Virus record (IMG/VR): IMGVR_UViG_3300007345_000047
Source: a virus
Reading direction: 5' to 3' (one strand)
Length of the DNA stretch: 55,706 nucleotides
In this document: positions 1 to 55,706 of the stretch, in pieces
Numbering within the stretch: the first letter of the stretch is position 1
Layout: each line of letters starts with the position of its first letter
Position numbers and translations under genes: made by a program
Notes under the pieces: model-generated
The model's database searches: none
What the model was told of the DNA's origin: nothing
What the model saw: only the letters and a program-made list of their open reading frames with translations

Positions 1-123
1 AGATCAGGGGGGTGCCCCCAGCAGCCAGCAGCAGCCAGCAGCCTGAGAGCCCCGCCAGGCGTGGCCTGTAGCCCTCCCAGCCAGCCACCAGCAGCCACCA
101 GCCAGCCCCGATCCGCTCCCAGC
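1..123. repeat. Terminal direct repeat / circularisation overlap, left copy
   Basis: Bases 1-123 recur exactly at 55584-55706, so the unit genome is 55583 bp. Confidence 0.95.
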
Positions 124-154
124 AGCCACCAGCCAGCCCCGATCCGCTCCCAGC
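93..154. repeat. Perfect tandem duplication of a 31-bp unit (agccaccagccagccccgatccgctcccagc)
   Basis: 93-123 equals 124-154, read directly. Confidence 0.95.
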
Positions 155-178
155 TGCTCCCAGCCACTGCGGCCACAG

Positions 179-227
<49 letters not shown>

Positions 228-426
228 TCGCGTTTTAAGGGAGCTGGGAGAGCTGCCAGCTGCCACCAGCAGCCCGCAGCGACCGACCAGTGTCTGACTG
301 ATGCCACAATCCCTGTAACAGACAACCATCAGACAACCCCAAGAGACACGCCACAAGCCCCATACCCTCTACCTCTATACCCCTTTATGTCTTAATGGGG
401 TATATAAGACATAGGCTACAGGCACA

Positions 427-447
427 GCTGCTGCTGCTGCTGCTGCT
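427..447. repeat. (GCT)7 trinucleotide microsatellite
   Basis: 7 uninterrupted gct units. Confidence 0.95.
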
Positions 448-597
448 ACAGCCCCAGCCACCAGCCCGCCCAGCTGGCGGTATACCCCCCTTCCGTCAGT
501 CATTCCAGACATCAGAATATTCCCAGTGTTTATGCGGGCTGTAGCCGGTCTGGCTCGGCACCCGTGTCTGGATGTGCCCGACACAGCAAATAATCGC

Positions 598-627
598 TTG
601 ACAGCGTAACGGATACGGGACTATGCT
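598..627 (+). promoter_or_regulatory. Sigma70-like early promoter candidate
   Basis: TTGACA (598-603), 18-bp spacer, TATGCT (622-627), just upstream of the first + strand start region. Confidence 0.4.
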
Positions 628-681
628 GCGAACGCAGCAACGGATTAACCAGCCCACAGGGCAAAACACAAGGAAAACGTA

Positions 682-768
682 ATGAATCAACAACTTAGAG
701 ACCACGGCATCAGCCTCCTGCTTATCGCAGCCCTTCTACTGGTACGCTTCGGAGGGGTCGCAGCATGA
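682..768 (+). CDS. Possible 28-aa hydrophobic leader peptide
   Basis: ATG 682 is preceded by ACAAGGA (668-674). The core is ISLLLIAALLLV. The TGA stop overlaps the ATG of the 765 gene (ATGA). Confidence 0.3.
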   Translation: MNQQLRDHGISLLLIAALLLVRFGGVAA

Positions 769-1532
769 ACGTACAATCACTGATAGCACGGGGCGCGATC
801 TTCTACTGCAGCACCAGCGGTGGCAAAGACAGTCAGGCGATGACAGCTCTTCTGGCACGCTTGATCCCTGCAGAGCAGCTGGTCTATGTGCACGCCAATC
901 TGGGTGAGGTCGAGTGGCACGGGGTGCAGGATCACATCAACGACACACTACCAGCCGGTGGTGAGCTAAACGTGGTCACGGCTAACTGGGCTGATGGCAC
1001 CGAGAAGACGCTGCTCGGCATGGTCGAGAATCGCGGTATGTGGCCGTCATCAGCCTACCGTCAGTGCACCAGCGACCTGAAGCGCAACCCGATCCAGAAG
1101 TTTATCCGCAGAGACCTGAAGGCACGCGGATCGAAGCTGGCCGTCAACTGCATGGGCATCCGATCCGAAGAATCCAAATCGAGAGCCAAGAACATCTCAG
1201 AGAAGTTCGTCGATGGCTGGAGGCTGGCCACTAAGGAGATGTGCGCGGCTGGCCGTGAAGTCTACGATTGGTATCCGCTCCACGACTGGTCAACTGAGAT
1301 GGTATTCGCCCAGATCAAGCGAGCTGGCCAGCAGCCACACTACGCATACGCCGAGGGCAACGAACGCCTAAGCTGCTGCTTCTGCATCATGGGCAGCAAA
1401 AACGACCTACGCAACGCCGCCCGTCTTCGCCCAGAGCTGGCAGCGAAGTACATCGCGCTGGAAGAGAAGATCGGCCACAGATTCACTGATAAGGCCACAC
1501 TGGCCGAACTGATAGCAACCGACGCGCAATAG
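765..1532 (+). CDS. PAPS reductase-like PP-loop ATP pyrophosphatase family protein
   Basis: N-terminal PP-loop FYCSTSGGKDSQAM and C-terminal Cys cluster ERLSCCFCIMG, typical of the PAPS reductase/DndC-like fold. Confidence 0.8.
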   Translation: MNVQSLIARGAIFYCSTSGGKDSQAMTALLARLIPAEQLVYVHANLGEVEWHGVQDHINDTLPAGGELNVVTANWADGTEKTLLGMVENRGMWPSSAYRQCTSDLKRNPIQKFIRRDLKARGSKLAVNCMGIRSEESKSRAKNISEKFVDGWRLATKEMCAAGREVYDWYPLHDWSTEMVFAQIKRAGQQPHYAYAEGNERLSCCFCIMGSKNDLRNAARLRPELAAKYIALEEKIGHRFTDKATLAELIATDAQ

Positions 1533-1592
1533 TCGAAACGGGGCGAGTCCCCGTCTGCAGGTCACGGCCTCCCTGCACTGATGAGACAGGCC
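1530..1592 (+). ncRNA. Type II hammerhead self-cleaving ribozyme, copy 1
   Basis: Order is UAGUC-GAAA, then stem III (ACGGGG/CCCCGU, loop CGAGU), then C1555 as cleavage site. Stem I follows (UGCAG 1556-1560 / CUGCA 1573-1577), then CUGAUGA (1578-1584), then GAC. The complete core is in the stem-II-open order. Confidence 0.85.
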
Positions 1593-1614
1593 AACAACTA
1601 CAAGGAATAAACGT

Positions 1615-2169
1615 ATGAACAAGTATCACTTCAATATTAAAGGATCAATGATCGACTCAGCCCGCGAGATACTAGGCGACCGAATGACAATGATCGGTAC
1701 GGGTGGAGGCTTCGATTATATTATGGTGCGATCCACCGAGAACCGTGACTTTGTGCTCTCCGGAGAGTGGTGCGATAGCTCGCCTGATTCGATGGATGAG
1801 TCCAGCAGCGTCTCGATCCAGAGGTGCAGCGCAGCAGAGTATGGCGAGTGGGATTGCGAGGGCTATGAGATCGCATTCGAGGGCACAGCCCAGCAGTGCC
1901 TGACATTTATGTCTATGCTCCCAGCTGTCTCTCTGGATGAGCGCAACGACGGCCTAGTGCGAGAGTTCGCCCAGATGTGCTCCGACCACTATCTGGAGAC
2001 GGGTGAAGACTTGCCCTATTCGACAGAGATGTTCGATGCCGACGGCACGAAGATCGTTAACCCGTGGATGGATGAGACCGGCAGATACCCCGTCGATCCC
2101 ACAGAGTACTACGGCATGGCATTCACAAAATGGTACGCGCCGACGCGAACCATTATGGGGAGTTTCTAA
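1615..2169 (+). CDS. Hypothetical protein (acidic)
   Basis: 184-aa ORF. The start is preceded by UACAAGGA (1599-1606). Confidence 0.6.
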   Translation: MNKYHFNIKGSMIDSAREILGDRMTMIGTGGGFDYIMVRSTENRDFVLSGEWCDSSPDSMDESSSVSIQRCSAAEYGEWDCEGYEIAFEGTAQQCLTFMSMLPAVSLDERNDGLVREFAQMCSDHYLETGEDLPYSTEMFDADGTKIVNPWMDETGRYPVDPTEYYGMAFTKWYAPTRTIMGSF

Positions 2170-2170
2170 T

Positions 2171-2356
2171 ATGAACCAGACTATATGGGTAACAATTGGG
2201 CATCAGTATGGGCGCGTCATCTACAAGCCAGCCAATGAGATCGCGAAGCTATTCGCAGATGTCGCTGGCACGCAGACTCTAACGCCCAATACCATCGCCC
2301 TGCTGAAGGCTGCAGGGTACACAATCAAAGTAGATCAACCGGAGGTGACAATATGA
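2171..2356 (+). CDS. Hypothetical protein (61 aa)
   Basis: ATG 2171 has GGGGAG 8 nt upstream. It is the in-frame tail of the listed ORF 2003..2356. Confidence 0.5.
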   Translation: MNQTIWVTIGHQYGRVIYKPANEIAKLFADVAGTQTLTPNTIALLKAAGYTIKVDQPEVTI

Positions 2357-2565
2357 TTATCGGAACTCTTATTGAAATGGCGCACACGTATGGCTTCCTC
2401 AATGCGGTAATGCTGCTGGCCGTGCTGGTCTGTCTCATTATCACGCTGATCGGGATGGTCACGGATCGCAGGGCTATGGAGCGGTTTCAGGCTGCGATGG
2501 CAACTAAGCGCGAGCAGCAGATGGTATGGGATCGCAACGAGTTCACAGATGAAATGATGAGTTGA
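2353..2565 (+). CDS. Small membrane protein
   Basis: GGAGG RBS and ATGA overlap with the upstream gene. One hydrophobic helix (FLNAVMLLAVLVCLIITLIGMV). Confidence 0.55.
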   Translation: MIIGTLIEMAHTYGFLNAVMLLAVLVCLIITLIGMVTDRRAMERFQAAMATKREQQMVWDRNEFTDEMMS

Positions 2566-2572
2566 GACTGTC

Positions 2573-2617
2573 GGTGACCTTCTAGCGAGGGTCACCCGCA
2601 GTAGCAATTCCGCTACT
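2573..2617 (+). promoter_or_regulatory. Conserved two-hairpin RNA motif, copy A
   Basis: Hairpin 1: GGTGACC-TTCTAGCGAG-GGTCACC (2573-2596). Hairpin 2: AGTAGC-AATTCC-GCTACT (2600-2617). The same architecture with different stem sequences occurs at 5344-5388. Confidence 0.5.
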
Positions 2618-2633
2618 TACAGGGAAACAAGTT

Positions 2634-3029
2634 ATGTCTAAGACAATTGAGCAGCAAATAGCAATAATCGAGAACGCATTAATGAGCCACTGCGAGGACT
2701 GTGTGAGCCGCCATGCAGAGCAGAGGCGAGTGGATAAAGCATTCGATGCACTCTGCAAACGGGCACTGCCATCAGGCCTGGCGAAAGCCTGGGACACAAA
2801 AAGCGAGCTCGAATTGACCGATCTATTAGAGTGGTACACCAGCGCAAATAGATTGCCGATGATGTCGGCAGATGAACTGCTTGCAGAGCTGCCAGACCTC
2901 GGGCTTACCGAGCGAGTGCAGGAATGCCACCGAGTGTGGCTGAACGCATTCTGTGAGGCGTGGGAGTTATTGGACGCGCCCAGCCAATCCGAAGAACTGA
3001 AGGCGGCCATACGCTGGATGAAGGTGTAG
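2634..3029 (+). CDS. Hypothetical protein
   Basis: 131-aa ORF. The start is preceded by UACAGGGA (2618-2625). Confidence 0.6.
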   Translation: MSKTIEQQIAIIENALMSHCEDCVSRHAEQRRVDKAFDALCKRALPSGLAKAWDTKSELELTDLLEWYTSANRLPMMSADELLAELPDLGLTERVQECHRVWLNAFCEAWELLDAPSQSEELKAAIRWMKV

Positions 3030-3094
3030 CCCAGACCGTCAATTAATGCTATAAAGCAATCCACACTCATTCATTTATTACAGGGAAAACAGTT

Positions 3095-3526
3095 ATGACA
3101 GCATTTACAGGTAAAATTGAAAACATCGAACGCATGGCCAGCAGCAGGAACGGCAACCCCCGCTACAAGTTCACCGTGGGCGGCCAGAGTGTCAAGCTGG
3201 CACCGGACAGCAGCTGGGGCTACTGCATCACCAACCTACGCAATCGCCACGTGACCGTAGAGGTCACGCCCCTACAGCATCTGGTTAAAAGCATCTGTGC
3301 TGCAGACCACTGGGAGGTCGAAGAGCTAGACGCATCTGGGGGATGGGAGAACAACTGGCACGATGAGACCGGCCAGCCCCAGACCTTCTCCACCAGAGGC
3401 GAAGCGCACGCAGAACTGGACGACCTGCTGGAGTCCGTGCAGCTGGCAGTGGCCGATGGTCACATGGCCGCAGAGTACAGCCGCGAAGATTACCGCGTAG
3501 TAATGGTCGGGGGGCGTGCAATATAG
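3095..3526 (+). CDS. Hypothetical protein
   Basis: 143-aa ORF. The start is preceded by UACAGGGA (3079-3086). Confidence 0.6.
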   Translation: MTAFTGKIENIERMASSRNGNPRYKFTVGGQSVKLAPDSSWGYCITNLRNRHVTVEVTPLQHLVKSICAADHWEVEELDASGGWENNWHDETGQPQTFSTRGEAHAELDDLLESVQLAVADGHMAAEYSREDYRVVMVGGRAI

Positions 3527-3586
3527 TCGAAACGGGGCGAGTCCCCGTCTGCAGATATCGGCCACCCTGCACTGATGAGACAGGCC
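3524..3586 (+). ncRNA. Type II hammerhead self-cleaving ribozyme, copy 2
   Basis: Same core and stems as copy 1: GAAAC 3529-3533, cleavage after C3549, CUGAUGA 3572-3578. It differs from copy 1 only at 4 loop-I positions. Confidence 0.85.
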
Positions 3587-3603
3587 ATTACACGGAGAAT
3601 GTT

Positions 3604-4332
3604 ATGAAGACAATCGAACTAATAGAACGCGCACCAATCTCGGAGGAGCTGAGAGCAGCCCTCCTTCCCGCAATAGCTAAGGCTGGCAAGTGGAGGGGGT
3701 CCCTGCTGGCCAACGCACCAGCCACCAATATCGCATGGCAGGTGCTGGTCGGTTTCGCTGCTCCAGCCCGCGTTAAGGTCTGGGGGATGATGGGCGAGAA
3801 CGCCGCACGATTCAATCACCTCGACGACCTAGCAGTGGCCAGCGGCATCAACTGGGCTAGAGCACTGAGCGCGACAGAGCCCTACGCACGCTGGAATGCC
3901 GATGGCCTAGATTTGGATCGCGATGCAATTCTGCGCGAGATCGAGCCGCACTTGCTACCAGCTAAGGCGACGGTAACTAAGAAGCGGGCGCATCCCTGCG
4001 TCGAGTTCCTAGATGTAGTGGCCGACGCACTGGCCGCTGGGTTCGGCGATATGCTGCACTTGGGGGAATTCAAAGACGATAGAGGCCATGACAAATTTAA
4101 GATAAAGCTGCTATGGGAGAACACTACTCTCAATGTGGTCATGGATAACAATGTGGCCGCGATCCGCGACCGTGCAGATCGCCTCGACCAGCAGATACGA
4201 GGTCATAAGGCCAAGGGAGAGGGCTCCACGCTAAAAGAGTACCGCAGGATGCGTAACTGGAAGCCCAGCTACAAAGTCGTGCCACTGAGCCCAGAGAGAG
4301 CCGCTGAGTGCGGCATGGAGATGGGGCTGTGA
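3604..4332 (+). CDS. Hypothetical protein
   Basis: 242-aa ORF. The start is preceded by UACACGGA (3589-3596). Confidence 0.6.
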   Translation: MKTIELIERAPISEELRAALLPAIAKAGKWRGSLLANAPATNIAWQVLVGFAAPARVKVWGMMGENAARFNHLDDLAVASGINWARALSATEPYARWNADGLDLDRDAILREIEPHLLPAKATVTKKRAHPCVEFLDVVADALAAGFGDMLHLGEFKDDRGHDKFKIKLLWENTTLNVVMDNNVAAIRDRADRLDQQIRGHKAKGEGSTLKEYRRMRNWKPSYKVVPLSPERAAECGMEMGL

Positions 4333-5333
4333 ACTACTATAACGAGTTCGACCCTTTCGCAGCCGCTTGGCTTGAAGAATTAATCAAAGACGGACTGATC
4401 CCAGCAGGGACAGTCGATCAGAGGAGCATTACCGATGTCAGACCCGAAGACCTTAAAGACTTTACCCAATGCCACTTTTTCGCAGGAATCGGCGGTTGGA
4501 GCTACGCACTCCAGCTTGCAGGATGGAGCCCCGATAGACCCGTCTGGACAGGATCACCCCCCTGCCAGCCTTTCTCAGTCGCAGGAAACCAAAAAGGTAA
4601 GGACGATCTTCGACACCTCTGGCCTGTCTTCTTCAATCTTATCCGCGAGTGTCAACCTGCAGTCGTTTTTGGTGAGCAGGTTGCCAGTGCGATTAGACAG
4701 TCTTGGTTCGACGATCTACAAACGGACATGGCGGCAGAAGGCTACGCCAGCGGATTGGCCGTACTGCCAGCTTGCAGCGTCGGTGCCCCGCACAAAAGGG
4801 AAAGACTCTTCTATGTCTCGGAGCGGATGGGCAACACCGAATACAATGGACGTACTGCCACTGAGGTCGGAAGAGGCTCTACGCAAGCAAGCGACAGGGG
4901 CGAGGAAGGGCAGGACGTTTCCAGCGAATCTACGGGAGCAGGTAGACCCTCGATCTCAGGAGATATACGCCGATGCGAGTTCTGTCCCCACGCCTACGAC
5001 GAAGAGCTTGGACGATACGGGTGCCCCAACTGTCTCGGTACAGGGTTGGACAACACCGAATACGCGGGACTGGAAGGACACAGCGGGGCAGTCAACGGAG
5101 GGGGAGGGCAACAGGCAGCGGATAGATCAAACGCCCAGGCAAGCGTTCCAGTTGATTGGAGCGATGTCTACTACCCCCGATTTAGGGACGGAAAATGCCG
5201 CCCAGTACCAACTGAATCCACGCTTTTCCCTTTGGCTCATGGGGTTCCCAACAGGGTGGGCATCCTGCGCGGAGCGGGTAACGCTATTGTCCCGCAAGTC
5301 GCAGCCGAAGTCATAAGGGCGTACATGGGCTGA
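4308..5333 (+). CDS. DNA (cytosine-5)-methyltransferase with internal zinc ribbon
   Basis: Motifs FAGIGG (I), PPCQPFS (IV), GEQV (VI), PHKRERLF (VIII), GAGNAIVPQV (X), plus CEFC-x12-CPNC. The start could instead be GTG 4329, which overlaps the upstream stop. Confidence 0.85.
   Translation: MRHGDGAVNYYNEFDPFAAAWLEELIKDGLIPAGTVDQRSITDVRPEDLKDFTQCHFFAGIGGWSYALQLAGWSPDRPVWTGSPPCQPFSVAGNQKGKDDLRHLWPVFFNLIRECQPAVVFGEQVASAIRQSWFDDLQTDMAAEGYASGLAVLPACSVGAPHKRERLFYVSERMGNTEYNGRTATEVGRGSTQASDRGEEGQDVSSESTGAGRPSISGDIRRCEFCPHAYDEELGRYGCPNCLGTGLDNTEYAGLEGHSGAVNGGGGQQAADRSNAQASVPVDWSDVYYPRFRDGKCRPVPTESTLFPLAHGVPNRVGILRGAGNAIVPQVAAEVIRAYMG
4435..5316 (+). other. 293-codon +1-frame ORF nested in the methyltransferase gene, with MTase-like motifs in its 3' half
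   Basis: Reads GWATPNTMD (4825-4851), GWTTPNTRDWKD (5044-5079) and LNPRFSLWLMGFPTGW (5212-5259). There is an in-frame ATG at 4813. The 5' part is low-complexity. Confidence 0.3.
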
Positions 5334-5343
5334 GAGCCTAACT

Positions 5344-5388
5344 GGGTAGTCTTCTCGCGAGGGCTACCCCTGATAGACTTTCCTATCA
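5344..5388 (+). promoter_or_regulatory. Conserved two-hairpin RNA motif, copy B
   Basis: Hairpin 1: GGGTAGTC-TTCTCGCGAG-GGCTACCC (5344-5369). Hairpin 2: TGATAG-ACTTTC-CTATCA (5371-5388). Confidence 0.5.
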
Positions 5389-5412
5389 ACTAGCATTTAC
5401 AAGGATAAAACT

Positions 5413-5802
5413 ATGAGCAATTACTTCTATAAATATAATGTGGCTCCGAAGGGTAAGAGAAGAGGCACCGTGAGATTCTTCAAAGCACTGTCGGACTGCA
5501 TCCAATTCGCAGAACTGCACGAGGGATCGCGACTAATGCACCGCAACCAAGTCGAGGGCGGCAGCGAGAGCCTGACCTGCACGCTCGACAGCCTGGATTC
5601 GGCCACACTAGGCACGTTCACCGACCGCGTGCAGCACGGATCGCGACCATCAGAACGGACAATCGATGTCTACGCGGAGGCGTACTCCTACGGATCGCAG
5701 GACAATGGCAAGCTGGTGGGTGTCATTTCCTGCTTTAAATTTGCCGACATCGATCAAATTCTAGCCACAAGGGGACTGTCCGATGTTATTTCTAACTCGT
5801 AA
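5413..5802 (+). CDS. Hypothetical protein
   Basis: 129-aa ORF. The start is preceded by UACAAGGAU (5398-5406). Confidence 0.6.
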   Translation: MSNYFYKYNVAPKGKRRGTVRFFKALSDCIQFAELHEGSRLMHRNQVEGGSESLTCTLDSLDSATLGTFTDRVQHGSRPSERTIDVYAEAYSYGSQDNGKLVGVISCFKFADIDQILATRGLSDVISNS

Positions 5803-5953
5803 GCCCCAACCAGGGCAGGATACAATACTCATAGGCGACAATATCCGCGTGGTTATACGCCGGATCGACGAGCACAATCAGGTACGGGTGGGCATCACAG
5901 CCCCGATAGAGATCAATATTGTCAGAGAGGAGATCGACAATCGTGGGAAATAA
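5783..5953 (+). CDS. csrA: CsrA/RsmA-family RNA-binding translational regulator homologue (56 aa)
   Basis: Not in the ORF track (too short). Own translation: MLFLTRKPQPGQDTILIGDNIRVVIRRIDEHNQVRVGITAPIEINIVREEIDNRGK. This aligns with CsrA MLILTRR..GE.L.IGD...V.V......QVR.G..AP....V.REEI. Confidence 0.8.
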   Translation: MLFLTRKPQPGQDTILIGDNIRVVIRRIDEHNQVRVGITAPIEINIVREEIDNRGK

Positions 5954-6140
5954 TCCGGATTACTACAGACTAGGCAACACCGTGTACGGTGCCAAGACGC
6001 GATGCAGTGACAGCCAGTGCGAGAGTAACTGCGTTTTTCCTGAGTGCTGCTGCGAGAAGAACGAGCATTCGACTGCAGCTGCAGCCGATAAAGCCGTGAA
6101 CTCTCTCAAGCTGCTGAAGAAGAAGGTCGAGATACTTTGA
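5943..6140 (+). CDS. Hypothetical Cys-rich small protein
   Basis: GTG 5943 has GAGGAG upstream; the track start is TTG 5919. The start is uncertain. Confidence 0.4.
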   Translation: MGNNPDYYRLGNTVYGAKTRCSDSQCESNCVFPECCCEKNEHSTAAAADKAVNSLKLLKKKVEIL

Positions 6141-6340
6141 TCTTCAAGCTGGCACGGGTGATCTTCGATGTCGTAGTGTTAACTACATCGAGCCCGTGCT
6201 CGCCGGAAATGGTACACTATCTACCATACGAGCCCGCCAATCCAGGGATAGTTAAGCTGGACGCACTACCAGATGGCGGGTGCATTATCCGATATAAGAC
6301 AGTGGACTTTAAGTTACCCGAAGACTGGGTGGGAGTATAA
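6137..6340 (+). CDS. Hypothetical protein
   Basis: ORF with a TTG start overlapping the upstream stop. Weak support. Confidence 0.3.
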   Translation: MIFKLARVIFDVVVLTTSSPCSPEMVHYLPYEPANPGIVKLDALPDGGCIIRYKTVDFKLPEDWVGV

Positions 6341-6341
6341 G

Positions 6342-6515
6342 ATGGCTAAGTCAGCAAGAGATAGAATGGCAGAGATGAGGGTGCGGCAGAAGGAGCTGGG
6401 GCGTAACAGTCGCCAGCTGTGGTTGACACCCTTCGAGGAGAACGAACTAAAAGTGCTGCTTGAGATATTACGAAGTGGCTCCGAGGTACGCGATCCCCAA
6501 GCCGACGATAGTTAG
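6342..6515 (+). CDS. Hypothetical small basic protein (57 aa)
   Basis: ATG 6342 lies directly after the previous stop. Sequence begins MAKSARDRMAEMRVRQKELGRNSRQLWLTPFEENELKVLLEILR. Confidence 0.45.
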   Translation: MAKSARDRMAEMRVRQKELGRNSRQLWLTPFEENELKVLLEILRSGSEVRDPQADDS

Positions 6516-6791
6516 AATCACTCCGATCCCCCACTTACCTACCCGAGTAGCACCGAGTAACTGGCCTTGCTGCTCGTGGTAGACCTTCACGAACTCCCGC
6601 ATATCCTCCGAATGCTTGCCTAAAGTGTGATTGATCTCGGTATGACGCGCAACAGCGTCCTTATTCATGGCTCGGAACTCCTGAGTGTGCTGGTTGAGAC
6701 GCTGCTCGTGTACCTCCGCAACCGTCTCAAGATGGCTGAGTCTTTTAGCGTGATCATCTTGTTTTTTCCATAATGCGGCAGCTTCTGGCAT
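6468..6791 (-). CDS. Tail-anchored coiled-coil membrane protein (XhlA-like from memory; possibly lysis-associated)
   Basis: Helical N-terminal part (RLSHLETVAEVHEQRLNQH) and a single C-terminal TM helix (WGIGVILTIVGLGIAYLG). Confidence 0.5.
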   Translation of the reverse strand: MPEAAALWKKQDDHAKRLSHLETVAEVHEQRLNQHTQEFRAMNKDAVARHTEINHTLGKHSEDMREFVKVYHEQQGQLLGATRVGKWGIGVILTIVGLGIAYLGATS

Positions 6792-6983
6792 AGCACGGGT
6801 CTCGGTTACATGAACAGTTTAACTAATTATCGCATTCGGAGGCTTGCTTTGTCACGCGGGGGATGCGTAGGATAGAGGGTACTCTCAAGCGATACGTGGG
6901 GTATCGCTGAGAATAGTCAAGGCATTCAACGGTTCGCCTCTTCACCAGGCTACTCAGCTGGGGACGAAATTACTGAGTTCTAG

Positions 6984-7008
6984 GGGATCCTTCGGGATCC
7001 CTTTTTTT
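6984..7008 (+). terminator. Rho-independent terminator, + strand orientation
   Basis: GGGATCC-TTCG-GGATCCC followed by seven T. In the - direction no U-tract follows the hairpin. Confidence 0.75.
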
Positions 7009-7216
7009 ATTTCCCGTACCGCTCGGTAACTACCTGCCGCAGCCACTCTATCAAGATCAGTGGCCACAGTGTGGTCCAAGCGAAGCAAACTAGGACGATT
7101 CCCAGCTCACCGTGCGCGTCATCTTCGGGCGCGAACGTGTTCAGTACGAATACGCACATCGCAAACAGCAGCCCGAAGCCAAGGTACAGCCCCAGCATAT
7201 CAATTACGACCATCAA
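7007..7216 (-). CDS. Small two-TM membrane protein (holin-like by topology only)
   Basis: 69 aa with two hydrophobic helices and a charged C-terminus. Confidence 0.5.
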   Translation of the reverse strand: MMVVIDMLGLYLGFGLLFAMCVFVLNTFAPEDDAHGELGIVLVCFAWTTLWPLILIEWLRQVVTERYGK

Positions 7217-7490
7217 GTTGTGGACCCTCCGCTTTACTTAGTCTTTCAGATATTAGGTTAGCATACCCAGCGATGTCCTCCCAGCTATCTAGGCAGTTGA
7301 TATCTCCGCAGCAGAGCCGTGCGATCTTAGTGGCGATCAGGTCCAGGCTATGCTTCTGCATCGACAGCCCCAGCTTATCGGGGAAGTTCATTGCTATCAC
7401 GGCCTTGAGGTCTTCTGCCATCTCGGCAGTGTCCTTATAGTCACCGTGCGTGCTTTCTCGTTGGTTCAGCACCTCGTGTTGGTAATCCAT
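7200..7490 (-). CDS. Conserved phage small protein (DUF6378-like from memory)
   Basis: 96-aa ORF containing STHGDY...IATKIARL...DSWEDIAGYA. Confidence 0.55.
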   Translation of the reverse strand: MDYQHEVLNQRESTHGDYKDTAEMAEDLKAVIAMNFPDKLGLSMQKHSLDLIATKIARLCCGDINCLDSWEDIAGYANLISERLSKAEGPQLDGRN

Positions 7491-7499
7491 GTCACTCTC

Positions 7500-8714
7500 C
7501 TACGCTATTTTATAGTCAACTTCGTGTTTTGGACGGGGTAATTCGTAAATCAGAGTAGAGTGCCGCCCGCCTTCTCTCTTGAATACTACCATCTGCATCG
7601 CCTGGATCGAGCTGTAGCCATTACTGGCATGCCAGCTGTCCGGTGGGGGTAACGCTGCAAACTTCTGAACGTAACAGCCGTCCAATTCTTTAACATCCTG
7701 ATGGTGGAAGTGACCCAGAGCCCACATACGGCTAGTAGTTCTGCCCCAGGCTTCGGCCATATCTCTGGCCATGACAGTGACCAGCTTCTCCGGCTTCATC
7801 TTGTCGCCGTGATTAATTCCGATCAGCCACTCGCCCCACTCTAGGTAGTGGAAGTAACCGTGTGTATCTAGGATAGTTACGCGGGGCTCATTGTGATAGA
7901 AGGCAGCGAGGATACGTTGGATCGCCAGTGCCACGTCAGGGTTGTGATTACCACGAGCAATTACTACCACTACTTTCTTAAATTTTCCGAGCATGGCCTC
8001 AATGCCGTGCCGCATACCCATCGCGGCCACATCCATAGTCCTGCCGTGCCGTGTGTCTACATCAACGGGGGTGCCCGCGAAGGTAGCATTCAGGCTGGAG
8101 TTACTGTGAGTGTAGTCACCGACATCGACCAGTAGTCCGGTCTCACACTGGGGAGCACGCTCGACCAGGTCGTCGATCGCAGCTGTCATATTGTCGTATG
8201 CAGTCTGGCTGTCGAAGTTGGAGTGCTTAGTCTCCTGCCCGTGAGCATACATCCCGTAGTGCGAGTCTCCTATAAAGATGCCAGCCATAAGATTCTTGTC
8301 GAACTTATCAGTCTTCTTCAGCTTGGGCTTTTTCTTGGCCGGATTGATGTCGAGGATAAGATTATCGACAAAGCCTTCGAGCTGCTTCTCCAGTGCTAGT
8401 TTATCGGGTGAGGCTTTGAGCCAGATCGGCTCGCCGTCAGGGGTCTTGGTTAGCATGGAGTACCCGCGATTCAGCTGGAAGCCTGGAGCTACCTTGCTGG
8501 ACATATCGTAGTCTGGGAAGACTCCACCCAGTGCGGCACGCTTTGCGACCTTAGACTTCATGGATACTATGGTTTCAGGGAACTCTAGCCCCAGCTTCTT
8601 AGCTGCAGCTGCAGCGGTTCCGGTCTCAATCCAAGCCTCAAGGCACTTGCGTTGATGGTCGGTATTACAGAACTCTAGTATCGCGGGATCAGGGGGTGCG
8701 GCTCTCATATACAT
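7500..8714 (-). CDS. Calcineurin-like metallophosphoesterase with N-terminal HTH-like region
   Basis: Motifs IGDSHYG, DVGDYTH, RGNHNPD and GHFHH, in the canonical order. Confidence 0.75.
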   Translation of the reverse strand: MYMRAAPPDPAILEFCNTDHQRKCLEAWIETGTAAAAAKKLGLEFPETIVSMKSKVAKRAALGGVFPDYDMSSKVAPGFQLNRGYSMLTKTPDGEPIWLKASPDKLALEKQLEGFVDNLILDINPAKKKPKLKKTDKFDKNLMAGIFIGDSHYGMYAHGQETKHSNFDSQTAYDNMTAAIDDLVERAPQCETGLLVDVGDYTHSNSSLNATFAGTPVDVDTRHGRTMDVAAMGMRHGIEAMLGKFKKVVVVIARGNHNPDVALAIQRILAAFYHNEPRVTILDTHGYFHYLEWGEWLIGINHGDKMKPEKLVTVMARDMAEAWGRTTSRMWALGHFHHQDVKELDGCYVQKFAALPPPDSWHASNGYSSIQAMQMVVFKREGGRHSTLIYELPRPKHEVDYKIA

Positions 8715-8744
8715 ATCCTTCTGGTTGTGGAACGACTTATTCTA

Positions 8745-9083
8745 TCACGTAATTAGTTGAATTCTCGGCGAATCTGGGCTCTCGTCCACAGAAGGTGCCA
8801 TGTCTAGGGGCTCTGGGAGGTCTAGCTCCTTACATACGCGACTGAATACTTGGTCTATACTGAGGCCACGGTACGTGTCAGTCAGCCCCAGAGCCATGAT
8901 TCCAGACGCATCCTTGTACATCCAGCCGATCACTCGGTAGATCATACGGATGTACTCGTCGGATAACTCCGCGTGGTTTAGTACCTTCTCGATGTTTTCA
9001 AAAGGTATCGGATCCGAAGGAACGCCGTCCTCTCGCAAGACCTCTTTGTTTATCCAGTCCTGCACTATCTCTAGGTGGCTCAT
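8745..9083 (-). CDS. Hypothetical protein
   Basis: 112-aa ORF, co-directional and tightly packed with its neighbours. Confidence 0.6.
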   Translation of the reverse strand: MSHLEIVQDWINKEVLREDGVPSDPIPFENIEKVLNHAELSDEYIRMIYRVIGWMYKDASGIMALGLTDTYRGLSIDQVFSRVCKELDLPEPLDMAPSVDESPDSPRIQLIT

Positions 9084-9610
9084 ATAGTTAACTCCTCGTA
9101 TCGGTATAAGAATAAGTCCTTCGAATCGTGGCCGACTGGCAACGGGTGATCGTGTGGCTGTGCGAACGGGAACCTCTCCTCGTACAGCGCATCTATCTCT
9201 GGGCTACGCGCACACAGTCTCAGTCTCTCGGTGACCAGGGCACGCACGTCTGCTTTCTTGACGTTCTCATTGAGCACGGGTGCTAGGTCAAACTTCTGAC
9301 AGATGGCAAGCCAGATGCCCTGCTCGAAGTGCCGGATCTGCGGGATCATTTCCTTCATGGGAGTGACAGTGTCACCCACATACGCTTCGGCTGCGTCGTG
9401 CATCAGAGCAGATAACTTAGTGTTCCTGTTCCCCTGCACTATCCAAGAGCAGTACACGCTGTGCGCTGCTACTGAGTAAGGCTGGCTGGTAGCACCGTTG
9501 AACCTATTAATGTGGGATAGATGGTGCGCGATGTCCTCGATGCAGATCGCATCCTGCAAGGGCATGGCCAGGTCTAGTATCTTCCCGCTGTGCGTGGCTA
9601 TTTTACTCAT
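9080..9610 (-). CDS. HD-domain phosphohydrolase (YfbR-type 5'-nucleotidase-like)
   Basis: Motifs IAHHLSHINRFNG and LMHDAAEAYVGD. The start is taken at ATG 9610 (MSKIATH, GGAG RBS) rather than track start 9700. Confidence 0.75.
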   Translation of the reverse strand: MSKIATHSGKILDLAMPLQDAICIEDIAHHLSHINRFNGATSQPYSVAAHSVYCSWIVQGNRNTKLSALMHDAAEAYVGDTVTPMKEMIPQIRHFEQGIWLAICQKFDLAPVLNENVKKADVRALVTERLRLCARSPEIDALYEERFPFAQPHDHPLPVGHDSKDLFLYRYEELTI

Positions 9611-9755
9611 TGTCTTTCTCCAGTGCTTTCTCGTACTTCTTTTTCGCAGCCACATAAGCATAAGCAGCATCAGCAGCAGCAGCATAAGAATCAGCACCAA
9701 TCCAGACCTTGTACTTCTCTTCCATGTCTTTCTTTAGTTCTTCTAAGTTACTCAT
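9603..9755 (-). CDS. Small paralogous-array protein (50 aa)
   Basis: Own translation: MSNLEELKKDMEEKYKVWIGADSYAAAADAAYAYVAAKKKYEKALEKDNE. It is paralogous to the N-terminus of the 10857..11222 product. ATGAGTAA junctions occur at both ends. Confidence 0.5.
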   Translation of the reverse strand: MSNLEELKKDMEEKYKVWIGADSYAAAADAAYAYVAAKKKYEKALEKDNE

Positions 9756-10011
9756 CGTTCTTCTCCAGTGCTGCTTTGATTCGCTCCAACAAAGGGTCAG
9801 AACTCATACCTACTTGACCCAATGCGTCCACCCTATTTCTGTGCAGTGCCGCCAAATCCTCCCTGCTTATGCTCACTCTCTCACTACTGGTAGCGGGTGC
9901 AGCATCCTTCTCCAGCTCGGCTATGCGGTCTGCTGCTCTCTGACATAGCTTTATCAGATACCTTTCCGAGCATCCGTGGCATTCCCTAAGCTGTCCCTCT
10001 AACTCACTCAT
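9748..10011 (-). CDS. Small paralogous-array protein (87 aa)
   Basis: Contains the APATSSERVSISRED module and the IKAALEKNDE terminus. Confidence 0.55.
   Translation of the reverse strand: MSELEGQLRECHGCSERYLIKLCQRAADRIAELEKDAAPATSSERVSISREDLAALHRNRVDALGQVGMSSDPLLERIKAALEKNDE
9856..9900. repeat. 45-bp dispersed repeat, copy 1 (partner at 10989-11033; 1 mismatch)
   Basis: atcctccctgcttatgctcactctctcactactggt[a/g]gcgggtgc, read directly. Confidence 0.9.
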
Positions 10012-10462
10012 GAGATTGCTCCAGTGCTGCTTTGAGTTCGTTGAAGAATGGCGTCCTCATGTCGCTGTCCTCTAAGTATTTCCCGTTCAGCGCAGGATTG
10101 TTGAGAATACTAAACATCTTCTCAGCACACTCCCTGCTTATCATTACATCACTACTGGTGGCGGTGTTGAGTGCGTGATCTATAGCCATGATCGCGAAGG
10201 CTTGGTTACTGTCTGGGTTTTCAATAGCGTACTTAGCGCACTCTAATGCTTCGATAAGTCGTCCATCACTACTGGTGGCGGTAGGCTCTAGTTCCATTAA
10301 TTCCATAGGACTTTTCGGCTCTGGTGGCGCTACATAGCCATGTTTTGCGGCATAGGCTAATGCGTTATCCCTAGCAGACTGTCGAATTGTCTTTACTGTC
10401 TCTAGCAACTTCGGGTCATCAATTTCATGCCATCTAAATAACATATCTAATTCATCTTCCAT
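10004..10462 (-). CDS. Small paralogous-array protein (about 152 aa)
   Basis: Start chosen at ATG 10462 (GGAGAG RBS). It has two ATSSD modules and the LKAALEQSHE terminus. Confidence 0.5.
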   Translation of the reverse strand: MEDELDMLFRWHEIDDPKLLETVKTIRQSARDNALAYAAKHGYVAPPEPKSPMELMELEPTATSSDGRLIEALECAKYAIENPDSNQAFAIMAIDHALNTATSSDVMISRECAEKMFSILNNPALNGKYLEDSDMRTPFFNELKAALEQSHE

Positions 10463-10488
10463 TCTCACTCTCCATATTATCAGTTGGG

Positions 10489-10617
10489 TTAGGGTTTTAA
10501 CTTCGCCTCTTTCCATGTAGAGGGCGGCAAGGTTGTTTGTCCCCACTCTGGATGATTCCAAACAGCGGTTGCAGCATCCTTCTCCATCTCGGCTATGTGG
10601 TCTAACAATTCACTCAC
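10489..10617 (-). CDS. Possible small paralogous-array protein (42 aa, GTG start)
   Basis: A GTGAGTGA junction with the upstream stop. It encodes SELLDHIAEMEKDAA, paralogous to AADRIAELEKDAA of the 9748 gene. Confidence 0.3.
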   Translation of the reverse strand: MSELLDHIAEMEKDAATAVWNHPEWGQTTLPPSTWKEAKLKP

Positions 10618-10864
10618 TGTTACTCTCCGAATAAATCCTGAATGTTTTGGCGGTACAGGTCGATCTGAGAACCTGCTGCTCGTTTGAGGCATCACCGCCT
10701 GATTGCCTAAGTAATTCTGTCTCTAGCAGTTTTTCAAAGGCTTCCCAGTTCGTGCTCTCGCCCTTTCGTTTGGCTATTTGGTAGGCGCTTCGCAAAACCC
10801 CGTTAATATCGGCTGGCTCTTGATATTCCTGCTTATAGTAATTTGTAATGCTGTCTTCACTCAT
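10610..10864 (-). CDS. Small array protein (84 aa)
   Basis: ATG 10864 lies in an ATGAGTGA junction with the upstream stop. Confidence 0.5.
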   Translation of the reverse strand: MSEDSITNYYKQEYQEPADINGVLRSAYQIAKRKGESTNWEAFEKLLETELLRQSGGDASNEQQVLRSTCTAKTFRIYSESNSE

Positions 10865-11222
10865 TTGCTGCCTCCAGTGCGGTCTTGATGCGATCAGCCG
10901 ACCTCTCAAAATCCGTAGATGTAGCCATGTTGTCATAGTTTGCAGCCATAACCGCCGAGGCTCTGAATAAAACTTCCGCGTCCTTCGCATCCTCCCTGCT
11001 TATGCTCACTCTCTCACTACTGGTGGCGGGTGCTTGCTTCAGTGCGGCTTTGTACTTTCTTTTCGCAGCAGCAGCATAAGCAGCATCAGCATCAAGCCAG
11101 ACTTTGCGCTTCTCATTCATGTCTTTCTTTAACTTTTCTAGGCTACTCATCTTTTCTCTCATTCTCATATCTTTATTTATGTTCTGACGTTGCCTATCTG
11201 CCACGTACTCGTGCCTATTCAT
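10857..11222 (-). CDS. Small paralogous-array protein (121 aa)
   Basis: AGGAAGGA RBS. It carries the MSSLEKLKKDM..KVW module, the APATSSERVSISRED module and the IKTALEAANE terminus. Confidence 0.55.
   Translation of the reverse strand: MNRHEYVADRQRQNINKDMRMREKMSSLEKLKKDMNEKRKVWLDADAAYAAAAKRKYKAALKQAPATSSERVSISREDAKDAEVLFRASAVMAANYDNMATSTDFERSADRIKTALEAANE
10989..11033. repeat. 45-bp dispersed repeat, copy 2
   Basis: Matches 9856-9900 with one mismatch. Confidence 0.9.
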
Positions 11223-11225
11223 AGA

Positions 11226-13520
11226 TTATTCCTTCCTGTATCGTTGTTCCCGCCAGCCACCAGCAGCCTTGATCGGCCAACCTTGTGCCCAGCTAGGGAG
11301 TTGCATCATTAGTGACTCGAACTCTTCGATTGACCCAAAGCCTTCATCGACTTCAGCTATTATCTCGTCGTGCACGTGGCCCACTACTGGGTAGCCAGCA
11401 CGCTCGACGTTCTTTATGCCGTGCGCCAGTAGATCCCTGGCCACACCCTGCACTGCATTCTCTGTGAGCATACCGCCATAGGTCTCGACGCGGATCCAGC
11501 CCATCTTACCCTTCTTGGGGTTAGAGTTATTCATCATGTGACTTAGAGACCAGCCGTCTCTCTTGGCTCTTCTGTCCAAGCGTGCCTCCAGTCGTGGCGC
11601 GTGGTAGCTAAGGCACCGGCCACTGGGAAGTAAGCAGTACAGCACATCTCCGAAGACCCCGTACCGGATGAATCTCCAAGTGTGCCACTCGCCTGGTTCC
11701 AAGCAAGCCTTGACGGCAGTGCCTTCGAGTCCAAACAGTTCCGGCTTAAACTCCCAAGACTGGGGAGCTGTCTCGCGGTACTGCCCGCCCCACATCTCTA
11801 CTATGGCTGGCGATTCTTCGCGCCACTTGAGTATGCTCTTCTTAATGGTGTCTTCATCCATGTACTCGTCGGCACCGAATTGTTTCCAGGCACCTATCCA
11901 GCCTTGGTAGCCTGATGCCAGCTCTGGCACTTTGCCGAATGGCTTCCGGTGCGGGTGGCTGTTCCCAGTCTCTTCCTTATACTGCATCATCTCTTCGAAC
12001 GGCACGCCTGTAATCTTAGCCGCACACATCTCGTATATCTTACCGTGCGTGTTGAACACATCGATGCGCCACTGCTCTCCGGCCAGTACGGCCAGCACCA
12101 CCGCTTCAATAGCAGAGTAGTCAGAGCACAGTAGTTCCTTTCCAAACGCACACGTGACCATCCCGCGCATCGATGCAGCGATAGCATGGTAGAGGTCTTT
12201 GCCGTAGTAATAGTTTGCCATAGCGAAATCGCAGGTCACCAGCTGGGCGATGACCTTGTCCATCACATAGCCGTCCCACTCCACTGGCTCCGGCAGGGGA
12301 TCCGCGATAGTGCACCGGCAGCAGTTGTCGAAAGGTACGGCAGTGCCATACACGCTCCCGCAGCAGGTAGCTACTCTTAGCTTGGGACCACTCGCCACCA
12401 TATTCTGCAGCTGTAAGCCCATCGATGCCCACCGACCGGTGTGCGCCCTGTAGTATGCAAGGGTGTCACGCATCCGATTGTCGGCTGACGTACGCTTAGA
12501 TAGAGCCTGTAGTTTCTTAACCCCAGCTGATGATGTGGCCGCTCTAATCTCAAGAGCCTCTCGTGCTCGGGGGCACAGCTTGCCCTCCTCCCAGCCCAAG
12601 ATCTCGGTCAGGGTCTCTTCTTCTAGGTTCTCCAGCCACACGTTGCGGGTCTCTAGCCAGTCGATCAGATCCTTCACCTTCGTGGTGTTGGCTACCGCGC
12701 CTTCAGTCAGCTCGTGGATTCTTTGGTCGTAGTACTCTTTGCCCTCATTCACAATGGCAGAGAGTGCAGCGACTGCGGCTACATCTATCTGGATCCCGCG
12801 GGCATTGATCTGCTGATCGAGAATCCACATGTCTAATTCTTCAGGTGATAGGTCTGGGCACGCGAGAGAGACAGATGCCTCGGCCACAATATCCTGAATG
12901 TTATATTGGTACAGCTCGATGCCCTGCGGCTCCTCGTCTGGAAGGATTCGTTTGCGGGGGTCTAACTTAGTCGGCTTGCGGGGACAACAGTATCGTTTAA
13001 TAACGCGCTTGCCTGTAGCACTATCTTTATCTTCCATTCCGATGACTTTGGACACAGCTCCGAGAGCTGCCGGAAGGCTATACGCCTTTGCCTTTGCAGC
13101 GGAACACCGTAGCTGGGCAATCGGTAGTTGTGGCCACCCAAGTTTCTTGGATGCCACGTGATGCCATATATAGAATTCGAATGCTGAGTTATGCGCTTCA
13201 AGTAAACCTCCAGATGCTACGTGATCGAGTAAGTCTTGGGGTGCGGGCAGCGCGGGAGTCCACAGTCTGCAACCCAGGCCGTCTTTAAGATCATACGCTA
13301 TAGATATTATCTCAGTGCTCGGGTGCTCCGCGTATACGGGTGCCCCTACCTGAGAGATGCCAGCAGTCTTGCCAGCTCCTGATATTGAAATCCACTTTTG
13401 ATCCCCTTCGCGCCAGACAAAACCTGCCTCGCTATAGGTCTCAAAATCAAAGTCCGGCAGGACTGTCGAGAACGACAGCCCCGCTGGAACAGTTTGCCCT
13501 GCTAGTAGTTCCTGCTTCAT
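11226..13520 (-). CDS. Family A DNA polymerase with 3'-5' exonuclease domain
   Basis: Exonuclease motifs DFDFETYS, HNSAFEF and YNIQDI. Polymerase motifs SDYSAIEA, RKPFGKVPELASGYQG and VHDEII. Confidence 0.9.
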   Translation of the reverse strand: MKQELLAGQTVPAGLSFSTVLPDFDFETYSEAGFVWREGDQKWISISGAGKTAGISQVGAPVYAEHPSTEIISIAYDLKDGLGCRLWTPALPAPQDLLDHVASGGLLEAHNSAFEFYIWHHVASKKLGWPQLPIAQLRCSAAKAKAYSLPAALGAVSKVIGMEDKDSATGKRVIKRYCCPRKPTKLDPRKRILPDEEPQGIELYQYNIQDIVAEASVSLACPDLSPEELDMWILDQQINARGIQIDVAAVAALSAIVNEGKEYYDQRIHELTEGAVANTTKVKDLIDWLETRNVWLENLEEETLTEILGWEEGKLCPRAREALEIRAATSSAGVKKLQALSKRTSADNRMRDTLAYYRAHTGRWASMGLQLQNMVASGPKLRVATCCGSVYGTAVPFDNCCRCTIADPLPEPVEWDGYVMDKVIAQLVTCDFAMANYYYGKDLYHAIAASMRGMVTCAFGKELLCSDYSAIEAVVLAVLAGEQWRIDVFNTHGKIYEMCAAKITGVPFEEMMQYKEETGNSHPHRKPFGKVPELASGYQGWIGAWKQFGADEYMDEDTIKKSILKWREESPAIVEMWGGQYRETAPQSWEFKPELFGLEGTAVKACLEPGEWHTWRFIRYGVFGDVLYCLLPSGRCLSYHAPRLEARLDRRAKRDGWSLSHMMNNSNPKKGKMGWIRVETYGGMLTENAVQGVARDLLAHGIKNVERAGYPVVGHVHDEIIAEVDEGFGSIEEFESLMMQLPSWAQGWPIKAAGGWREQRYRKE

Positions 13521-14284
13521 GCGGCAGGTGGTACTTGTGTGAACCCTTGATTGGGTGCAGCAGGTGCGGGAGCCGGTGCGGGGGCGATCGGCTGTGGTGC
13601 AGCAGCGGGTGCTGCTTCTGGTGCGGCGGCGGGTGCGCCTGGTACTCCGTTCGCTATGGCGGCGAACTGGTTTGCTGGTGCTGCGGGAGCAGCGGTTGCG
13701 CCAGCAGGTAGCGCGGCAGCGACTTGGCCACCGAAGACTTGGTTAGCGTCTGGTCCAGAGTTTATCTCGGCACCGAAGGCCACAAGATTTACCATGTTCA
13801 GGTTCATGTAGAGACCTGGCTTACCCTGGTCGCCGTTGTCTTCGATAGACCCTGCGATCTGCACGAAGAATCCAGTCTTAACTTCTTCGGCTGGGATCTC
13901 TAGCATCTGGCCGGATCCATTGTCCTTATAGCACTTGGGCGCATAAGAAGTAGTGAACCGAAAGATGAAGTGGCCAGCGAAGCCTTCACGGTTAGAGTAT
14001 GGCTGGCCGTTGCTGTCCACGCCGTCGCCGTCGAGAAACTTATAGGCGTAGTTCTGTGGCACGCCCTGCGGTCGAGCATCAGCAGCTACCGCTGTGATAG
14101 AAGCCCACAGTTCATCGATTCCAGGCGCATCCTTCGCGATGGCTAGGCCGATGTACCACTCTACGCGTGGCTGTCCTTTGTTTGCGCCAGACTTCCATAG
14201 AAGTGGCTGATCATAGAAGTCAGTAGTCGATCCGCGAAATGCAGACCCTTGTACTATACGACCGACGGGGGTAACGATATTCAT
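13517..14284 (-). CDS. Putative ssDNA-binding protein (DUF2815 / gp2.5-like) with Ala/Pro-rich tail
   Basis: Lies between the DUF2800-like nuclease and the polymerase. Beta-rich core plus a low-complexity C-terminus. The call rests on context and resemblance. Confidence 0.5.
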   Translation of the reverse strand: MNIVTPVGRIVQGSAFRGSTTDFYDQPLLWKSGANKGQPRVEWYIGLAIAKDAPGIDELWASITAVAADARPQGVPQNYAYKFLDGDGVDSNGQPYSNREGFAGHFIFRFTTSYAPKCYKDNGSGQMLEIPAEEVKTGFFVQIAGSIEDNGDQGKPGLYMNLNMVNLVAFGAEINSGPDANQVFGGQVAAALPAGATAAPAAPANQFAAIANGVPGAPAAAPEAAPAAAPQPIAPAPAPAPAAPNQGFTQVPPAA

Positions 14285-15474
14285 ACGCTTGCTCCAGTAG
14301 TTTTAGAAAATATTTGAGTGGCTTCCGTGCCCTTTGTTCGAACGACCTTCATTCCAGTGGAGGGTCGAGTGGTTAGGCCAGCAAGAGTGCTATCAGCTTC
14401 TTTGCCCTTCATGCCGGAACTCATTAGTCTACGCTTTGCTTCCGCTGGCGTGACTCCTTCGGGGTCTTTAATCAGACTGACAGAAGAACCTTCTCCTATC
14501 ATCTGCAGGGTGCTCACATCTACTGCCCACTTACTGTGACCTTGTCCCTGCGTAGCGGTGAAGTACTGGATGCTGCGACCAGCTGCTATGCGAGAAGCTA
14601 TCTCGTCGTGCATCGCTTCCTTCCTGTACTTCAATGATGCCATTGCATTCTCAAGAGCGAGAGTCTCGTAAGCTATAGCATCATCAGATAGTGGCTCGGG
14701 TTGAACCGTGTTCTGGTAAGCTACCGCGTCGAGGGCGGCAAGCCTTGCAGACTTACACTCGTGCCGCGCCGGACAGTGGCGGCAATGGTTACCGGATACT
14801 GTCTCTGCCTCGTCGGACACAGCTCTAGCTGCCGCGCCTCGTAGTATGTTCAGCTCGCCTCTCAGGTCGGTGGCTTCGACGATCCACTCTTTAACTGGAC
14901 CATTCGATGTGAAGCAGCGGGGCTGGATAACATGGAAGTGCACAGTAACATGCTCCATGTTATCGAGACCGAAAGTGTTAACCACGCCATCGTAGTAGCA
15001 GATAAGCTGCTTGTTCTCATACGCCGGAACATCTCCGTGCCCGTACTTGTAATCCCAGATGTGAATCGTTAGCTCTTCCGAGTCGATTATCGCAGCGTCA
15101 GGAGTACCAGAGCACTCCGCGTGGATAGCAGTTTGAACGTGCTGCTCAACCATCAGCTGGTCGTAGCCCACTCTGCCCGCCACCAGGTCGATCTCTTCTA
15201 TATATAATCTCGCACCGCGGATCATATCTTCTGTGACCACAACACCGTTGGGCGCGGTGACTCCTAACAGGCCATCATCCAGTCTGCTTGTATCCAGAGT
15301 ACCGGCCTCGGCGCAATCGAGCAGTACCGTCTCGCACACCCAGTGCGCTGCAGTACCTTCGTCCGACTGTGTCTTCCACTTGTCAGTCTCTGGTACAAGA
15401 GAAGATAGAACAACAGAGCCTGGACAGTTCGCCCAGACCTCTGCTGATGATGGAGCTAGTAGAGCGTGACTCAT
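14281..15474 (-). CDS. PD-(D/E)XK / Cas4-like nuclease (DUF2800-like)
   Basis: N-terminus HALLAPSSAEVWANCPGS plus Cys cluster CRHCPARHEC. Confidence 0.7.
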   Translation of the reverse strand: MSHALLAPSSAEVWANCPGSVVLSSLVPETDKWKTQSDEGTAAHWVCETVLLDCAEAGTLDTSRLDDGLLGVTAPNGVVVTEDMIRGARLYIEEIDLVAGRVGYDQLMVEQHVQTAIHAECSGTPDAAIIDSEELTIHIWDYKYGHGDVPAYENKQLICYYDGVVNTFGLDNMEHVTVHFHVIQPRCFTSNGPVKEWIVEATDLRGELNILRGAAARAVSDEAETVSGNHCRHCPARHECKSARLAALDAVAYQNTVQPEPLSDDAIAYETLALENAMASLKYRKEAMHDEIASRIAAGRSIQYFTATQGQGHSKWAVDVSTLQMIGEGSSVSLIKDPEGVTPAEAKRRLMSSGMKGKEADSTLAGLTTRPSTGMKVVRTKGTEATQIFSKTTGASV

Positions 15475-16328
15475 TACGCCACCAACCCTAGCGCAGCTGC
15501 TATGCTGTTGCGGGCTTCGTCGTTAGAGGCCAGCTGTGCAATAGTTTCTACACCGACAGATGCTAGATGAGGGGTCACGTCTCCCGCAGTCTTACCTGAT
15601 TGCTTCAGGGACTGTAGGAAAGCTGGCCATGTTGTTGGCAGATCCCCGCTCACTGGTACGGCAGTCGCAACACTAGGAGGGACAGGACTAGAAACAGTGG
15701 GGGGAACAGGACTGTCCACAGGTACTGGGTTCTCTGCAACAGGGACAGGGGGCGGGACGGGGGCAGATACGTGTTGATCATCCGCTCTGCTGTGAACCGC
15801 GGCAGCGAACTCTGCTGCTCTGGCTGCTCGGAATTCGGAGTCAGAGCCTTTCTTCCATATCCAGCGACCTGGCTCTTTAGAGGACGCACCGTACTTCTTT
15901 TGGTTGCTGCTGTGGATCTCGGCACTCCAAGGCACACCCGCGCTGTCCAGTTCTACGCCGTGTTCATTATTAATGGACGGAGCAGGATCCTGAACAGGGA
16001 CATACGGTGCTTCGGCGTAGTCCTCTGCAACTTCTACTTCTGCTATCACACCTGCGGGCTCTACCTCGTCGTAATCGACGGCAGCATCTTGAACCAATGT
16101 GGGTGGGGCAGGGGGTGCAGGTGCGGCTACTTTTACCTGCTCGTCGAGTTCTTTCTGCGCTGCAGCTTCTGCCGCCGCTTCTATGGCCGTAAAGTCTTGA
16201 ACTAAAGATGTGTCTACATACGGTGCTTCGGTCGCACCATTAGGAAACGCTTTCTGCACAGCTGCATCTGCGGTTAGTCCCGCATCGATGTCATCTTGCG
16301 TCAGCGTGATGTTGATATTTACTTGCAT
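15474..16328 (-). CDS. Hypothetical Ala/Pro-rich protein
   Basis: Start taken at ATG 16328 (GGAGAAAGG RBS) rather than track start 16403. Confidence 0.55.
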   Translation of the reverse strand: MQVNINITLTQDDIDAGLTADAAVQKAFPNGATEAPYVDTSLVQDFTAIEAAAEAAAQKELDEQVKVAAPAPPAPPTLVQDAAVDYDEVEPAGVIAEVEVAEDYAEAPYVPVQDPAPSINNEHGVELDSAGVPWSAEIHSSNQKKYGASSKEPGRWIWKKGSDSEFRAARAAEFAAAVHSRADDQHVSAPVPPPVPVAENPVPVDSPVPPTVSSPVPPSVATAVPVSGDLPTTWPAFLQSLKQSGKTAGDVTPHLASVGVETIAQLASNDEARNSIAAALGLVA

Positions 16329-16354
16329 ATCCTTTCTCCGGTTAAATGTTTCTG

Positions 16355-16383
16355 TTGACGAGGGAGAATAATACTCCCATAAT
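16355..16383 (+). promoter_or_regulatory. Sigma70-like promoter for the + middle block
   Basis: TTGACG (16355-16360), 17-bp spacer, CATAAT (16378-16383). Confidence 0.5.
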
Positions 16384-16397
16384 ATCCTCTTCGTCAA
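16368..16397 (-). promoter_or_regulatory. Sigma70-like promoter for the - replication block, overlapping the + promoter
   Basis: On the - strand: TTGACG (16397-16392), 18-bp spacer, TATTAT (16373-16368). Confidence 0.45.
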
Positions 16398-16446
16398 CAC
16401 CAAAACAAAATGAATTCCAAAATTTTCAAATAGGCACCGGAACTGT

Positions 16447-18099
16447 ATGCAATATAGACCTTACCAACAGGATCTCCACGATGGCGTGTACCAGTCGTGG
16501 GCAGATGGCAATAAGAATGTAAGCTGCGTGCTACCCACGGGTGGTGGCAAGACAGTAGTAATGGCTGGCGTTATTAACCAGTGGGATAGAGGACATGTGA
16601 TCGCTATCGCTCACCGGAAAGAACTGGTGGGACAGATCGCAATGGCTCTGGCTATGAACGGAGTGCACCATCAGATAGTGGGGCCATCAGCTATGGTTAG
16701 ATACATAGCGAACCGGCAGCGGCTGAAGGTGGGCGCGTCATTCCATGACACAGCTGCTAAGACAATAGTTGCCAGCGTAGACACCTTGATTGCACCTGGC
16801 CGGCAAGAGGCAGTGAAAGTCTGGAAGGATCAGGTAGGTCTCTGGGTTATCGACGAGTGTCACCACGTAGTAGAGGGGAACAAGTGGGGCAAGGCTACTG
16901 GTCTCTTCCAGAATGCTGCTGGCCTGGGGTTCACCGCTACACTATGTAGAGCAGATGGTAAAGGGCTGGGATCACACAGTGGTGGAGTATTCGATTCTAT
17001 TGTAGAGGGACCAGCCATGCGTACCCTCATCGACCAGGGGCATTTGTGTGACTATAAGATCTTCGCCCCTCTCACCTACATGCCGCTGGCCGAGACAGAT
17101 GTCACAGCCGGTGGAGACTACAGCTCTGCTAAATTAAAAGCAGCCTCTAAGAAGTCCCAGATCGTTGGTGATGTTGTCGGTAGCTATGAGAAGTTCTGTC
17201 TCGGTAAGTCTACTGTGGTATTCGCCACCGACCTAGAGACCGCGGCTGATATGAATGCGAACTATCGTGCGGCTGGTCACAAGTCTGAGATGGTTAGTGC
17301 TAACACCAAGACAGAGATTCGATCAGAGATCCTCGACAGGTTCGAGCGTAAGGAATTCCAGATACTAATCAACGTAGACCTGCTCGGCGAAGGCTTCGAC
17401 TGTCCAGGCATAGAGGCAGTGCTATTCGCCAGACCAACGGAGTCCTACGGCTTGTACTGCCAGCAGTTTGGCAGAGCCCTTCGACCACTGGCCGGCAAAG
17501 AGTACGCACTTATCATAGACCACGTAGGAAATGTGGTGCGGCACGGACTACCCGACGCACCGAGAGTGTGGTCACTGGATGCACGGGAGAGAAACCCCAA
17601 GACAGTAAACCCAGATGACCAGATCCCCCTGCGCTACTGCGAAGAATGCACCCAGCCCTACAGCCGAGTGATGGTGGCGTGCCCGTACTGTGGCAACGAA
17701 CCGAAGCCAGACCCGAGAGGCAGACCCGAGTTCGTGGATGGAGACATCTTCGAGATCAGTGCTGAAGTTCTCGCCGAGCTACGGGGAGAGATCGCACGGA
17801 TCGACACACCGGCTGAAGAGGTGGCACGCAGAATGAAAGCTATGGGTGCGAACCCACGAGCAATCGGTGGTGCATTCAAGAACATCAAAGCGAGAAGCGA
17901 GATGCAAGCTGCACTCAGAACCACCATGCAGTGGTGGGGTGCTGCAGAGAACGAGCGGGGGTTCTCAGACCGAGAAGCCCAGCGTAGGTTCTTTCACAAA
18001 TTTGGGGTGGATGTACTTACAGCCCAGACACTAGGAAAATCTGATGCACTCGCATTGGCTAACAAAATTAACACTGACCTTGGAGGGCCAGAGATATGA
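16447..18099 (+). CDS. SF2 DEAD/DEAH-box DNA helicase with C-terminal zinc ribbon
   Basis: Walker A LPTGGGKT, DExH box VIDECHH, and CEEC...CPYC. Confidence 0.85.
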   Translation: MQYRPYQQDLHDGVYQSWADGNKNVSCVLPTGGGKTVVMAGVINQWDRGHVIAIAHRKELVGQIAMALAMNGVHHQIVGPSAMVRYIANRQRLKVGASFHDTAAKTIVASVDTLIAPGRQEAVKVWKDQVGLWVIDECHHVVEGNKWGKATGLFQNAAGLGFTATLCRADGKGLGSHSGGVFDSIVEGPAMRTLIDQGHLCDYKIFAPLTYMPLAETDVTAGGDYSSAKLKAASKKSQIVGDVVGSYEKFCLGKSTVVFATDLETAADMNANYRAAGHKSEMVSANTKTEIRSEILDRFERKEFQILINVDLLGEGFDCPGIEAVLFARPTESYGLYCQQFGRALRPLAGKEYALIIDHVGNVVRHGLPDAPRVWSLDARERNPKTVNPDDQIPLRYCEECTQPYSRVMVACPYCGNEPKPDPRGRPEFVDGDIFEISAEVLAELRGEIARIDTPAEEVARRMKAMGANPRAIGGAFKNIKARSEMQAALRTTMQWWGAAENERGFSDREAQRRFFHKFGVDVLTAQTLGKSDALALANKINTDLGGPEI

Positions 18100-18290
18100 G
18101 TAAAACATTTACAGTCATACGAAAAGAAGAGACCGAGTGCACTTTCCGATGGGGCGAGGAGTTCATCGCGGGGTGCCCAATAGTGGATGCAGACTCCGCT
18201 CAAGAGACGTTCAATTACTTTGAGAGCATCGATTCCTCCCTACTCCAGACCTCGCAGTCCCTCTCCATCACTTCCGGAAAGAAGGAATAG
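18096..18290 (+). CDS. Hypothetical protein
   Basis: 64-aa ORF with an ATGA overlap with the helicase stop. Confidence 0.45.
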   Translation: MSKTFTVIRKEETECTFRWGEEFIAGCPIVDADSAQETFNYFESIDSSLLQTSQSLSITSGKKE

Positions 18291-18292
18291 AC

Positions 18293-19054
18293 ATGAAAAA
18301 TATATACACGTACACACTTCTGTTCGCGCTGTGTTTCGGCACGGTCGAGACAGCCGAGGCTGCTAACTATGACGGGGAGAAGTGGACAACGACATTCAAC
18401 TGGATGATCTCTGACACCTGCCCAGCCTACGTTAAGACCTCAGTTGAGGAGATGCTGAACAAGCATGGGCCTGTCGATAACGTGTACCAGAGGAAGACAT
18501 ATGTAGCTCCGACACACGGAGACAGGTCTAACGTGATCTACTGCGGCTTCGAAGATGTGATGGAGTCGATGCTACAGAAGCCGCTGCCCCGCTACATGGG
18601 CTACAACATGGAGGAGGCTACAGGTGGCAGGGCACGATGGAGTTGGTATGAGTCTAGCCTACAGATAGTGGAGTGCGATGTGTGGTTGTCTACGCTGTAC
18701 ATGAACCAGTGGAATGTGGATAAGTACACGCTGCACGAAGTAGTAGGGCATTGTATGGGACTGCGACACTCTGACATCCCTGACGCTGTGATGTACTTTG
18801 CGCCTTACGCTCAAGCTCTACACGTTGACGACTACTCGGGATTGTATGAGCTGTATGAGAAGTGCGATGGAGTACCCTATGTGGACGTTAGAGGTAACAT
18901 CTACCTACCTGAGCTGGGCATTGACGATCTGCTAGAAGACCTAGACCGTAGGGAGTACGATAAGTGGGTTGGTATTAAGCTGTCTGCTATGCTGGACGCT
19001 AACGAGGAATGGCCTAGCGGTGTGTATAACATTAAGGAGAGCACCTGTGACTAG
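18293..19054 (+). CDS. Secreted zinc metalloprotease (metzincin/matrixin-like)
   Basis: Signal peptide MKNIYTYTLLFALCFGTVETAEA and HEVVGHCMGLRH (HExxHxxGxxH). Confidence 0.7.
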   Translation: MKNIYTYTLLFALCFGTVETAEAANYDGEKWTTTFNWMISDTCPAYVKTSVEEMLNKHGPVDNVYQRKTYVAPTHGDRSNVIYCGFEDVMESMLQKPLPRYMGYNMEEATGGRARWSWYESSLQIVECDVWLSTLYMNQWNVDKYTLHEVVGHCMGLRHSDIPDAVMYFAPYAQALHVDDYSGLYELYEKCDGVPYVDVRGNIYLPELGIDDLLEDLDRREYDKWVGIKLSAMLDANEEWPSGVYNIKESTCD

Positions 19055-19523
19055 CGTTAAAGACTGGCAACTCAAGTGGAATGTCAGCGACCTGGCACTC
19101 GCCGACCTCCACCAGGCTATGGTGCTGGAAGCATCCCCAGACACGATCAACCCCAAGACACCGGAGCAGATAACCCAGGCCGAGGTAAGGGTCGAGGCTG
19201 CAAACAAGGGACTGGTGCTGTGGCGTAACAACGTGGGGCTGGCATTCGATGACCGCGGCAACCCCATCAGATTCGGACTGGCGAATGACTCTGCCAAGAT
19301 GAATAGGAATATCAAGTCGTCGGATCTCATTGGGATCCGGCCAGTTACAATCACACTTCCAATGGTTGGAACTACATTGGGACAATTTGTTGCAAGAGAA
19401 ATCAAAAGAGAAAGCTGGAAGTACAAGGGTACTCAACGAGAAGCAGCGCAAGCTAAATTCCTAGAGCTGATACTCCTATATGGAGGGGATGCGGGCTTCG
19501 CGAACGGAACCGGCACTCTCTAA
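19047..19523 (+). CDS. VRR-NUC / PD-(D/E)XK-like nuclease
   Basis: GTG 19047 has an AAGGAGA RBS. The motifs SSDLIGI ... FVAREIK fit D...ExK. Confidence 0.5.
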   Translation: MTSVKDWQLKWNVSDLALADLHQAMVLEASPDTINPKTPEQITQAEVRVEAANKGLVLWRNNVGLAFDDRGNPIRFGLANDSAKMNRNIKSSDLIGIRPVTITLPMVGTTLGQFVAREIKRESWKYKGTQREAAQAKFLELILLYGGDAGFANGTGTL

Positions 19524-19526
19524 TTA

Positions 19527-19556
19527 TTGACGCAGCGATCATCACACCTGTATTAT
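19527..19556 (+). promoter_or_regulatory. Sigma70-like internal promoter
   Basis: TTGACG (19527-19532), 18-bp spacer, TATTAT (19551-19556) preceded by TG. Confidence 0.5.
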
Positions 19557-19583
19557 TAACCGATCAATCACGAGGAAAGAACC

Positions 19584-19889
19584 ATGACCCGCCTAAGACT
19601 AGACCCTGAAGTCAGGAAAGAAAACATTATACAGTCGGCACTCGCCGTCTCAAGAAAGGATGGCCTAACCAGAGTCACCCGCAAAACTGTGGCCGAGCAC
19701 GCCGGCATAGCAGAGGGGCTGGTGTCCCACTACTACAACACAATGAACCAGCTGCGGAGAGATGTTGCGAGACGCGCAATGGCAGATGAAGATCCCGTCC
19801 TCCTCTCTATGATGCTGTCGGATCCCAAGCTGAAGAAGAGGCTAGACCCTCGCCACAAAGAGATCGCCATTAACCACCTACAGGGATAA
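19584..19889 (+). CDS. TetR-type HTH DNA-binding protein (HTH domain only, 101 aa)
   Basis: RKENIIQSALAVSRKDGLTRVTRKTVAEHAGIAEGLVSHYY matches the TetR N-terminal HTH pattern. Confidence 0.65.
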   Translation: MTRLRLDPEVRKENIIQSALAVSRKDGLTRVTRKTVAEHAGIAEGLVSHYYNTMNQLRRDVARRAMADEDPVLLSMMLSDPKLKKRLDPRHKEIAINHLQG

Positions 19890-19892
19890 ACC

Positions 19893-22319
19893 ATGCAGTA
19901 CTTACCGAGATCATTTGCAGGACTCGGTAGCTACCCGCAGTTTATACTGTGTCAGATTGCCCAGAAGAAGGGCAAGTCTATAAAGCTACCGCTAGATCAT
20001 CGAACAATGAACGCTGGCAATCCTCACGACCGCGCCATCTGGATGAGTTTCGATGAAGTTAAAAACAAGATGGCCAAGCTGGGATCAGAGTATGCCGTCG
20101 GATTCGTATTCACCGAGGAAGATCCGTTCTTCTTTCTCGACATCGACAAGTGTATAGATGCGGAGACGGGTGAGCTCAATGAGATCGCCACGTATCTGGT
20201 GTCTGCATTTCCAGGTGCTGCAGTAGAACGCTCGCAGTCTGGCATAGGCTTGCACATTTTCGGGACAGGCCACTGCCCAGACCACAGCTGTAAGAATATA
20301 CCGCTGGGCATAGAGCTGTACACGCAAGAGAGATTTGTGATGTTGACCGGCGACGACGCGACCGGAGACATACGACTGGATTGCACCCTGCCTCTTGAGG
20401 TTATTGTCGATGCGTATTTCACACCCAGTGAGAGCGGCGACGACGGAGAGTGGAATGACTTCCCTCACCCAGACTGGAGTGGACCAGAAGATGACGACGT
20501 TCTAATCTCCAAAGCTATGGGTGCGAGGAGTGCCAGCTCCGTGTTCAATGGCCGCGCCACTTTCCGAGATCTATTTGAAGCGAATGAGGTGGTGCTCGCA
20601 GCAGCTTACCCCGACCAGGGGGGCAGAGAGTACGACGCTAGTTCTGCAGACGCAGCACTGGCACAGCACTTAGCCTTCTGGACAGGCAACAATCACGAGC
20701 GGATCCAGCGCATCATGGAGAAGTCCATGCTGGTGAGAGAGAAGTGGGAAGACCGAGGCAACTACTACCTGCCCATGACTATCCGCAAAGCTACCTCTCG
20801 TCAGACAGAGTTCTACAGTTCCGGCCACAAGCCCAAGCCCACCACCACTGCATCACCTAGTCACACTTCGACAGCCCCCTCCTTCCCTGGCGCACCCAGC
20901 ACTATGAAAGGTAAGGCCGTCGAGGGCGTAGCCTTCATGGGGGTGGAGGAGCAGGTACGACACTTCGATGGGTGTGTGTACATCCGAGACCTGCACAGAA
21001 TTTTTGTACCCAGCGGAGCATTCTTAAACACCGAGAGGTTCAGGGCGACCTACGGTGGATACGCATTCGCTATGGATGCCACAGCTTCCTCGACATCTAA
21101 GAATGCGTGGGAGGTGTTCACTGAGTCTCAGGCGTATCGATTCCCTAAAGTAGACGGACACTTCTTCCGTCCACTCGACGCGCCTGGTCAGATAACAGAA
21201 GATGAAGGACGGACTTATGTCAACACCTACATCCCAATCACCACGCCCCGTGTTGCGGGGGACGCAACACCCTTCACAGATCTTGTTGCAAAGATACTTC
21301 CAGACGAAAGAGACCGAGCCATTCTTATGGCCTACCTCGCAGGAGTTGTCCAGTATCCAGGCACAAAATTCCAGTACTGCTGCGTTCTGCAAGGCACAGA
21401 GGGAAACGGTAAAAGCACACTTCTCCGAGCTGTTGAGTATGCTGTCGGCAAGAGGTACACCCACCAGCCCAATAGTGGTGAGCTTGCCAGAGGTGGAGGT
21501 AAGTTCACGGGTTGGCTTGATGGCAAGCTATTCATTGGAGTGGAAGAGATCCATGTCCCGAATAAACCAGGGGGGCTGCTCGACTCGTTGAAGCCACTGC
21601 TCACCAACACTCGGATCGAGCTGCAAGCTAAGGGTCAAGACCAAGCGATGGGCGACAACGTGGCGAACTGGTTGCTGCTATGTAATAGAAAAGATGACGT
21701 GCCCCTGACCTTAGACGGCAGAAGATACTGCGTGCTATTCAGCCAGCAGCAATCACACGCCGACTGTCTGGCCAGTGGGATGACCGACGCATACTGGTCT
21801 GGGTTCTGGAACTGGATCAAGAAAGAGAACGGCTTTGCAATTATCAACAACTACTTGCAAGAGTTTAAGATCCAAGACGAGTTCAATCCTTCTATGATCT
21901 CTCGTGCACCATCTACCACTGTGACAGAAGAGGCCATCGACTTAACCAAGACTGACCTAGAGCAGCTGCTACAGCTTGCGATCAGTGAGGAGAGGTGTGG
22001 GTTTGCTGGGGGCTGGGTGTCATCGACACTACTGCACGAGCTATTCCAAGACCACAACCTATACCTGCCCTACAATAAGACTCGGATATTCATGCAGTCC
22101 CAGGGCTACGACTGGCACCCTGCGATGGCGAGTACAGGAGGCAAGGCATCTCGGAAAGTATCAGCTGAAGGAGCCAGACCGACGCTGTACGTGCAGCGGG
22201 AGCACATGGCCGCTAGTCACACAAATGCCCCCGCTGCCACGTCAGCCTACGAGAAGGCGCAGGGATATCAACTATCACCAGAGTCAGCATTTGCTCTAGG
22301 AGCTAATTATGCGTTATGA
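19893..22319 (+). CDS. Primase-polymerase / D5-P4-type helicase fusion
   Basis: N-terminal prim-pol-like FFFLDIDKC and GIGLHIFG. Walker A VLQGTEGNGKSTLL in the C-terminal half. Confidence 0.8.
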   Translation: MQYLPRSFAGLGSYPQFILCQIAQKKGKSIKLPLDHRTMNAGNPHDRAIWMSFDEVKNKMAKLGSEYAVGFVFTEEDPFFFLDIDKCIDAETGELNEIATYLVSAFPGAAVERSQSGIGLHIFGTGHCPDHSCKNIPLGIELYTQERFVMLTGDDATGDIRLDCTLPLEVIVDAYFTPSESGDDGEWNDFPHPDWSGPEDDDVLISKAMGARSASSVFNGRATFRDLFEANEVVLAAAYPDQGGREYDASSADAALAQHLAFWTGNNHERIQRIMEKSMLVREKWEDRGNYYLPMTIRKATSRQTEFYSSGHKPKPTTTASPSHTSTAPSFPGAPSTMKGKAVEGVAFMGVEEQVRHFDGCVYIRDLHRIFVPSGAFLNTERFRATYGGYAFAMDATASSTSKNAWEVFTESQAYRFPKVDGHFFRPLDAPGQITEDEGRTYVNTYIPITTPRVAGDATPFTDLVAKILPDERDRAILMAYLAGVVQYPGTKFQYCCVLQGTEGNGKSTLLRAVEYAVGKRYTHQPNSGELARGGGKFTGWLDGKLFIGVEEIHVPNKPGGLLDSLKPLLTNTRIELQAKGQDQAMGDNVANWLLLCNRKDDVPLTLDGRRYCVLFSQQQSHADCLASGMTDAYWSGFWNWIKKENGFAIINNYLQEFKIQDEFNPSMISRAPSTTVTEEAIDLTKTDLEQLLQLAISEERCGFAGGWVSSTLLHELFQDHNLYLPYNKTRIFMQSQGYDWHPAMASTGGKASRKVSAEGARPTLYVQREHMAASHTNAPAATSAYEKAQGYQLSPESAFALGANYAL

Positions 22320-22734
22320 AGTTGTAGACAAACTAGCCAAAGTGTTATTCAAGAAACATGCGGATCAGCAAGATTGGGAGGTGCTCGACTGGGAGCTGAT
22401 GTCCACATCGCAACGTCTGCACTGGAGAGACGAGGCGCAGCGGAAGCTGGACTCGGGCTTTGCGGGTTTCAACAGCGATTGGGCAAGGGAGATGGTGTGT
22501 GATTCGTTTACCAAGAACAAGCACAACCACTACTACAAAGACGTGAGCAAGCTCCAGAGCATCGATGTCTACAGGGTGCTGAGTCTGTTCAATGTGAGTG
22601 ACCCGTGTATACAGCACGCCACTAAGAAGCTGCTCGTGGCCGGTGGCCGCGGTGCTGGCAAAGATATAACCCAAGACATACAAGAAGCCATCGACTCACT
22701 AGAGCGGTGGAAGGAGATGCAGATTGAAAGCTAA
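22309..22734 (+). CDS. Hypothetical protein (DUF3310-like from memory)
   Basis: 141-aa ORF with HYYKDV...IDVYRVL...HATKKLL. Confidence 0.5.
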   Translation: MRYEVVDKLAKVLFKKHADQQDWEVLDWELMSTSQRLHWRDEAQRKLDSGFAGFNSDWAREMVCDSFTKNKHNHYYKDVSKLQSIDVYRVLSLFNVSDPCIQHATKKLLVAGGRGAGKDITQDIQEAIDSLERWKEMQIES

Positions 22735-22739
22735 AGACA
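22711..22739. repeat. 29-bp direct repeat, copy 1 (partner at 22877-22905)
   Basis: aaggagatgcagattgaaagctaaagaca is identical at both sites. Confidence 0.95.
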
Positions 22740-22900
22740 ACTTAGAATGGGGTCTCCACATGAACTGTGCGCTACCCAACTGTGATAGGAAAGTTACTTC
22801 GGTCGCCACTGTGTGCGCCGAGTGTACGCACGCTATTCGAGACCGGATCGCGGAAGAGATGCGAGCCGAACGACTAAAGGAGATGCAGATTGAAAGCTAA
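22724..22900 (+). CDS. Small CxxC...CxxC zinc-finger protein
   Basis: TTG 22724 lies behind the duplicated AAGGAG RBS (or ATG 22760). Reads NCALPNCDRK...CAECTH and ends KEMQIES like the upstream gene. Confidence 0.4.
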   Translation: MKAKDNLEWGLHMNCALPNCDRKVTSVATVCAECTHAIRDRIAEEMRAERLKEMQIES

Positions 22901-22905
22901 AGACA
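22877..22905. repeat. 29-bp direct repeat, copy 2
   Basis: Identical to 22711-22739. Confidence 0.95.
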
Positions 22906-23420
22906 TAGAGCAGTACGTCGTGAGACCAGCCCTGAGAGCACTGGGCGTGTACGACGATCGAATGTATACCGAAGCATCGGTTCAGCTAATGATGGGTACG
23001 ATCGCTCAGGAGAGCGACCTGGGTGCCTTCAGTAGCCAGATCGGAGGCGGTCCAGCCCTTGGCCTGGGTCAGGTGGAGCGCAATACCCACACAGATAATA
23101 TGATTAACTTCGCCTGGAGCAGGAAGGATCTACTCAGCTGCCTACAGTCTGTGTCGCTGCTGCCCATCACCAACCACTTCACTGACGAGCCAGAGTTCTT
23201 CTACTCGGAAGAGTTCCACCTGCAGCTGGAGTACAACTGGATCTACAACGTGGCACATGCCCGCCTGAAGTTCTGGCGTGCACCTAAAGATCTGCCGAAG
23301 ATGGATGACCTGCTAGGGATGGGGATGTATTGGGACACACACTATAACGCGAACCCGCGGCACGGAACGCCGAAGGACTGGGTGGATAGCTACAAGTACT
23401 TTGTACTGGGGGAGCGTTAG
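22890..23420 (+). CDS. Lysozyme-like / lytic transglycosylase-like protein (candidate endolysin)
   Basis: SLT-like GTIAQESDLG and GLGQVE. TTG start lies 7 nt after AAGGAG. Confidence 0.55.
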   Translation: MKAKDIEQYVVRPALRALGVYDDRMYTEASVQLMMGTIAQESDLGAFSSQIGGGPALGLGQVERNTHTDNMINFAWSRKDLLSCLQSVSLLPITNHFTDEPEFFYSEEFHLQLEYNWIYNVAHARLKFWRAPKDLPKMDDLLGMGMYWDTHYNANPRHGTPKDWVDSYKYFVLGER

Positions 23421-23659
23421 TCGCAGTCGAGGATACTTTCTAAGTCTGCCGGTGTGATCCCAGTCACATCTAAGCCCGATGGGATCTCCACATAGTTAAC
23501 TCTAGCTCTGGCCGTAGCGAAGGGGTTGTTACCAGTAACGATCTCTCCGCATACGCGCACAATAGCATTCTCGCCATCCTCTACCAGTAAGGCTTCGATG
23601 GGGTTTGATTGGCAACCAGCTAGTACTAGGGCTGCTACTGCTACTAATAAATATCTCAT
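23417..23659 (-). CDS. Lipoprotein (o-spanin-like by size and position)
   Basis: MRYLLVAVAALVLAGC lipobox. Start ATG 23659 overlaps the upstream stop (ATGA). Confidence 0.6.
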   Translation of the reverse strand: MRYLLVAVAALVLAGCQSNPIEALLVEDGENAIVRVCGEIVTGNNPFATARARVNYVEIPSGLDVTGITPADLESILDCD

Positions 23660-24060
23660 GGTCTTTCCTTCCCTTTCCAGAATGCGCTGTCCCCCAGGTC
23701 GGTGACTACGCCGTAGTATGTAAGAGCCCGTCTGCGCCGTAGCGGTTTCAGGATCCAGGTGGAGCACGCCTCTATGGCACGCATGTTATTAGCCAGCATC
23801 TCAATGTCGGCCATCTCTTTGTCCTGCTTGGTCTTCCCTACGTGGTATCTAAAGTCGTGCAGGTTACAGACTGGACCAATCCACAATCCCCAGATCGTAT
23901 CTGGTATGGGTAGCTTGGAGTCCTTAGCACCACAGCCATTGCAAATCTCTAACAGATCCCCAAGGTCAGTGCCAAGAAAGTCTGGGTGAGCCTTCAGTGC
24001 CTTCAGCTCCACCAGTGCCCTGGTTCTCAGGATAGATTCTAGTAGGGTTCTCTTAGCCAC
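23656..24060 (-). CDS. HDxxY-motif protein (DUF1353-like / phospholipase A2-like)
   Basis: GTG 24060 overlaps the tail-fibre stop. Reads CNGCGAKDSKLPIPD...CNLHDFRY...EMADIEM. Confidence 0.4.
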   Translation of the reverse strand: MAKRTLLESILRTRALVELKALKAHPDFLGTDLGDLLEICNGCGAKDSKLPIPDTIWGLWIGPVCNLHDFRYHVGKTKQDKEMADIEMLANNMRAIEACSTWILKPLRRRRALTYYGVVTDLGDSAFWKGKERP

Positions 24061-27000
24061 TATGCGGGTAGCCCCGCGTACCGATCCGCTATTGTCTTCT
24101 GCAGGACAGCAATCTCGGCTTCCGTGAGTGCTCTGTCGAATACTACTAGCTGGGCTATGTAGCCTTGCACTGTCTGTGTTCCAGCATAATCGGAGAGGAT
24201 AGTACCGTAGTCCCAATTTGCACTTCCCGCGTCACCAACTATGGAGCCTACGCTAGACCCAGTGAGTTTCGTTGTCGCATCGCCGTTAAACTGACCAGTA
24301 AGAACATGGGCATCTGTATCATACGCGGCAGCTAGGTTTACAAAAGCTGCGCCGCCTTGATATATCCCAAAACTGTCACCCGCAGAAGTATCCGTACTTA
24401 GAATAAACCTAGCACTCGCGTTGCTCCTAGAGTCTATGAAGTATTGGTCGAGCGATGGGTTGGCAGGGCTAGACCTGACCACAGCAAACACAGTAGCCCC
24501 ACTCGCTATAGTCTGCCCCGCAGTAGTCTCCAATCCAGCCGAGCCGATTGAGTGTACGACATCCTTGCCAGTATTCTGGATGAAGGTGTTGCCGTTGAGT
24601 GTCCAGCCCTCGAAAGTGTCTGAGGATATGAACTCTGCGGTTGATGCTGCGCTGTCTACTCGTTGGTAGGTTGTGGCTAAAAGGCCAGATTCGACTTGCG
24701 CCCCCCATACATAAATTGTTCCCGTTGCTGGAAGAATGTAGAAGTTAGCACTTGTTGCGGCTATATCACCGGCAACGGAACACCTATACCATCCATCCCC
24801 CGCATCTTCAATTGTCGCCACGCCATCTACCGTTGCGGTAATAGTTCCGCTTGATAAATCAAAATCAGCTCGTCCCGCGTACCCGCTTGCTCCAGTTCCG
24901 TCATAAACTTGGAGCCTAACTGTTCCGGTAGTCCCCGCCTTTAAGTAAACCGATCCGGTGTAATCCCCTATTGCTGGAGCGGGGTCTTGCCGTAGCTGTG
25001 AGGCTCCAGTGCTTGTTAGCGTGTCGGCGGTATTTGTTCCGTCTGGAGCAGAAACCGTATTTGGGGTTATCGTTGCCCCTGAAAACTTAGTCCAAGCCGC
25101 ATTATCAAACTCCTGCGAGTAAGTCAGCAGATTGCGCCTTGCGTTAGAGGCGTAGTCAGCGGCATTAAAGTCAACCGCCAGATCGCCGTCAATGCCGTTG
25201 TAGACTTGGGCGCGGTAGACTGAGCCATCCCACCGTCCATTGCCTACAGCAGAAGCCGCAACAAGCACTGTTGCCGTCGAATCAAATATAGACGTAGTGG
25301 AGCCACCTATGACAGCATCTCCTAATTGAGTCCACGCTTCTCCATCATCAGACGTATAAAAAGTTACAGTATACCCACCCGCTCCATTGTCTACATCAAG
25401 GGTAACTCTAACGTGATGGTCAGAGCCATTTACAAAATTGTTTGCCACTGTTGAAGTTGCGCTGAGAGTGTTGGCTCCGGTGGTAGACCACAACAACTCC
25501 AAGTTGCCAGAAGTTGTAAGATACAAGTAGTATGATCGCTGGTTTCCTGTTGCAAGCCACTTGATAACCATTTCTTGAACACCACTAGGAGTCCAATCAA
25601 GCCTCTGTCCGTGGAATCTAACATCAATATCCCCTGTGATGCTGGCTGCTGCGCTGTCTGGGGACGATGCGTAATCAGTGGCCGCACCGTAACTTAACAT
25701 AGCATCACTGATAGACTTCCTCAGATTAGCCCCTGTGCCTACTACTACGTCAACGTCATAGCCGTTAATAGCCGCGTTGCCGTTGGCAGTCCACGTTTCG
25801 CCTGTGCGTCCGTAGAAGGTAGAACCGTTAGTGTGCATGATAGGGTCGAAGTCGATGACCTTGGTTCCGTCAATACCGTTGTAGATTTGGGCGCGGTAGA
25901 CTGTTCCTGCCAATAAGTGCGCGATACCAACATTGTAGGAGCCAATCTCTAGTGCCGCCGCAGTATCTCTTAACGCTCCAGAAGCACCCGCCACATCTGC
26001 GCCGAGCTGAGTCCAAACTGTAGAATCACTTAACGCATCACCGGATGTGTTCAAATAAAATTTAACAACTCCGTCTGCTGCTGTTCTTGTTACTCGAACA
26101 TTAGCTCGACTTCCGTCTGTAATTCCTGATGCTACCGAGCTAATATAGACAGTTGTGTTGTCATAAAATTCAAGCTGCCCCGTAGCGCCAGTGTAAAAAT
26201 GATATGCAGCCCCTAGTGCGTTGGTTCTTTTTGCAAGAAAGCAATCTTGCACCGCAGGAGTCCAATCATCTAGCGCGACATCGCAGCGAATATCTATATC
26301 ACCCGTCACAGAATTCGCCACACTATCAGGCGATGAGAAATAATCCCCCGCACTTCCCGGCAGATTCGCATAAGGCGCACCCGTACCCACCAAGGCTCTA
26401 GGCGTTACTACATAATTGTTGCCCTGAATAGTCCACACTTCACCCGTAGAGCTAGATGCCCAGTTAGCGTTGCCAGTGTTGGCGTAGTCGTTGGGGTTGA
26501 AGTCTACGACAGGGGGGCCATCTATTGTCGCAGCAACCGAGAGGCTGTAGACCGACCCATCAAGGGGCAGTCCCACACTGGCATTACCACCTATATGAAG
26601 CGCAACCGTAGACCCGCTGTAAATTGCATCAGCGCTACCCTTTTGGATGACAGTGCCAAGCTGAGTCCACGCAACCCCATCTGATGAATAGTAAAAATAT
26701 ACCTCGCTGTCAGATGAGCCGTTATCCCCTAAGAACGTAACTTTTAGATAGACAATATCGTTATTGGTGGTCGGCAGAGCTACGCTAGAATCGTATAGCT
26801 TCGATGTATTTGTCCCATCCGTGCTTGTAGTAAACCTAAGCGAACCGTCTGTTAAAAATTGCAACGTCCACGCTCTTTGCCCTGCGCCCCCAAATCTTGA
26901 AGCTACAAGGTATCCGGTAGCTGGCGAGTAGTCAGGCAGTCTAACGCGCCCAATAATTTCCATTTCACCAGAAATTGTATTCAGCGCGGTACTGCTAGGC

Positions 27001-27236
27001 GTACTAAAATAATCCCCATTAGCTGTAAAGCACTGAGCAAACTTATCCCCGCTCGGCTGTGTGTTAGTCATAGCGACTACGTTGCCGCCTGATTCGACTA
27101 TGCCCGCGTCCGAGAGATTAACCAGAGCGGTCGCAGTCAGGCTGTCGTACGTTAAGAGATCCGGCTTCTCCGGAATGCCCGAAAGCCCCGTAGTGTTACG
27201 GAATATCGGACCTACAATTTCACCTACAATAGCCAT
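24060..27236 (-). CDS. Tail fibre with tandem LamG/ConA-like lectin-fold repeats
   Basis: 1058 aa. Three about 190-aa repeats each end G(S/T)VY..(Q)(I/V)YNGIDG...VDF. The C-terminus is also LamG-like. Confidence 0.75.
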   Translation of the reverse strand: MAIVGEIVGPIFRNTTGLSGIPEKPDLLTYDSLTATALVNLSDAGIVESGGNVVAMTNTQPSGDKFAQCFTANGDYFSTPSSTALNTISGEMEIIGRVRLPDYSPATGYLVASRFGGAGQRAWTLQFLTDGSLRFTTSTDGTNTSKLYDSSVALPTTNNDIVYLKVTFLGDNGSSDSEVYFYYSSDGVAWTQLGTVIQKGSADAIYSGSTVALHIGGNASVGLPLDGSVYSLSVAATIDGPPVVDFNPNDYANTGNANWASSSTGEVWTIQGNNYVVTPRALVGTGAPYANLPGSAGDYFSSPDSVANSVTGDIDIRCDVALDDWTPAVQDCFLAKRTNALGAAYHFYTGATGQLEFYDNTTVYISSVASGITDGSRANVRVTRTAADGVVKFYLNTSGDALSDSTVWTQLGADVAGASGALRDTAAALEIGSYNVGIAHLLAGTVYRAQIYNGIDGTKVIDFDPIMHTNGSTFYGRTGETWTANGNAAINGYDVDVVVGTGANLRKSISDAMLSYGAATDYASSPDSAAASITGDIDVRFHGQRLDWTPSGVQEMVIKWLATGNQRSYYLYLTTSGNLELLWSTTGANTLSATSTVANNFVNGSDHHVRVTLDVDNGAGGYTVTFYTSDDGEAWTQLGDAVIGGSTTSIFDSTATVLVAASAVGNGRWDGSVYRAQVYNGIDGDLAVDFNAADYASNARRNLLTYSQEFDNAAWTKFSGATITPNTVSAPDGTNTADTLTSTGASQLRQDPAPAIGDYTGSVYLKAGTTGTVRLQVYDGTGASGYAGRADFDLSSGTITATVDGVATIEDAGDGWYRCSVAGDIAATSANFYILPATGTIYVWGAQVESGLLATTYQRVDSAASTAEFISSDTFEGWTLNGNTFIQNTGKDVVHSIGSAGLETTAGQTIASGATVFAVVRSSPANPSLDQYFIDSRSNASARFILSTDTSAGDSFGIYQGGAAFVNLAAAYDTDAHVLTGQFNGDATTKLTGSSVGSIVGDAGSANWDYGTILSDYAGTQTVQGYIAQLVVFDRALTEAEIAVLQKTIADRYAGLPA

Positions 27237-27245
27237 GCGCTGCTC

Positions 27246-27530
27246 CTAGTACTGTGAGACCAAGTAAACTACAGAAGAACTCGCACCACTTTGAGTAGTG
27301 AAGACCTCCATGCCCGCACCCACAGTGTAGGTAGCGGAGCTTCCAGCAACCAGGGTAGCGTCGAGAGCCTCAATGACCCCGTCGTCTCCTGATGGCCTGA
27401 AGCCTATCGTAATGGTGCCACTGTCCAGACTGGACGCTGCACGCACGTAGACGGACATGCCCTGCTTGAGTGAATCCACGATCCCCAGAGTTGTGGCCGT
27501 GGTTCCTGCTACTGTTATTTCTTGTGCCAT
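27246..27530 (-). CDS. Hypothetical virion protein
   Basis: 94-aa ORF in the tail module. Confidence 0.55.
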   Translation of the reverse strand: MAQEITVAGTTATTLGIVDSLKQGMSVYVRAASSLDSGTITIGFRPSGDDGVIEALDATLVAGSSATYTVGAGMEVFTTQSGASSSVVYLVSQY

Positions 27531-27541
27531 CTTTCTATCCT

Positions 27542-27907
27542 CTATACAATTTTAGTGAATGTGGGATCTGTAGTTCCCAATGTGAATGCACCCGTGAAGG
27601 TGACTTGGTAGATCCCAGCACCGGCTGCACCCTCTGCTGCTGCAGGGACAAGCATGCCGGCGACCACATCTGAACTAGCATTATAGTCTGCTACACGGCT
27701 CCAGTCACCTGCAGCTACCTCGTAGATGCCATTCTCTGTGCCGTCTGTCTGGTCTTTGACCAACACCCTGTCCCCCGCCACAGCTGCCACACTGTCTATA
27801 GTCTGGGCTGCGTTGAGGGTAATGTTGGCAGTTGTAGCCAGTCTGACAGGAGGCTTAACACCGCTGCCAGGGCTATTACTGAATCGATCTTGTTGGGCCG
27901 TAGCCAT
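27542..27907 (-). CDS. Tail-fibre N-terminal-domain-like protein
   Basis: VRLATTANITLNAAQTIDSV..GDRVLVKDQTDGTENGIY resembles the N-termini of phage fibre and tailspike proteins (from memory). Confidence 0.55.
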   Translation of the reverse strand: MATAQQDRFSNSPGSGVKPPVRLATTANITLNAAQTIDSVAAVAGDRVLVKDQTDGTENGIYEVAAGDWSRVADYNASSDVVAGMLVPAAAEGAAGAGIYQVTFTGAFTLGTTDPTFTKIV

Positions 27908-27916
27908 AGTGTTCTC

Positions 27917-30900
27917 CTAGTTTTTGTCTCTACCTTCCACGAATGGCTGCAGTGCTGCACCCACCACTTCCGGAATTGTTTCTGGTGCCTTCTCGTTACC
28001 TTCAAGAGCCGACTTTGTGTAGTCTAGCATTCTGACGACATTACCTGAACCTGGCAGTGCAATGAAAGTGCCAGCAACCTTGATAAAGTTCTCCAGTGTC
28101 TCAGCAGTATTAGCCCACGAAGGATTCGTTACCGCCTCCAACAGTTTCGGACCCTGAGACGGCAGCTGCTGCACGGTGCCAATGGCATCGTCCATCAGCG
28201 TGCTTGGCTTGAAGTTACTTTGACCAGGCAGCAGGTCTCCGAAGATTGGGATAGTGGCTCCCATAAAGCCGGTGTAACCCAGCCCCAGCCACTTAGCTAC
28301 CTTCAGAGGGAACTCGTCGTCGCGCTCGTCGTCGTCCAGCTTCGGTATGTTCATCGCAATTACTTCCGACAGAACCATTGTGAGCATTGGGGTTAGCACG
28401 AGTGCCTCGAACGCTGGAATGGACATCCACTCCTTACCGCCGCGAGTGTTTCTGTAAGCACGCTGGAAGATAGAAGAGTTGAACCAAGACCCAAAGACTG
28501 TAAGCATCTTCATGTAGGCAGCTTCATTAGACCGGAATATCTTACCTAAGTGAAGATCCATGCCGGAGCCGATAGTCTCAGCCACTGTTACATCTGCATT
28601 AAGGATGGCCAGCTCCTCGTCGCCGTGTTTCGTCATCTCGTTGCTGTATGTAGCCAGCCATGTGGGGTAAGAAACCACCATGTCCAGCATCACGTGCGGC
28701 GTGAAACCGTGCTGTGCGAATTTATTAAGAGCAGCTTCTGCCTTCGAGCCACTCTCCACACGCTTCATCAGATCCGCAGCTTCTCGGTTCAGGTGAGCTT
28801 TACGCGCTCGCATCTGGGCAGACTTCTCCTCCACGAACGCGCGGTTCTCTGCGAAGTTCCCATGAAAAGCCAAGGACGCACTGCTGTAGTTTATTGGACC
28901 CATCTCTGCCATCGAAGGGAGGACGGATGCCACCTGCTGCATAATGTTCTTCACGTTGTAGGCGAGATACATCATAGACTTAGAGTAGCGGATTTGTCTG
29001 ATTATAGCGGCCAGTGCAGGTATGGGATCCTGCTCTTTTAGATTTGTAGTTAAGCCCTGGATCGACTGCATCATCGCCTTATCAAAGCCCTCGCCAAACT
29101 TGTCTGCAAGTGAGGTACGGACCTCTTTGTCATTGAACAAAGACTGCAGCTCCGTAGCGGTTGTAGCGTACGCGATGTAGTGCGCGTTCTCTTCGATGAC
29201 CCTGTAGATGTTCTGCACTTCCAGCAGTGGCTTCCTGCCGCCTGAGCCCGAACGAGCCGTAGCTGCGGTGGCCTTACTGTTCGAGAGAGAGTTGACCGTG
29301 TTCAAAGGGTCTTCGTCTAGTCGTACCTTCGCATCTATGTCGCCGCCAGAACCACCGTAGATGAGAGTCATGTGCCCACCACGCATGGTCTTTCCATTCA
29401 CAGTGAAAGGCATGTGGGTCTCCAGAGGAGGAGCCACACCCTCGCGGTCGTGCGTTGCTTGGAACAGCGGGGTCTTCATGTGGTCACTCAGCTCCCACAG
29501 TGACTGGACCATGTCGAGCTCCTGCTCGGACATCTGCTCCATCATTCGCATAACGTCATTGTCGGTGACATCGAAGCCTTTACGAACAGCCTCTTGGCTA
29601 GTATCAGTCCCCCAGTACGCAGCAAGCATGAATCGCTGGCGAGCAGACAGATGCCATTTGCTCCCGTCCTCTTTGGTCACGCTTCGAACCGACGCGCTAC
29701 TATCAGCTATACCAGTGAGGTCTGCATCAGCGAACAGCTCGTCTAGTTTTCCATAGAAGTCTTCGAGAATGTTCAGCTTGGCGTTCTCGGCGTTGCTGAT
29801 CCTACGGTAGACACTGTCGAAGAATGCGCCGTCGCCAAGGTCTCGAATCATATTACGCAGCGAGGGCACCAGGTGGATAGCGTGCTGTATCCAACCGCGC
29901 ATCCTGTGGCGACTAGATGCCTCCCAATCTGCTTTACTCTTTGACTCTCCCATCTCTTCCAGCTGGGCGAGCATAGCGTTGCGTTCCATAGAGAGCGGCC
30001 CCTTGTCTTCGGCGGCGATCTGCCCGCCCACGAACCGTAGGTGCTTGAGCTGGTCGCTCACACTTTCCAGCTGCTCCAGTGTCATCTCATCAAACGTAGG
30101 AAGGTACTCTAGGCCAGCCCGCAGCTCTATTACATTTAGATCCTTCAAGTTCACATCGACACCGTCGCGCTGCTGACCGGCGATCCAGTTAGCAAAGTCT
30201 CGTGCAGCCTTGACTCTCTTTCCTTCTTTCGGTCTGCTGGAAGTGTCATACATTTTAGCCAGCCGCTTCATGGACTGTATGTATTCTGCATCCACCTGAG
30301 TGGTCTTGTAGTCTCTCTTCTGTACGCCCCTAATATAGTCGCGGTACGTGATCGCATCCTTTCTAGCTTTAAGAGCGGCCAGGAATAAATAGTGGTTAGC
30401 TATCTGCTGGAGTTTAGCATCGTACGCTGCTTCCGCTGTCTTGGCGCGAGCCGCATCCTGTGCAGCCCTTACCTCTGCCCTGTGGAATCGCTCTGGCTTC
30501 AACTCGCCGTAGGTCATAGTTCCCACACTCTGTGCAGCTTTAGCCTTCAGGAATTCTTTGTCCACATCTGGGGTGCTCTTCTTCCGTGAGCGGGACTTGA
30601 TAGCTCTCAGTTCCTTCAGCATCAGATCGGCTTGCGCCTCATTGTGCATAGCTTCTCTGGCTTCAGCTTCGATAGTTCCGTCGTTGAGCATGTCGCCGTA
30701 CTTGGCAACCATTATCTCTTCCGCAGCAGCATCTGCCGCAGCAGTAATCCCTTCAGCATTGTGGACAGCGGTGACCATCTCTTCTACAGATGCAAATCCT
30801 AATTGCTCTGCCAGAAGCTCTGGGTCATCCCCGCCTTTCTTAGTTAGGAACTGCAGCTTAGTTTTCTTAGGGAGAGACTCCACGCCCATAGCAGCCACTA

Positions 30901-33900
30901 CAGCATCGCGATCGAGGGGCAGGTCTTTCATTATGCCCATAGCCTGGTAGACAGGCTGTCCTGCCAGCTTCTCTTTTTGTTCTGCAATGAGAGGCTTCTT
31001 CTCTTCGTTCCACTCTTTACTGCGGCGAGCTCCCAGTTCTTTCAGTAGCTTCTCGAACAGAGTCATCTCTGCATTCTTCTTTCGAGTTTCAAGAGACTTC
31101 TGGTAGCTCTCCCACTGCTTGTCGGTCATACCGGCTCGCTCTTTGCCCTTAAAGAGCTGCTCGTACTCAGCACCAGCGGCCACATTGGCAATCTCTGCTT
31201 CAGTAGCCAGCATGCGATCAAAGATCTCAGTTATCTCTTTATTAAGAGGAAGGCCGAGCTGGCGCATGGACTTATAAATTTGTCCCAACCACTTGGAGAA
31301 TTGCAGGAAGGCAGCTCGTAGTCCACGAGTGGGAGCCTTACCCGTACGCAAGTAATCCTCAAAGGTTCTCGCCCACAGTTCATGCTCTTTGACACCAATG
31401 GCATCGAAGGAGTCTACACCTAGCATCTTCAGCATGGCTTTCTGGTTATCGCCCAGACCATACTTCGCTGCTAGTGACTTCTCAGTCTCTAGGAACAGGT
31501 GACCTGCTTCATGTAAGAATGTGGACTTATCAGATCCAGCAGCCAGCTCAATGAGCTTCTCGCCGGACTTCATAATCTCTATGCTGCCGCGTGGCGCATC
31601 TTTTCCAGGCTTCTTCTGAGCTAGGATTGTGGCCTCGTTTGCACGGTCTGGATCGAATACAGCGTTGATAGATCGAATGTGTGCAGGATCGAATATCGCA
31701 GTGTTCTTGATATTGTCGGGGTCATTGTTGCCGCGTTTGGGATCCCCTCCTTCAAGCACAGTGAATGCAGTGTATTGCATGTCTCTGATGGCCACTTGAA
31801 TAGCGGAGTCTTTCTCTACGATCTCCCAGTTGCCCGATTCGATCGCACGCATTCGCCAGTCAGCTCCGGCCTTCAACTGGTCACCAGGTGTGCCGGTTGC
31901 CTCTAGCTCTATCTGGATGTGTTGGTGGAGATCGTTGTACTCGTCCTCGGTCAAGTTCTGGTGGTCTAGTAGCTTGTCCTTCTTAATAAGCAAAGGATAC
32001 ACGGGACCGACAGAAATGCCTGAAGGTGGAACGAATCCCTCGTTGTAGCCCGCGAACGTAGATGCAAAGTCTGGATCCGGAGTTACGAATATAAAGTCTC
32101 TGCCGTTGTCGAAGCGGTCGAGTACGAACCCCATAATGTTAGAAGCTGTGGTGCCGTGGTAGTAGATGTTCTCAGTGTCGAATCCCATCTCCTTGGCACG
32201 CTGCATTCTGGCACTGAAGGTCATGCCCTCTTCGCCAAACTTCTCAACACCTTTGATCCAGTCCACAGCTTCGATAGCATCTCTGCCCTTATAGCTAGTC
32301 TGCTCATTCACAGCATCGAGCATGGCGGTCTCAGATATTTCCTGAAGATCGAACTCCACATCGTCAGTGATCCGCACACCAAGACTCTCAAGCTCTGCGA
32401 GTGCTTCGTTGAATTTGTCCTGTCTGGCTTTCTCTACGTCGGACTGATTGAGGACAAGTGAGCTTTCATCTTTTTGAAATTCAGGTGGGGCTGTTGGTTC
32501 TGTGCCCGTATCTGATCGTCGCTTACTCCCTCGTTTGGACTTTGCGCTGTCTGGTCGATTAGACTCAACTTCGCTTTCGCCGAGTCTAGCTGTAGCGAGT
32601 CTTCGGAATTCTTCTTCATAGTCGGTAGCCTCTGTTTTCTTGCTGCCCACACCATTGGTGACATACAAGTCTTTTTCTAAATACCACACCAATGCTTGAA
32701 ATGTGGCGGCGTTCAATTCTATACCCTCGGCCTTCAATTGAGCAAGACCCTCGTACGACACTTCTCGAATCCAGTTCCGGTTGCTTCCGTTGCCAGGCTC
32801 GATCACAGGGTCGTTCACTGCTTCGTATAAATTCTTAGCAGTCTTGTTAATGTCAGACTTGTCTTTGTATTTGCTGCGAGCATATCTGGCACGGTACTCT
32901 TTAGCGAGTTCCAGCAGCGCGTCGTCGTCCTTCATCAGCAGAGCTTTGTTGATGCCTGGAGTTCTAGGGGGCAGTGCCTTAATGGCTGCTCTAAACTTCG
33001 CAGCACGGGTGCTACTCTTGTCACCCTTCTTTGACTCGGCGTGCATGGCATCTTCACGGATAGGCATGTTAGTACCAGTCCATCTTCCCCATGTCTTCAT
33101 AAACCAGCGATCCATAGTTATGGGATCGTAGTTGCCACTGAGGTTCTGATAGAACGCTCCCAGCTTAGGTCCGAGAATCATAGAGCCGTTGACTACAGTG
33201 TCCTGCAGCTCTCCGGACACTGTGATGCCAGTGAATTCGGCAAGGTCTCGCACGGTGATTGGGTTCTCTAACATCCTAACAGTGTCCTTCATCCCCATAC
33301 CGGAGATAAGGCTGTTCATCAGCTTGAAGTGACCCTTGTTCGCTGCGATTGTGGTAGACCAGCCAATGATCGGGAACTTCTTCTTCTTTTTGTAGTAGCT
33401 GTAGACCTCCTCAGCATGCTTGGAGTTAGACTCCACATCTGCCATATTCGAGCTGATAGCCATAGCCAGCTTGAAGATAACTAATGCTTCCGGATCTGTC
33501 TGCAGCTCTGGGTGGATAAGAGCCGCGTAGTGCATTGCAGATTCGATGCTGGTGCTGTACCAGTCGGCTCCGTTGCCAGATTGGCTAAGTGCCCACTTCA
33601 CTTCTTCCTTCATCGTTTCGACGATAATGGCTTTGTTCTCTTCGGTTCGCTCGCGGAGTGGCCCGCCGTGCTCTTCGGCTATCAGCTCATCCAAGCGAGT
33701 AGCAAGCATGGACGCAGTGACCTTACCCTTCTCAGGGATTCCATCGATCTTCTCTCCGGAGGTAATAGACTTCAAAGTCACATTGTCGCCGGTCAAGTCT
33801 ACTTCAGCTTGATATAAGAAGTCAGACGAGTCGCCGTATGTTGGGTTCTTCGCCAGAGTTAAGGGTCCGACCTGGAGCACCTCGACTGCACCTACTATAG

Positions 33901-36442
33901 GTTCCATCGTGGCGCGGTCATAGAAATAACTGTGTCTCTCGGGGTCGTACCCCACTTGCACGTAGGCAGGATCTGATAGCGCATTGTTCGCCATCTCAAT
34001 AGATTCCTCTACGCTGATCTTCTTCCACTTACCTTTGACTACGGCGATCGTGCTCTTAGCACTGCCCGTTGCAATCTTCTGGGAGATGCCTTCGTGTGCA
34101 CCCAAGGTAGCGTCGGTGACTAATGCCACACTCTCGTAGCCGATAGACTTGCCAGCTTTAAAGCCAGAGCCCTTCTCGTGTACTGAGACCACCCAAGTGC
34201 CGTGCCGTGTGTACGCAGGAATATCCAGACGAACACCAACTTCGTGGCCTTCCTCCAGACTCTTCATTGGCGCACCTATTCGAGCTTGCTTTCCCTTATC
34301 CAGCGACGTGGATACTTCATCCACAGTGGCCGGTGTCGGAACACTCTCGTATGGTGTAACGGGCTTGTACTCGTTAACCAGGCGAGAATACTCTTCCGGA
34401 GTCATTGACCCGTCAGCTACCTGCTTGGCAGCTTCAGTTAACTCTGGGATTCTTTTGGTGACCTCTTTGAAGTACATGTCGATCCGCGGGTTCGCGTGCT
34501 GGATCTTGACATTCTTACCTTTCTTAGGTTCTGCAGGAGCTTCTTCTGTTTGCGTTTCTTCCACCGCTGTGTCGGTATCCGCGCCCGTTTCTACCGCTGT
34601 GTCGGTATCAGTAGTCTCGGCATCCCCATCGACCACAATCTCTGCAGTAGTGTCGGTGAGCGAGTTAATCTTAGGAGCAGCCTGTACCTCTGGCGAGGAC
34701 TCATACACTGGGGGCTTTGCCGGTGCATCCACAGCTCCTTCGGCGGGCTTGATCCTGAAGTTCATCTCTTCATAGATGTCCCGCGCTGTTACCTCAATGC
34801 CTCGCCCCTGCAGCTCTGTAACCTTAGTAGTTACATACGCAGGAATTATCTGGGCGGACATCTCAGCCGTGCCTTTAGCTAACCTGCCGGAAGCTACTAG
34901 CTGGCTTACCACCTCATCGTGGATATCATCAGCTTCAGTTCTGGTGGCCTTATCCTCTTTGGCTAGATTCATCAGCCGCTCTAGCTGGCTGCTGTCTCTG
35001 TTCTGAATCTCGAATTGTGTGTACGAGTCTGCAGACCGCTTCATGTGCGGGCGCAGTGCCTCAGTGAGCTGCTCGTCTCCGATTATGTCGAGAGCGAATG
35101 AGTCCACAGTTAAGGAGACATCCTGGCCGGAACCCATCTGGTCTTGAAGTGTGGTGGGAACAGTTAGTCCGGCATCCATTGCCGCCTGTATTCCTTCTGG
35201 AGAGATGTAAACCCTGTCATCGGGATCCATATCCTTAAAGAATTGTCTGGCAACATCAGGAGCCTCTTGGTTCAGCTTCATGCTCAGGATCGAGGATATC
35301 ATCCCGTCGAGAGACTGCTGCTCATTTACAGAGCCAAGGTCTTTCTCAAAGTTCTGTTGTACTCGGAGTTCGACAGCATCGAATGGAAGAGTGGCAGCTC
35401 TCATCGCTCCACCCATCGGACCGCCAGCTACCATGCCCGCAAAGCCTCTATCGAGACTCTCTGCGACAGACATCTCCGCTCCGGTTCCCATTGTCTCGCC
35501 GACGTATTCTACTTGTTCTTGTACGAATTCTGTTAAGCCCTCTACGGCTCCACGCTTCGCTATCTCACCGGCAGCAGCTCGTAGTGTTGGAGACGTGAGC
35601 TTATTCCCCAGCATGCCCAGAGCACCTTTGGCCGAGAGTCTGTCAATCAAAGTCACAGCGACCGCAGTCGGAACTGACTTAACTAATTCCATTGGGTCTA
35701 CTGCTCCCCCTCCGGCATTTTCAGTTCTGGACTCGGCTATCTCTTGTGTACGAGAGGCTAGGTATGCGGGAAGAGTTGCCATCATTCCTGCGATATCAAC
35801 AAAGGACTGTGCCCCAGTCTCCATCACATATCCGGCCAGGTTAGCTACAGAGGGCTCTCCTTTAAGGTCTTCCCAGCTGTACTGCTGCTCGTAGCCGAGA
35901 CCGCCTTCGGAAATTGCCTTTCCTAGATAGTCCATCTTCTCTGATAGATTGAGGGATCCTTCCTCGGCTAGACCCAATTGTTCTGCCATCATCTCGTAGC
36001 CGGACACAGCGGTGCCGGCAAACTGAATCAGGTTACCTGTGAGAGTGTTAGCGCGTTCGCCCATGCCCAGGCCGACATTCTTCCAGTAGCTGCCCTTCCT
36101 TCTCTGGGCGAGCTCAAAGCTCTTCATGCCCTCTAAGTCATCGACGGTCATGCGAGCTTGCTTGGGATCTGCCATCCACAGTGCTACACCAGGTGTCTCC
36201 TGCTGGAGACGCATGGCATCTATGTTCATCTGCCGTCTGGTTCTGTTGGTCTCTGCCGTCTCTATATCTGATTCAGCAGAAGTGAAGGGAACCCCAGTCT
36301 GCTGAGACACGGTCTCAGCCCTGCGAGCTGTCGAAGGGTCATCGACTTCTAGGGCTAGTCCGAGAGACTCATTAAGTTTCTGGGTTTCTCTTTCTTCTTT
36401 CCATTTGGTGGCTTTCGCAATAAGTTCTTCATCTACAGGCAT
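27917..36442 (-). CDS. Giant (2841 aa) virion-associated polyvalent / ejection protein
   Basis: Single uninterrupted ORF with a Gly/Ala-rich N-terminal region and zincin motif FLHEAGHLFLE. The YHGTTASNIMGF region is possibly ART-like. Confidence 0.75.
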   Translation of the reverse strand: MPVDEELIAKATKWKEERETQKLNESLGLALEVDDPSTARRAETVSQQTGVPFTSAESDIETAETNRTRRQMNIDAMRLQQETPGVALWMADPKQARMTVDDLEGMKSFELAQRRKGSYWKNVGLGMGERANTLTGNLIQFAGTAVSGYEMMAEQLGLAEEGSLNLSEKMDYLGKAISEGGLGYEQQYSWEDLKGEPSVANLAGYVMETGAQSFVDIAGMMATLPAYLASRTQEIAESRTENAGGGAVDPMELVKSVPTAVAVTLIDRLSAKGALGMLGNKLTSPTLRAAAGEIAKRGAVEGLTEFVQEQVEYVGETMGTGAEMSVAESLDRGFAGMVAGGPMGGAMRAATLPFDAVELRVQQNFEKDLGSVNEQQSLDGMISSILSMKLNQEAPDVARQFFKDMDPDDRVYISPEGIQAAMDAGLTVPTTLQDQMGSGQDVSLTVDSFALDIIGDEQLTEALRPHMKRSADSYTQFEIQNRDSSQLERLMNLAKEDKATRTEADDIHDEVVSQLVASGRLAKGTAEMSAQIIPAYVTTKVTELQGRGIEVTARDIYEEMNFRIKPAEGAVDAPAKPPVYESSPEVQAAPKINSLTDTTAEIVVDGDAETTDTDTAVETGADTDTAVEETQTEEAPAEPKKGKNVKIQHANPRIDMYFKEVTKRIPELTEAAKQVADGSMTPEEYSRLVNEYKPVTPYESVPTPATVDEVSTSLDKGKQARIGAPMKSLEEGHEVGVRLDIPAYTRHGTWVVSVHEKGSGFKAGKSIGYESVALVTDATLGAHEGISQKIATGSAKSTIAVVKGKWKKISVEESIEMANNALSDPAYVQVGYDPERHSYFYDRATMEPIVGAVEVLQVGPLTLAKNPTYGDSSDFLYQAEVDLTGDNVTLKSITSGEKIDGIPEKGKVTASMLATRLDELIAEEHGGPLRERTEENKAIIVETMKEEVKWALSQSGNGADWYSTSIESAMHYAALIHPELQTDPEALVIFKLAMAISSNMADVESNSKHAEEVYSYYKKKKKFPIIGWSTTIAANKGHFKLMNSLISGMGMKDTVRMLENPITVRDLAEFTGITVSGELQDTVVNGSMILGPKLGAFYQNLSGNYDPITMDRWFMKTWGRWTGTNMPIREDAMHAESKKGDKSSTRAAKFRAAIKALPPRTPGINKALLMKDDDALLELAKEYRARYARSKYKDKSDINKTAKNLYEAVNDPVIEPGNGSNRNWIREVSYEGLAQLKAEGIELNAATFQALVWYLEKDLYVTNGVGSKKTEATDYEEEFRRLATARLGESEVESNRPDSAKSKRGSKRRSDTGTEPTAPPEFQKDESSLVLNQSDVEKARQDKFNEALAELESLGVRITDDVEFDLQEISETAMLDAVNEQTSYKGRDAIEAVDWIKGVEKFGEEGMTFSARMQRAKEMGFDTENIYYHGTTASNIMGFVLDRFDNGRDFIFVTPDPDFASTFAGYNEGFVPPSGISVGPVYPLLIKKDKLLDHQNLTEDEYNDLHQHIQIELEATGTPGDQLKAGADWRMRAIESGNWEIVEKDSAIQVAIRDMQYTAFTVLEGGDPKRGNNDPDNIKNTAIFDPAHIRSINAVFDPDRANEATILAQKKPGKDAPRGSIEIMKSGEKLIELAAGSDKSTFLHEAGHLFLETEKSLAAKYGLGDNQKAMLKMLGVDSFDAIGVKEHELWARTFEDYLRTGKAPTRGLRAAFLQFSKWLGQIYKSMRQLGLPLNKEITEIFDRMLATEAEIANVAAGAEYEQLFKGKERAGMTDKQWESYQKSLETRKKNAEMTLFEKLLKELGARRSKEWNEEKKPLIAEQKEKLAGQPVYQAMGIMKDLPLDRDAVVAAMGVESLPKKTKLQFLTKKGGDDPELLAEQLGFASVEEMVTAVHNAEGITAAADAAAEEIMVAKYGDMLNDGTIEAEAREAMHNEAQADLMLKELRAIKSRSRKKSTPDVDKEFLKAKAAQSVGTMTYGELKPERFHRAEVRAAQDAARAKTAEAAYDAKLQQIANHYLFLAALKARKDAITYRDYIRGVQKRDYKTTQVDAEYIQSMKRLAKMYDTSSRPKEGKRVKAARDFANWIAGQQRDGVDVNLKDLNVIELRAGLEYLPTFDEMTLEQLESVSDQLKHLRFVGGQIAAEDKGPLSMERNAMLAQLEEMGESKSKADWEASSRHRMRGWIQHAIHLVPSLRNMIRDLGDGAFFDSVYRRISNAENAKLNILEDFYGKLDELFADADLTGIADSSASVRSVTKEDGSKWHLSARQRFMLAAYWGTDTSQEAVRKGFDVTDNDVMRMMEQMSEQELDMVQSLWELSDHMKTPLFQATHDREGVAPPLETHMPFTVNGKTMRGGHMTLIYGGSGGDIDAKVRLDEDPLNTVNSLSNSKATAATARSGSGGRKPLLEVQNIYRVIEENAHYIAYATTATELQSLFNDKEVRTSLADKFGEGFDKAMMQSIQGLTTNLKEQDPIPALAAIIRQIRYSKSMMYLAYNVKNIMQQVASVLPSMAEMGPINYSSASLAFHGNFAENRAFVEEKSAQMRARKAHLNREAADLMKRVESGSKAEAALNKFAQHGFTPHVMLDMVVSYPTWLATYSNEMTKHGDEELAILNADVTVAETIGSGMDLHLGKIFRSNEAAYMKMLTVFGSWFNSSIFQRAYRNTRGGKEWMSIPAFEALVLTPMLTMVLSEVIAMNIPKLDDDERDDEFPLKVAKWLGLGYTGFMGATIPIFGDLLPGQSNFKPSTLMDDAIGTVQQLPSQGPKLLEAVTNPSWANTAETLENFIKVAGTFIALPGSGNVVRMLDYTKSALEGNEKAPETIPEVVGAALQPFVEGRDKN

Positions 36443-38070
36443 TATGGTCTCTTATCTTCTGCATCGGTTAGAGTTGTGAACACGTAGGCAAGCTCCCTAT
36501 TGGTGTAGGTGTTTCCGGTGTCGCCGAGTAGGGTCTTGGCGTACTCGAATGCTTCAGGATCCAGGCTCTGAATGTAGCTAAGTGCCTGTCCCTGCTTCTC
36601 GGGAGTCATATCATCCCACAGTGTGTATCCGGTGGGGTCTGTGCCTATGAACCTCTCTGCGGTGGGAAGTTCTAGCATCATCTTGTCGATGGCTATACGC
36701 TGCTCATTGCCATCTGGGTCTCGACCCTCGTGATCGTTCCTGTATTCGAACACGTATCTCTCGAATTGTCTACGATATTTAGCCTCCATACCCCTGTTGG
36801 CCATGCCCCCCGTGACCTCCATAACCTTGGAGTTGATCATCTGAGTGCCGGTGAAAACTGGATTCGACTCTATCCCATCGAAGCTCTCGGTGCTCACTTC
36901 AGCCCACTGCTCGTAGTCTGACCGGCTTAACGTATGAGAGATCTCCATAAAGTACTCGCTCAGTTCCAGAGGACTACCTCTGCCTCCCTGATATATACTG
37001 TACAACTCATCAAGGGTCTCTCTGGGCGTAACGGGGTCTTGGTCTCTGATATAGTTTCTGTGGGCGACCATCATATTCTCGACGATGCTGGGCTCCATTC
37101 TGTTCAGCTCTTCCTCGGGGATAGTCTCTGGGTCTAGGCCGTTCAACCGTACCTCATTGAAGTACGCTTGGTGCAGCTCTTTCTGTTCAGTCACAGCATC
37201 TCTTTTCTGTCGTCCGATCTCTGCGTCTCGTCTGTTCCAGTGCGCGGATAGCCTCGACTCAGCCTTCTCTCGTACTTTAGGGTCCAGACCTTTTAGGGAT
37301 TCAAAACCTTCCTCGAACGAGAGGTCGCTGGCCGCATCAGCCGCCTCGATTGATTGCTCCAGTACTGACTCATCTTCTGCGACACGGGTTAGCTGCGCTC
37401 TTACCTCAGAAGGAATGTTCTGAGCCCACTCCTCCTGCAGAGCCTCTAGTCTTTGCTCTGGGGGCAGCTGCTCGATCTTAGCTCTGGCCGTATCGTTGCG
37501 CCAGTCCAGTTTCATTTGGGCAGCGCGAGCTGGCTCCAGGTAGTTCATGTCCACTGCGCTGTCTATAAGGTGGTCGTTCGTCTTCATCGCAGCGAGCGTG
37601 TCGCCATTGAGTGCGGCATCTCGGTTGCTGGCCATGCCCTCGACGATGTAAGCCCGCTGGTATTCTCCCTCTACGCCTTTGGCGTGATTCTTTATTTTCT
37701 CAAGACCTTGGGTGAACTGAAGATCCGCATCGAGATTGAATTGTGCTCGGGCTGCTGGGTCTGAGATAAGGCTTGCCGCAGACTCCATGTGCGTCTTCAT
37801 GTTGTTGGTGTACCGATCCGGTATTGTGGAGTAGTCTTCGTCGTCGTTGTAAGCGTTGTCCTCTATGGTCGCCGCCTTCAGGAGCTCCGTACGCGCCTGA
37901 GCCATCTCGTAGCTCGTCTTACGCTTGTACATGTCGTCGCCGACTCGACCCAGCTCATTAGACAGCTGCTGTGCACCAGTACCCACAGCACTGATGTCGG
38001 CTACCTGCACTCTCTGCTGGCCCGATACTTGGGTTCTGCTTATGTCACTGGCTCTGGGTATTTGAGGCAT
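36442..38070 (-). CDS. Internal virion protein (hypothetical)
   Basis: 542-aa ORF with an ATGA-type overlap with the giant gene. Confidence 0.6.
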   Translation of the reverse strand: MPQIPRASDISRTQVSGQQRVQVADISAVGTGAQQLSNELGRVGDDMYKRKTSYEMAQARTELLKAATIEDNAYNDDEDYSTIPDRYTNNMKTHMESAASLISDPAARAQFNLDADLQFTQGLEKIKNHAKGVEGEYQRAYIVEGMASNRDAALNGDTLAAMKTNDHLIDSAVDMNYLEPARAAQMKLDWRNDTARAKIEQLPPEQRLEALQEEWAQNIPSEVRAQLTRVAEDESVLEQSIEAADAASDLSFEEGFESLKGLDPKVREKAESRLSAHWNRRDAEIGRQKRDAVTEQKELHQAYFNEVRLNGLDPETIPEEELNRMEPSIVENMMVAHRNYIRDQDPVTPRETLDELYSIYQGGRGSPLELSEYFMEISHTLSRSDYEQWAEVSTESFDGIESNPVFTGTQMINSKVMEVTGGMANRGMEAKYRRQFERYVFEYRNDHEGRDPDGNEQRIAIDKMMLELPTAERFIGTDPTGYTLWDDMTPEKQGQALSYIQSLDPEAFEYAKTLLGDTGNTYTNRELAYVFTTLTDAEDKRP

Positions 38071-38073
38071 TCT

Positions 38074-38538
38074 TTATGTTCCTTCTTTCGCCGGTCTCTT
38101 AGAGGCGTAGTCGTACGCGCCACCCAGTGCAGTTGCTGCTGCTCCGAGGTACGCATTGTTGCGTGCGCTCTTGCCGCCCGCTCTGGTCGTTGCCGCGCCG
38201 GTAATGAGTTCTCGTGCTTGCATCTCACCTTCATACAGTGCTGCCAGCTCGTTGTACCTGCCCGCTCCTCCTATTCGTGCAATCTGCCGAGTGGAGGCCG
38301 CGTCACCTGCGAAGCCGGATCCGGCCTGGATAGAGGCTGCATCTGACATGGTGCGCGTGGTCTGTCTTACGATTTCCTGCGAACGGGTGTGTGCATCGCG
38401 TCGAGCGACACTGGCATTTGCCTCCATCTGAGACGCAGCAGAGTCGGCCTGTGCTTTAGCTGCACGGCCTTTCTGTATCTGCGATCCCACACTGAAGACC
38501 GTGGATGCCACCATTAGTGGTACGGATGCTTGTGCCAT
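38074..38538 (-). CDS. Internal virion protein (hypothetical, Ala/Gly-rich)
   Basis: 154-aa ORF in the structural block. Confidence 0.55.
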   Translation of the reverse strand: MAQASVPLMVASTVFSVGSQIQKGRAAKAQADSAASQMEANASVARRDAHTRSQEIVRQTTRTMSDAASIQAGSGFAGDAASTRQIARIGGAGRYNELAALYEGEMQARELITGAATTRAGGKSARNNAYLGAAATALGGAYDYASKRPAKEGT

Positions 38539-38879
38539 CGGTACACGTCCCCCTGTGCGTTAGTTTGGTGATACTCAAAGCCCACTTTCTCTAGGACTTT
38601 AGGTGCATTATTTTCCCCTACATCGGCCACTGCGTATACCACATCGTAGTTGCTCTGTAGGAATATGTCGAAATCTTTAATGACCCGCATTATCCTTTTC
38701 GGATACTTACGCATCGGCTCCTCAATGTGAGCGAACGCATAGGGCGGCTCTGTATGGATTACCCCAGCTGCTGCTATCGGTACTCCATCTTCTTCAGCCA
38801 CAATGGCTCTAACTGTAAATCCCAGCGTGTCGAGGCCGAAGCTACTCAAGTCTTGCGCTGCCATCGGTCGGATCATCAA
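38514..38879 (-). CDS. Possible GNAT-like acetyltransferase
   Basis: 121 aa. IRPM..QD N-terminus and a NAPKVLEKVGFEY-type C-terminal element. Weak. Confidence 0.35.
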   Translation of the reverse strand: MMIRPMAAQDLSSFGLDTLGFTVRAIVAEEDGVPIAAAGVIHTEPPYAFAHIEEPMRKYPKRIMRVIKDFDIFLQSNYDVVYAVADVGENNAPKVLEKVGFEYHQTNAQGDVYRWHKHPYH

Positions 38880-41800
38880 TGTCTTCTACCTCATAAGTTA
38901 TGGCGAGAACCTGCGCGGGGCCAGTGGCCTCTAGCGTTATTCTAGCATCTGTATCGTATGTACCGTTAAACTCGAATGACATCTCGTCGTAATCAACGTA
39001 TAACCACGACCTTTGGTCAGAGGCGAGCAGTCCACCGGACCCACCCGCGAAGAACACATTTGCCTTTCTGGAAGCCAGCGATGTTATCCCAGTGAAACCC
39101 GTGTACGTGGCGTACGTGGTCGGGGCAGTGGGGTCTCGGAAGTCTAGCACCACGCCGGTAGTGGCGGTATTCACGTACAGCCAGGGGCTGTATGCGACCG
39201 CATCCACCATGCCGACCGTGCTCGCGTTCGTTATCGACCCCACATACACTGCGGTGGGGAGCTGGTCGATAGAGTAAGCGTGTACCTTGCCCAGAGATGG
39301 CTCCATAACGTACAGCCACCCGTCATCTACTATGCAGCCGGTAGCCGCACTCGCTACTCCGGACATAGAAATAATACTATCTGTCATAGCCGTTGGGTCA
39401 GTAACATTAGTCACGTGGATGTCATCCTCCCACGCCGTTATAACGTACGTCCCTATTGTGCCCATCTTGATCGGGTTAGGGGGGTTAGAGCCGTACGTCA
39501 GCGCGACCTCGCCCACCACTGCTGGAGCTGTAGGGTCGCTGACATCAATCGCAGCAAGGCTACCATTGGTGTCTTGGCTGGGGACATAGACCACATCTCC
39601 CACTTTTACAATCGCCGAGCTCGGGGTCTGTACTATCCCCTCGTCGTAGCCGACTTGGCTCGGGCTCGTATTGGTACTGATGTCTACCACTGCGAGGCCG
39701 CGGTTAAGTGTCCCGTCATCGTCCTCTCGGGTCACCACGTATGCGTAGTCTCCGTCTACTAGCATCGCGTAGCCGAGCAGGTCATCGCTCGACACACTAG
39801 ATGTCAAGTTCAGGAATGAGACATCTGTAAGAATATCAAGGTCACTGGCATCCACTGCTCGGAATGCTCCTGCGCGGGGGGCCAGCTGATCGGACACCTT
39901 GGTCCAGGCCGTGTCGTCCGTGTTGAATGCCCACAGTTGCGCCATAAGGTCTGCGCCAGTACCCAGCTTGGTGCCGCCCCAGATGTAGAAATTGTTATTA
40001 GCCGTGTCCATCGCCATGCCGAAGTCTGTGCGGCCCCACGGTTCTGTAACGCCTTGACTCCCGTACGTGCCGGTGAAAACAGCACCCCACGTGTTCCCAG
40101 AGATGTCGTACCTGTTCACGTCGATATCGTAGTTGGTTGTCCCCACCCGCGGCTTGCCGGACCAGTCGTAGAGATACCCGTCGTTTCCGGCGACGATCTG
40201 GTGGTCCTCTTTGGCCACGGGGTGGCTGGCTATAGCCGCCATCGTGTTCGTGCCAACGGTGTAGCTGTAGCAGCGGTTCGAGTCAACAAGAGCCGTTGGT
40301 CCGTACCCACAGGTTATGTAGATTACTCCAGCACCCGTACCCGACTGCACGGCGACCATGTCGTGCTGCTCTTTAGCCTCTATCGTTCCGGAGAACGCAG
40401 TGTACGACCATGTGTCCGTGGCGATAGTGTAGATCTGCCATGTGGTTGTAGGCCCGCCCCCATCTCCTCCGTACTGGTAGATAACCCCATTGTACGCGGC
40501 CATCGCCGCGTCATCCCTGTGGGTGGTGGGTTGCGATACGGTTAACCACGCGGACGTAGCTACGTCATACGCCTGGAACCCGCTGGCGTTATTGTGGAAG
40601 AGGTAGATCACGCCGTTGTGTTCTGTCGAGCATCCGGTGCTGAACCCGTTGGGGATGTCGGTGAGGACCGCCAAGGCTGCGGTGCTAATGTCGTACTCAT
40701 ACCACTGGGTGAGGCCAGCTGCGCCGCCGCCGAGGTACAGCTTCCCGTTGTAGTACTCCATAGCTTGGTGATTATTCGAAGTGGGGGGCGCGGGAACGTC
40801 TGAGCACGCGGCGTACACGTAGTTGCCCTGCACATCTAAGTCGTTGATCGTCAGCCCCGTAAGGGTGTCGGTGATGGTTGGTTCTGGCTCAGTCGTAGGA
40901 GCCCTTGCCCTTCCCCTATCTATCTCTGGCATGTCGGATAGGGTGCTTGAGTCTGGACCGTACCTAAAGTTCCGGAGGGCAACTGACCGCATGACCAGAC
41001 CAATTTGGACTACTCGCTTGCGGTAGTTTAGAACAGTGTTAGTCACATACCTGGCCAGCTTATTACTTTTCCACGTAGCCGTGTGCCGTAAGCCCACAAC
41101 AACATCTGTCCAGTCACTCTCGTTCAGAGTTATGGATCCACTGGCGACTATGTCTCGGCCTTTCTCTACGCCGTCAGCCCACACATATACGGTAAGCCCC
41201 TCTAGGTGGTCGAGGCCGCTGAAGGTTGCACCTGGAGACGCTGCGTACACGTGAGAGTCGTAGTGGCGGGAGTCAGCCCCACCTATGCTCTCGGAGAACT
41301 TAGCAAGCCTCTCTATGTATCTGGTTCCGTCGCGCTCTACTACCATGTAGATCTCGTCCTCGTTACCAGTGGGCGCGGAGACCATGTCTTCCACAGTCCC
41401 GCCCCCGCCGAGAGTGATTCTCGACCAGGCTGTAACCTCTTCGACGTTGTCAAAAAGCAGCACACGGACACTGCCGTCAGTCAAAAGACAGTACATGCGT
41501 GGCTCTGGCTCACTGGAGTAGATGATTCTCTTCACGCCTGGGTCAAGTATCTCCGGATGCAAGAGCGTGGTGTCGTGCGCTTGGATCTGCTCGCCTTTAA
41601 GCCCGCTGAGTGCGTACAGCTTCTTCAGGCCGCGATTAACGAAGTATATGATCTGGTCTACTATCTGAGGTCTAATGCGAGCAGAGCCCTTGTTAGAGCC
41701 TCTGCGTACGTTAGCGTTGCTAGATGTAATTGCCTCAAAGTCTCCGCTAGAACTGATCTGCACTTCTTCTGAGCTCAAGCCCATCATAAGCACATCCCCG

Positions 41801-43161
41801 CCCACCAGCCACGATACATCCTGCACCGGACCGAATCCGATTGTTTTAGTTATCGCAGCTGAGTCTCCGGAGATCAACTCGTCGAACGAGGTGTAGAGGT
41901 CAGAGACGGACCCGTAAAGTCTGGATCCACCGGCAAGGTATAGCCGGCTCTCGAATACTTCGGTAGCTGTAGGAGAAGGTAGATAAGAACCAAAGAGTCC
42001 CTGCCACCAGTCTACGGTGGCTGTTGTGCCCCCGAATTCGGATGTCACCCGCACGTTGGCCACAGTGGCACTCTGCACAGATGTGACTTGGCAGATCCCG
42101 TACACGTCGCCGTGAAGGAGCTGGTAGTAATCGTACGTGCTTGTACCGGATCCGCTTGCATCGAAGAAGTCATTACTGGCTGTCAGAGTTGTGTCACCGG
42201 ATGTGGCACCTGGAGTCAGAGTTGTCGATGAAAGGTTTATCGGGCCAAAGGGACCGTCGATTGTGTTTGGTAGCTCAAATGACCAAGACTTATTGCCCCG
42301 TCGTTTGATTATCCAGAACGGCCAGCTGAAGCCCGAGAGCTCGTACGCCCCGTCCGTAATGAACATAACGTCATTGATCTGGGTGTAGCGTAGAGTCTGC
42401 AGAGTCGCCGCAGTGGTAGAAGTATCTGTGACCATGTTGCCTACGACTTTAAGGTCTCCGGCTGCTTCATACGCCACAGTGTTACAAAAGGAGGAGTACG
42501 GTTTGTCATTAGCCAGAGTGACTGTAGTGGCAGATCCATCGGATACCCACGTTAAGAGGTGCACTCCGAAGCCGAGGGTGTCTGTGAAGATGTCCGCAGA
42601 CTGTGCGCCGTTTGTTCCGATTTGAATAGTCATCGGGGTGTCGGCCACTTCCACGTAGAGTGTTCGCTCTCCGGATGTGCATGTCAGTGTTTGGTATACG
42701 CGACCCCAGTCCCCGTCAGCTGTGCCACCGGTTAGGTCGAGTCTGTCGTTTGTAGCGTCGTGCGCCGAGCTGCCAGCACCTGTGGAGGCATCTGTCCATC
42801 CGGTTATGCTGCCGGTGAACCCACCGTTGGTGATCGTGTCTACCGTAGCAGTGGCTTGCGCCAGCGTGCCGTCGAGCCAGAACCGCAATGATTCCACACT
42901 TGGGTTAGCCGTGGACTGGGAGAACTCTAGGATGGTAGGAGTGGTGCCGTCGTCTACAAACGCCATTAAGAAGTGCGAGCCGTTAGGGAGGGCATCTCCA
43001 AGGTACTCAGTGCCAGGGCGATAGACCATCGGGCCTATGCGCTGCGGCATGAAGTTATCCATCAGAGAGCCGGAGTTGTGGACGCGCTCGACATCATCGC
43101 GAGCCATTACGCCTTCGTCAACTTCACCTCTATTGAATTTATTCGAGTAACCCCTAGCCAT
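38842..43161 (-). CDS. Large tail (nozzle-like) protein with Kelch-like and LVIVD-like beta-propeller repeats
   Basis: 1439 aa. Kelch-like: YYNGKLYLGGG, HNGVIYLF, YNGVIYQYGG. LVIVD-like: LAVVDISTNTSP, LAAIDVSDPTAP, VVLDFRDPTAP. Confidence 0.7.
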   Translation of the reverse strand: MARGYSNKFNRGEVDEGVMARDDVERVHNSGSLMDNFMPQRIGPMVYRPGTEYLGDALPNGSHFLMAFVDDGTTPTILEFSQSTANPSVESLRFWLDGTLAQATATVDTITNGGFTGSITGWTDASTGAGSSAHDATNDRLDLTGGTADGDWGRVYQTLTCTSGERTLYVEVADTPMTIQIGTNGAQSADIFTDTLGFGVHLLTWVSDGSATTVTLANDKPYSSFCNTVAYEAAGDLKVVGNMVTDTSTTAATLQTLRYTQINDVMFITDGAYELSGFSWPFWIIKRRGNKSWSFELPNTIDGPFGPINLSSTTLTPGATSGDTTLTASNDFFDASGSGTSTYDYYQLLHGDVYGICQVTSVQSATVANVRVTSEFGGTTATVDWWQGLFGSYLPSPTATEVFESRLYLAGGSRLYGSVSDLYTSFDELISGDSAAITKTIGFGPVQDVSWLVGGDVLMMGLSSEEVQISSSGDFEAITSSNANVRRGSNKGSARIRPQIVDQIIYFVNRGLKKLYALSGLKGEQIQAHDTTLLHPEILDPGVKRIIYSSEPEPRMYCLLTDGSVRVLLFDNVEEVTAWSRITLGGGGTVEDMVSAPTGNEDEIYMVVERDGTRYIERLAKFSESIGGADSRHYDSHVYAASPGATFSGLDHLEGLTVYVWADGVEKGRDIVASGSITLNESDWTDVVVGLRHTATWKSNKLARYVTNTVLNYRKRVVQIGLVMRSVALRNFRYGPDSSTLSDMPEIDRGRARAPTTEPEPTITDTLTGLTINDLDVQGNYVYAACSDVPAPPTSNNHQAMEYYNGKLYLGGGAAGLTQWYEYDISTAALAVLTDIPNGFSTGCSTEHNGVIYLFHNNASGFQAYDVATSAWLTVSQPTTHRDDAAMAAYNGVIYQYGGDGGGPTTTWQIYTIATDTWSYTAFSGTIEAKEQHDMVAVQSGTGAGVIYITCGYGPTALVDSNRCYSYTVGTNTMAAIASHPVAKEDHQIVAGNDGYLYDWSGKPRVGTTNYDIDVNRYDISGNTWGAVFTGTYGSQGVTEPWGRTDFGMAMDTANNNFYIWGGTKLGTGADLMAQLWAFNTDDTAWTKVSDQLAPRAGAFRAVDASDLDILTDVSFLNLTSSVSSDDLLGYAMLVDGDYAYVVTREDDDGTLNRGLAVVDISTNTSPSQVGYDEGIVQTPSSAIVKVGDVVYVPSQDTNGSLAAIDVSDPTAPAVVGEVALTYGSNPPNPIKMGTIGTYVITAWEDDIHVTNVTDPTAMTDSIISMSGVASAATGCIVDDGWLYVMEPSLGKVHAYSIDQLPTAVYVGSITNASTVGMVDAVAYSPWLYVNTATTGVVLDFRDPTAPTTYATYTGFTGITSLASRKANVFFAGGSGGLLASDQRSWLYVDYDEMSFEFNGTYDTDARITLEATGPAQVLAITYEVEDIDDPTDGSARLE

Positions 43162-43164
43162 TAT

Positions 43165-44928
43165 CTACGGCCTCTGGGTTCGGCGCGTAGGCCACGTGTT
43201 CCTTGAGCGTGTCCAGCTGCCAGAGGATATAACCTCTGGTGGGTTGCGCTGTGCATCGGTGCTGTACGCCTCAGATTTGTACTCTTCGTATTTATACTCG
43301 GCATTTTGAAGGTCTGCCCCTGGGAGTGCGCCACAGCCTCGTGCTAATTCTGCAGCTACTAGATTGAACACATACGTCGGCCATGTGGTCGGCGTGGTGA
43401 CTTGCTCGTTCGACAGATACCGGACATAGATCTCGTCGGTGTCTGCGAAGAAATAGTCGCCTTCTCGAAGGTACTCTGCCGGAAACCGGAAGTACTCGTC
43501 ACCCGAGATCTTATCGATACGGATCATGTCGGAAGGAACAGCGAATGCGTAGTCGTATGCGAACTCTGGATCTACTGCATCGTCGTTAGATAGTTTGACT
43601 GTCTTGTATAAGAAGCCCCATGACACTAGCTCGAACACGGTTTCTACTGCTTTTTGGTTCATAGCGTAGTCGAGGGCAACTTTGCGATCTGACTCGTCGG
43701 TGTTAGAAGTAATAGGGGGCAGCTTCAATAGCTGGAGTGCTTTGTTGTACAGCTGGCGTGTGGTGTTATCGAGAGTGTATGTGGACAGCAGCGGTCGAAC
43801 GGAAGGCTCTTTGCCTCCCTCGATCACAATAGCTTGTCCAGTGCGCCTCTCGGCTATCTGACCTAGATCGCCAGATTTCTCTGGGGCGAATCTCGGTGCA
43901 AGTTCGTAGGCCAGATACGCGGCCATTGCCTTCTTAAAGGAAGTGGACCATGCGCTCTCGGCTGTGGTGCCAATGATGTAGCGGAGATAGGCAGTACTGA
44001 ATCCATCTACCACTATGTCGGTGTTTTCTATAAAGAACCTGGTTATCGGGACTTGCAAGTCCTCGTCTGCCCAAAGCTCCACAATGTTGTGGAAGTCGGC
44101 AGGTAGGCTGAACACATTGTCGTAGCCGTGCACAGCACTGGGAGCCCCGCCGGTAAGAGCGGCTACCCTGGTCGCGAACTTGGGTTTAATAGTTTCAAGT
44201 AGGTCTTCTTCAGCCAGCGCATAGACAGAGTCTATCGCCAGTCGCAGAGCACTGCCGTCGTCTACGTGCCTGAACTCTGCAGCACCCAGTAGGGCAGCAG
44301 TGGCGTTATAGATCTCAAGCTGGTCTGCGGAGAGGGATGCTGCCGCAGCTTGCGGGAGTATCGGATTCTCTTTCACGCCCTCTAGCGAGAGTGCGATGCC
44401 CAGTGCTTTCTCGTACGCAGCTTCTGCTACTTCGATCCGGCTGGGGTTGAGTCGGCTGGCAATCTCTTTCGCCAGATATGCAGACACTAGCCTTGAGAAA
44501 GTGGGTGTCCACAGTACAAGGGATCTGCCGCTGGTGATGTACCGCATCCACAGGTTCGTGGCTATGTCGGTTGCTACCGTACGTCCTTCGAGCACGTATC
44601 GGTCTACTGGATTCTGGAAGTCTTCGTCTGCGAAGAATGAGCCGTTGCTACCGTGTACACCTGGATCCGAAAGGGTCGAGATGAAGTCGGCAGGAAGGGT
44701 ATACACGCTGTCAAGACCGTGGACACTACTGGCCGCGGGTGATGCCAGTTTAACACTGGACACAGCAAATCGAGGTTTGGCTACCTCAAGGCAATGATTC
44801 ACCAGCTCTAAGTTGTAGGTCTCGTCTAGTACATAGCGAGGCTCACGGTCTTCATAGAGGTTGGATAGACGACGCTCTCCCAGTAAGGCAAGAGCGTTGT
44901 TGTATATCAGTAGCTTTGAAGTAGCCAT
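43165..44928 (-). CDS. Triplicated adaptor / tail-tubular-A-like protein
   Basis: 587 aa = three about 185-aa repeats. These begin LLIYNNALALLGERRLS, LEIYNATAALLGAAEF and RQLYNKALQLLKLPPI. Confidence 0.55.
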   Translation of the reverse strand: MATSKLLIYNNALALLGERRLSNLYEDREPRYVLDETYNLELVNHCLEVAKPRFAVSSVKLASPAASSVHGLDSVYTLPADFISTLSDPGVHGSNGSFFADEDFQNPVDRYVLEGRTVATDIATNLWMRYITSGRSLVLWTPTFSRLVSAYLAKEIASRLNPSRIEVAEAAYEKALGIALSLEGVKENPILPQAAAASLSADQLEIYNATAALLGAAEFRHVDDGSALRLAIDSVYALAEEDLLETIKPKFATRVAALTGGAPSAVHGYDNVFSLPADFHNIVELWADEDLQVPITRFFIENTDIVVDGFSTAYLRYIIGTTAESAWSTSFKKAMAAYLAYELAPRFAPEKSGDLGQIAERRTGQAIVIEGGKEPSVRPLLSTYTLDNTTRQLYNKALQLLKLPPITSNTDESDRKVALDYAMNQKAVETVFELVSWGFLYKTVKLSNDDAVDPEFAYDYAFAVPSDMIRIDKISGDEYFRFPAEYLREGDYFFADTDEIYVRYLSNEQVTTPTTWPTYVFNLVAAELARGCGALPGADLQNAEYKYEEYKSEAYSTDAQRNPPEVISSGSWTRSRNTWPTRRTQRP

Positions 44929-44935
44929 AGTTTAC

Positions 44936-45427
44936 CTATCGATTGAGGACAGCTAGGATTTCTTCCAGCTTCTTATACGCCTCGGCTTGTGTTGGAATAA
45001 GCTCGTGTACTACCGAGCCATCGTCGTTATCAATGATACACCACTTCTTAACGCCGCGCTGCTTGACAGTATACCTGTCCATGCCCGCTTGCTCTTCGTA
45101 GCTGACGTTCTCCAGCTGCGTGAAGTTTGTTACCGCCAGTAACGCTTTGTTGGCGTGCTTGAATGTCACGATCAGCTTGGCTACAAAGGATCCGTCTTCT
45201 GCTACCGCTCTCACCTCATCGAACATCTTGAGTTGAGCTGCTACGTGATCCCACAGTTCAGACCTGGTTAGATCATCTTTTCCCATCCCAGTAGGAACCA
45301 CAGCGTTGTGTGTCGTGTACTGGTGGTGCGCTCTACCGAATTCGCCTGGCTTGATCGGTATTGCTGGAGCTTGTTCTTTTTTAGGGGTGGGGGTTTTTGT
45401 TGGTTTCTTCTCTTCAGTTTCAGACAT
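44936..45427 (-). CDS. Hypothetical virion protein
   Basis: Start taken at ATG 45427 (GGAGGA RBS) rather than TTG 45439. Confidence 0.6.
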   Translation of the reverse strand: MSETEEKKPTKTPTPKKEQAPAIPIKPGEFGRAHHQYTTHNAVVPTGMGKDDLTRSELWDHVAAQLKMFDEVRAVAEDGSFVAKLIVTFKHANKALLAVTNFTQLENVSYEEQAGMDRYTVKQRGVKKWCIIDNDDGSVVHELIPTQAEAYKKLEEILAVLNR

Positions 45428-45453
45428 TACGTCCTCCAATTTAGTTTAGTTAT

Positions 45454-45489
45454 AAAAAAGCCCCTGCCGCTTCGTGGGCAGCAAGGGCT
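45454..45489 (-). terminator. Rho-independent terminator downstream of the capsid/decoration genes
   Basis: On the - strand: AGCCCUUGCUGC-CCACGAA-GCGGCAGGGGCU (12-bp stem including 2 GU pairs), followed by UUUUUU. Confidence 0.75.
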
Positions 45490-45512
45490 CTTTGTTTACA
45501 TCTCACTCAGTA

Positions 45513-46076
45513 TTAAACTGAGCTTAGGGCAACTGCGCCAGTGTTAACGATGATAGTGCCGTTGCCGCCATTATCAAACAACACAACCAGCTGCTCGTTC
45601 TGCGCGTTCAATGTCGCGGTGTTATTAGTACCGTCCCATGTTCCGCTAGTCAGAGTAACAGTGTGACCCGCAGTACCAGTACCTGCCTGTTTGACTGAGA
45701 AGATCCCAGCGTGCAGAGCAGCTTCCGCTATCGTTGCAGTGATCTGGGTCGCGTTGGTAAGAGTCACAACCTGGATACCAGGAGTGATTACCACTGCGCC
45801 CGCGTCAGGTGCGTCTTGCGTACCGCCACTTACAGATGCTGCGCCACCGGAGGTGACTGCAGAGACCGTAGTGACGACGGTGCCGCCAGTGTCGCTGTCG
45901 GTAACGATCACTTGATCGCCAACCTTCATGCCTAAGTCGTCGCCATTGCTGAAGTAATCAGCGACCCCGACTAGGGCGATAGAATCAGCAGAAACGTAAG
46001 ACCATACGGCCCGTCCATTTGTGCCATTTTTCTGGGCAATTAAGCCAGGTGCAGAAACATCAGTATCATATGCCAT
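45513..46076 (-). CDS. Possible head decoration / capsid-associated protein
   Basis: 187 aa, Gly/Thr/Val-rich and beta-like. It lies directly downstream of the capsid gene. Confidence 0.5.
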   Translation of the reverse strand: MAYDTDVSAPGLIAQKNGTNGRAVWSYVSADSIALVGVADYFSNGDDLGMKVGDQVIVTDSDTGGTVVTTVSAVTSGGAASVSGGTQDAPDAGAVVITPGIQVVTLTNATQITATIAEAALHAGIFSVKQAGTGTAGHTVTLTSGTWDGTNNTATLNAQNEQLVVLFDNGGNGTIIVNTGAVALSSV

Positions 46077-46094
46077 CTAAGTTTCGCGCCTCCC

Positions 46095-46925
46095 TTATGA
46101 GTATGCAGAATCGTTGTGTAACATCTTCACTACACCACTGTTCTGGAGCAGTTTACTGCCCATGAATGTTGAACAGCGAGCCCATGACTTGTCGTTCTTG
46201 TCATCGTAGCCTACTGCAGTTTGAAGGTTCTCGGTATCGCAAGCGTGACCAATTGCATGCTGAGAATACATGAAACAAGTCGAGGATGCAGTACCTACAC
46301 CTGGAAGGCCAGGATCTACGATCCAGTTCACGCCGTACCAGCTGAAAGCCTTGTCTTTAGGAATTCCGTCGAAACCAGGCTGGCTAACGTAATCAGCAGA
46401 AGTGAACTGATTGAAAGTCATTAGGTACGCATGGAATGCCGGAGTGATCAGAGCAAAGATAGGTGCATCCAGATCAGCAAAAGCGTTACCAAGTTTGGTC
46501 TTCGCTTTAGAGATAAGGATCATAGTAGCTGCTGCTGCTGAACCCCAAGTTACTGAAGCTGTTGCCAGCGCAGTATGGATGTCTTCGTCGATCTTACGGT
46601 TGATCACAGACATACAAGTCTGTTGCATCAAGCGACGACCGTCACCCTGGGACGCATAAAGATTGAAGCGTGTACGTTCAGGAACGTCATGCCACTCTTG
46701 AAGCGTAGCTGTGTTTTGATTCAAGTTATCCGGACGTGTTGGAATATCTCCATCCACACCACGAGTAACTGCAGTTGCACTGCCAGAGTCTCCTACGAGG
46801 AATACTGCCTGATTGCCGTTTACTTCGGCTTGAGTAACAGTAGTTCTACGAACAAGCGATTGACGCTTCTCGAATCCCGCAATCATCTCTTGACGGTACA
46901 TGGTTTGAAAGGCTGTATCGGCCAT
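46095..46925 (-). CDS. Major capsid protein
   Basis: 276 aa, located after the scaffold gene and before a strong terminator. The call rests mainly on position. Confidence 0.7.
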   Translation of the reverse strand: MADTAFQTMYRQEMIAGFEKRQSLVRRTTVTQAEVNGNQAVFLVGDSGSATAVTRGVDGDIPTRPDNLNQNTATLQEWHDVPERTRFNLYASQGDGRRLMQQTCMSVINRKIDEDIHTALATASVTWGSAAAATMILISKAKTKLGNAFADLDAPIFALITPAFHAYLMTFNQFTSADYVSQPGFDGIPKDKAFSWYGVNWIVDPGLPGVGTASSTCFMYSQHAIGHACDTENLQTAVGYDDKNDKSWARCSTFMGSKLLQNSGVVKMLHNDSAYS

Positions 46926-47098
46926 GACAAATCTCCGTTAAATGATTAGTTAATAAGTTAAGTTATCAACATCGGTTCGAGTTGGCCGTTCTATCGTCTC
47001 GTTCGGGTTGGCCGAGGGATCCGCTAAGATCCCGTTCGGGGCCGTGAGACTCAATGCAGGGGTCTACTTTGAGTTGTGACTGCTAGTATAGCTGGGCT

Positions 47099-48022
47099 TT
47101 AGCTGCCCTGTCTACTATTTAGGGTATCCAGAGCTGTCTGGTTAGCCAAGTACTCTTTGTCCAATCCGGACGAGTAATACTCATCAGTTCCCATCTTGCT
47201 CTCGATTTCCTTCTGTCGTCCCGCTAGTGTCTGCACGGCGTTAACGCCGGTAGGCACCAGAGTGGCGGCAGGGTTAATAACTCGTGCCATGCTTGCGAAG
47301 GCTTGCATCACGCCTGGGTCGTTGAAGACCGCCTTGCCGTTGGCCAGTCGAGCACTGAGGAAGTCATCCAGCACAGCTTCGGGCAGGTGCGCCTGTAGTG
47401 TGGCTTTGATCAGATTCTTGTTTACTTCGAAGTCTGGTCCCCAGTTCTTCTTCATCAGCTCTGTGCTTTGCTGCGCGTCGAGCACATCTTGCTGCTGTAC
47501 CTTCTCGACACGTGCGTTCTCGATAGCGAGCTGCTGCTCTACCAGAGCTGCTGCTGTACCGGAGTCCACATTGGCGTTGTGTAGGGTCTCGAATAGTGGC
47601 CCCAGCTCTGCCTTATCCTCGTCGTTGAGAACTAAGCCTTCGCTCAGACCATCGAGGTATCCCTCTGCTGTAGCGGGCACATTGTTCTTCTCGCGATACT
47701 CAGAGAGCTGCTCGTCTGTAGGGTTCTCGGGTAGGGCTGTGTTCAGATCCTGCTTGGCGCGTAGCGCAGCTTGAGCTTCGATATAATTCTTGCCCAGTGT
47801 TTTTATGTCTGGGACGCGCTGTAGCGTATTAAGCGCAGCCTCGTCGTCGCCGACCAGGTCTTTACGCCACTCGTCTGGCACGCTTGTGTACCACGGGTTG
47901 TCAGCTGGTGCTACCGGATCCAAGCTGGTGGGGGCTGCTGCTGCTGGGGCTACCTCTGCGGGTGCTACCTCTGCTGCTGGGGCTGGTGCTTCGTCTACTG
48001 CTGGGGCTACTTCTTCGGTCAT
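47099..48022 (-). CDS. Scaffolding protein
   Basis: 307 aa, Ala/Pro-rich N-terminus then helical and acidic. It lies between the portal and capsid genes. Confidence 0.6.
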   Translation of the reverse strand: MTEEVAPAVDEAPAPAAEVAPAEVAPAAAAPTSLDPVAPADNPWYTSVPDEWRKDLVGDDEAALNTLQRVPDIKTLGKNYIEAQAALRAKQDLNTALPENPTDEQLSEYREKNNVPATAEGYLDGLSEGLVLNDEDKAELGPLFETLHNANVDSGTAAALVEQQLAIENARVEKVQQQDVLDAQQSTELMKKNWGPDFEVNKNLIKATLQAHLPEAVLDDFLSARLANGKAVFNDPGVMQAFASMARVINPAATLVPTGVNAVQTLAGRQKEIESKMGTDEYYSSGLDKEYLANQTALDTLNSRQGS

Positions 48023-48300
48023 GGGTTTTCTCCATCTAGTTTATTTATTAATTGGGGATCAAGTCGCATGTACTTGAGTATCTGTTGGCCACAATAGCCA
48101 CGACCCTCCAAGAACGCCGTAGCGTCTGGGTGGCCTGGAAGGAAGTGCGTATCATACACTCGGCATATCTTTTTTAGTATAGCTTGGAGTGCAAGATTTT
48201 GGTTATACGAACTAGCAGTGCCCGCTTCGAGCTCCTGTATTGCGTATATTTCTTGCTTTGATAGTTGAGACGCTTTAAAACATTCTTCGCCTAGACTCAT
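48019..48300 (-). CDS. Hypothetical protein
   Basis: 93-aa ORF overlapping both neighbours by 4 nt. Confidence 0.5.
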   Translation of the reverse strand: MSLGEECFKASQLSKQEIYAIQELEAGTASSYNQNLALQAILKKICRVYDTHFLPGHPDATAFLEGRGYCGQQILKYMRLDPQLINKLDGENP

Positions 48301-49892
48301 GCAGGTGCTCCGGCTGCTTCCATTTCAGTTGCCTGTGCGGCAGCTTGCTGAAGTAACCGAGCTTCTCTTATTTGGGCAATCTCTTCCTGTGGCCTAATCC
48401 ATTGAACTGGTGCATCCATTCCTACGATGGCATCCCGTATGGCTAGATCAAAGTCTAAGTTGTCTAAGATACCAGCATCCATATCGGCAGCTTCTCTGAG
48501 CTCCCCACGGATCCTAGCGAACTGGTTCATCTTCTCTTCTTCTTCATCGCTACTGAGTGGAGACTCATACTTGAATTCCACATTGCCGCCTAATGACTCG
48601 GGTATATCTTGGGGTGAGCCTAGCTGGCCCATCATTAGCAGCAGGTCGAAAGTAGCTTCGCACAGTTGACCATTATAGTCTCGTTCCATTGGCGCAAACA
48701 GAGGCAGGTTACTGCGTCTGTACTGTTGCATGCGCTCTTTGACTTCGTATGCAGTCATCTCTCCCTCGAGAGGGAGTGACAGGGTACTTAGGTAGAAGGC
48801 TTTCTCTATGGTTTCATAGATGCGACTCCGCTCGTTGGCTCCGATCGGATAGCCACCCTTGTTCTGGTCGAGGGATCGTAGGGCTTGACCCAGTCTCTCG
48901 TCGTATTCGTTGTCCACCCAGGTTATACCGTTGGGACGTAAGTCCACAACACCAGTCACGGCCTTCATAGTCGCAACCATTGGTGGGCGTGCGTATCTTT
49001 CTGCTGCTTCGAGCAGTGTGTACGTCATAGACTGCAGTGTTCGTGCGTCTGGTAGAGCTGTGATTGTGGCTGGGCTGAACGCATAGGGACTGCCAGCAAT
49101 GGTCTGGAATCGAGGAACGATGTAGTAGGAGTAGTTAATCCCCTTCTCTTCAAGGATCTCTTTACCATCCATCATAATAAATTTGGACACGAACTTGTAT
49201 CGATCGATGTACTTCTCGTCGTTAGTCAGTTCTGAAGGCATGACCAGGTGATAGACCTTAGTGGTCTGGAACGGATCCTTCTGGTACTTGGTTCTTAGCT
49301 CTGGTGTCAGCTTATCCTCACCGAAGTATCGAACGAGAACGTGGAGCGTTGGCTCCCACTTACGCACGACAGTCTCCACGAGGCCAGCTTCGTCTTCTTC
49401 CCACGCGCAGTCGCGGAGGTGCCAAGCACGATAGACCACACCGTTGAATTGCTTATTGGGTTCCAGTGAAAGGACTGCGTTACCAAAGGTAGCAAAATCG
49501 TGGTCTCCTATTTTTACAGCCCGTTCGAAGTTAGATGTGCGCTCGTTCATCACGTTGCGCTGTACTCTGGTAGCCCACTCTAGCCACTGGCGACCGTCAC
49601 GGTCTGGCTCAGAGTTTGCACCGGCACGAATGTTAAACCAGTCTCCGTCACGGAGCATGGAATGGAATGAGTTGCCGAGGTCTCGGCGAGCCATGATTGG
49701 GTGACTGTCCACTGTGGCATCGGCGATCTCCGATCCCGCTAGATTCTTCCCGTATCGGAAGTCTGCCCTTTCTGGGTAGAAGTTGTCGGCCAGCGTCTGC
49801 CACAGTGACAGGATTCTATCTTGCCTCTGAAACATCTCTTCTGCAAGTTTGCAGGAATCTTCAGGACTTAGCGTCGGTCGCATCGATTGCAT
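48297..49892 (-). CDS. Portal protein
   Basis: 531 aa, downstream of the terminase and upstream of the scaffold. Size and position match podovirus head-tail connectors. Confidence 0.75.
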   Translation of the reverse strand: MQSMRPTLSPEDSCKLAEEMFQRQDRILSLWQTLADNFYPERADFRYGKNLAGSEIADATVDSHPIMARRDLGNSFHSMLRDGDWFNIRAGANSEPDRDGRQWLEWATRVQRNVMNERTSNFERAVKIGDHDFATFGNAVLSLEPNKQFNGVVYRAWHLRDCAWEEDEAGLVETVVRKWEPTLHVLVRYFGEDKLTPELRTKYQKDPFQTTKVYHLVMPSELTNDEKYIDRYKFVSKFIMMDGKEILEEKGINYSYYIVPRFQTIAGSPYAFSPATITALPDARTLQSMTYTLLEAAERYARPPMVATMKAVTGVVDLRPNGITWVDNEYDERLGQALRSLDQNKGGYPIGANERSRIYETIEKAFYLSTLSLPLEGEMTAYEVKERMQQYRRSNLPLFAPMERDYNGQLCEATFDLLLMMGQLGSPQDIPESLGGNVEFKYESPLSSDEEEEKMNQFARIRGELREAADMDAGILDNLDFDLAIRDAIVGMDAPVQWIRPQEEIAQIREARLLQQAAAQATEMEAAGAPA

Positions 49893-50254
49893 TAACCTAG
49901 TTCTCTTGGGCCTTGTAGCATGGTAGACACGGGACCAGTCTGTCGTCGTCCCAAAGACATGTTAACGGTAGTACCGTCTCCCTTCGTTCTCGTGCCGACG
50001 TACAGATCATCGACTCCGGACTCTAGCCCGTCGTCTGCGCCTGGGCCAGGTGATACTGCACCAGCCTCGAATTCTCCGGCGTAGCCGCCGAAGCCAGGCC
50101 GCTGCCAGTCAGGAGCTTTGCCCTCTTTGTCTAGCCCCATGACCTTCTTTGAGATGACTGTGTTCTGTGCTGGGGTCTGATATTTAGTACTGGGGATTGC
50201 TCCCGCGGGACCAAACGCAAAGCTCTCTGTATCTTGCTCTGTACCGTAGGCCAT
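49892..50254 (-). CDS. Hypothetical protein
   Basis: 120-aa ORF. Confidence 0.5.
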   Translation of the reverse strand: MAYGTEQDTESFAFGPAGAIPSTKYQTPAQNTVISKKVMGLDKEGKAPDWQRPGFGGYAGEFEAGAVSPGPGADDGLESGVDDLYVGTRTKGDGTTVNMSLGRRQTGPVSTMLQGPRELG

Positions 50255-50514
50255 TAAATTAGACTCCCTCTCTCTGAGAGCACCGTGTTTGCGGTACTCA
50301 TCTTTCGTTTGCCCAGCCGGTTCTTCCGGCGTTCTATATCCACAGTTTTTTCAATGACTTGCTTCTCTGTGGGTGGCTTGGTGTGATCTACGTGGTCGTC
50401 GCCCAGGGGCTTCTCGGAGAACTTCTTTCCGGATTGATCGTGATAGTGTCCCTTGTGCGGGACGAAACCATCTTCATCGAAGACAGTTGGAGCTCGTGGT
50501 TGTTTAGGTTTCAT
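50254..50514 (-). CDS. Hypothetical basic protein
   Basis: 86-aa ORF. Confidence 0.5.
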   Translation of the reverse strand: MKPKQPRAPTVFDEDGFVPHKGHYHDQSGKKFSEKPLGDDHVDHTKPPTEKQVIEKTVDIERRKNRLGKRKMSTANTVLSERGSLI

Positions 50515-50556
50515 AGGGCACCAATTCTACGGCAAAGGGACAGTGATTGCTATATT

Positions 50557-51978
50557 CTAGCTGGGTCTACCCCTATTAGGCAAGCCAGGTGTTCCGCTGC
50601 GATTACCGAAGTCGGTCGCTTTATTGGAGAGAGTCTGTACTTTAGGGGGTCTCCACTCTTGGTGTGCGTCGTCTCGAGTAAGACCTGGAAACAATTCAGT
50701 GAAGCCCCAGATTGCAGAGTCTGCTCTATCTGGAGACTTCATGCCCTTGTACCCGTCTGGGTAGAAGCTGCACATTTGCTCTTCGATCTCTGGGTAGTAC
50801 CCGTAGTGCCGGATCCTGCCTCGTTCGTACAGTGTAGCTATCGGCGCGGCTCGAACGACTTTTCCCCTGGTGGCGTGCACGAGTTTGACTGGAATGTTTT
50901 CACCTCCGATATTTCCTGCTTCAATCGTGTGCTTAACCATTGCGCCACCATAGTTCGACTCGCCGACCACACAGTCTGCTTTATGTCGTTGAAACGCATC
51001 ACCCACGATTTTCGACCAAGTGCTGGGTCCGTACTTGCCGGAGAGGTCTTCGAGGAGGTAGCCTTTCCCATCCGTGCCCAGGCCAGTAACAGTGATGCCA
51101 ATCTCGTCTGATCGGCTATCTTCATCATCGCTCTCACATCCAGAGGGATCGACGTTGACGGTAAGCCTAACCATGTCAGGACACTCATCGCCAGCCGAAC
51201 CCGTACAGCGTGTGGCATCAAGTATCTCGTCGTTCCAAAGCGAATCGTTGTCTTCATCAGAAAACTGGCCCAGAAAGAAACGCTTCCGTTCTTTTTCAGG
51301 CATCTCTGCAAGCCGTTGGAGGTACTTGGCATCGAGGTTCTCCTGATTATCGAGGGGATTCATAAACATGAACCCTACGCTCATCGGGGTTATTAGGGGT
51401 TTATTCGTGTCTGGGGACTTCTTCTCCACGAAGTATTTGTACGTCCAGTGGCGTTTCGAGGGTGGGTTAAAGTCATAATACGACTTCAGAGCCAGACCAG
51501 GGCACACTTGCGCTAGACGTGTCAGTGCTAGTTTAACTGACTGCCAAGGTATCTGGCTACACTCGTTGAAGTAGATGGTCGCGTACTCGTTACCGAGGAT
51601 GTTCTCCACACGGTCTTTGTCGTCCAGTCCACCGAACCATATCTCGGATCCGTTGGGCAGTTTGTAGAACCAGTCCGTCTTGTTGAGGTTCTTCTCGGAG
51701 TAGACCCCTGGATAGCACAGCCCCATCATCTTGGGGAAGGTGTCACGCACAATGGCTTTGATGATAGCGTTCTGCCGGAAACGCAAGATAGCGTGCCGAC
51801 TATTGGGAACTCTGAGTGCTCGGGTCGCTACAGCGTAGCAGAGCAGGAATGTCTTACCGGATCGTGAACCGCCACCCAAGCCAAAATCCGCGGCATCAGA
51901 ACCCAGTGCATCGACTGCAGAGCCCTGTTGCGCGGTTAGCTTGAATTTCTTAGGTTTCGCCGTGGGGGCTACGGTCAT
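50557..51978 (-). CDS. terL: Terminase large subunit
   Basis: Walker A GLGGGSRSGKTF. Acidic nuclease-half motifs lie in the C-terminal part. 473 aa. Confidence 0.85.
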   Translation of the reverse strand: MTVAPTAKPKKFKLTAQQGSAVDALGSDAADFGLGGGSRSGKTFLLCYAVATRALRVPNSRHAILRFRQNAIIKAIVRDTFPKMMGLCYPGVYSEKNLNKTDWFYKLPNGSEIWFGGLDDKDRVENILGNEYATIYFNECSQIPWQSVKLALTRLAQVCPGLALKSYYDFNPPSKRHWTYKYFVEKKSPDTNKPLITPMSVGFMFMNPLDNQENLDAKYLQRLAEMPEKERKRFFLGQFSDEDNDSLWNDEILDATRCTGSAGDECPDMVRLTVNVDPSGCESDDEDSRSDEIGITVTGLGTDGKGYLLEDLSGKYGPSTWSKIVGDAFQRHKADCVVGESNYGGAMVKHTIEAGNIGGENIPVKLVHATRGKVVRAAPIATLYERGRIRHYGYYPEIEEQMCSFYPDGYKGMKSPDRADSAIWGFTELFPGLTRDDAHQEWRPPKVQTLSNKATDFGNRSGTPGLPNRGRPS

Positions 51979-52331
51979 AGCAGGGACGCTGCTCCTTCAA
52001 TCTTGACTATCATGGTTTCTACTTCGCCTTCAGGCTTATCTCTCCAGCCCTGATTCTTCAATGAGAACACTGGGCCAGCGACGTTCACGCCTTTGTTGAA
52101 TAGCTGCTCTGCAGTAAACTGCTCGATCCTTAGACACGCACGGTTCGCGGCATCGTTGAATTCTTTGTGGCTATCGTCATGTCGGTAGCTGTGTAGCGTA
52201 CGGGTACTCGAAAACCCCAAAGCGTAGGCGAGACCTGGCATCGTAAGAGGCCGCTCGAACTCTTTGCAGTTGTCGAAGTATTCGTCTGCTAGGAGCTCTA
52301 GCTCCAAGGGGGACGTTAGTATTTTAGGCAC
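51975..52331 (-). CDS. terS: Terminase small subunit
   Basis: 118 aa directly upstream of terL. The N-terminus ...LELELLADEYF..C......PLTMPGLAYALGF is typical of TerS HTH regions. Confidence 0.65.
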   Translation of the reverse strand: MPKILTSPLELELLADEYFDNCKEFERPLTMPGLAYALGFSSTRTLHSYRHDDSHKEFNDAANRACLRIEQFTAEQLFNKGVNVAGPVFSLKNQGWRDKPEGEVETMIVKIEGAASLL

Positions 52332-52758
52332 GGGGCACCTCGTAAAGTTGTACTGGCAATCCGGAGTTTATATCCACATCGCACGCAATTTCTACAGCTC
52401 GTTTCGCTGTGGCTCCAGCTAGTATAGCACCCAGTGCTACCTCCTTCCCAGTGCCCATCGTATATGGGGGCAGCAGCTGTGTAGGGCTCAGATCCTGGCA
52501 GTACAGGTAGCACTTGCCGTCTGGCTTTAGGTGTATCACAGAGAACCCGTCATCTGCTAGGTCTGGTGGATCGTCCTTCTTCCCGCCCCGCTTGAGCCAT
52601 CTGATGACTTCCTTGCAGGTACTCACGGTTCCCGCAAATGCGTAAATGTTTCCCTTATATTTGATTAGTTTCTTACAGGGGTGTAGGTCTCGGATGTTAG
52701 CTTCGGTAGACTGCGAGTCGGATGCTATGTGTGTTCCGTCCCATGCAATCGTTGTCAT
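52324..52758 (-). CDS. HslV / proteasome beta-subunit-like Ntn hydrolase
   Basis: MTTIAWDGTHIASDSQST (Thr directly after Met), FAGTVSTC and TMGTGKEVALGAILAG parallel HslV TTIV..DGQ.., GFAGGTAD and GSGG. Confidence 0.65.
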   Translation of the reverse strand: MTTIAWDGTHIASDSQSTEANIRDLHPCKKLIKYKGNIYAFAGTVSTCKEVIRWLKRGGKKDDPPDLADDGFSVIHLKPDGKCYLYCQDLSPTQLLPPYTMGTGKEVALGAILAGATAKRAVEIACDVDINSGLPVQLYEVPRA

Positions 52759-53373
52759 TTACTCGAACCTGTCGAAGCCATACGCAATAGCGTTAAAGCT
52801 GTCTGCGTTAGTGCAATCATCCCTGATCGTCATAATTAGTCTCTGGGTTGTCCCAGCGTCTAGCTTGACTCCAAACACGGGCATCACACTCTCCAGGTCG
52901 ATAGTGATGAAGTAGCCGTAGTCGTTGTTAGCGTTAACGCCTCTCACTTCCCAATCAGAACGTACAGCTTCGTGTGACAACCGGAACATATCCTGATTGG
53001 TCTTAATGCCGTCATGTATATCTACCTCTCCCCTGAGAGACACGAAGTGCATACGACAGCCGTTAGCCAATGCTACTGCGTCAGCGAACAGGTACGGCTG
53101 GGATGTGCCTCCGTATCCCACTAGCATAGCTATGTTGGTTATGTACCTGTCATCCGTAGTTGCGGCTGGGACATAGAACTCTACGTTGGTCACAGATCCG
53201 TCCACGCCCATGTCATTAGAGCCACCGGCTGTACCGTCCAATGTCAAATACTGACGGAACGGCCTAGCCTGTTGAGCACCAAACGGTGGGTAAGGGGCGT
53301 TGGAGACACGCAGCTCACCGTCTTGCGTGATCCTAGCCTCTAGCCCGCCCTGAGTTATCTGAACCTTTGCCAC
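52759..53373 (-). CDS. Hypothetical beta-rich protein
   Basis: 204-aa ORF. Confidence 0.55.
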   Translation of the reverse strand: MAKVQITQGGLEARITQDGELRVSNAPYPPFGAQQARPFRQYLTLDGTAGGSNDMGVDGSVTNVEFYVPAATTDDRYITNIAMLVGYGGTSQPYLFADAVALANGCRMHFVSLRGEVDIHDGIKTNQDMFRLSHEAVRSDWEVRGVNANNDYGYFITIDLESVMPVFGVKLDAGTTQRLIMTIRDDCTNADSFNAIAYGFDRFE

Positions 53374-53930
53374 TAACTAGCTCCTACAGTCTCGAAGTGG
53401 AACAGGCAATCTAGCTCACATAGACCCGTTGTGCCTGTGTCGTACTCAACCGCAATAGCTGTATTGGGAGCTAGGATAAGGCCGCCACTCCAATCCATGT
53501 GAGCCTCGCCTGTGGCCTCTGTACGGTGTGTGCCAATCTGAGTCACGTTAGTTAGGCCGGTGATAGTCGCAGCACCGCCCATAACCGTGGCTTCGGCGGC
53601 TCTGCCAGAACCGAGGTTTATGTTGGCTGGGGTGATAAGTGTACCGCCCGCTGCTGTGCCGGTCACTTGGAATATCTTCCAGTGTACGGCCTCTATTGAA
53701 TGAAACTCCAGAGAGTCAACCATTATATTCTTGTCTGCTGATGCATTCTTGAGGTAGTACACAATCTGACCAGCAGCCGCAGAGAAGCTAGGCATCACCG
53801 CATTGAAGGCTAGACCGTCATCTCTACTGATGTAGAACAACCTGTTCTTACTCTTGGAGGACACGTTGCCCCTCTGAACAGAGGATACTGACATATCCCC
53901 ATTCTTACCTTTACCGTCTTCAATCTTCAT
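53373..53930 (-). CDS. Hypothetical beta-rich protein
   Basis: 185-aa ORF. Confidence 0.55.
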   Translation of the reverse strand: MKIEDGKGKNGDMSVSSVQRGNVSSKSKNRLFYISRDDGLAFNAVMPSFSAAAGQIVYYLKNASADKNIMVDSLEFHSIEAVHWKIFQVTGTAAGGTLITPANINLGSGRAAEATVMGGAATITGLTNVTQIGTHRTEATGEAHMDWSGGLILAPNTAIAVEYDTGTTGLCELDCLFHFETVGAS

Positions 53931-54123
53931 TCGTCACGTCTCCGTTAGATATACCGGTAGCGAAGGCTTCCTCGAACCGTGTATTAAGTAATTTGAGGTG
54001 CTCTCGCATCCCCGCTAATTGTTCCGTTTGTGTCGTCCCCTGCTCCAACTCGAACCTGGCCGCTTCTGTAGCTTCGCCCAGTTGCGTCGATCCCTTAGAG
54101 TTTACCAGATGTGAGATACTCAT
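53920..54123 (-). CDS. Hypothetical protein
   Basis: 67-aa ORF. Confidence 0.45.
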   Translation of the reverse strand: MSISHLVNSKGSTQLGEATEAARFELEQGTTQTEQLAGMREHLKLLNTRFEEAFATGISNGDVTNED

Positions 54124-54536
54124 GGCACCACCGTCTCGCCCTCAAGGGATCCGTAAATTTTGAAATTGGCAGCACCAGCTACCGACGACTTCACACCGAT
54201 GGTGCCGGCGTTCTGATAATCGGCGATGCTCTCCTCCCCATACAGCTGGAAGATGTCGCCTGGACCGAGGACGTACTCATCGACCAGGACGTTGTTATCG
54301 TCATACGTCGATCCGGTGGGGTCGTGCCACACCGAGACGGACGTATTCTGCGTCGAGGAGACGTTAACTATGTGAATCAAATCAATGTTGTACTGCCCAA
54401 AATAAGGCACAGTGAAAGCCGCAACCGCGGTCGTCGAGGACGGTAGTGCCTGTCCCAGTCGCCGTCTCGCGCCAGTAATGGCCGCGGCACTGGCTTTGGG
54501 TATGAATTTAGTAGGTATAGCCATGTGGGTGTCCAA
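54120..54536 (-). CDS. Hypothetical beta-rich protein
   Basis: ORF with a TTG track start. ATG 54524 (MAIPTKF) is an alternative start. Confidence 0.5.
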   Translation of the reverse strand: MDTHMAIPTKFIPKASAAAITGARRRLGQALPSSTTAVAAFTVPYFGQYNIDLIHIVNVSSTQNTSVSVWHDPTGSTYDDNNVLVDEYVLGPGDIFQLYGEESIADYQNAGTIGVKSSVAGAANFKIYGSLEGETVVP

Positions 54537-54704
54537 GAATTAGTTTGACTGGCCCCCGATCCCCTGCGAAAGGGATCAGTTGGGTTGCACCCAGACTCAG
54601 CTCAGGATTGAGTATATCAGGCGAAGAATGCTAGGTACACAGCGAAGGAGCCTACCCCTATGACGACCAGCCTTAACATCCAGGCAGGTGGCATCTCGTC
54701 ATCT

Positions 54705-55163
54705 TCAGGCACGGTAGCATCCATTAGCAAGGGTGCACGGTTTAGCGAGCGACTTAACAGGGACTGCCGTCCAATTAGTTTTCCCGTCCATATCCGTAAA
54801 TGTGACTATAATCTCGGTGACTCCAGAGACGATTAGGATCCCAAAGTCCTTAGTATAAATCCCGTCCCCTACTAGCCGCTGGTCGCCGTTCTCATCGATC
54901 CATACGAACAACATACGTCCATATCGGTCAGACTGGCAGCGGACATAAGTAAATTCGTGATCCTGCCCAGAACTGCAAGCCAGCAGCGGCTTGTCCTCGA
55001 CTTCAGGCTCCAGCAGTCGCTGGGTGTTTGTGGTCACATCCTCGATGGGTGCGGGTCGCAGCAGCACGACAGCCATCCACAGCATAGCAAGTGCAGGAAC
55101 AATGACAGCAGCCGCTATCAGAACATACGGCCACTTTGGTGGATTAGATTTTTTGACGGCCAT
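54705..55163 (-). CDS. N-terminally anchored membrane protein
   Basis: ATG 55163 overlaps the upstream stop (TGATG). TM helix WPYVLIAAAVIVPALAMLWMAVVLL. Confidence 0.55.
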   Translation of the reverse strand: MAVKKSNPPKWPYVLIAAAVIVPALAMLWMAVVLLRPAPIEDVTTNTQRLLEPEVEDKPLLACSSGQDHEFTYVRCQSDRYGRMLFVWIDENGDQRLVGDGIYTKDFGILIVSGVTEIIVTFTDMDGKTNWTAVPVKSLAKPCTLANGCYRA

Positions 55164-55399
55164 CAGAAGCACTCCAAGGTGTGTAGTTGTCGGGTCGCAC
55201 AGTAGCGGTAAGCCTCTCGCCAGTGCTTCTCGTCTTCGTCCCGCTGCTGCAGGGTGTTGAGTTCCCTATTAGCGTACTTGCGGTTCTCTATCGTCTCCTG
55301 GTCAAGCACTACCCCGAAAGCCCGCTCCTGATCCGTACGGTAATCCACATTGCAGTGAACCAGGACGAGTAGGAGCATTGGGTAGATTAAGCGTCTCAT
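55163..55399 (-). CDS. Small secreted protein (signal peptide)
   Basis: N-terminus MRRLIYPMLLLVLVHC. It is the first gene of the late - strand block. Confidence 0.55.
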   Translation of the reverse strand: MRRLIYPMLLLVLVHCNVDYRTDQERAFGVVLDQETIENRKYANRELNTLQQRDEDEKHWREAYRYCATRQLHTLECF

Positions 55400-55430
55400 T
55401 TACCCATGATATCTCCTTATGGGTACTTTT

Positions 55431-55493
55431 TGTATATAAAACGCCATTTGTTACACACTGCGGCCTCTTTGTGTATACAAAGCGCCATTTATG
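55431..55493. repeat. Two 21-bp direct repeats, 42 bp apart, in the late control region
   Basis: tgtatataaaacgccatttgt (55431-55451) and tgtatacaaagcgccatttat (55473-55493), with 3 mismatches. Confidence 0.85.
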
Positions 55494-55583
55494 ACTTTTT
55501 CATATTTTAGAACTGCAGGGGTTTTTGGTCGCTGAGAGCGTGTTCGCCTATTGGGCGCGTAGCGAAAGGTCGCAGCCCCCCTC

Positions 55584-55706
55584 AGATCAGGGGGGTGCCC
55601 CCAGCAGCCAGCAGCAGCCAGCAGCCTGAGAGCCCCGCCAGGCGTGGCCTGTAGCCCTCCCAGCCAGCCACCAGCAGCCACCAGCCAGCCCCGATCCGCT
55701 CCCAGC
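55584..55706. repeat. Terminal direct repeat / circularisation overlap, right copy
   Basis: Identical to 1-123. The copy starts inside the loop of a C6/G6 hairpin (55576-55595). Confidence 0.95.

Follow-up and report, generated by a model that had tools for sequence, protein, structure and literature searches.

CsrA and its relatives RsmA and RsmE act on operators that overlap the Shine-Dalgarno (SD) sequence, as in glgC, cstA and hfq of Escherichia coli and hcnA of Pseudomonas, and many CsrA targets carry two or more sites. T4 RegA is a translational repressor of about 30 early and middle mRNAs. In RNAs selected by CsrA in SELEX experiments, ACA and GGA are the 100%-conserved blocks, and in structures of RsmE bound to RNA the protein contacts the A and the GGA, with N variable (PMC7652899). 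The E. coli hfq mRNA is described as repressed by CsrA via a single site over the SD (Baker 2007, as cited in PMC7652899). The family also occurs on mobile elements: a plasmid encodes the translational regulator RsmQ (PMC9928087), and knock-down of csrA in phage PTXU04 led to smaller plaques, in a study that described CsrA's part in the phage life cycle as previously untested (PMC11879866). Type II hammerhead ribozymes located between phage or prophage genes are thought to cut long transcripts into gene-length mRNAs (Perreault et al. 2011; PMC3088659).

The window analyzed here (55,706 nucleotides) is the complete genome, about 55.7 kb, of an uncultured podovirus-like phage. A plus-strand operon (about 635-6500) appears to form one sigma70-driven transcript: a sigma70-like promoter, TTGACA-18-TATGCT (598..627, +), matches the consensus at 10 of 12 positions, no other plus-strand match of comparable quality was found in 1-7500, and a terminator-like hairpin followed by a T-run (6982..7003, +) is the likely transcript end. 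The lone promoter at 598-627 and the gene content, mostly ORFans without assigned function, suggest that this operon is expressed early, and we refer to it as the putative early operon. Two self-cleaving type II hammerhead ribozymes and two double hairpins divide its transcript, and each cistron group that follows such an untranslated gap uses one common start cassette, as does the primase/helicase gene. We tentatively interpret these cassettes as CsrA-type operators giving feedback control of early translation, with a probability of roughly 0.45.

The preliminary description had reported a motif 7-8 nt before the ATG of six early genes, and both sequence reading and a pattern search located all six where claimed, with GGA-to-ATG spacers of 7-8 nt. 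Cassette 1 (661..684, +) consists of ACAAGGA (668-674), the spacer AAACGUA and ATG 682 of a 28-aa small ORF, which is kept as a hydrophobic peptide in the relative L001; a second ANGGA (ACGGA, 641-645) lies 27 nt upstream. Cassette 2, CUACAAGGAAUAAACGU-AUG (1598..1617, +; motif TACAAGGA at 1599-1606), leads into a 184-aa gene at ATG 1615; cassette 3, UUACAGGGAAACAAGUU-AUG (2617..2636, +; repeat D13; motif TACAGGGA at 2618-2625), into a 131-aa gene at ATG 2634; and cassette 4, UUACAGGGAAAACAGUU-AUG (3078..3097, +; motif TACAGGGA at 3079-3086), into a 143-aa gene at ATG 3095. Cassette 5, UUACACGGAGAAUGUU-AUG (3588..3606, +; motif TACACGGA at 3589-3596), precedes a 242-aa gene with ATG 3604, and cassette 6, UUACAAGGAUAAAACU-AUG (5397..5415, +; motif TACAAGGAT at 5398-5406), a 129-aa gene with ATG 5413 that overlaps csrA. 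The common element extends beyond the reported 8 nt to about 20 nt, with the consensus UUACARGGA(A/U)AAAMNGUUAUG. The earlier reading had overlooked this longer cassette, of which the motif forms the 5' part, and its place directly behind hammerheads or hairpins.

The motif had also been described as absent from the start regions read in the other blocks, which does not strictly hold: the pattern search retrieved a seventh copy, UACAGGGAUAAACC-AUG (19879..19895, +), in which TACAGGGA (19879-19886) stands 6 nt before ATG 19893 of an 808-aa primase/helicase gene, within the 3' end of the upstream ORF and outside the early operon. This copy at a non-early gene does not support the proposed control by CsrA. 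Across the seven sites and two copies in relatives ACA and GGA are invariant, and N is A, A, G, G, C, A and G in the seven; this pattern of fixed ACA and GGA with a free N is that of the CsrA SELEX and counts in favor of CsrA control. On the other hand, conservation covers the whole 20-nt cassette and not ACANGGA alone, which counts against CsrA control. Some copies are duplicate-like (over 20 nt, cassette 3 at 2617-2636 and cassette 4 at 3078-3097 share 90% identity), and the seven sites therefore do not represent separate events.

Hammerhead 1 (1531..1595, +) matches Rfam RF02276 with 38.1 bits against a gathering score of 37, with predicted cleavage after C1555. Its 5' end is overlapped by the stop codon (TAG, 1530-1532) of a PAPS-reductase-like gene, its loop I GGCC is able to pair with a GGCC in the 3' tail to form a pseudoknot, and an alignment of 20 sequences shows compensatory changes in 13 of 16 pairs. 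Hammerhead 2 (3525..3589, +; repeat D1) is 94% identical to the first and scores 32.2 bits in RF02276 (E=0.0016), under the gathering score of 37; its predicted cleavage is after C3549, its 5' end is likewise overlapped by a stop codon (TAG, 3524-3526), and in the variant L094 it shows compensatory stem III changes (CCGGA/UCCGG versus CGGGG/CCCCG). Both ribozymes had escaped the earlier reader. Cassette 2 starts 3 nt past hammerhead 1, and cassette 5 overlaps the final bases of hammerhead 2. Directly 5' of cassette 3 lies an intergenic double hairpin (2567..2616, +; fold z=-3.1), composed of a long hairpin (2567-2602) and a small one, GUAGC-AAUUCC-GCUAC (2601-2616); it matches no Rfam family, and in the relative L103 the outer stem and the small hairpin are kept while the inner hairpin differs. 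Another double hairpin (5344..5388, +; 5344-5369 and 5371-5388; z=-2.3) precedes cassette 6.

A motif search over the start regions bore out the proposed enrichment by position: ACANGGA occurs at 6 of 14 early starts versus 1 of 52 others (Fisher p=0.0002), and TACANGGA at 5/14 versus 1/52 (p=0.0012). The enrichment is positional only, with genome-wide ACARGGA not enriched (12 found, 14.4 expected). Counted on both strands, ACANGGA occurs 27 times and TACANGGA 10 times, with 7 and 6 of these, respectively, at positions -20 to -4 of a start codon. All six early genes that follow a non-coding gap carry ACANGGA, versus none of about 10 gap-preceded genes in the other blocks. Among GGA-type starts in about 2 Mb of other phage and metagenome loci, 2.1% have ACANGGA and 0.6% have TACANGGA, and no unrelated locus in this set had more than two such starts.

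The motif sites form a class distinct from the other SD sequences of the genome. Plain GGAG is indeed the usual SD elsewhere, as had been suggested (24 of 35 other starts versus 1 of 7 motif sites, p=0.012). The predicted anti-SD duplex of the motif sites is no stronger (-5.4 versus -6.1 kcal/mol for others) and, judging from the known anti-SD sequence, pairing with the standard 16S 3' tail would leave the UAC unexplained. No initiation regions in the genome are more open or richer in AU than the motif leaders, which are less structured (-2.7 versus -6.5 kcal/mol, p=0.005) and have a higher AU content (0.62 versus 0.54, p=0.013) than other starts. The motif leaders are no more stably folded than shuffled sequences (z about +0.5), and no stable hairpin with GGA in its loop was seen among them.

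The proposal that the early SD sequences look like CsrA sites therefore stands in part: ACA and GGA are invariant and N is variable, but the UGU 3' half and the presentation in a hairpin loop are missing. The SELEX consensus on which this proposal drew had been quoted correctly (PMC7652899). None of the motif leaders has UGU or GU directly after GGA, which counts against recognition by CsrA, as does the single GGA within -60 to +40 in 5 of the 7 leaders, many CsrA targets having at least two sites.

The CsrA homologue (5783..5953, +; 56 aa) is encoded by the eleventh gene of the operon, which shares 20 nt with the gene upstream of it. Pfam PF02599 (55.1 bits, cut-off 27) confirms the csrA-like gene as a true family member. 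Its product aligns with E. coli CsrA (1Y00) over residues 1-54 with the equivalents of L2, L4, R6, R44, E45, E46 and I47 conserved, and by this alignment the RNA-binding residues of the predicted protein are intact. It is 41-53% identical to other phage copies, and 15 database records annotate phage csrA. No RNA-binding family besides CsrA, and no RegA-like protein or homologue, was found among the early proteins. The motif reported ahead of csrA itself is present as ACAAGGGGA (5767..5775, +; before ATG 5783, within the upstream coding sequence), but it is not conserved, reading GCAAAGGAG in the strain variant L094, and this loss counts against CsrA control.

Other cassettes are retained in relatives. 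Cassette 3 is kept in L103 as UUACAAGGAAAAAAGUUAUG beside a gene that is just 60% identical; in L094 cassette 4 reads UUACAAGGAAAACAAGUUAUG within a region of 83% identity, and cassette 6 is identical. L094 has also undergone gene loss and contains a chimeric gene, with breakpoints at the intergenic modules. Among about 190 fetched phage loci, csrA together with at least five such starts was found in this lineage only, and the search yielded no relative suited to testing joint gain or loss of motif and csrA. An 878-nt contig (L096) encodes a CsrA 63% identical to ours and has A-C-GGA ahead of 4 of 4 starts, and the csrA of prophage L196 is preceded by ACAGGGAAG; both are weak independent hints of CsrA control. 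Against it count the plain AAGGA/GGAG starts that this planctomycete-type prophage uses despite carrying csrA, and the plain SD sequences of the operon's more distant relatives.

Under CsrA control, the cassette GGA would act as the SD core while ACA-N-GGA would double as the CsrA/Rsm recognition core. The homologue encoded near the operon end would bind the single-stranded cassette sites, as could a CsrA of the host, should it have one, and binding would compete with the 30S subunit, so that early translation would be under negative feedback or be switched off in a timed manner. Translationally coupled downstream genes would be co-repressed, and hammerhead cleavage may allow each unit to be separately controlled and degraded. 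We infer CsrA binding, as well as the direction and timing of regulation; self-regulation of early translation by the operon-encoded CsrA is plausible on sequence grounds.

The main rival explanation is a generic efficient ribosome-binding cassette, in which an AU-rich tract for ribosomal protein S1, a short SD and an A-rich spacer would have been copied, as early genes were shuffled, by duplication and recombination of intergenic modules that join a hammerhead or hairpin to a leader; the ACA-N-GGA match would be coincidental, and CsrA would act on host mRNAs only. We consider this possible, if doubtful. Open, AU-rich leaders are what a simply efficient ribosome-binding site is expected to have, and in this respect they count against CsrA control; the near-identity of cassettes 3 and 4 and of the hammerhead modules, the L094 breakpoints, the lack of hairpin-loop or dual-site architecture, and the ordinary SD that other phages place directly behind the same hammerhead point the same way. 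However, selection for efficiency should keep or strengthen GGAG, which is depleted here, and the leaders behind the two near-identical hammerheads have diverged (AACAACUACAAGGAAUAAACGU versus AUUACACGGAGAAUGUU) while UACANGGA is kept in both. Moreover, the upstream triplet is precisely ACA, one of 64 possibilities, in a CsrA-encoding genome, and ACANGGA is rare at the starts of other phages (~2%).

The cassettes might instead be operators for a factor other than CsrA, such as an early phage protein with T4 RegA-like action at A-rich, unstructured sites near the AUG, or a host RNase or toxin recognizing ACA-containing single-stranded RNA. Most early proteins are ORFans, and the RegA SELEX operator AAAAUUGUUAUGUAA, likewise unstructured, is similar to the cassette's 3' half with its A-rich tract and GUUAUG (PMC3014915), but this likeness reflects general AU-rich features of start regions and CsrA is the sole RNA-binding family detected among the early proteins. 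We find such a factor improbable. Abundant early transcripts with six or seven good sites could also titrate host CsrA as CsrB and RsmZ do, reprogramming host metabolism rather than regulating phage genes. Antagonism of CsrA by multi-site RNAs is established (PMC7652899), and several ACANGGA sites lie on one transcript that is taken as highly expressed; nevertheless, known sponges are made of many closely spaced GGA hairpins, whereas these sites are ~0.5-2 kb apart, outside hairpin loops and on ribosome-binding sites that ribosomes must use, and the phage's own CsrA would counteract the titration. We regard this role as very unlikely. Recurrence by chance without common function would fit the genome-wide ACARGGA count, but is effectively refuted by the enrichment at early starts, the low background in other loci and the six of six gap-preceded genes, and the motif is kept in L094 and L103 although its flanks diverged.

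Set beside CsrA/RsmA-RsmE operators, the phage sites share the A-C-A-N-G-G-A core with GGA as SD and ACA and GGA invariant as in SELEX (PMC7652899), and lie 7-8 nt before the AUG, a position at which protein binding would block access of the 30S subunit; a single site has a precedent in hfq, as cited there. They differ in lacking an AC/GU-closed hexaloop, UGU after GGA and mostly a second site, and in that both the candidate targets, namely early cistrons, and the putative regulator would belong to the phage itself. As with T4 RegA, a small early phage protein would shut off many early phage mRNAs at unstructured A-rich initiation regions, and the cassette recalls the RegA SELEX operator in its 3' half, an A-tract plus GUUAUG (PMC3014915). 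The families are unrelated (CsrA fold versus RegA fold), and the proposed element lies upstream over the SD, whereas that of RegA lies over the AUG.

The occurrence of a CsrA-family gene on a mobile element or phage is shared with RsmQ of plasmid pQBR103, gp28 of phage PTXU04 and the 'carbon storage regulator' of Pseudomonas phage phi297-type; those are read as manipulating host mRNAs, whereas here the candidate targets lie on the phage's own operon. The hammerheads resemble the clustered phage ribozymes in being type II, in their loop I/3' tail pseudoknot and in their intergenic position immediately upstream of the next ribosome-binding site, and three other loci (L083, L088 and L089) have the same arrangement with 5-6 copies each. 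In other phages an ordinary SD follows the hammerhead, whereas here each ribozyme precedes a UACANGGA cassette. The ribozymes themselves are nothing new; the particular feature of this operon is the cassette behind each of them.

Within the early block (+ strand, ~635-6500), the six genes that follow a non-coding gap of at least 65 nt (ATG at 682, 1615, 2634, 3095, 3604 and 5413) are exactly the six whose start regions carry the ACA-N-GGA core, whereas the other eight early genes, each overlapping or adjoining a neighbour, use GGAG or GGGG instead. ACANGGA was thus found at 6 of 14 early starts as compared to 1 of 52 others (Fisher p = 0.0002), and at none of the ~10 gap-preceded genes in the other blocks. 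The preliminary description had considered the motif to be absent from the start regions it had read in the other blocks, which needs correction, since UACAGGGAUAAACC-AUG at 19879-19895 heads the primase/helicase gene of another block. The seven sequences it had quoted, including the one ahead of csrA (ATG 5783), are all present where it had placed them, each 7-8 nt ahead of the ATG. In all seven ACA-N-GGA copies (the six early ones and that of the primase/helicase gene) the GGA is located 6-8 nt before the ATG and overlaps the Shine-Dalgarno/initiation region, where a bound CsrA would block the 30S subunit.

The proposed enrichment of the motif held for its placement, which is non-random at early starts, but not for its abundance: ACARGGA occurs 12 times genome-wide versus 14.4 expected. 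Whole-genome enrichment was therefore rejected, and the positional tests alone are meaningful. The start-codon window (-20 to -4) holds 7/27 ACANGGA copies and 6/10 copies of TACANGGA on both strands, with the remaining 20 ACANGGA copies dispersed in coding sequence. In an outside control covering ~2 Mb of loci from other phages and metagenomes, ACANGGA accounted for 2.1% and TACANGGA for 0.6% of GGA-type starts, and no unrelated locus in this set had more than two motif starts.

Alignment of the copies on GGA revealed a common element longer than eight bases, UUACA-R/C-GGA-(A/U/G)-A-rich-(G)U(U)-AUG, with 90% identity over 20 nt between the cassettes at 2617-2636 and 3078-3097. Relative to the genome's 35 other GGA-type starts, those with the motif rarely contained GGAG (1/7 versus 24/35, p = 0.012), were less structured over -30 to +20 (-2.7 versus -6.5 kcal/mol, p = 0.005) and had a higher AU fraction (0.62 versus 0.54, p = 0.013); predicted pairing with the standard anti-Shine-Dalgarno did not differ significantly (-5.4 versus -6.1 kcal/mol). 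Inside gene 3095, 14 nt from its start, UUUACAGGUAAAA (3108-3120, + strand) is a near-repeat of the gene's own leader UUACAGGGAAAA, with GGU for GGA. Elsewhere, the TTG start region AAGGAGAUGCAGA-UUGAAA (22709-22729 and 22875-22895, + strand) recurs almost unchanged at two adjacent genes, which begin at 22724 and 22890; this suggests a tandem duplication.

The window corresponds to a complete contig (55,706 bp; JGI 3300006810, Ga0070754_10000237), with near-identical genomes of ~55.7 kb, circularly permuted differently, in three further assemblies. The phage is uncultured and podovirus-like, with genes for tail tubular proteins, a head-tail adaptor, a 2841-aa virion protein, a primase/helicase and a DNA polymerase. 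Its G+C content is 53%, no tRNA genes were found in the genome, and the large proteins included no recognisable phage RNA polymerase. With regard to the host, the terminase is most similar to those of two Synechococcus phages (45% amino acid identity) and the primase to those of gammaproteobacterial phages (42-45%), while the nearest homologues of the CsrA come from Planctomycetota (55-63%) and then from Lysobacterales (46-48%).

The + strand block is opened by the only strong sigma70-like promoter match, TTGACA-18-TATGCT at 598-627 (+ strand), has no internal terminator-like site, and comes to an end close to a hairpin with a T-run at 6982-7003. Apart from about ten ORFans, its products comprise a PAPS-reductase-like protein, a CsrA homologue and a C5 DNA methylase; from this promoter/terminator layout and gene content, the label "early" can reasonably be inferred. 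The possibility that the motif itself is a promoter was rejected, as no leader has a sigma70-like match and 598-627 is the only promoter. The non-coding 600 nt at 1-600 are composed of CAG/CTG-type repeats, among them (GCT)16 at 178-225, (GCT)7 at 427-447 and 2.5 copies of a 31-nt unit at 88-166, which flank an AT-rich palindromic core at ~360-420; a relative (L001) has the same layout at ~1500-2000. This region is possibly an origin, a packaging site or a genome-end region. In the C5-methylase gene (4329-5333), a ~200-nt segment between 27-nt direct repeats (4825-4851 and 5044-5070) codes for a Cys-rich stretch and is shorter or different in an otherwise 99% identical fragment (L081); the Pfam methylase match is limited to residues 81-177 of the product.

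Structured RNAs directly precede the cassettes. Two of the motif copies are immediately downstream of type II hammerhead ribozymes (RF02276) at 1531-1595 and 3525-3589 (+ strand), which constitute a 65-nt repeat, 94% identical, between early genes. The first scored 38.1 bits, over the Rfam gathering score of 37, and the second 32.2 bits (E = 0.0016), under it. The CUGAUGA ... GAAA catalytic core and GUC triplet of a type II hammerhead are complete in both copies (GUCGAAAC ... GUC^U ... CUGAUGAG), with stems I and III capped by loops and stem II open, and the predicted cleavage sites follow C1555 and C3549. Both hammerheads overlap at their 5' ends with the stop codon of the gene upstream. The stems covary, with compensatory changes in 13/16 pairs of a 20-sequence alignment that includes 17 hammerheads from other viral contigs, and the strain variant L094 has compensated changes in stem III. 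Loop I (GGCC) could form a pseudoknot with the 3' tail (GGCC) in both copies, a pairing for which relatives show covariation between loop and tail (GAUC/GAUC, GGUU/AACC, CGCG/CGCG). Three related viral contigs (L083, L088 and L089) carry 5-6 ribozymes of this kind each; clusters of hammerheads between phage genes have been described previously (PMC3088659).

The other two gaps contain pairs of a long and a small hairpin at 2567-2616 (z = -3.1) and 5344-5388 (z = -2.3), both on the + strand, for which no Rfam family was found at E<=5. These could be sites of processing, by RNase III or otherwise, or stabilising elements. With its hammerheads and hairpin pairs, the early operon looks like a processed polycistron with the same start cassette after every processing or structural element.

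Relatives in which csrA and UUACANGGA leaders could be compared were sparse. IMG/VR provided no more than L081, a fragment with 99% identity, and L001/L097, a truncated relative at 77% in which most of the operon is missing, while contigs in the metagenome scan were mostly 1-5 kb; protein searches with CsrA and the 143-aa protein retrieved almost nothing close, and leader pattern scans returned matches at about chance number, all unrelated, or zero. Three of the few relatives are informative. The strain variant L094 (7.2 kb, corresponding to 2239-9611) has 83% identity in the region of the fourth leader, where it still reads UUACAAGGAAAACAAGUUAUG. It is without gene 2634-3029, has an extra 54-aa gene ahead of the methylase, and in place of gene 3095-3526 has a chimera of 128 aa, with 72% identity over the N-terminal 64 aa and a different C-terminus. 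As the L094 breakpoints are at intergenic modules, the early region is mosaic. In the second relative, contig L103, CGCAGUAGCAAUCUCGCUAC-UUACAAGGAAAAAAGUUAUG (small hairpin and cassette) is kept next to a PAPS-reductase protein that is only 60% identical; the small hairpin and the outer stem ACUGU/GCAGU of the long hairpin are retained, with the inner part replaced. The third, L001 (77%), has AUCAAGGAUACUGAUUAUG as its first leader. More distant relatives, some with hammerheads at the same position, have ordinary Shine-Dalgarno sequences. The cassette is therefore under selection in this lineage and is not general in the wider group.

The preliminary description had spoken of a csrA-like gene and noted that the early Shine-Dalgarno sequences look like CsrA sites, which suggested repression or timing control by host CsrA and/or the phage homologue. 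The product of this gene (5783-5953) matches Pfam PF02599 with 55.1 bits (cut-off 27) over residues 1-54, and PDB chains 1Y00, 2BTI and 2JPP with E values of 1e-6 to 5e-5. Alanine scanning has pointed to L2, L4, R6, V40, V42, R44, E45, E46 and I47 (E. coli numbering) as important for RNA binding. In the alignment to 1Y00, L2, L4, T5 and R6 of beta1 are identical and R7 is replaced by K, whereas in the beta5/helix region V40 and V42 are replaced by I and R44, E45, E46 and I47 are identical. The effect of R44A, as cited in PMC7652899, supports a role of R44 in RNA binding. By family match and conserved residues, the gene therefore encodes a genuine CsrA-family member that has kept the RNA-binding residues.

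Whether the leaders are its targets is less certain. The CsrA SELEX consensus RUACARGGAUGU had been quoted correctly, and its ACA and GGA are 100% conserved (PMC7652899). In RsmE-RNA structures, A and GGA are contacted and N is variable (PMC7652899). The phage sites follow the same pattern of invariance: ACA-N-GGA is present in 7/7 copies, with ACA and GGA invariant over nine sequences and N being A, G or C. In addition, GGAG is avoided at the motif starts. From the known anti-Shine-Dalgarno sequence we infer that a standard 16S 3' end offers no pairing partner for the UAC that precedes the Shine-Dalgarno. Among ~190 fetched phage loci, csrA together with five or more motif starts was found only in this lineage. 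Also in favour, an 878-nt ENA farmland contig of phage or cellular origin (L096) with four small back-to-back genes, one of them a CsrA 63% identical to that of the phage, has A-C-GGA ahead of all four starts, e.g. AACACGGAAGGAA. The likeness to CsrA sites extends to the core and its overlap with the start region, but not to the UGU after GGA and the AC/GU-closed hexaloop of high-affinity ligands, which are absent from the leaders. A hairpin loop presenting GGA is not predicted in the leaders, which by prediction are unstructured (z ~+0.5); in 5/7 copies, AC...GU could at most pair weakly over loops of 9-11 nt. Paired CsrA sites can be bridged by the dimer over ~10-63 nt, and a second ANGGA within -60 to +40 occurs in two of the seven leaders (682 and 1615), the other five having a single site; a single-site CsrA target, hfq, is cited in PMC7652899.

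On balance, we favour, at a probability of roughly 0.45, CsrA-type operators on the ribosome-binding sites of the leader-bearing early cistrons, through which the CsrA of the operon itself would exert feedback or shut-off. The main rival, well short of even odds but to be taken seriously, is a generic open ribosome-binding cassette that was spread by module duplication and recombination and resembles the CsrA core by coincidence. Besides the missing UGU and hexaloop and the single GGA of five leaders, three observations count against CsrA: the sites are not independent, since cassettes and modules are partly duplicates; ACAAGGGGA before csrA reads GCAAAGGAG in L094; and a csrA-bearing planctomycete-type prophage (L196) has plain Shine-Dalgarno sequences. 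Owing to the latter, a general link between csrA and ACANGGA starts among phages was rejected; another prophage, L082, is unrelated and its csrA is disrupted. That the cassette is an operator for a different factor would fit its 3' half, which is like the T4 RegA operator, but seems improbable given that Pfam and PHROGs revealed, apart from CsrA, no RegA homologue or other RNA-binding protein among the early products. That the leaders form a sponge for host CsrA we regard as more improbable still, and chance recurrence, set against the non-random placement at early starts, is hardly credible.

If the leaders are indeed CsrA operators, a wider scheme can be drawn, which we put forward as doubtful. 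The hammerheads would cut the early transcript into units, each with an ACA-N-GGA operator over its ribosome-binding site, and CsrA from the same operon would shut down these units along with the primase gene, so that a lytic phage's CsrA would act as a RegA-like switch in a self-contained post-transcriptional timing circuit. The motif itself is a well-supported observation and its CsrA interpretation a plausible hypothesis. Because the candidate targets have a 7-nt core and lie on early leaders of the phage itself, within the operon that also encodes csrA, the idea is directly testable with the 56-aa protein and short RNA oligonucleotides, even for a phage that is uncultured. If it is refuted, the motif would still be a clear case of a standard ribosome-binding cassette that is specific to one lineage and is spread along with intergenic modules.

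CsrA homologues occur in phages and plasmids, and host mRNAs are usually assumed to be their targets. According to a 2025 functional-genomics paper, the role of phage CsrA in the life cycle was previously untested (PMC11879866). Taken separately, CsrA sites that overlie Shine-Dalgarno sequences, csrA genes on phages and clusters of hammerheads in phages have all been described; no phage is known to combine the CsrA core on its own early leaders with csrA in one operon. The leaders, if confirmed, would be the first assigned targets of a phage-encoded CsrA, and would provide an example of ribozyme processing and protein-mediated translational control acting together. The system would also represent a CsrA-based analogue of T4 RegA.

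Follow-up and report, generated by a model that had tools for sequence, protein, structure and literature searches.

Two type II hammerhead ribozymes, at 1531-1596 (HH1) and 3525-3590 (HH2) of the + strand, probably sit in a multi-gene mRNA of a phage and cut the operon RNA into three pieces. The window, that is, the whole stretch of DNA that was analysed, is a complete phage genome of 55.7 kb (55,706 bp). Contigs of 55,685-55,724 bp with the same genes come from three other samples, and short contigs from further samples hold variants of both ribozymes. Going by all the sequence and structure criteria tested, with which it agrees throughout, 1531-1596 is a real, well supported type II hammerhead.

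Genomic context of the two elements

HH1 lies between a gene encoding a PAPS-reductase-like protein of 255 aa (765-1532, +; PF01507, E 7e-11; PHROG 424, E 1e-40), the UAG stop of which (1530-1532) overlaps the 5' edge of the ribozyme, and a 184-aa gene (1615-2169, +; ORF list) without family match in Pfam or PHROG, which is preceded by an AAGGAA Shine-Dalgarno-like motif at 1603-1608. HH2 is similarly flanked by a 143-aa gene (3095-3526, +; ORF list), the UAG stop of which (3524-3526) overlaps the ribozyme, and by a 242-aa gene (3604-4332, +; ORF list) with a GGAG motif at 3595-3598. Relatives of the 242-aa gene were sought in viral contigs and none was found. Both ribozymes are in sense orientation between co-oriented genes, and each is followed by a ribosome-binding site and then by an ATG 25-30 nt after the core.

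The genes from 765 to about 6500 are all on the + strand and diverge from packaging genes on the − strand. This block encodes the PAPS-reductase-like protein, several small family-less proteins, a cytosine-5 DNA methylase and a CsrA-family protein. Ahead of it, at 598-627 (+), is a sigma70-like promoter match (TTGACA-18-TATGCT, 10/12), a consensus match only and one of a kind whose number does not exceed that in shuffles. The first strong terminator-like hairpin with a T run downstream of the block is found at 6982-7003 (+), again a consensus match only, and no terminator-like sites were found between the two. Co-transcription of the block, as supposed in the original prediction, is plausible when judged from gene orientation and consensus scans only, and "early" expression is plausible for genes of this type. 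No annotated relative was usable, because a megablast search with 700-4400 against GenBank phages gave no match and the portal protein is less than 30% identical to that of cultured podovirus-like phages.

Fold of the two hammerheads

The + strand letters over 1530-1596 run UAG UC GAA ACGGGG-CGAGU-CCCCGU C UGCAGG-UCACGGCCUC-CCUGCA CUGAUGA GAC A GGCC, and the element as delimited by Rfam RF02276 and by our class model R1 (see below) spans 1531-1596, including a 3' tail. Stem II consists of 3 bp, GUC (G1532, U1533 and C1534) with GAC (G1585, A1586 and C1587), and G1532, which opens it, is the third base of the UAG stop. It is followed by the core residues G12, A13 and A14 (1535-1537), which are invariant in 64 class members, and by the stem III hairpin (1538-1554), in which A1538-G1543 pair with C1549-U1554 to give 6 bp closed by the loop CGAGU. 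The predicted cleavage site, placed by where the GUC triplet falls in the model alignments, lies between C1555 (C17) and U1556 (N1.1). Then come the stem I hairpin (UGCAGG/CCUGCA, 1556-1577), the core block CUGAUGA (C3 to A9, 1578-1584) and, over 1585-1592, the 3' strand of stem II, A1588 and a pseudoknot tail GGCC at 1589-1592. This succession (5' stem II strand, GAAA, stem III hairpin, C17, stem I hairpin, CUGAUGA, 3' stem II strand) is the type II topology, with stems I and III loop-closed and stem II open in HH1 as well as in HH2.

All conserved core elements are found in both copies. The block CUGANGA (C3-U4-G5-A6-N7-G8-A9) is present as CUGAUGA at 1578-1584 and 3572-3578, G12-A13-A14 followed by the pair A15.1-U16.1 at 1535-1537 with A1538-U1554 and at 3529-3531 with A3532-U3548, and the cleavage triplet NUH (H17 not G) as GUC at 1553-1555 and 3547-3549. 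Pairs adjoining the core in all three stems are the acceptance rule used for prophage hammerheads (PMC3088659). In HH1 these standard pairs are G1585-C1534 (10.1-11.1), U1556-A1577 (1.1-2.1) and A1538-U1554 (15.1-16.1), and HH2 forms the same three.

Most of the architecture put forward in the original prediction was borne out. The sequence places GAAA at 1535-1538, GUC at 1553-1555 and CUGAUGA at 1578-1584, as had been proposed, and agrees with the 6 bp given for stem III; sequence and ORF list together confirm that the UAG stop at 1530-1532 contributes its G to the 3-bp stem II GUC/GAC. A cut after C1555 would indeed fall 23 nt past this stop and leave a leader of 59 nt to the ATG at 1615. 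Two details need correction. Stem I had been described as 5 bp with a 12-nt loop and really comprises 6 bp (U1556-G1561 with C1572-A1577) and a 10-nt loop, while the base proposed for a control mutation as G1582 is a U (U7, the one variable position of the core). The catalytic guanines of HH1 are G1580 (G5), G1583 (G8) and G1535 (G12).

HH2, with a predicted cut between C3549 and U3550, has the same bases as HH1 from AUAG to GGCCA, save four in loop I. Like HH1, it opens on the UAG stop of the ORF ahead of it (3095-3526), and it is followed by GGAG and the ATG at 3604, so that cleavage would give the 242-aa gene a leader of 54 nt. Since the sequences flanking the two copies are unrelated on both sides, the repeated unit is exactly the ribozyme, including its pseudoknot tail. 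The copies are spaced by 1,994 nt in the same sense within the + strand block.

In HH1, the loop I strand GGCC at 1566-1569 pairs with the tail at 1589-1592, and U1570-A1588 may add a fifth pair; in HH2, GGCC at 3560-3563 pairs with GGCC at 3583-3586. In each copy, therefore, loop I and the nucleotides directly following stem II make a pseudoknot of at least four pairs, a tertiary contact already described for type II hammerheads (PMC3088659). Its length of 4 bp (one more in HH1) compares with the 5 bp usual in the class (UGNCC/GGNCA). Over 91 unique viral elements among the matches listed, loop-tail complementarity averages 4.68 bp, versus 2.96 ± 0.09 bp with permuted partners. The pseudoknot helix is 90% paired in the class alignment, with compensatory changes at four of its five pairs. 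Neither the second copy nor the pseudoknot figured in the original prediction.

Covariance-model scores and chance expectation

The Rfam covariance scan proposed earlier gave 38.1 bits for RF02276 at HH1, above the gathering score of 37, with an E-value of 3e-4 for the entire 55.7-kb sequence searched against all Rfam families. The type II hammerhead is the sole Rfam family to reach its gathering score anywhere in this sequence. HH2 taken alone obtains 32.2 bits with RF02276, which is under the gathering score. With the class model R1, built from 64 elements of other viral contigs with the copies of this phage left out, and with filters off, 1531-1596 scores 70.3 bits (E 6e-17) and HH2 67.3 bits (E 4e-16). 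The best non-hammerhead match of R1 in the 55.7 kb has 11.6 bits. This match (3316-3378, E 0.48), inside the 143-aa gene, lacks GAAAC, CUGAUGA and both stems and is put down to chance. Also rejected was a regular-expression match at 29907-29989 (−) in an ORF of 2841 aa, which is without model support. The pattern of core plus spacing is found twice, versus 0.03 occurrences expected from shuffles.

Minimum-free-energy folding, on the other hand, is no better for the two elements than for shuffles (z −0.14 and 0.12), and for HH1 alone a competing structure is the lowest-energy fold. Energies this uninformative are to be expected where a three-way junction combines a 3-bp stem II with a pseudoknot. 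One predicted fold contained a 9-bp pairing between 3500-3508 and the HH2 tail (3583-3591); it is not conserved in the strain variant L211, where the upstream sequence differs, and was discarded as a chance pairing. An exact 27-mer of the ribozyme had no match in the viral contigs searched.

Compensatory changes in strain variants and in the class

In strain variants of this phage (L205, L206, L211 and L212), three pairs of the ribozyme stems have changed in a fully compensatory way. Two of these are in stem III, which reads ACCGGA-GCGA-UCCGGU in the variants versus ACGGGG-CGAGU-CCCCGU here, and the third is an A-U to G-C change in stem I of L205 (UGCGGG/CCCGCA versus UGCAGG/CCUGCA here). The core and the GGCC pseudoknot are unchanged across the variants. 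In the alignment of these five sequences, pairing is seen in 96% of cells, versus 23-40% when partners are slid by one to three columns. These variants, in which pairs change in a compensatory manner while core and pseudoknot are kept, give direct evidence of selection on the hammerhead fold itself within the phage lineage.

At the level of the class, the covariation score is 0.63, versus 0.15 after shuffling; 16 of the 20 pairs in the alignment show compensated changes, and the stem II pairs are never broken. Class members had been picked for at least four pairs each in stems I and III (at least nine in total), so that only the pseudoknot and the diversity of pair types are class results free of this selection. 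Covariance-model scores, compensatory changes among strains and class-wide covariation thus uphold the original proposal, namely a type II hammerhead with the G of a stop codon built into its open stem II.

Stop-codon overlap and packing of the intergenic gap

To describe the placement of the class relative to genes, a pattern was used that fixes only GUCGAAAC, GUC and CUGAUGAGACAGG and leaves the bases upstream free. It matches at least 120 stretches in IMG/VR, often several per contig, as well as 67 bacterial genomes from many phyla; 91 unique viral elements, among the matches listed, and 70 unique bacterial elements were taken for the analysis of stop placement. In 58 of the 91 viral elements (among the matches listed) and in 33 of the 70 bacterial ones, a long ORF upstream has its stop 2-6 nt ahead of stem II. 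The exact layout with UAG on stem II is seen in 34/91 viral elements (matches listed) and 14/70 bacterial elements, other common layouts being UAA or UGA directly followed by GUC. At random positions in the same loci, the stop-placement measure gives 1.4%, although this null is a generous one, as the dense gene packing of phages leaves no intergenic element far from a stop. The median distance from the core to the next ATG is 27 nt for the viral elements (matches listed) and 28 nt for the bacterial ones.

Stop-codon overlap is therefore a general trait of this subclass. That a hammerhead is built onto the stop codon of the PAPS-reductase-like gene, as first proposed, holds as far as the UAG overlap is concerned; the overlap is not peculiar to this gene, as it is found at the second copy too and throughout the subclass. 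A locus with a PAPS-reductase-like protein 45% identical to the present one (L063) has the same UAG-overlap layout after that gene and holds four ribozymes in 2.7 kb, and relatives with three to five copies comprise L063, L059 and L095. A specific link to the PAPS-reductase-like gene was nevertheless rejected, the class model (E up to 0.01) being positive in 2 of 80 such loci; L052, with a divergent CUGACGA variant, falls below this threshold. L001, the closest relative to have this upstream gene (77% aa identity), lacks a ribozyme at this position, and the element is therefore dispensable at that junction. The rarity of TAG was also discarded as an argument, since TAG ends about 19 of the 62 crude ORFs here.

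The overlap raises the possibility of a translation-gated ribozyme, in which a terminating ribosome would cover and open the RNA from stem II through the GAAA core to the 5' strand of stem III, so that cleavage could take place only between ribosomes or when translation of the upstream gene is low, and mRNA cutting would be coupled to translation. We consider this unlikely. The footprint of a ribosome reaches about 12-15 nt past the A site and would here span roughly 1533-1545, which makes an effect of the terminating ribosome physically reasonable. Such gating would also agree with the class-wide and sharp placement of stops (−6 to −2 in 58/91 viral elements among the matches listed and in 33/70 bacterial elements), with the UAG overlap being kept in L211 despite a replaced upstream coding sequence, and with its recurrence after the 45%-identical homologue in L063. 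However, maximal packing gives the same pattern, as ribosome-binding site and ATG also follow directly 3' of the ribozyme. An A precedes stem II in 83 of the 91 viral elements (among the matches listed), whether or not it belongs to a stop codon, and between roughly a third and a half of the elements have a more distant stop or no long upstream ORF. A few ORFs appear to cross the ribozyme, which likewise speaks against gating. That ribozyme and ribosome-binding site together fill the entire intergenic gap is a robust conclusion, and maximal packing of this gap is a simpler account of the stop overlap than control by the ribosome.

Mosaic junctions at the ribozyme edge

The gene preceding HH2 in L211 and L212 matches that of this phage over its first ~64 residues only (72% identity); its C-terminus is unrelated, but it still terminates on the UAG of the ribozyme. 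The 3' half of this gene cannot be aligned between L211 and the present phage; DNA identity comes back exactly at TAGTCGAAAC and from there runs on through ribozyme, leader and next gene. L205 has the PAPS-reductase-like gene and the ribozyme, with an HH2-type leader and then a different downstream gene. Versions of stem III and of stem I with its loop occur in different combinations (L206, L211), and HH1 and HH2 have one stem III version in common. Because the junctions of L211, L212 and L205 are mosaic at the ribozyme edge, the element is located at recombination joints. The pattern could be ordinary phage mosaicism at gene borders or reflect a role as a shared linker.

Under the latter reading, the succession of stop, ribozyme, ribosome-binding site and start would be a portable linker for swaps by homologous recombination between related phages, with cleavage as its original or a parallel function, a reading to which we assign a low probability. 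The restart of identity exactly at TAGTCGAAAC in L211 and the exchanged leader and downstream gene in L205 are in favour of it, and the reshuffled stem versions in L206 and L211, together with the stem III version common to both copies in this phage, would be expected from exchange inside the element. Yet only a handful of strain variants show this, gene borders generally are mosaic joints in phages, and the element is short (65 nt). Moreover, a linker role leaves unexplained the conserved catalytic core and the compensatory changes, both of which indicate that the RNA fold is selected. A combined reading, in which stop codon, hammerhead, ribosome-binding site and start form a portable cassette, the 5' edge of which supplies a stop to any reading frame entering it, which is briefly unfolded by terminating ribosomes so that upstream translation times cleavage, and the conserved sequence of which is a joint for module exchange, is consistent with the class-wide stop overlap and with the mosaic junctions at the ribozyme edges, which leave it unproven; we regard it as quite unlikely.

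Proposed function

The function of the two elements is most likely self-cleavage after C1555 and C3549. Cleavage in vivo is inferred from what is known of hammerhead chemistry and from the activity, in vitro and in vivo, of related prophage elements (PMC3088659, PMC8782182). In the proposed mechanism, the RNA would fold into a three-way junction in which the GGCC/GGCC pseudoknot holds stems I and II parallel, and the 2'-OH of C17 would attack the next phosphate, resulting in cuts after C1555 and C3549. The operon RNA would thereby be divided into a piece with the PAPS-reductase-like gene, a five-gene block (1556-3549) and the rest, starting from the 242-aa gene and the cytosine methylase. Each upstream product would end 23 nt past the stop with the G+C-rich stem III hairpin and a 2',3'-cyclic phosphate. 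Each downstream product would carry a 5'-OH and open immediately with the stem I hairpin; a short, standard leader containing a ribosome-binding site of its own would come next. The halves would be joined by stem II only and, since this stem has no more than 3 bp, should separate readily.

3' exonucleases and 5'-monophosphate-stimulated RNase E act poorly on hairpin ends that carry a cyclic phosphate or a 5'-OH. The pieces could in this way gain independent lifetimes and a context-free leader, and the benefit of cleavage is likely to be independent stability and translation of the pieces, the new ends of which would be shielded from end-dependent RNases.

Two further explanations were considered. 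As two same-sense ribozymes flank a gene block, both cuts together would free an RNA of 1,994 nt (1556-3549), which a host RtcB-type ligase or the reverse hammerhead reaction might circularise; 5'-OH and 2',3'-cyclic phosphate ends as left by hammerheads are the right chemistry for RtcB. Circular RNA is very improbable here all the same, since the halves would be tethered across 2 kb by a 3-bp stem II only and arrays elsewhere are irregularly spaced and contain different genes. A study of prophage hammerhead clusters did raise the possibility, but its authors sought spliced or circular products and found none (PMC3088659). Least probable of all is a repeated intergenic element other than a ribozyme (a terminator, a protein-binding site or a small mobile repeat) with a chance resemblance to hammerheads or representing a dead relic: folding energies no better than those of shuffles, the presence of two copies only and the nearest relative (L001) without the element would suit it, whereas all core positions are intact with all three core-adjacent pairs formed, the independent model gives an E of about 1e-16, the lineage itself shows compensatory changes, the edges of the repeat coincide exactly with ribozyme plus pseudoknot tail, and stem III is not followed by a U run nor was a terminator called there.

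Significance and comparison with known systems

According to a review from 2019, the role of hammerheads in phages and bacteria is largely elusive and the physiological benefit of their cleavage unknown (PMC6765202). Knowledge of what hammerheads are is left unchanged by the present finding. With thousands of phage and bacterial hammerheads of elusive role, this phage nevertheless offers a clean test case, combining a complete 55.7 kb genome from several samples, two near-identical ribozymes, compensatory variants and a close relative without the ribozyme. The layout of stop, ribozyme and ribosome-binding site makes "mRNA processing" experimentally concrete.

A likeness exists to synthetic insulators of the RiboJ type, in which a self-cleaving hammerhead-type ribozyme before a gene gives a fixed 5' leader with a hairpin and a 5'-OH. 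These insulators differ in being engineered, in deriving from a plant satellite RNA ribozyme and in standing after promoters, not between natural cistrons.

The closest known systems are the bacterial and prophage type II hammerheads (RF02276, PMC3088659), which have the same core, the same permutation with capped stems I and III, an open and very short stem II and the pseudoknot. As in this phage, several of them lie between genes of phage operons, and there is no structural difference. The present elements also conform to the clustered arrangement, in which a phage transcription unit has several same-sense ribozymes between its co-oriented genes. Prophage type II hammerheads with the pseudoknot, in gene-flanking clusters, were found to cleave in vitro, in native transcripts of ~2 kb, and in vivo (PMC3088659). 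Type II hammerheads, the contact of loop I with the tail and gene-flanking prophage clusters have thus been known since 2011 (PMC3088659). The term "stop codon" has no occurrences in that paper, and the literature searched, in which coverage was incomplete, held no mention of the stop-codon relationship. A modest addition may lie in the generalisation of the stop overlap and in the mosaic pattern among strains.

In Desulfovibrio vulgaris, three type II hammerheads cleave in vivo, and both fragments were captured from total RNA by cyPhyRNA-seq (PMC8782182). They are of the same type as those described here and are likewise found beside phage-derived genes, but they are single chromosomal loci, whereas the present ribozymes are a near-identical pair carried by the genome of a free phage. 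In fungal RNA viruses (bioRxiv 10.1101/2024.05.16.594327), hammerheads similarly take up practically the whole of a short spacer between ORFs and cut a few nucleotides before the next start. Those ribozymes are of type I, belong to eukaryotic RNA viruses and were proposed to serve cap-independent initiation, in contrast to the type II hammerheads of this DNA phage, which are followed by an ordinary bacterial ribosome-binding site.

Possible exchange at or within the hammerhead element

Contigs carrying strain variants of the window phage (L205, 1097-1358; L211, 187-656; L206, 1128-1194) differ in the genes that border the ribozyme. Genes have been replaced on either flank, with breakpoints that coincide with the ribozyme edges. 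Versions of stem III and stem I occur in mixed combinations among these variants. Together, the edge breakpoints and the mixed stem versions suggest that exchange occurs at or inside the hammerhead element.

Within the 143-aa gene, just beyond the point at which it diverges from its L211 homologue, positions 3316-3378 (+) give a weak hammerhead-like match (11.6 bits, E 0.48). Neither GAAAC nor CUGAUGA nor either of the stems is present in this segment, so the match is probably due to chance; that it is a decayed hammerhead copy is less likely.

Arrays and coding overlap in other viral loci

In other viral loci (L063, 2152-4804; L059, 324-2880; L095, 8127-11067), type II hammerheads form arrays spanning 2.5-3 kb, each with three to five or six elements and a single hammerhead at each gene junction. 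The layout of the window recurs exactly in L063, where the first hammerhead and the UAG of a PAPS-reductase-like gene overlap.

A small number of class members have a long open reading frame that apparently enters or crosses the ribozyme (L185, near 1131; L150, minus strand, near 9985 and 10321; L115, near 2746), the longest extending for up to 374 codons in L185. These reading frames end within the ribozyme, or at a UGA located at or just beyond the CUGAUGA core, and it is possible that protein-coding sequence and ribozyme overlap there.

Conserved A residues at the base of stem II

In the class alignment of type II hammerhead elements (A3), the A directly 5' of stem II (column 1) is near-invariant, being present in 83 of the 91 unique viral elements, and it is kept whether or not it lies inside a stop codon. 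On the 3' side, an invariant A directly follows the stem. The two flanking A residues may contact each other structurally where stem II begins, and such an A-A contact may happen to favour the UAG, UAA-G and UGA-G stop layouts.

Genomic context of the ribozyme-bearing phage

The divergent intergenic region that precedes the + strand block contains tandem repeats with periods of 10, 31 and 41 nt (70-166) and a (GCT)16 tract (178-225); the repeats at 70-225 give rise to spurious weak Rfam matches in the window. The same + strand block that holds both ribozymes also encodes, downstream of the second copy (HH2), a 56-aa CsrA-family protein (5783-5953, +; Pfam PF02599, E 7e-15), a phage-borne version of a global RNA-binding translational regulator. 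On the minus strand, a 2841-aa open reading frame (27917-36442) has an LPD22 domain (large polyvalent protein family) at its N-terminus, and the giant protein that it encodes is probably either injected or associated with the virion.

The phage genome in the window is complete and rotated (JGI 3300006810, contig Ga0070754_10000237), and the same genes are found on contigs of 55,685-55,724 bp from three other samples. A megablast search of GenBank phages with positions 700-4400 returned no match, and the portal protein of the window phage is less than 30% identical to the portals of Pelagibacter and Alteromonas podovirus-like phages.

Follow-up and report, generated by a model that had tools for sequence, protein, structure and literature searches.

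RNase III sites between early genes are a textbook feature of bacteriophage T7, and the hairpin that remains at the mRNA 3' end is a known protective outcome in that phage. In the case of the R1.1 site, E. coli RNase III needs a minimum 11-bp helix between the tetraloop and the cut, and the loop sequence itself is irrelevant to the enzyme (PMC1540722). The distal box of R1.1 consists of a U-A pair and then a U.G pair, the latter being stringently required, given that its replacement by A-U lowers reactivity more than 30-fold and its replacement by G-U lowers it 50-fold (PMC1540722). A four-pair proximal box lies beside the cut, with an E. coli optimum of GC, AU/UA, AU, and AU/UA, and a G-C pair at position 2 of this box reduces the reactivity of a minimal substrate to approximately 0.06 through weaker binding (PMC1540722). 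The upper stem-loop product of R1.1 is 28 nt long (PMC1540722), and the cut thus falls 13 nt 3' of the loop.

The window analyzed here is the whole stretch of 55,706 nt (55.7 kb), which has the appearance of a complete or almost complete phage genome. A single plus-strand block of small genes takes up the left 7 kb; it is an early operon with one promoter-like site and one canonical terminator, and a two-hairpin RNA motif had been predicted to occur twice within it, at positions 2573-2617 (copy A) and 5344-5388 (copy B). We confirmed both copies on the plus strand, each between co-directional genes, and found no strong terminator downstream of them before position 6982 (Table 1). A PHROG scan of the large ORFs identified a DNA polymerase, a primase, a helicase, exonucleases, a Gp2.5-like SSB, and tail proteins. 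No phage RNA polymerase was detected among the large ORFs scanned, suggesting that the early block is transcribed by the host polymerase. The original prediction also counted four early gaps with structured RNA, a count that stands with the two hairpin copies and two type II hammerheads, the second of which scores below the gathering threshold of its Rfam model. UACARGGA sites were seen upstream of several early genes, including both genes 3' of the element, and a small ORF (5783-5953) matches the Pfam CsrA family (E = 7e-15).

Each copy was said to sit just after a stop codon and just before a UACARGGA start region, which is what we observed. In copy A, the preceding stop codon (2563-2565) belongs to gene 2353-2565, hairpin 1 begins at 2573, and the next start codon is at 2634; in copy B, the preceding stop codon (5331-5333) belongs to a methyltransferase gene, hairpin 1 begins at 5344, and the next start codon is at 5413. 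The distance from stop codon to element is 7 to 10 nt and that from the end of the element to the next start codon is 16 to 24 nt, with the ribosome binding site (RBS) region in this downstream interval. A metagenome variant of the same phage (L154) lacks 5389-5398 ("actagcattt"), so that hairpin 2 of copy B adjoins UACAAGGA as in copy A, and the longer copy B spacer of the window is therefore a 10-nt indel. Another fragment (L001, positions 1-347 against window 4599-5044) has 99% identity to the window, falls to 92% over 4599-4840, and then jumps to 5044; the mismatched segment is a variable or indel stretch within the methyltransferase gene.

Table 1. Positions of the two hairpin copies and of related features of the early operon in the 55.7-kb window.
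Feature	Position	Strand	Basis or remark
Sigma-70-type promoter-like site (TTGACA, 18 nt, TATGCT), head of early operon	598-627	+	
Hammerhead_II, intergenic gap near the copies	1531-1595	+	Rfam, 38.1 bits; gathering score 37
Hairpin 1, copy A: 10-bp stem GGUGACCUUC/GAGGGUCACC (2573-2582 with 2587-2596), loop UAGC (2583-2586)	2573-2596	+	
Linker CGC between the hairpins, copy A	2597-2599	+	
Hairpin 2, copy A: AGUAGC-AAUUCC-GCUACU	2600-2617	+	Fold
RBS region UACAGGGA of gene 2634-3029	2618-2625	+	Directly 3' of copy A hairpin 2
Hammerhead_II, second copy	3525-3589	+	Rfam, 32.2 bits, E = 0.0016; below gathering score
Hairpin 1, copy B: 11-bp stem GGGUAGUCUUC/GAGGGCUACCC (5344-5354 with 5359-5369), loop UCGC (5355-5358)	5344-5369	+	
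One-base linker, copy B	5370	+	
Hairpin 2, copy B: UGAUAG-ACUUUC-CUAUCA	5371-5388	+	Fold
RBS region UACAAGGA of gene 5413-5802	5398-5405	+	Read on sequence
Canonical intrinsic terminator (stem, UUCG loop, T-run), end of early operon	6982-7008	+	Terminator scan

Each copy folds into two hairpins in ViennaRNA, with z scores against shuffled sequence of -3.5 for copy A and -4.4 for copy B. The minus-strand fold of both copies is poorer because the G.U pairs turn into C.A on that strand, and the conserved G.U wobble thus fixes the functional strand as plus. Hairpin 1 had been described as 7 bp with a conserved 10-nt loop, a description that we revise, given stems of 10 bp (copy A) and 11 bp (copy B), both with 4-nt loops. 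The supposed loop is made up of three conserved pairs (C-G, U-A, and U.G) and a U-N-G-C tetraloop with a variable second base. At the tip of copy A, the closing pair C2582-G2587 has U2581-A2588 beneath it and then U2580.G2589, an arrangement that resembles a distal box; the distal-box-like pairs of copy B are U5353-A5360 and U5352.G5361. Only three mid-stem pairs differ between the copies of hairpin 1, and the GGU/ACC base and the tip are identical. The two stems had been reported to differ in sequence yet remain complementary, and in hairpin 1 two of the differing pairs changed on both sides (G-C to A-U and A-U to G-C) and the third on one side (C-G to U.G). Hairpin 2, with 6 bp and a 6-nt pyrimidine-rich loop, does differ in stem sequence with complementarity kept, and its changes are compensated under either plausible alignment; this covariation was described by hand, and MAFFT gave no structural alignment of hairpin 2. 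An alternative fold of copy A places the first 3 bases of hairpin 2 in a lower stem of 5 bp (2567-2571 with 2598-2602), which a C.C mismatch separates from hairpin 1, and the two folds are nearly iso-energetic, with the MFE at -26.2 and the centroid (the lower-stem alternative) at -26.1 kcal/mol. Copy B has no lower stem. The 12-mer tip CTTCTNGCGAGG occurs exactly twice in the 55.7 kb, where approximately 0.03 exact chance matches are expected, and a covariance model (R1) run on the window recovered only these two copies, at 42.5 bits (A) and 38.1 bits (B).

The T7 early gaps were folded for comparison, with site names and approximate positions other than that of R1.1 presumably as in Dunn and Studier 1983; hairpins are present in the matching gaps. 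The upper hairpins of the T7 RNase III sites are of the same size as hairpin 1, and their letters are partly the same: R1.1 (T7 5861-5884) reads AAGGUCAUUC-GCAA-GAGUGGCCUU, and CUAGCGAG is common to T7 R0.5 and copy A. Like R1.1 and its minimal form uR1.1, the window element lies in the intercistronic spacer of what appears to be a host-transcribed early polycistronic mRNA. The likeness to R1.1 extends to a 10-bp upper stem with a 4-nt loop, to C-G, U-A, and U.G at pairs 10, 9, and 8 from the base, to a stem that begins GGU, to strand-fixing G.U pairs, and to the presence of several copies per genome with a conserved stem. In both copies, the distal box (U-A followed by U.G) occupies pairs 9 and 8 from the base of the 10-bp core, in the R1.1 register. 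Relatives of the window element also share with the T7 sites an internal loop and a lower stem.

With regard to the 11-bp minimum, copy B has 11 bp, and copy A has 10 bp plus the C.C mismatch and the optional 5-bp lower stem. The two-tier helix of T7 sites, with an upper stem, an internal loop where the cut falls, and a lower stem, totals about 20 bp; it is found in copy A only as the iso-energetic alternative and is not found in copy B, whereas most relatives without a U-tract have one. The proximal box is off the E. coli optimum, with U-A, G-C, G-C, and then a mismatch (A) or G-C (B), under a rule measured for the E. coli enzyme only. Unlike R1.1, then, the window element has a proximal box that is GG/CC-rich rather than AA/UU, a second hairpin in place of the lower helix, and RNase III cutting that is predicted. 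A family covariance model (R2) run on T7 did not score the T7 sites, suggesting that the likeness is one of architecture and tip and not of overall homology. Distal-box identity would explain the conserved wobble pair, the drifting loop, and the internal loop that relatives have just after the tenth pair. The reading that we favor, although with no better than even confidence, is that hairpin 1 is a host RNase III recognition hairpin of the T7 early type, closest to R1.1, and that it would be cut at the junction of the two hairpins. Several candidate roles had been named for the motif, and it is the RNase III option that gains specific support, from the R1.1-register distal box, a helix length at or near the 11-bp minimum, and the copies in T7-like Pseudomonas phages described below.

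Other identities were compared with the same element. Its tails, CGCAGUAGC and CUGAUAGAC, contain no U-tract, the copies are absent from the terminator scan list, and the operon has its own canonical terminator, so the earlier view that these are not ordinary intrinsic terminators holds. As in an intrinsic terminator, a G+C-rich hairpin closely follows a stop codon, and in some of its carriers the same stem, with a UUCG loop, forms a true terminator; unlike such a terminator, the window copies are without the U-tract that the phage's own terminator has. Curated Rfam models gave no match at either copy, whether the gathering score or an E value of up to 5 was applied, and none at the hairpin in the further carriers scanned (E up to 0.1). 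Like the type II hammerheads, the hairpins directly follow a stop codon, and the result is presumably the same, namely, an mRNA cut between cistrons. However, hammerheads cut themselves, whereas the hairpins would need a host enzyme, and there is no sequence or structural relation between the two. A CsrA-binding hairpin was rejected, given that GGA is absent from the loops (UAGC/UCGC and AAUUCC/ACUUUC) and the UACARGGA site lies 3' of the element and not within it. An integron attC site was also rejected; copy B has GCCTAAC upstream with no GTTRRRY partner, and the inverse cores were not found. Similarly, an N4-type hairpin promoter would require other stem and loop sizes, and no virion RNA polymerase was identified; a T7-type phage promoter is not indicated, since the Phi-S1 promoter consensus is different; a CRISPR-repeat mimic was set aside after a scan of 185,579 species' genomes showed no arrays; and target-site duplication of a mini-element is not compatible with flanks that are inconsistent across lineages. 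Mimicry of tRNA or rRNA was dismissed as well, the one resemblance being a loose one between the 5' arm and the 16S 3' tail. In three contigs (L237, L235, and L249), the 5' arm GGUCACCUUCUU is loosely like the 16S rRNA 3' tail GAUCACCUCCUUA, and the 3' arm is similar to an extended Shine-Dalgarno sequence (GGAGGGUGA); both resemblances may be coincidence.

The genes flanking the copies are orphans, and for this reason relatives of the hairpin were sought by pattern search. Cultured phages gave no nucleotide match to the first 8 kb, and protein-anchored searches with the two downstream genes recovered only the same phage. The hairpin was also missing from the surroundings of homologues of the first early gene (80 loci, 1.24 Mb) and of the methyltransferase gene (44 loci). 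The closest relative (G001) has 77% identity in the first gene, and its sequence stops 1 kb after that gene, with no copy there. With the loop, tip, and 3' arm fixed and the 5' arm free, 48 viral loci matched, and among these, complementarity of the 5' arm was confined to the fragment of the window phage itself and to two unrelated lineages (L084/L086 and L085); the complementary loci are all intergenic and co-oriented with genes. Strict scans of metagenomes and of the 185,579 species' genomes found further lineages. Once the loop was freed, 38 of 54 viral loci, in 23 contexts, were fully paired hairpins, compared to 5 of 48, in 4 contexts, for a control stem whose order was permuted while its composition and pair types were kept, indicating that the stem is over-represented. 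The recurrence of the hairpin exceeds chance. Every collection scan imposed the CUUC/GAGG pairs, and tip conservation beyond the window is unconstrained by the scan only in the Pseudomonas phage cassette and in copy 2 of contig L228. No match was found in the E. coli genomes searched, and nothing was found in the literature for the literal hairpin sequence. A tblastx comparison of the carriers with the window detected no common protein within the compared segments.

The contexts fall into two classes. Members of the first have UUCG, UUAG, GCAA, or AUAU loops with U-rich tails and are terminators; they include a site between major head and tail genes (L211) and a bacterial site after a maf-like gene (L141), both with a U-tract. 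Given that the same stem with a UUCG or UUAG loop and a U-tract serves as a late terminator between head and tail genes in other phage contigs, the stem is not specific to processing sites. Members of the second class, to which the window copies belong, have UNRC, UCUU, UCGU, GCAU, or CUGAGU loops without U-rich tails, and UNRC loops are over-represented among the members without a U-tract. Most lineages of the second class have hairpin 1 above a 1- to 3-nt internal loop and a 4- to 7-bp lower stem. What had been presented as a two-hairpin motif therefore holds in part: hairpin 1 recurs elsewhere, and the two-hairpin unit is limited to the window phage and contig L134, in which a second hairpin follows after a 3-nt linker and has a loop resembling that of copy B. 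Hairpin 2 is missing from most related elements elsewhere.

In three lineages, a cassette with common flanks lies between different, unrelated small genes, as if early genes had been swapped at spacers. The lineages with differing flanking genes are L084/L148/L144/L221, Phi-S1 versus UNO-SLW4 (the lineage of L308 and L312), and L143/L159/L228. Contig L228 is a complete 39.7-kb genome with terminal repeats, in which a cassette of approximately 100 nt (outer stem, hairpin, and conserved RBS region) flanks one small gene near the genome end. Its copies (263-291 and 746-775, minus strand) are 480 nt apart, and one has a 3-nt loop. In G008, G005, and Phi-S1, the genomes checked that are complete or almost so, copies are near the genome end, in the early region. 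A DUF3800-VII RNA motif (RF02967, 77 bits) was also seen in a provirus contig, at L085:4442-4529 on the minus strand, approximately 800 nt from the hairpin.

A BLAST search with copy A found about 30 cultured T7-like Pseudomonas phages of the genus Pifdecavirus, including Phi-S1, Pf-10, phiIBB-PF7A, the vB_PpuP series, and UNO-SLW. In Phi-S1 (2244-2271) and Roomu-1 (2038-2065), the early genes gp5 and gp6 flank the hairpin, which is 3' of annotated sigma-70 promoters and 5' of the RNA polymerase gene and is unannotated in the records. The Pifdecavirus hairpin is like that of the window in having a 10-bp stem, GGUGGCCUUC/GAGGGUCACC, which is one base off copy A, and in being early, intergenic, and 3' of sigma-70 promoters. 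It differs in its loops (UCUU, UCGU, GCAU, or CUGAGU), in its conserved flanks (GUUAAUC ... CGUUAAAUCC), and in the absence of hairpin 2. Within this lineage, the stem is invariant and the loop changes in both sequence and length, and a 66-nt cassette is retained in Pseudomonas phages with non-matching flanking genes. In Phi-S1, the 115-nt gap 5' of the RNA polymerase gene (L309:4134-4247) contains a promoter-like AACCCTCACCCAAACAGAGAG as well as several repeats of the CCTTTAAGG type.

This distribution could also be read more broadly. It is possible, and we put it forward tentatively, that hairpin 1 belongs to an undescribed, sequence-conserved class of host-RNase recognition hairpins, carried as a mobile intergenic cassette by unrelated phages whose hosts differ in G+C. 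Its consensus would be GGUNNYCUUC, a loop, and GAGGGNNACC, often with UNRC loops, and it would move between different early genes. Together with hairpin 2, it would form a "cut and cap both ends" module beside the hammerheads, such that enzyme-dependent and self-cleaving segmentation would act in one operon. We also considered that no specific endonuclease is involved, which we judge doubtful on balance. In that case, hairpin 1 would block 3'-to-5' exonucleases or pause or attenuate the polymerase as a passive stability or insulator hairpin, and hairpin 2 would shape the 5' UTR. The high stability of the copies (see the z scores above) and their terminator-like position right after stop codons are consistent with this, as is the use of the same stem with a U-tract as a real terminator after the maf-like gene and between head and tail genes. 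However, neither window copy has a U-tract or was flagged by the terminator scan, and a passive role gives no reason for a kept U.G wobble and an invariant tip while the mid-stem covaries and the loop drifts. Conservation of a wobble pair would not be expected of a hairpin that acts through stability alone, and the regular internal loop of the relatives after 10 bp would be left unexplained. Alternatively, the hairpin could be the site of another sequence-specific RNA-binding protein of the phage or host, such as a translational operator for the downstream gene, perhaps acting jointly with the CsrA homologue of the phage and the UACARGGA sites. The conserved tip and base sequences and the excess of UNRC loops in members without a U-tract would suit a binding site, and both a CsrA homologue and a CsrA-like site 3' of hairpin 2 are present. 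We nevertheless consider this explanation unlikely, given that GGA occurs in neither loop, that hairpin 1 ends 37 to 43 nt before the start codon, clear of the RBS, that carriers have no detectable window protein (tblastx, compared segments), and that in the Pseudomonas phages the loop varies freely, even in length.

A role at the DNA level appears somewhat less probable again. The element could be a recombination hotspot or a cassette boundary that shuffles early genes, similar to the promoter-stem-loop cassettes of T4-type phages or to attC-like sites, and the placement of one cassette between different genes in three lineages, along with the two neighboring copies in L228, could be taken in this way. 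Against this, an RNA role, or at least a single-stranded one, is indicated by the conserved U.G, by the further G.U pairs, and by an orientation that strictly follows that of the genes, neither attC core sites (RYYYAAC...GTTRRRY) nor a recombinase nearby were found in the window, and shuffling could be a by-product of any conserved spacer. The element also has features of the HK022 put RNAs, with two adjacent stem-loops in two copies in early transcripts, acting in cis. A put-like RNA would bind the elongating host polymerase and suppress pausing or termination, as putL and putR do in HK022; put RNA binds the zinc-binding domain of the polymerase beta' subunit and requires no phage protein (PMC9378689). 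The two stem-loops of the window, 1 to 3 nt apart and twice in early transcription, would need no U-tract for such a role. On the other hand, the put RNAs differ in size, irregular structure, position, and known mechanism, being about 70 nt long and shortly 3' of early promoters, with bulges and a triplex in addition to two long irregular stems (PMC9378689). The window element consists of 45 nt of perfect short hairpins located 2 and 4.7 kb from the promoter, there is no strong terminator between it and position 6982 to be suppressed, and most relatives are without hairpin 2, making this explanation very unlikely. We regard an unrecognized self-cleaving ribozyme as the least probable explanation of all. 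It is suggested by the two hammerheads in the same operon, and Weinberg et al. in 2015 reportedly found novel ribozymes adjacent to known ones. However, no Rfam ribozyme model matches, and two perfect helices with linkers of only 1 to 3 nt leave no junction and no conserved unpaired core. In addition, a hammerhead is absent from all other carrier contigs scanned. The self-cleaving role included among the original candidates is thus unsupported.

Under the RNase III reading that we favor, the host RNA polymerase would transcribe the early operon (about 628-7008) as a single long mRNA, which just past the stop codons of gene 2353-2565 and the methyltransferase gene would fold into hairpin 1. RNase III would bind the 10- to 11-bp helix and cut approximately one turn of the helix down from the loop, in the short linker that leads to hairpin 2. 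Transferring the R1.1 distance of 13 nt 3' of the loop, we infer a cut between 2599 and 2600 in copy A and between about 5371 and 5372 in copy B. The upstream mRNA would then keep hairpin 1 at its 3' end, where it would block 3' exonucleases as in T7. The downstream mRNA would start 0 to 1 nt from hairpin 2, followed by the RBS, and this 5'-terminal stem-loop may slow attack by RNase E. Together with the two hammerheads in neighboring gaps, such cuts would divide the operon mRNA into separately stable pieces. Several features run counter to this proposal. The G-C pair at proximal-box position 2, which weakens the binding of minimal substrates by the E. coli enzyme, does not fit the E. coli rules, and the need of copy B for an 11-bp helix stacked on hairpin 2, which is no documented form of substrate, argues against it. 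The lack of a T7 signal under model R2 and the terminator use of the same stem count against it as well.

In summary, our analysis describes a hairpin family that matches no Rfam model, for which a literature search with the literal sequence gave no result, and that occurs in unrelated phages. The tandem-hairpin form and its coexistence with hammerheads in one operon are likewise new. The family would provide a simple signature for finding such sites, namely, a 10-bp stem with UA/UG under the loop and no U-tract. T7 R0.5 and R1.1 already serve as insulators for synthetic operons (PMC3643576), and cassettes of the kind described here could be useful for the same purpose. If our reading is correct, T7-style processing of early messages by RNase III would extend to an uncultured, unrelated phage as well as to Pseudomonas phages in culture whose records leave the element unannotated. 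One operon would then mix ribozymes and a host enzyme for message cutting, which raises the question of why both are used. A possible answer is that some genes, and not others, would in this way be independent of host RNase III levels.

Follow-up and report, generated by a model that had tools for sequence, protein, structure and literature searches.

Two predicted type II hammerhead ribozymes in one gene block of a tailed phage: a covarying loop I-tail pseudoknot and reassorting halves in relatives

[quoted passage not shown] In that work, disruption of the pseudoknot led to loss of activity, which a compensatory mutation rescued at 0.5 mM Mg2+, and in the construct used, cleavage became about 20-fold slower when the pseudoknot was reduced from 6 to 4 bp. 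In prophages, several hammerheads were found beside single genes or short runs of genes, from which processing of long phage transcripts to shorter mRNAs was suggested (PMC3088659). For type II hammerheads located beside phage-like genes, cleavage in vivo has been observed in D. vulgaris (PMC8782182), and according to a 2019 review, the purpose of such hammerheads remains undefined (PMC6765202). The class, the pseudoknot, the phage setting and the idea of transcript segmentation have all been known since 2011 (PMC3088659), and only the reassorting halves and the presence/absence polymorphism reported below go beyond that description.

The window analyzed here, i.e., the whole 55,706-nt stretch of IMG/VR record IMGVR_UViG_3300007345_000047, is a tailed-phage genome encoding terminase, portal and tail proteins, DNA polymerase, primase and helicase. 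Its ends have CCAGCC-type repeats in common, and the window is probably a permuted complete genome, since a related contig, L114 (related contigs are given L numbers throughout), joins the window end to its start. No close cultured relative was found when positions 700-5400 were compared by megablast with GenBank phages; the nearest cultured relatives of the terminase were those of Synechococcus phages Ssp-JY42 and Yong-M4-211 (45% identity), the former being dropped as a relative since its annotated gene layout looked unlike that of the window. A giant protein of 2841 aa had no relative among solved structures, and its assignment as an N4-like virion RNA polymerase was therefore unsupported. 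Both ribozyme elements are located inside a + strand gene block (765 to about 6500) in which no gap exceeds 82 nt and which includes small ORFs as well as genes for a PAPS-reductase-like protein, a C5 DNA methyltransferase and a CsrA homologue. A particular link of the ribozyme to PAPS reductase was rejected, as hammerheads were present in only 2 of 80 phage contigs with a homologue of this protein. Generic sigma-70 and hairpin-U scans, which may not fit the host, placed a promoter-like site at 598-627 and a strong terminator-like site at 6982-7003, and the hairpin-U scan called no terminator-like site between copies 1 and 2 of the element. A single transcript spanning both ribozymes is plausible.

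A repeat finder and direct reading revealed a 65-nt direct repeat at 1529-1593 (copy 1) and 3523-3587 (copy 2), with a spacing of 1994 nt and 61 of 65 positions identical, in agreement with the first-pass annotation, which had described near-identical copies with four differences. The identity stops at the edges of the element, and the flanks of the two copies are unrelated. The order of parts is the same in both copies: UAG, the 5' strand of stem II, GAAA, stem III, C17 with the cleavage site, stem I, CUGAUGA, GAC and the AGGCCA tail. In copy 2, the UAG at 3524-3526 is the stop codon of ORF 3095..3526, and its last nucleotide, G3526, is also the first nucleotide of stem II, the 5' strand of which (GUC, 3526-3528) pairs with GAC at 3579-3581 (G3526-C3581, U3527-A3580 and C3528-G3579). 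The core GAAA (G12, A13, A14 and A15.1) occupies 3529-3532 and is followed by the stem III hairpin at 3532-3548 (A3532-U3548, C3533-G3547 and G3534-G3537 with C3543-C3546; loop CGAGU), which has the form ACGGGG-CGAGU-CCCCGU in both copies. From its position relative to the core, cleavage is predicted in GUC|U between C3549 (C17; GUC at 3547-3549) and U3550. The stem I hairpin at 3550-3571 comprises five pairs, from U3550-A3571 to G3554-C3567, followed by an A3555.C3566 mismatch, and carries GGCC (3560-3563) in its loop; the core CUGAUGA is located at 3572-3578. The tail AGGCCA (3582-3587) would pair through its GGCC (3583-3586) with the loop GGCC in a 4-bp pseudoknot, in which A3582 lies opposite A3564. 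The Shine-Dalgarno sequence GGAG (3594-3597) begins 7 nt past the pseudoknot, ahead of the ATG (3604-3606) of ORF 3604..4332 on the same (+) strand. Copy 2 thus occupies the whole gap from the stop codon of one ORF to the ribosome-binding site (RBS) of the next, and its placement on the former and directly upstream of the latter is as had been proposed.

Copy 1 (+ strand, 1530-1593) is built in the same way. Its UAG (1530-1532) terminates the PAPS-reductase-like ORF, stem II is formed by 1532-1534 and 1585-1587, and stem III extends over 1538-1554; cleavage is predicted at C1555|U1556, stem I has six pairs (1556-1561 with 1572-1577), and a 5-bp pseudoknot is formed by G1566-U1570 with A1588-C1592. 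The invariant core is complete here as well (CUGAUGA at 1578-1584, GAAA at 1535-1538 and GUC at 1553-1555). In both copies, stems I and III are capped by loops, whereas the 3-bp stem II is open, which corresponds to the type II permutation.

Rfam model RF02276 (Hammerhead_II) matched copy 1 at 1531-1595 (38.1 bits, E = 3e-4) and copy 2 at 3525-3589 (32.2 bits, E = 0.011 for the whole window), the latter under the gathering score of 37 bits, which is a detection threshold and not a structural feature. The lower score of copy 2 results from its 5-bp stem I and 4-bp pseudoknot (6 and 5 bp in copy 1); the shortfall of 5 bits arises in the stem I/loop I segment, which was aligned as a local gap. 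With a covariance model built from related phage hammerheads, the scores were 83.7 bits for copy 1 and 78.1 bits for copy 2, against 11.6 bits for the next-best match in the window, from which it follows that the window holds exactly two hammerhead copies; judged by these scores, a chance origin of the match is excluded. Neither this model nor Rfam revealed a third copy or another ribozyme class in the window, and CTGATGAG at 47180 on the - strand was rejected as a further ribozyme, the frequency of the motif being equal to the chance rate. The complete core and the RF02276 match bear out the earlier identification of a hammerhead of type II topology with a predicted site at 3549/3550. It is very improbable that both elements have no catalytic function and, as intergenic repeats of another kind (for example, a terminator, an RNase site or a REP-like sequence), only look like a hammerhead. 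Such an explanation can draw on minimum free energy (MFE) folding of the isolated sequences, in which the hammerhead fold was not recovered and z-scores were about zero, although this nested-only method cannot model pseudoknots. Against it, all invariant core nucleotides are correctly arranged in both copies, the three stems and the pseudoknot covary in relatives (see below), the scores of the two copies far exceed that of the next-best match, and the hairpins lack a following U-run; the generic sigma-70 and hairpin-U scans called no promoter- or terminator-like site at 1529-1597 or 3523-3591.

The four differences between the copies are 1561/3555 G>A, 1563/3557 C>A, 1564/3558 A>U and 1570/3564 U>A. 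The first-pass annotation had placed all of them in loop I and had described them as sparing a GGCC pair able to form a loop I pseudoknot. All four do lie between the arms of stem I, and the GGCC is retained at exactly the positions given for it, namely, 1566-1569 and 3560-3563 in loop I and 1589-1592 and 3583-3586 on the 3' side of stem II. Nevertheless, one difference reaches the stem, as G1561>A3555 converts the sixth stem I pair, G1561-C1572, into A3555.C3566, and another is not neutral for the pseudoknot, as U1570>A3564 replaces its fifth pair, U1570-A1588, by A3564.A3582. Copy 2 therefore has 5 bp in stem I and 4 bp in the pseudoknot versus 6 and 5 bp in copy 1. As for the sparing of the GGCC, four differences distributed among the 12 positions inside the five stem I pairs common to both copies would all fall outside the GGCC with a probability of 70/495 = 0.14, which is weak evidence on its own. 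The two copies alone are thus insufficient, and it is the comparative data that reveal the constraint.

For these data, a search pattern that fixed stems I and II of the subfamily yielded 110 stretches in IMG/VR, and a covariance model applied to the contigs concerned gave 124 hammerheads in 56 contigs, 111 of them distinct. The same stem I/II pattern, when used in bacteria, matched only two genomes, both Lachnospiraceae MAGs, and gave no clue to the host. Among the 111 distinct hammerheads, the four core pseudoknot pairs, which correspond to GGCC/GGCC in the window, were standard pairs in about 95% of cases, with changes on both sides in 13, 52, 30 and 2 sequences, respectively. None of 500 shuffles reached the observed pairing of these columns, and shifted registers were only 28-44% paired. 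The helix between loop I and the tail had a mean length of 4.69 bp, compared with 3.01 bp when tails were swapped between sequences (maximum 3.32 in 500 trials). Altogether, 48 different loop I/tail helices were found, for example, UGCCC/GGGCA, GGCC(U)/(A)GGCC, UGAUCCU/AGGAUCA, UCAGCU/AGCUGA, UGAGCU/AGCUCA, GACC/GGUC, UAACCC/GGGUUA and UCGCG/CGCGA. The comparison for covariation that had been proposed as a check thus found loop and tail complementary in most of the related hammerheads, and this covariation indicates that the GGCC/GGCC pairing of loop I with the tail, suggested earlier from self-complementarity, is real. Stems I, II and III were 98.6-99.7% paired in the 111 distinct relatives (99.7% for the stem II pairs), and 14 of their 15 pairs had changes on both sides; stem III also covaries in the contigs L200 and L205-L207, which carry the compensatory variant CCGGAGCGAUCCGG.

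The feature that counts against an active copy 2 is the shortness of its helices, with only five stem I pairs and a 4-bp pseudoknot. From this, copy 2 might be regarded as a weakened or decaying duplicate, slow or inactive, with copy 1 alone processing the transcript: its Rfam score is below the cut-off, it carries the A3555.C3566 and A3564.A3582 mismatches, and cleavage was much slower with shorter pseudoknots in the construct of Perreault et al. (PMC3088659). We consider such decay unlikely, however, in view of the comparative data. Helices of 4 bp are the second most common class of loop I/tail helix (27/111), and the fifth pseudoknot pair, at which the two window copies precisely differ, is optional in the family (present in 38 and absent in 60 of 98 members). 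The stem I variant of copy 2, UGCAGA...GGCCAC...CCUGCA, was found again in the unrelated phage contigs L005, L007 and L019, and every core position of copy 2 is intact. Finally, the exact 3' half of copy 2 is kept in seven contigs from several samples, which argues for selection; it is identical in L200 and L203-L207, which come from different samples and in which the surroundings recombine.

The placement of copy 2 is typical of related phage hammerheads. Of the 124 hammerheads, 61 had an upstream stop codon UAG whose G opens stem II, and another 12 had an abutting UAA. When the sites were dereplicated on the basis of the upstream sequence, a stop codon overlapped or abutted stem II at 48 of 80 sites, the UAG-over-stem II arrangement of copy 2 itself recurring at 39 of the 80 sites of other phages, and the next start codon was usually located 15-35 nt past stem II. 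The overlap with the stop codon and the short distance to the start imply that the ribozyme typically spans the entire gap from stop codon to RBS. The overlap, seen in both window copies and at about half of the related sites, also allows for conditional cleavage, in which a ribosome at the overlapping UAG, or pairing of the tail with the upstream coding sequence, controls folding of the ribozyme. A ribosome at the UAG would mask stem II and GAAA together with the 5' strand of stem III and might in this way affect cleavage; in a 141-nt context, the copy 2 tail GGCCAUUAC can pair with GUAAUGGUC at 3500-3508, and GGCCA of copy 1 can pair with UGGCC at 1501-1505. Yet the same tail stands behind a different gene in L200 and L205, where the upstream complement is absent, and GGCC is common in this GC-rich region. 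The overlap is equally well explained by genome compaction together with the near-invariant A that is found directly 5' of stem II at 68 of the 80 dereplicated sites. Furthermore, a ribosome occupies the site only transiently, and the ribozyme can refold later. Such control is accordingly regarded as improbable.

Related contigs were collected via the flanking proteins, and not via the ribozyme, in a large protein database; IMG/VR protein-pattern searches with ORF 3604..4332 and ORF 3095..3526 returned no match. The breakpoint comparisons cover L114, L196, L197, L199, L200 and L203-L207, a small sample of short metagenome contigs. The close relatives L200 and L202-L207 (95-99% protein identity) had hammerheads at the same junctions, with the halves reassorted and each half traveling with its own flanking gene. 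The 5' half A (stem III GGGGCGAGUCCCC) was found behind both the PAPS reductase and ORF 3095, whereas the 5' half B (CGGAGCGAUCCG, a compensatory variant) was found behind a version of ORF 3095 whose C-terminal half differs and, in L203, behind an unrelated gene. Of the 3' halves, i accompanied ORF 1615, ii accompanied ORF 3604, and iii accompanied a gene for a 438-aa methylase; half iii had compensatory changes in stem I, while its tail, RBS and ATGAA were as in half ii. The combinations observed were A+i, A+ii, B+ii and B+iii. The window and L205 were fully divergent from the middle of ORF 3095 through stem III and identical from GUC|UGCAG onwards. L205 and L203a shared an identical 5' half and an identical tail, RBS and ATGAA, and the genes on both sides were unrelated; in L203, a tail, RBS and ATGAA identical to those of copy 2 preceded a different gene. 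The gene content of the interval 1556..3549 was also variable, with an extra gene in L204, absence of 2557-3026 in L205 and a different left part in L203.

More distant relatives had no ribozyme. In L114, the PAPS reductase of which is 77% identical to that of the window, the TAA is separated from the next ATG by 2 nt, and homology to the window ends at 1523, 6 nt before copy 1. Likewise, no hammerhead preceded the ORF 3604 homologue (50-64% identical) in L196, L197, L199 and L201, the match of which to the window begins at 3586-3591. Rfam at E <= 0.5 gave no match in these ribozyme-less relatives, and the element is therefore dispensable for the genes on both of its sides. By sequence comparison, the hammerhead is a discrete module that spans the interval between stop codon and RBS; it is located at breakpoints of the mosaic, and some of these fall inside the element. 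The two copies in the window were 93% alike, as against the 40-75% typical of copies within one contig, and their 5' halves were identical at 31 of 31 positions behind unrelated genes; this unusual likeness fits recent recombination or gene conversion.

These observations bear on what maintains the elements. Hammerheads might persist mainly as exchangeable junction modules at which recombination shuffles early-gene cassettes, since the conserved cores and the invariant 3-bp stem II would permit joining of any 5' half to any 3' half, any effect on expression being secondary; this is compatible with catalysis, and we treat it as a tentative possibility. In its favor are the four combinations of halves in relatives collected through flanking proteins, the switch between the window and L205 at GUC|UGCAG, the shared ends of L205 and L203a, the likeness of the window copies, the loss of homology next to the ribozyme position in L114 and its onset there in L196, L197, L199 and L201, and an element of the cultured Roseobacter phage CRP-212 that is 86% identical in the absence of tblastx protein similarity to the window (E <= 1e-6). 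On the other hand, selection places the joints of phage mosaics at gene boundaries in any case, recombination at hammerhead sites is deduced from breakpoints, and the strict conservation of core, stems and pseudoknot means that selection acts on catalysis itself. A wider count of reassorted halves agrees with the small sample and serves as support only, as it is biased by a search pattern that fixed stems I and II.

A related proposal, which we put forward as possible rather than probable, is that each type II hammerhead of a phage operon is a junction module made of two parts that can recombine freely. The 5' half (stop codon, 5' strand of stem II, GAAA and stem III) would belong to the upstream gene and the 3' half (stem I, pseudoknot, CUGAUGA, tail and RBS) to the downstream gene. 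The variable helices and the pseudoknot would each be confined to one half, and the sole helix between halves would be the invariant 3-bp GUC/GAC. Given this invariance, any two halves would give a working ribozyme, and shuffling of cassettes would preserve processing. If true, this would explain the dominance of the type II permutation in phages and the identical 5' halves in the window.

With respect to function, we consider it likely that both copies are active, pseudoknot-stabilized ribozymes that cut a polycistronic RNA at 1555/1556 and 3549/3550 and render the stability and translation of the resulting segments independent. For copy 2, sequence, fold, covariation and placement were observed, and from these we infer cleavage at the locus and its consequences for expression. 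The + strand block from 765 to about 6500 would be transcribed, and each copy would fold as a three-way junction, in which the pseudoknot between the GGCC of loop I and the 3' GGCC would hold stems I and II parallel, making fast cleavage possible at physiological Mg2+. Cleavage after C1555 and C3549 would divide the polycistronic RNA into three pieces, including a predicted 1994-nt middle fragment (1556..3549, + strand) with ORFs 1615-2169, 2168-2356, 2353-2565, 2634-3029 and 3095-3526. The upstream pieces would retain their stop codon and would terminate, with a 2',3'-cyclic phosphate, in the GC-rich stem III hairpin. At the start of the downstream pieces would be a 5'-OH, then the stem I hairpin and the pseudoknot and, 7-10 nt further on, an unpaired RBS. 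The stability and translation of neighboring gene groups would probably become mutually independent as a consequence. The segmentation of the transcript by two ribozymes, which had been put forward for this locus before, is plausible, since both lie in one same-strand gene block with no terminator-like site called between them.

Copy 2 is a clean example of its kind, with a stop codon in stem II, an RBS just past the pseudoknot and two copies in one operon. The natural variation among close relatives, together with the CRP-212 element, provides a workable means of finding out what these ribozymes do for phages. In RiboJ-type synthetic insulators, a hammerhead placed before the RBS trims the upstream RNA and leaves a defined 5' hairpin, so that downstream expression becomes independent of context; RiboJ was engineered from a satellite-RNA hammerhead of another topology, and the analogy with the window is functional only. 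The Racr paper was set aside as a hammerhead precedent, since hammerheads serve there only as a cloning tool.

Compared with the members of RF02276 and the type II hammerheads of Perreault et al., the window copies have the same core, the same circular permutation with stem II open, a short stem II and a pseudoknot of at least 4 bp, in the same phage or prophage setting with several copies around genes or short gene blocks. Nothing fundamental sets them apart, the subfamily of the window being characterized by a fixed 3-bp stem II (GUC/GAC) and a stem I of 5-6 bp. Roseobacter phage CRP-212 (MZ892988.1) has two hammerhead copies, one of them at 52397-52462. One of the two shares 86% identity with copy 1 of the window and has the GGCC/GGCC pseudoknot. 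The arrangement matches that of the window, with the UAG of gp56 reaching into stem II and the RBS and ATG of gp55 placed 24 nt beyond this stem. The CRP-212 element differs in a compensatory change of stem I (CGCAGG/CCUGCG) and lacks an annotation in its GenBank entry. In Desulfovibrio vulgaris, three type II hammerheads are active in vivo according to cyPhyRNA-seq (PMC8782182), which directly attests to cellular cleavage by elements of this type. They belong to the same class and adjoin phage-like genes; they are located at bacterial chromosomal loci, and their likeness to the window is one of class and setting.

A further comparison concerns the PeSL cassettes of T4-type phages (Arbiol et al. 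2010, PMC2839356; Comeau et al. 2014, PMC4122927). According to these reports, PeSLs are short repeated intergenic expression signals that flank variable early genes and coincide with breakpoints of insertion, deletion and replacement; within the small sample of relatives, the window repeats likewise flank variable genes, and breakpoints between relatives fall at or in them. PeSLs are described there as a promoter with terminator stem-loops acting on DNA and transcription, whereas the window repeat is a ribozyme with an RBS, and the generic scans revealed no promoter-plus-terminator make-up at either repeat. The window repeat is thus no PeSL member, but by analogy its reassorting halves suggest a role in modular exchange comparable to that of PeSL cassettes.

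Sequence comparison showed that the two halves of the hammerhead, a 5′ one running from the stop codon to stem III and a 3′ one running from stem I to the tail and the ribosome-binding site (RBS), are joined in four different combinations among close relatives of the window phage. The set comprised the hammerheads of L200 (392–459), L203 (240–307 and 3063–3131), L204 (2164–2232), L205 (764–831), L206 (570–637) and L207 (467–534), as well as both window copies (1529–1597 and 3523–3591). In these relatives and in the window, each half keeps company with its own flanking gene; thus, some mosaic breakpoints fall within the ribozyme.

For both flanking genes, the corresponding junction in more distant relatives contained no ribozyme (L114, 3092–3110; L196, 231–307; L197, 569–596; L199, 2196–2224). 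The homology of these sequences to the window ends at position 1523 or begins at 3586–3591, and the hammerhead therefore behaves as a discrete 63-nt insertion/deletion. In L196, the intergenic motif AAUUAAUGCUAUAAAGC... (247–306) precedes the homologue of ORF 3604, at the position of the window's hammerhead; this motif is found 5′ of ORF 3095 in the window (3036–3094) and is retained in L205. ORFs 2634 and 3095 are each preceded by a repeated RBS/start cassette, UUACAGGGAAA-N-A-N-GUUAUG (2617–2636 and 3078–3097).

The 124 hammerheads in the related phage stretches L001–L113 were dereplicated to 80 sites, in 48 of which stem II was overlapped (UAG) or abutted (UAA or UAG) by the stop codon of the upstream gene; in the window, these stop codons occupy 1530–1532 and 3524–3526. 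The base directly 5′ of stem II was A in 68 of the 80 sites. No mention of this stop codon placement or of the preceding A was found in the literature consulted.

The tail strand of the pseudoknot can also pair with the upstream coding sequence, in potential competition with loop I, namely, 3500–3508 with 3583–3591 in copy 2 (GUAAUGGUC with GGCCAUUAC) and 1501–1505 with 1589–1593 in copy 1 (UGGCC with GGCCA). Since this pairing was not conserved in the close relatives L200 and L205, it is probably due to chance.

CsrA is an RNA-binding translational regulator recognising GGA motifs close to ribosome-binding sites. A 56-aa CsrA homologue (window 5783–5953, + strand; PF02599, E = 7e-15), belonging to a family described in Pfam as global regulators, shares its operon with the ribozymes and is kept in relatives L196, L197, L199 and L205. 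On the minus strand, a 2841-aa ORF (27917–36442) carries an LPD22 ("large polyvalent protein") domain at its N terminus and matches phrog_9880, a family of unknown function; no relative of solved structure was found for it by sequence. Low-complexity repeats lie at 1–300, 421–447 and 55657–55706, and include CCAGCAGCCACCAGCC-type units, (GCT)16 at 178–225 and (GCT)n at 429–447. Related repeat units recur at the two window ends, and L114 bridges end and start; taken together, these observations suggest that the genome is circularly permuted or terminally redundant.

Single phage contigs (L003, L042, L105, L080, L017 and L176) carried arrays of four to seven type II hammerheads confined to 2–3 kb. 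A PAPS reductase gene is flanked by hammerheads in L172 (one contig with L034), and in L176 one hammerhead lies directly on the stop codon of this gene. In L041 (IMGVR_UViG_GVMAG-M-3300009436-18_000001; region 4112–5669), a tRNA gene array is interleaved with three type II hammerheads (4335–4408, 4493–4566 and 4852–4924), which suggests ribozyme-mediated processing inside a viral tRNA cluster. The cultured Roseobacter phage CRP-212 (MZ892988.1) has two type II hammerheads, unannotated in its record (L113 8394–8463 and 7634–7713, corresponding to about 52397–52462 and about 51633–51712 of MZ892988.1), one of which shares 86% identity with window copy 1; this phage could serve as an experimental system.
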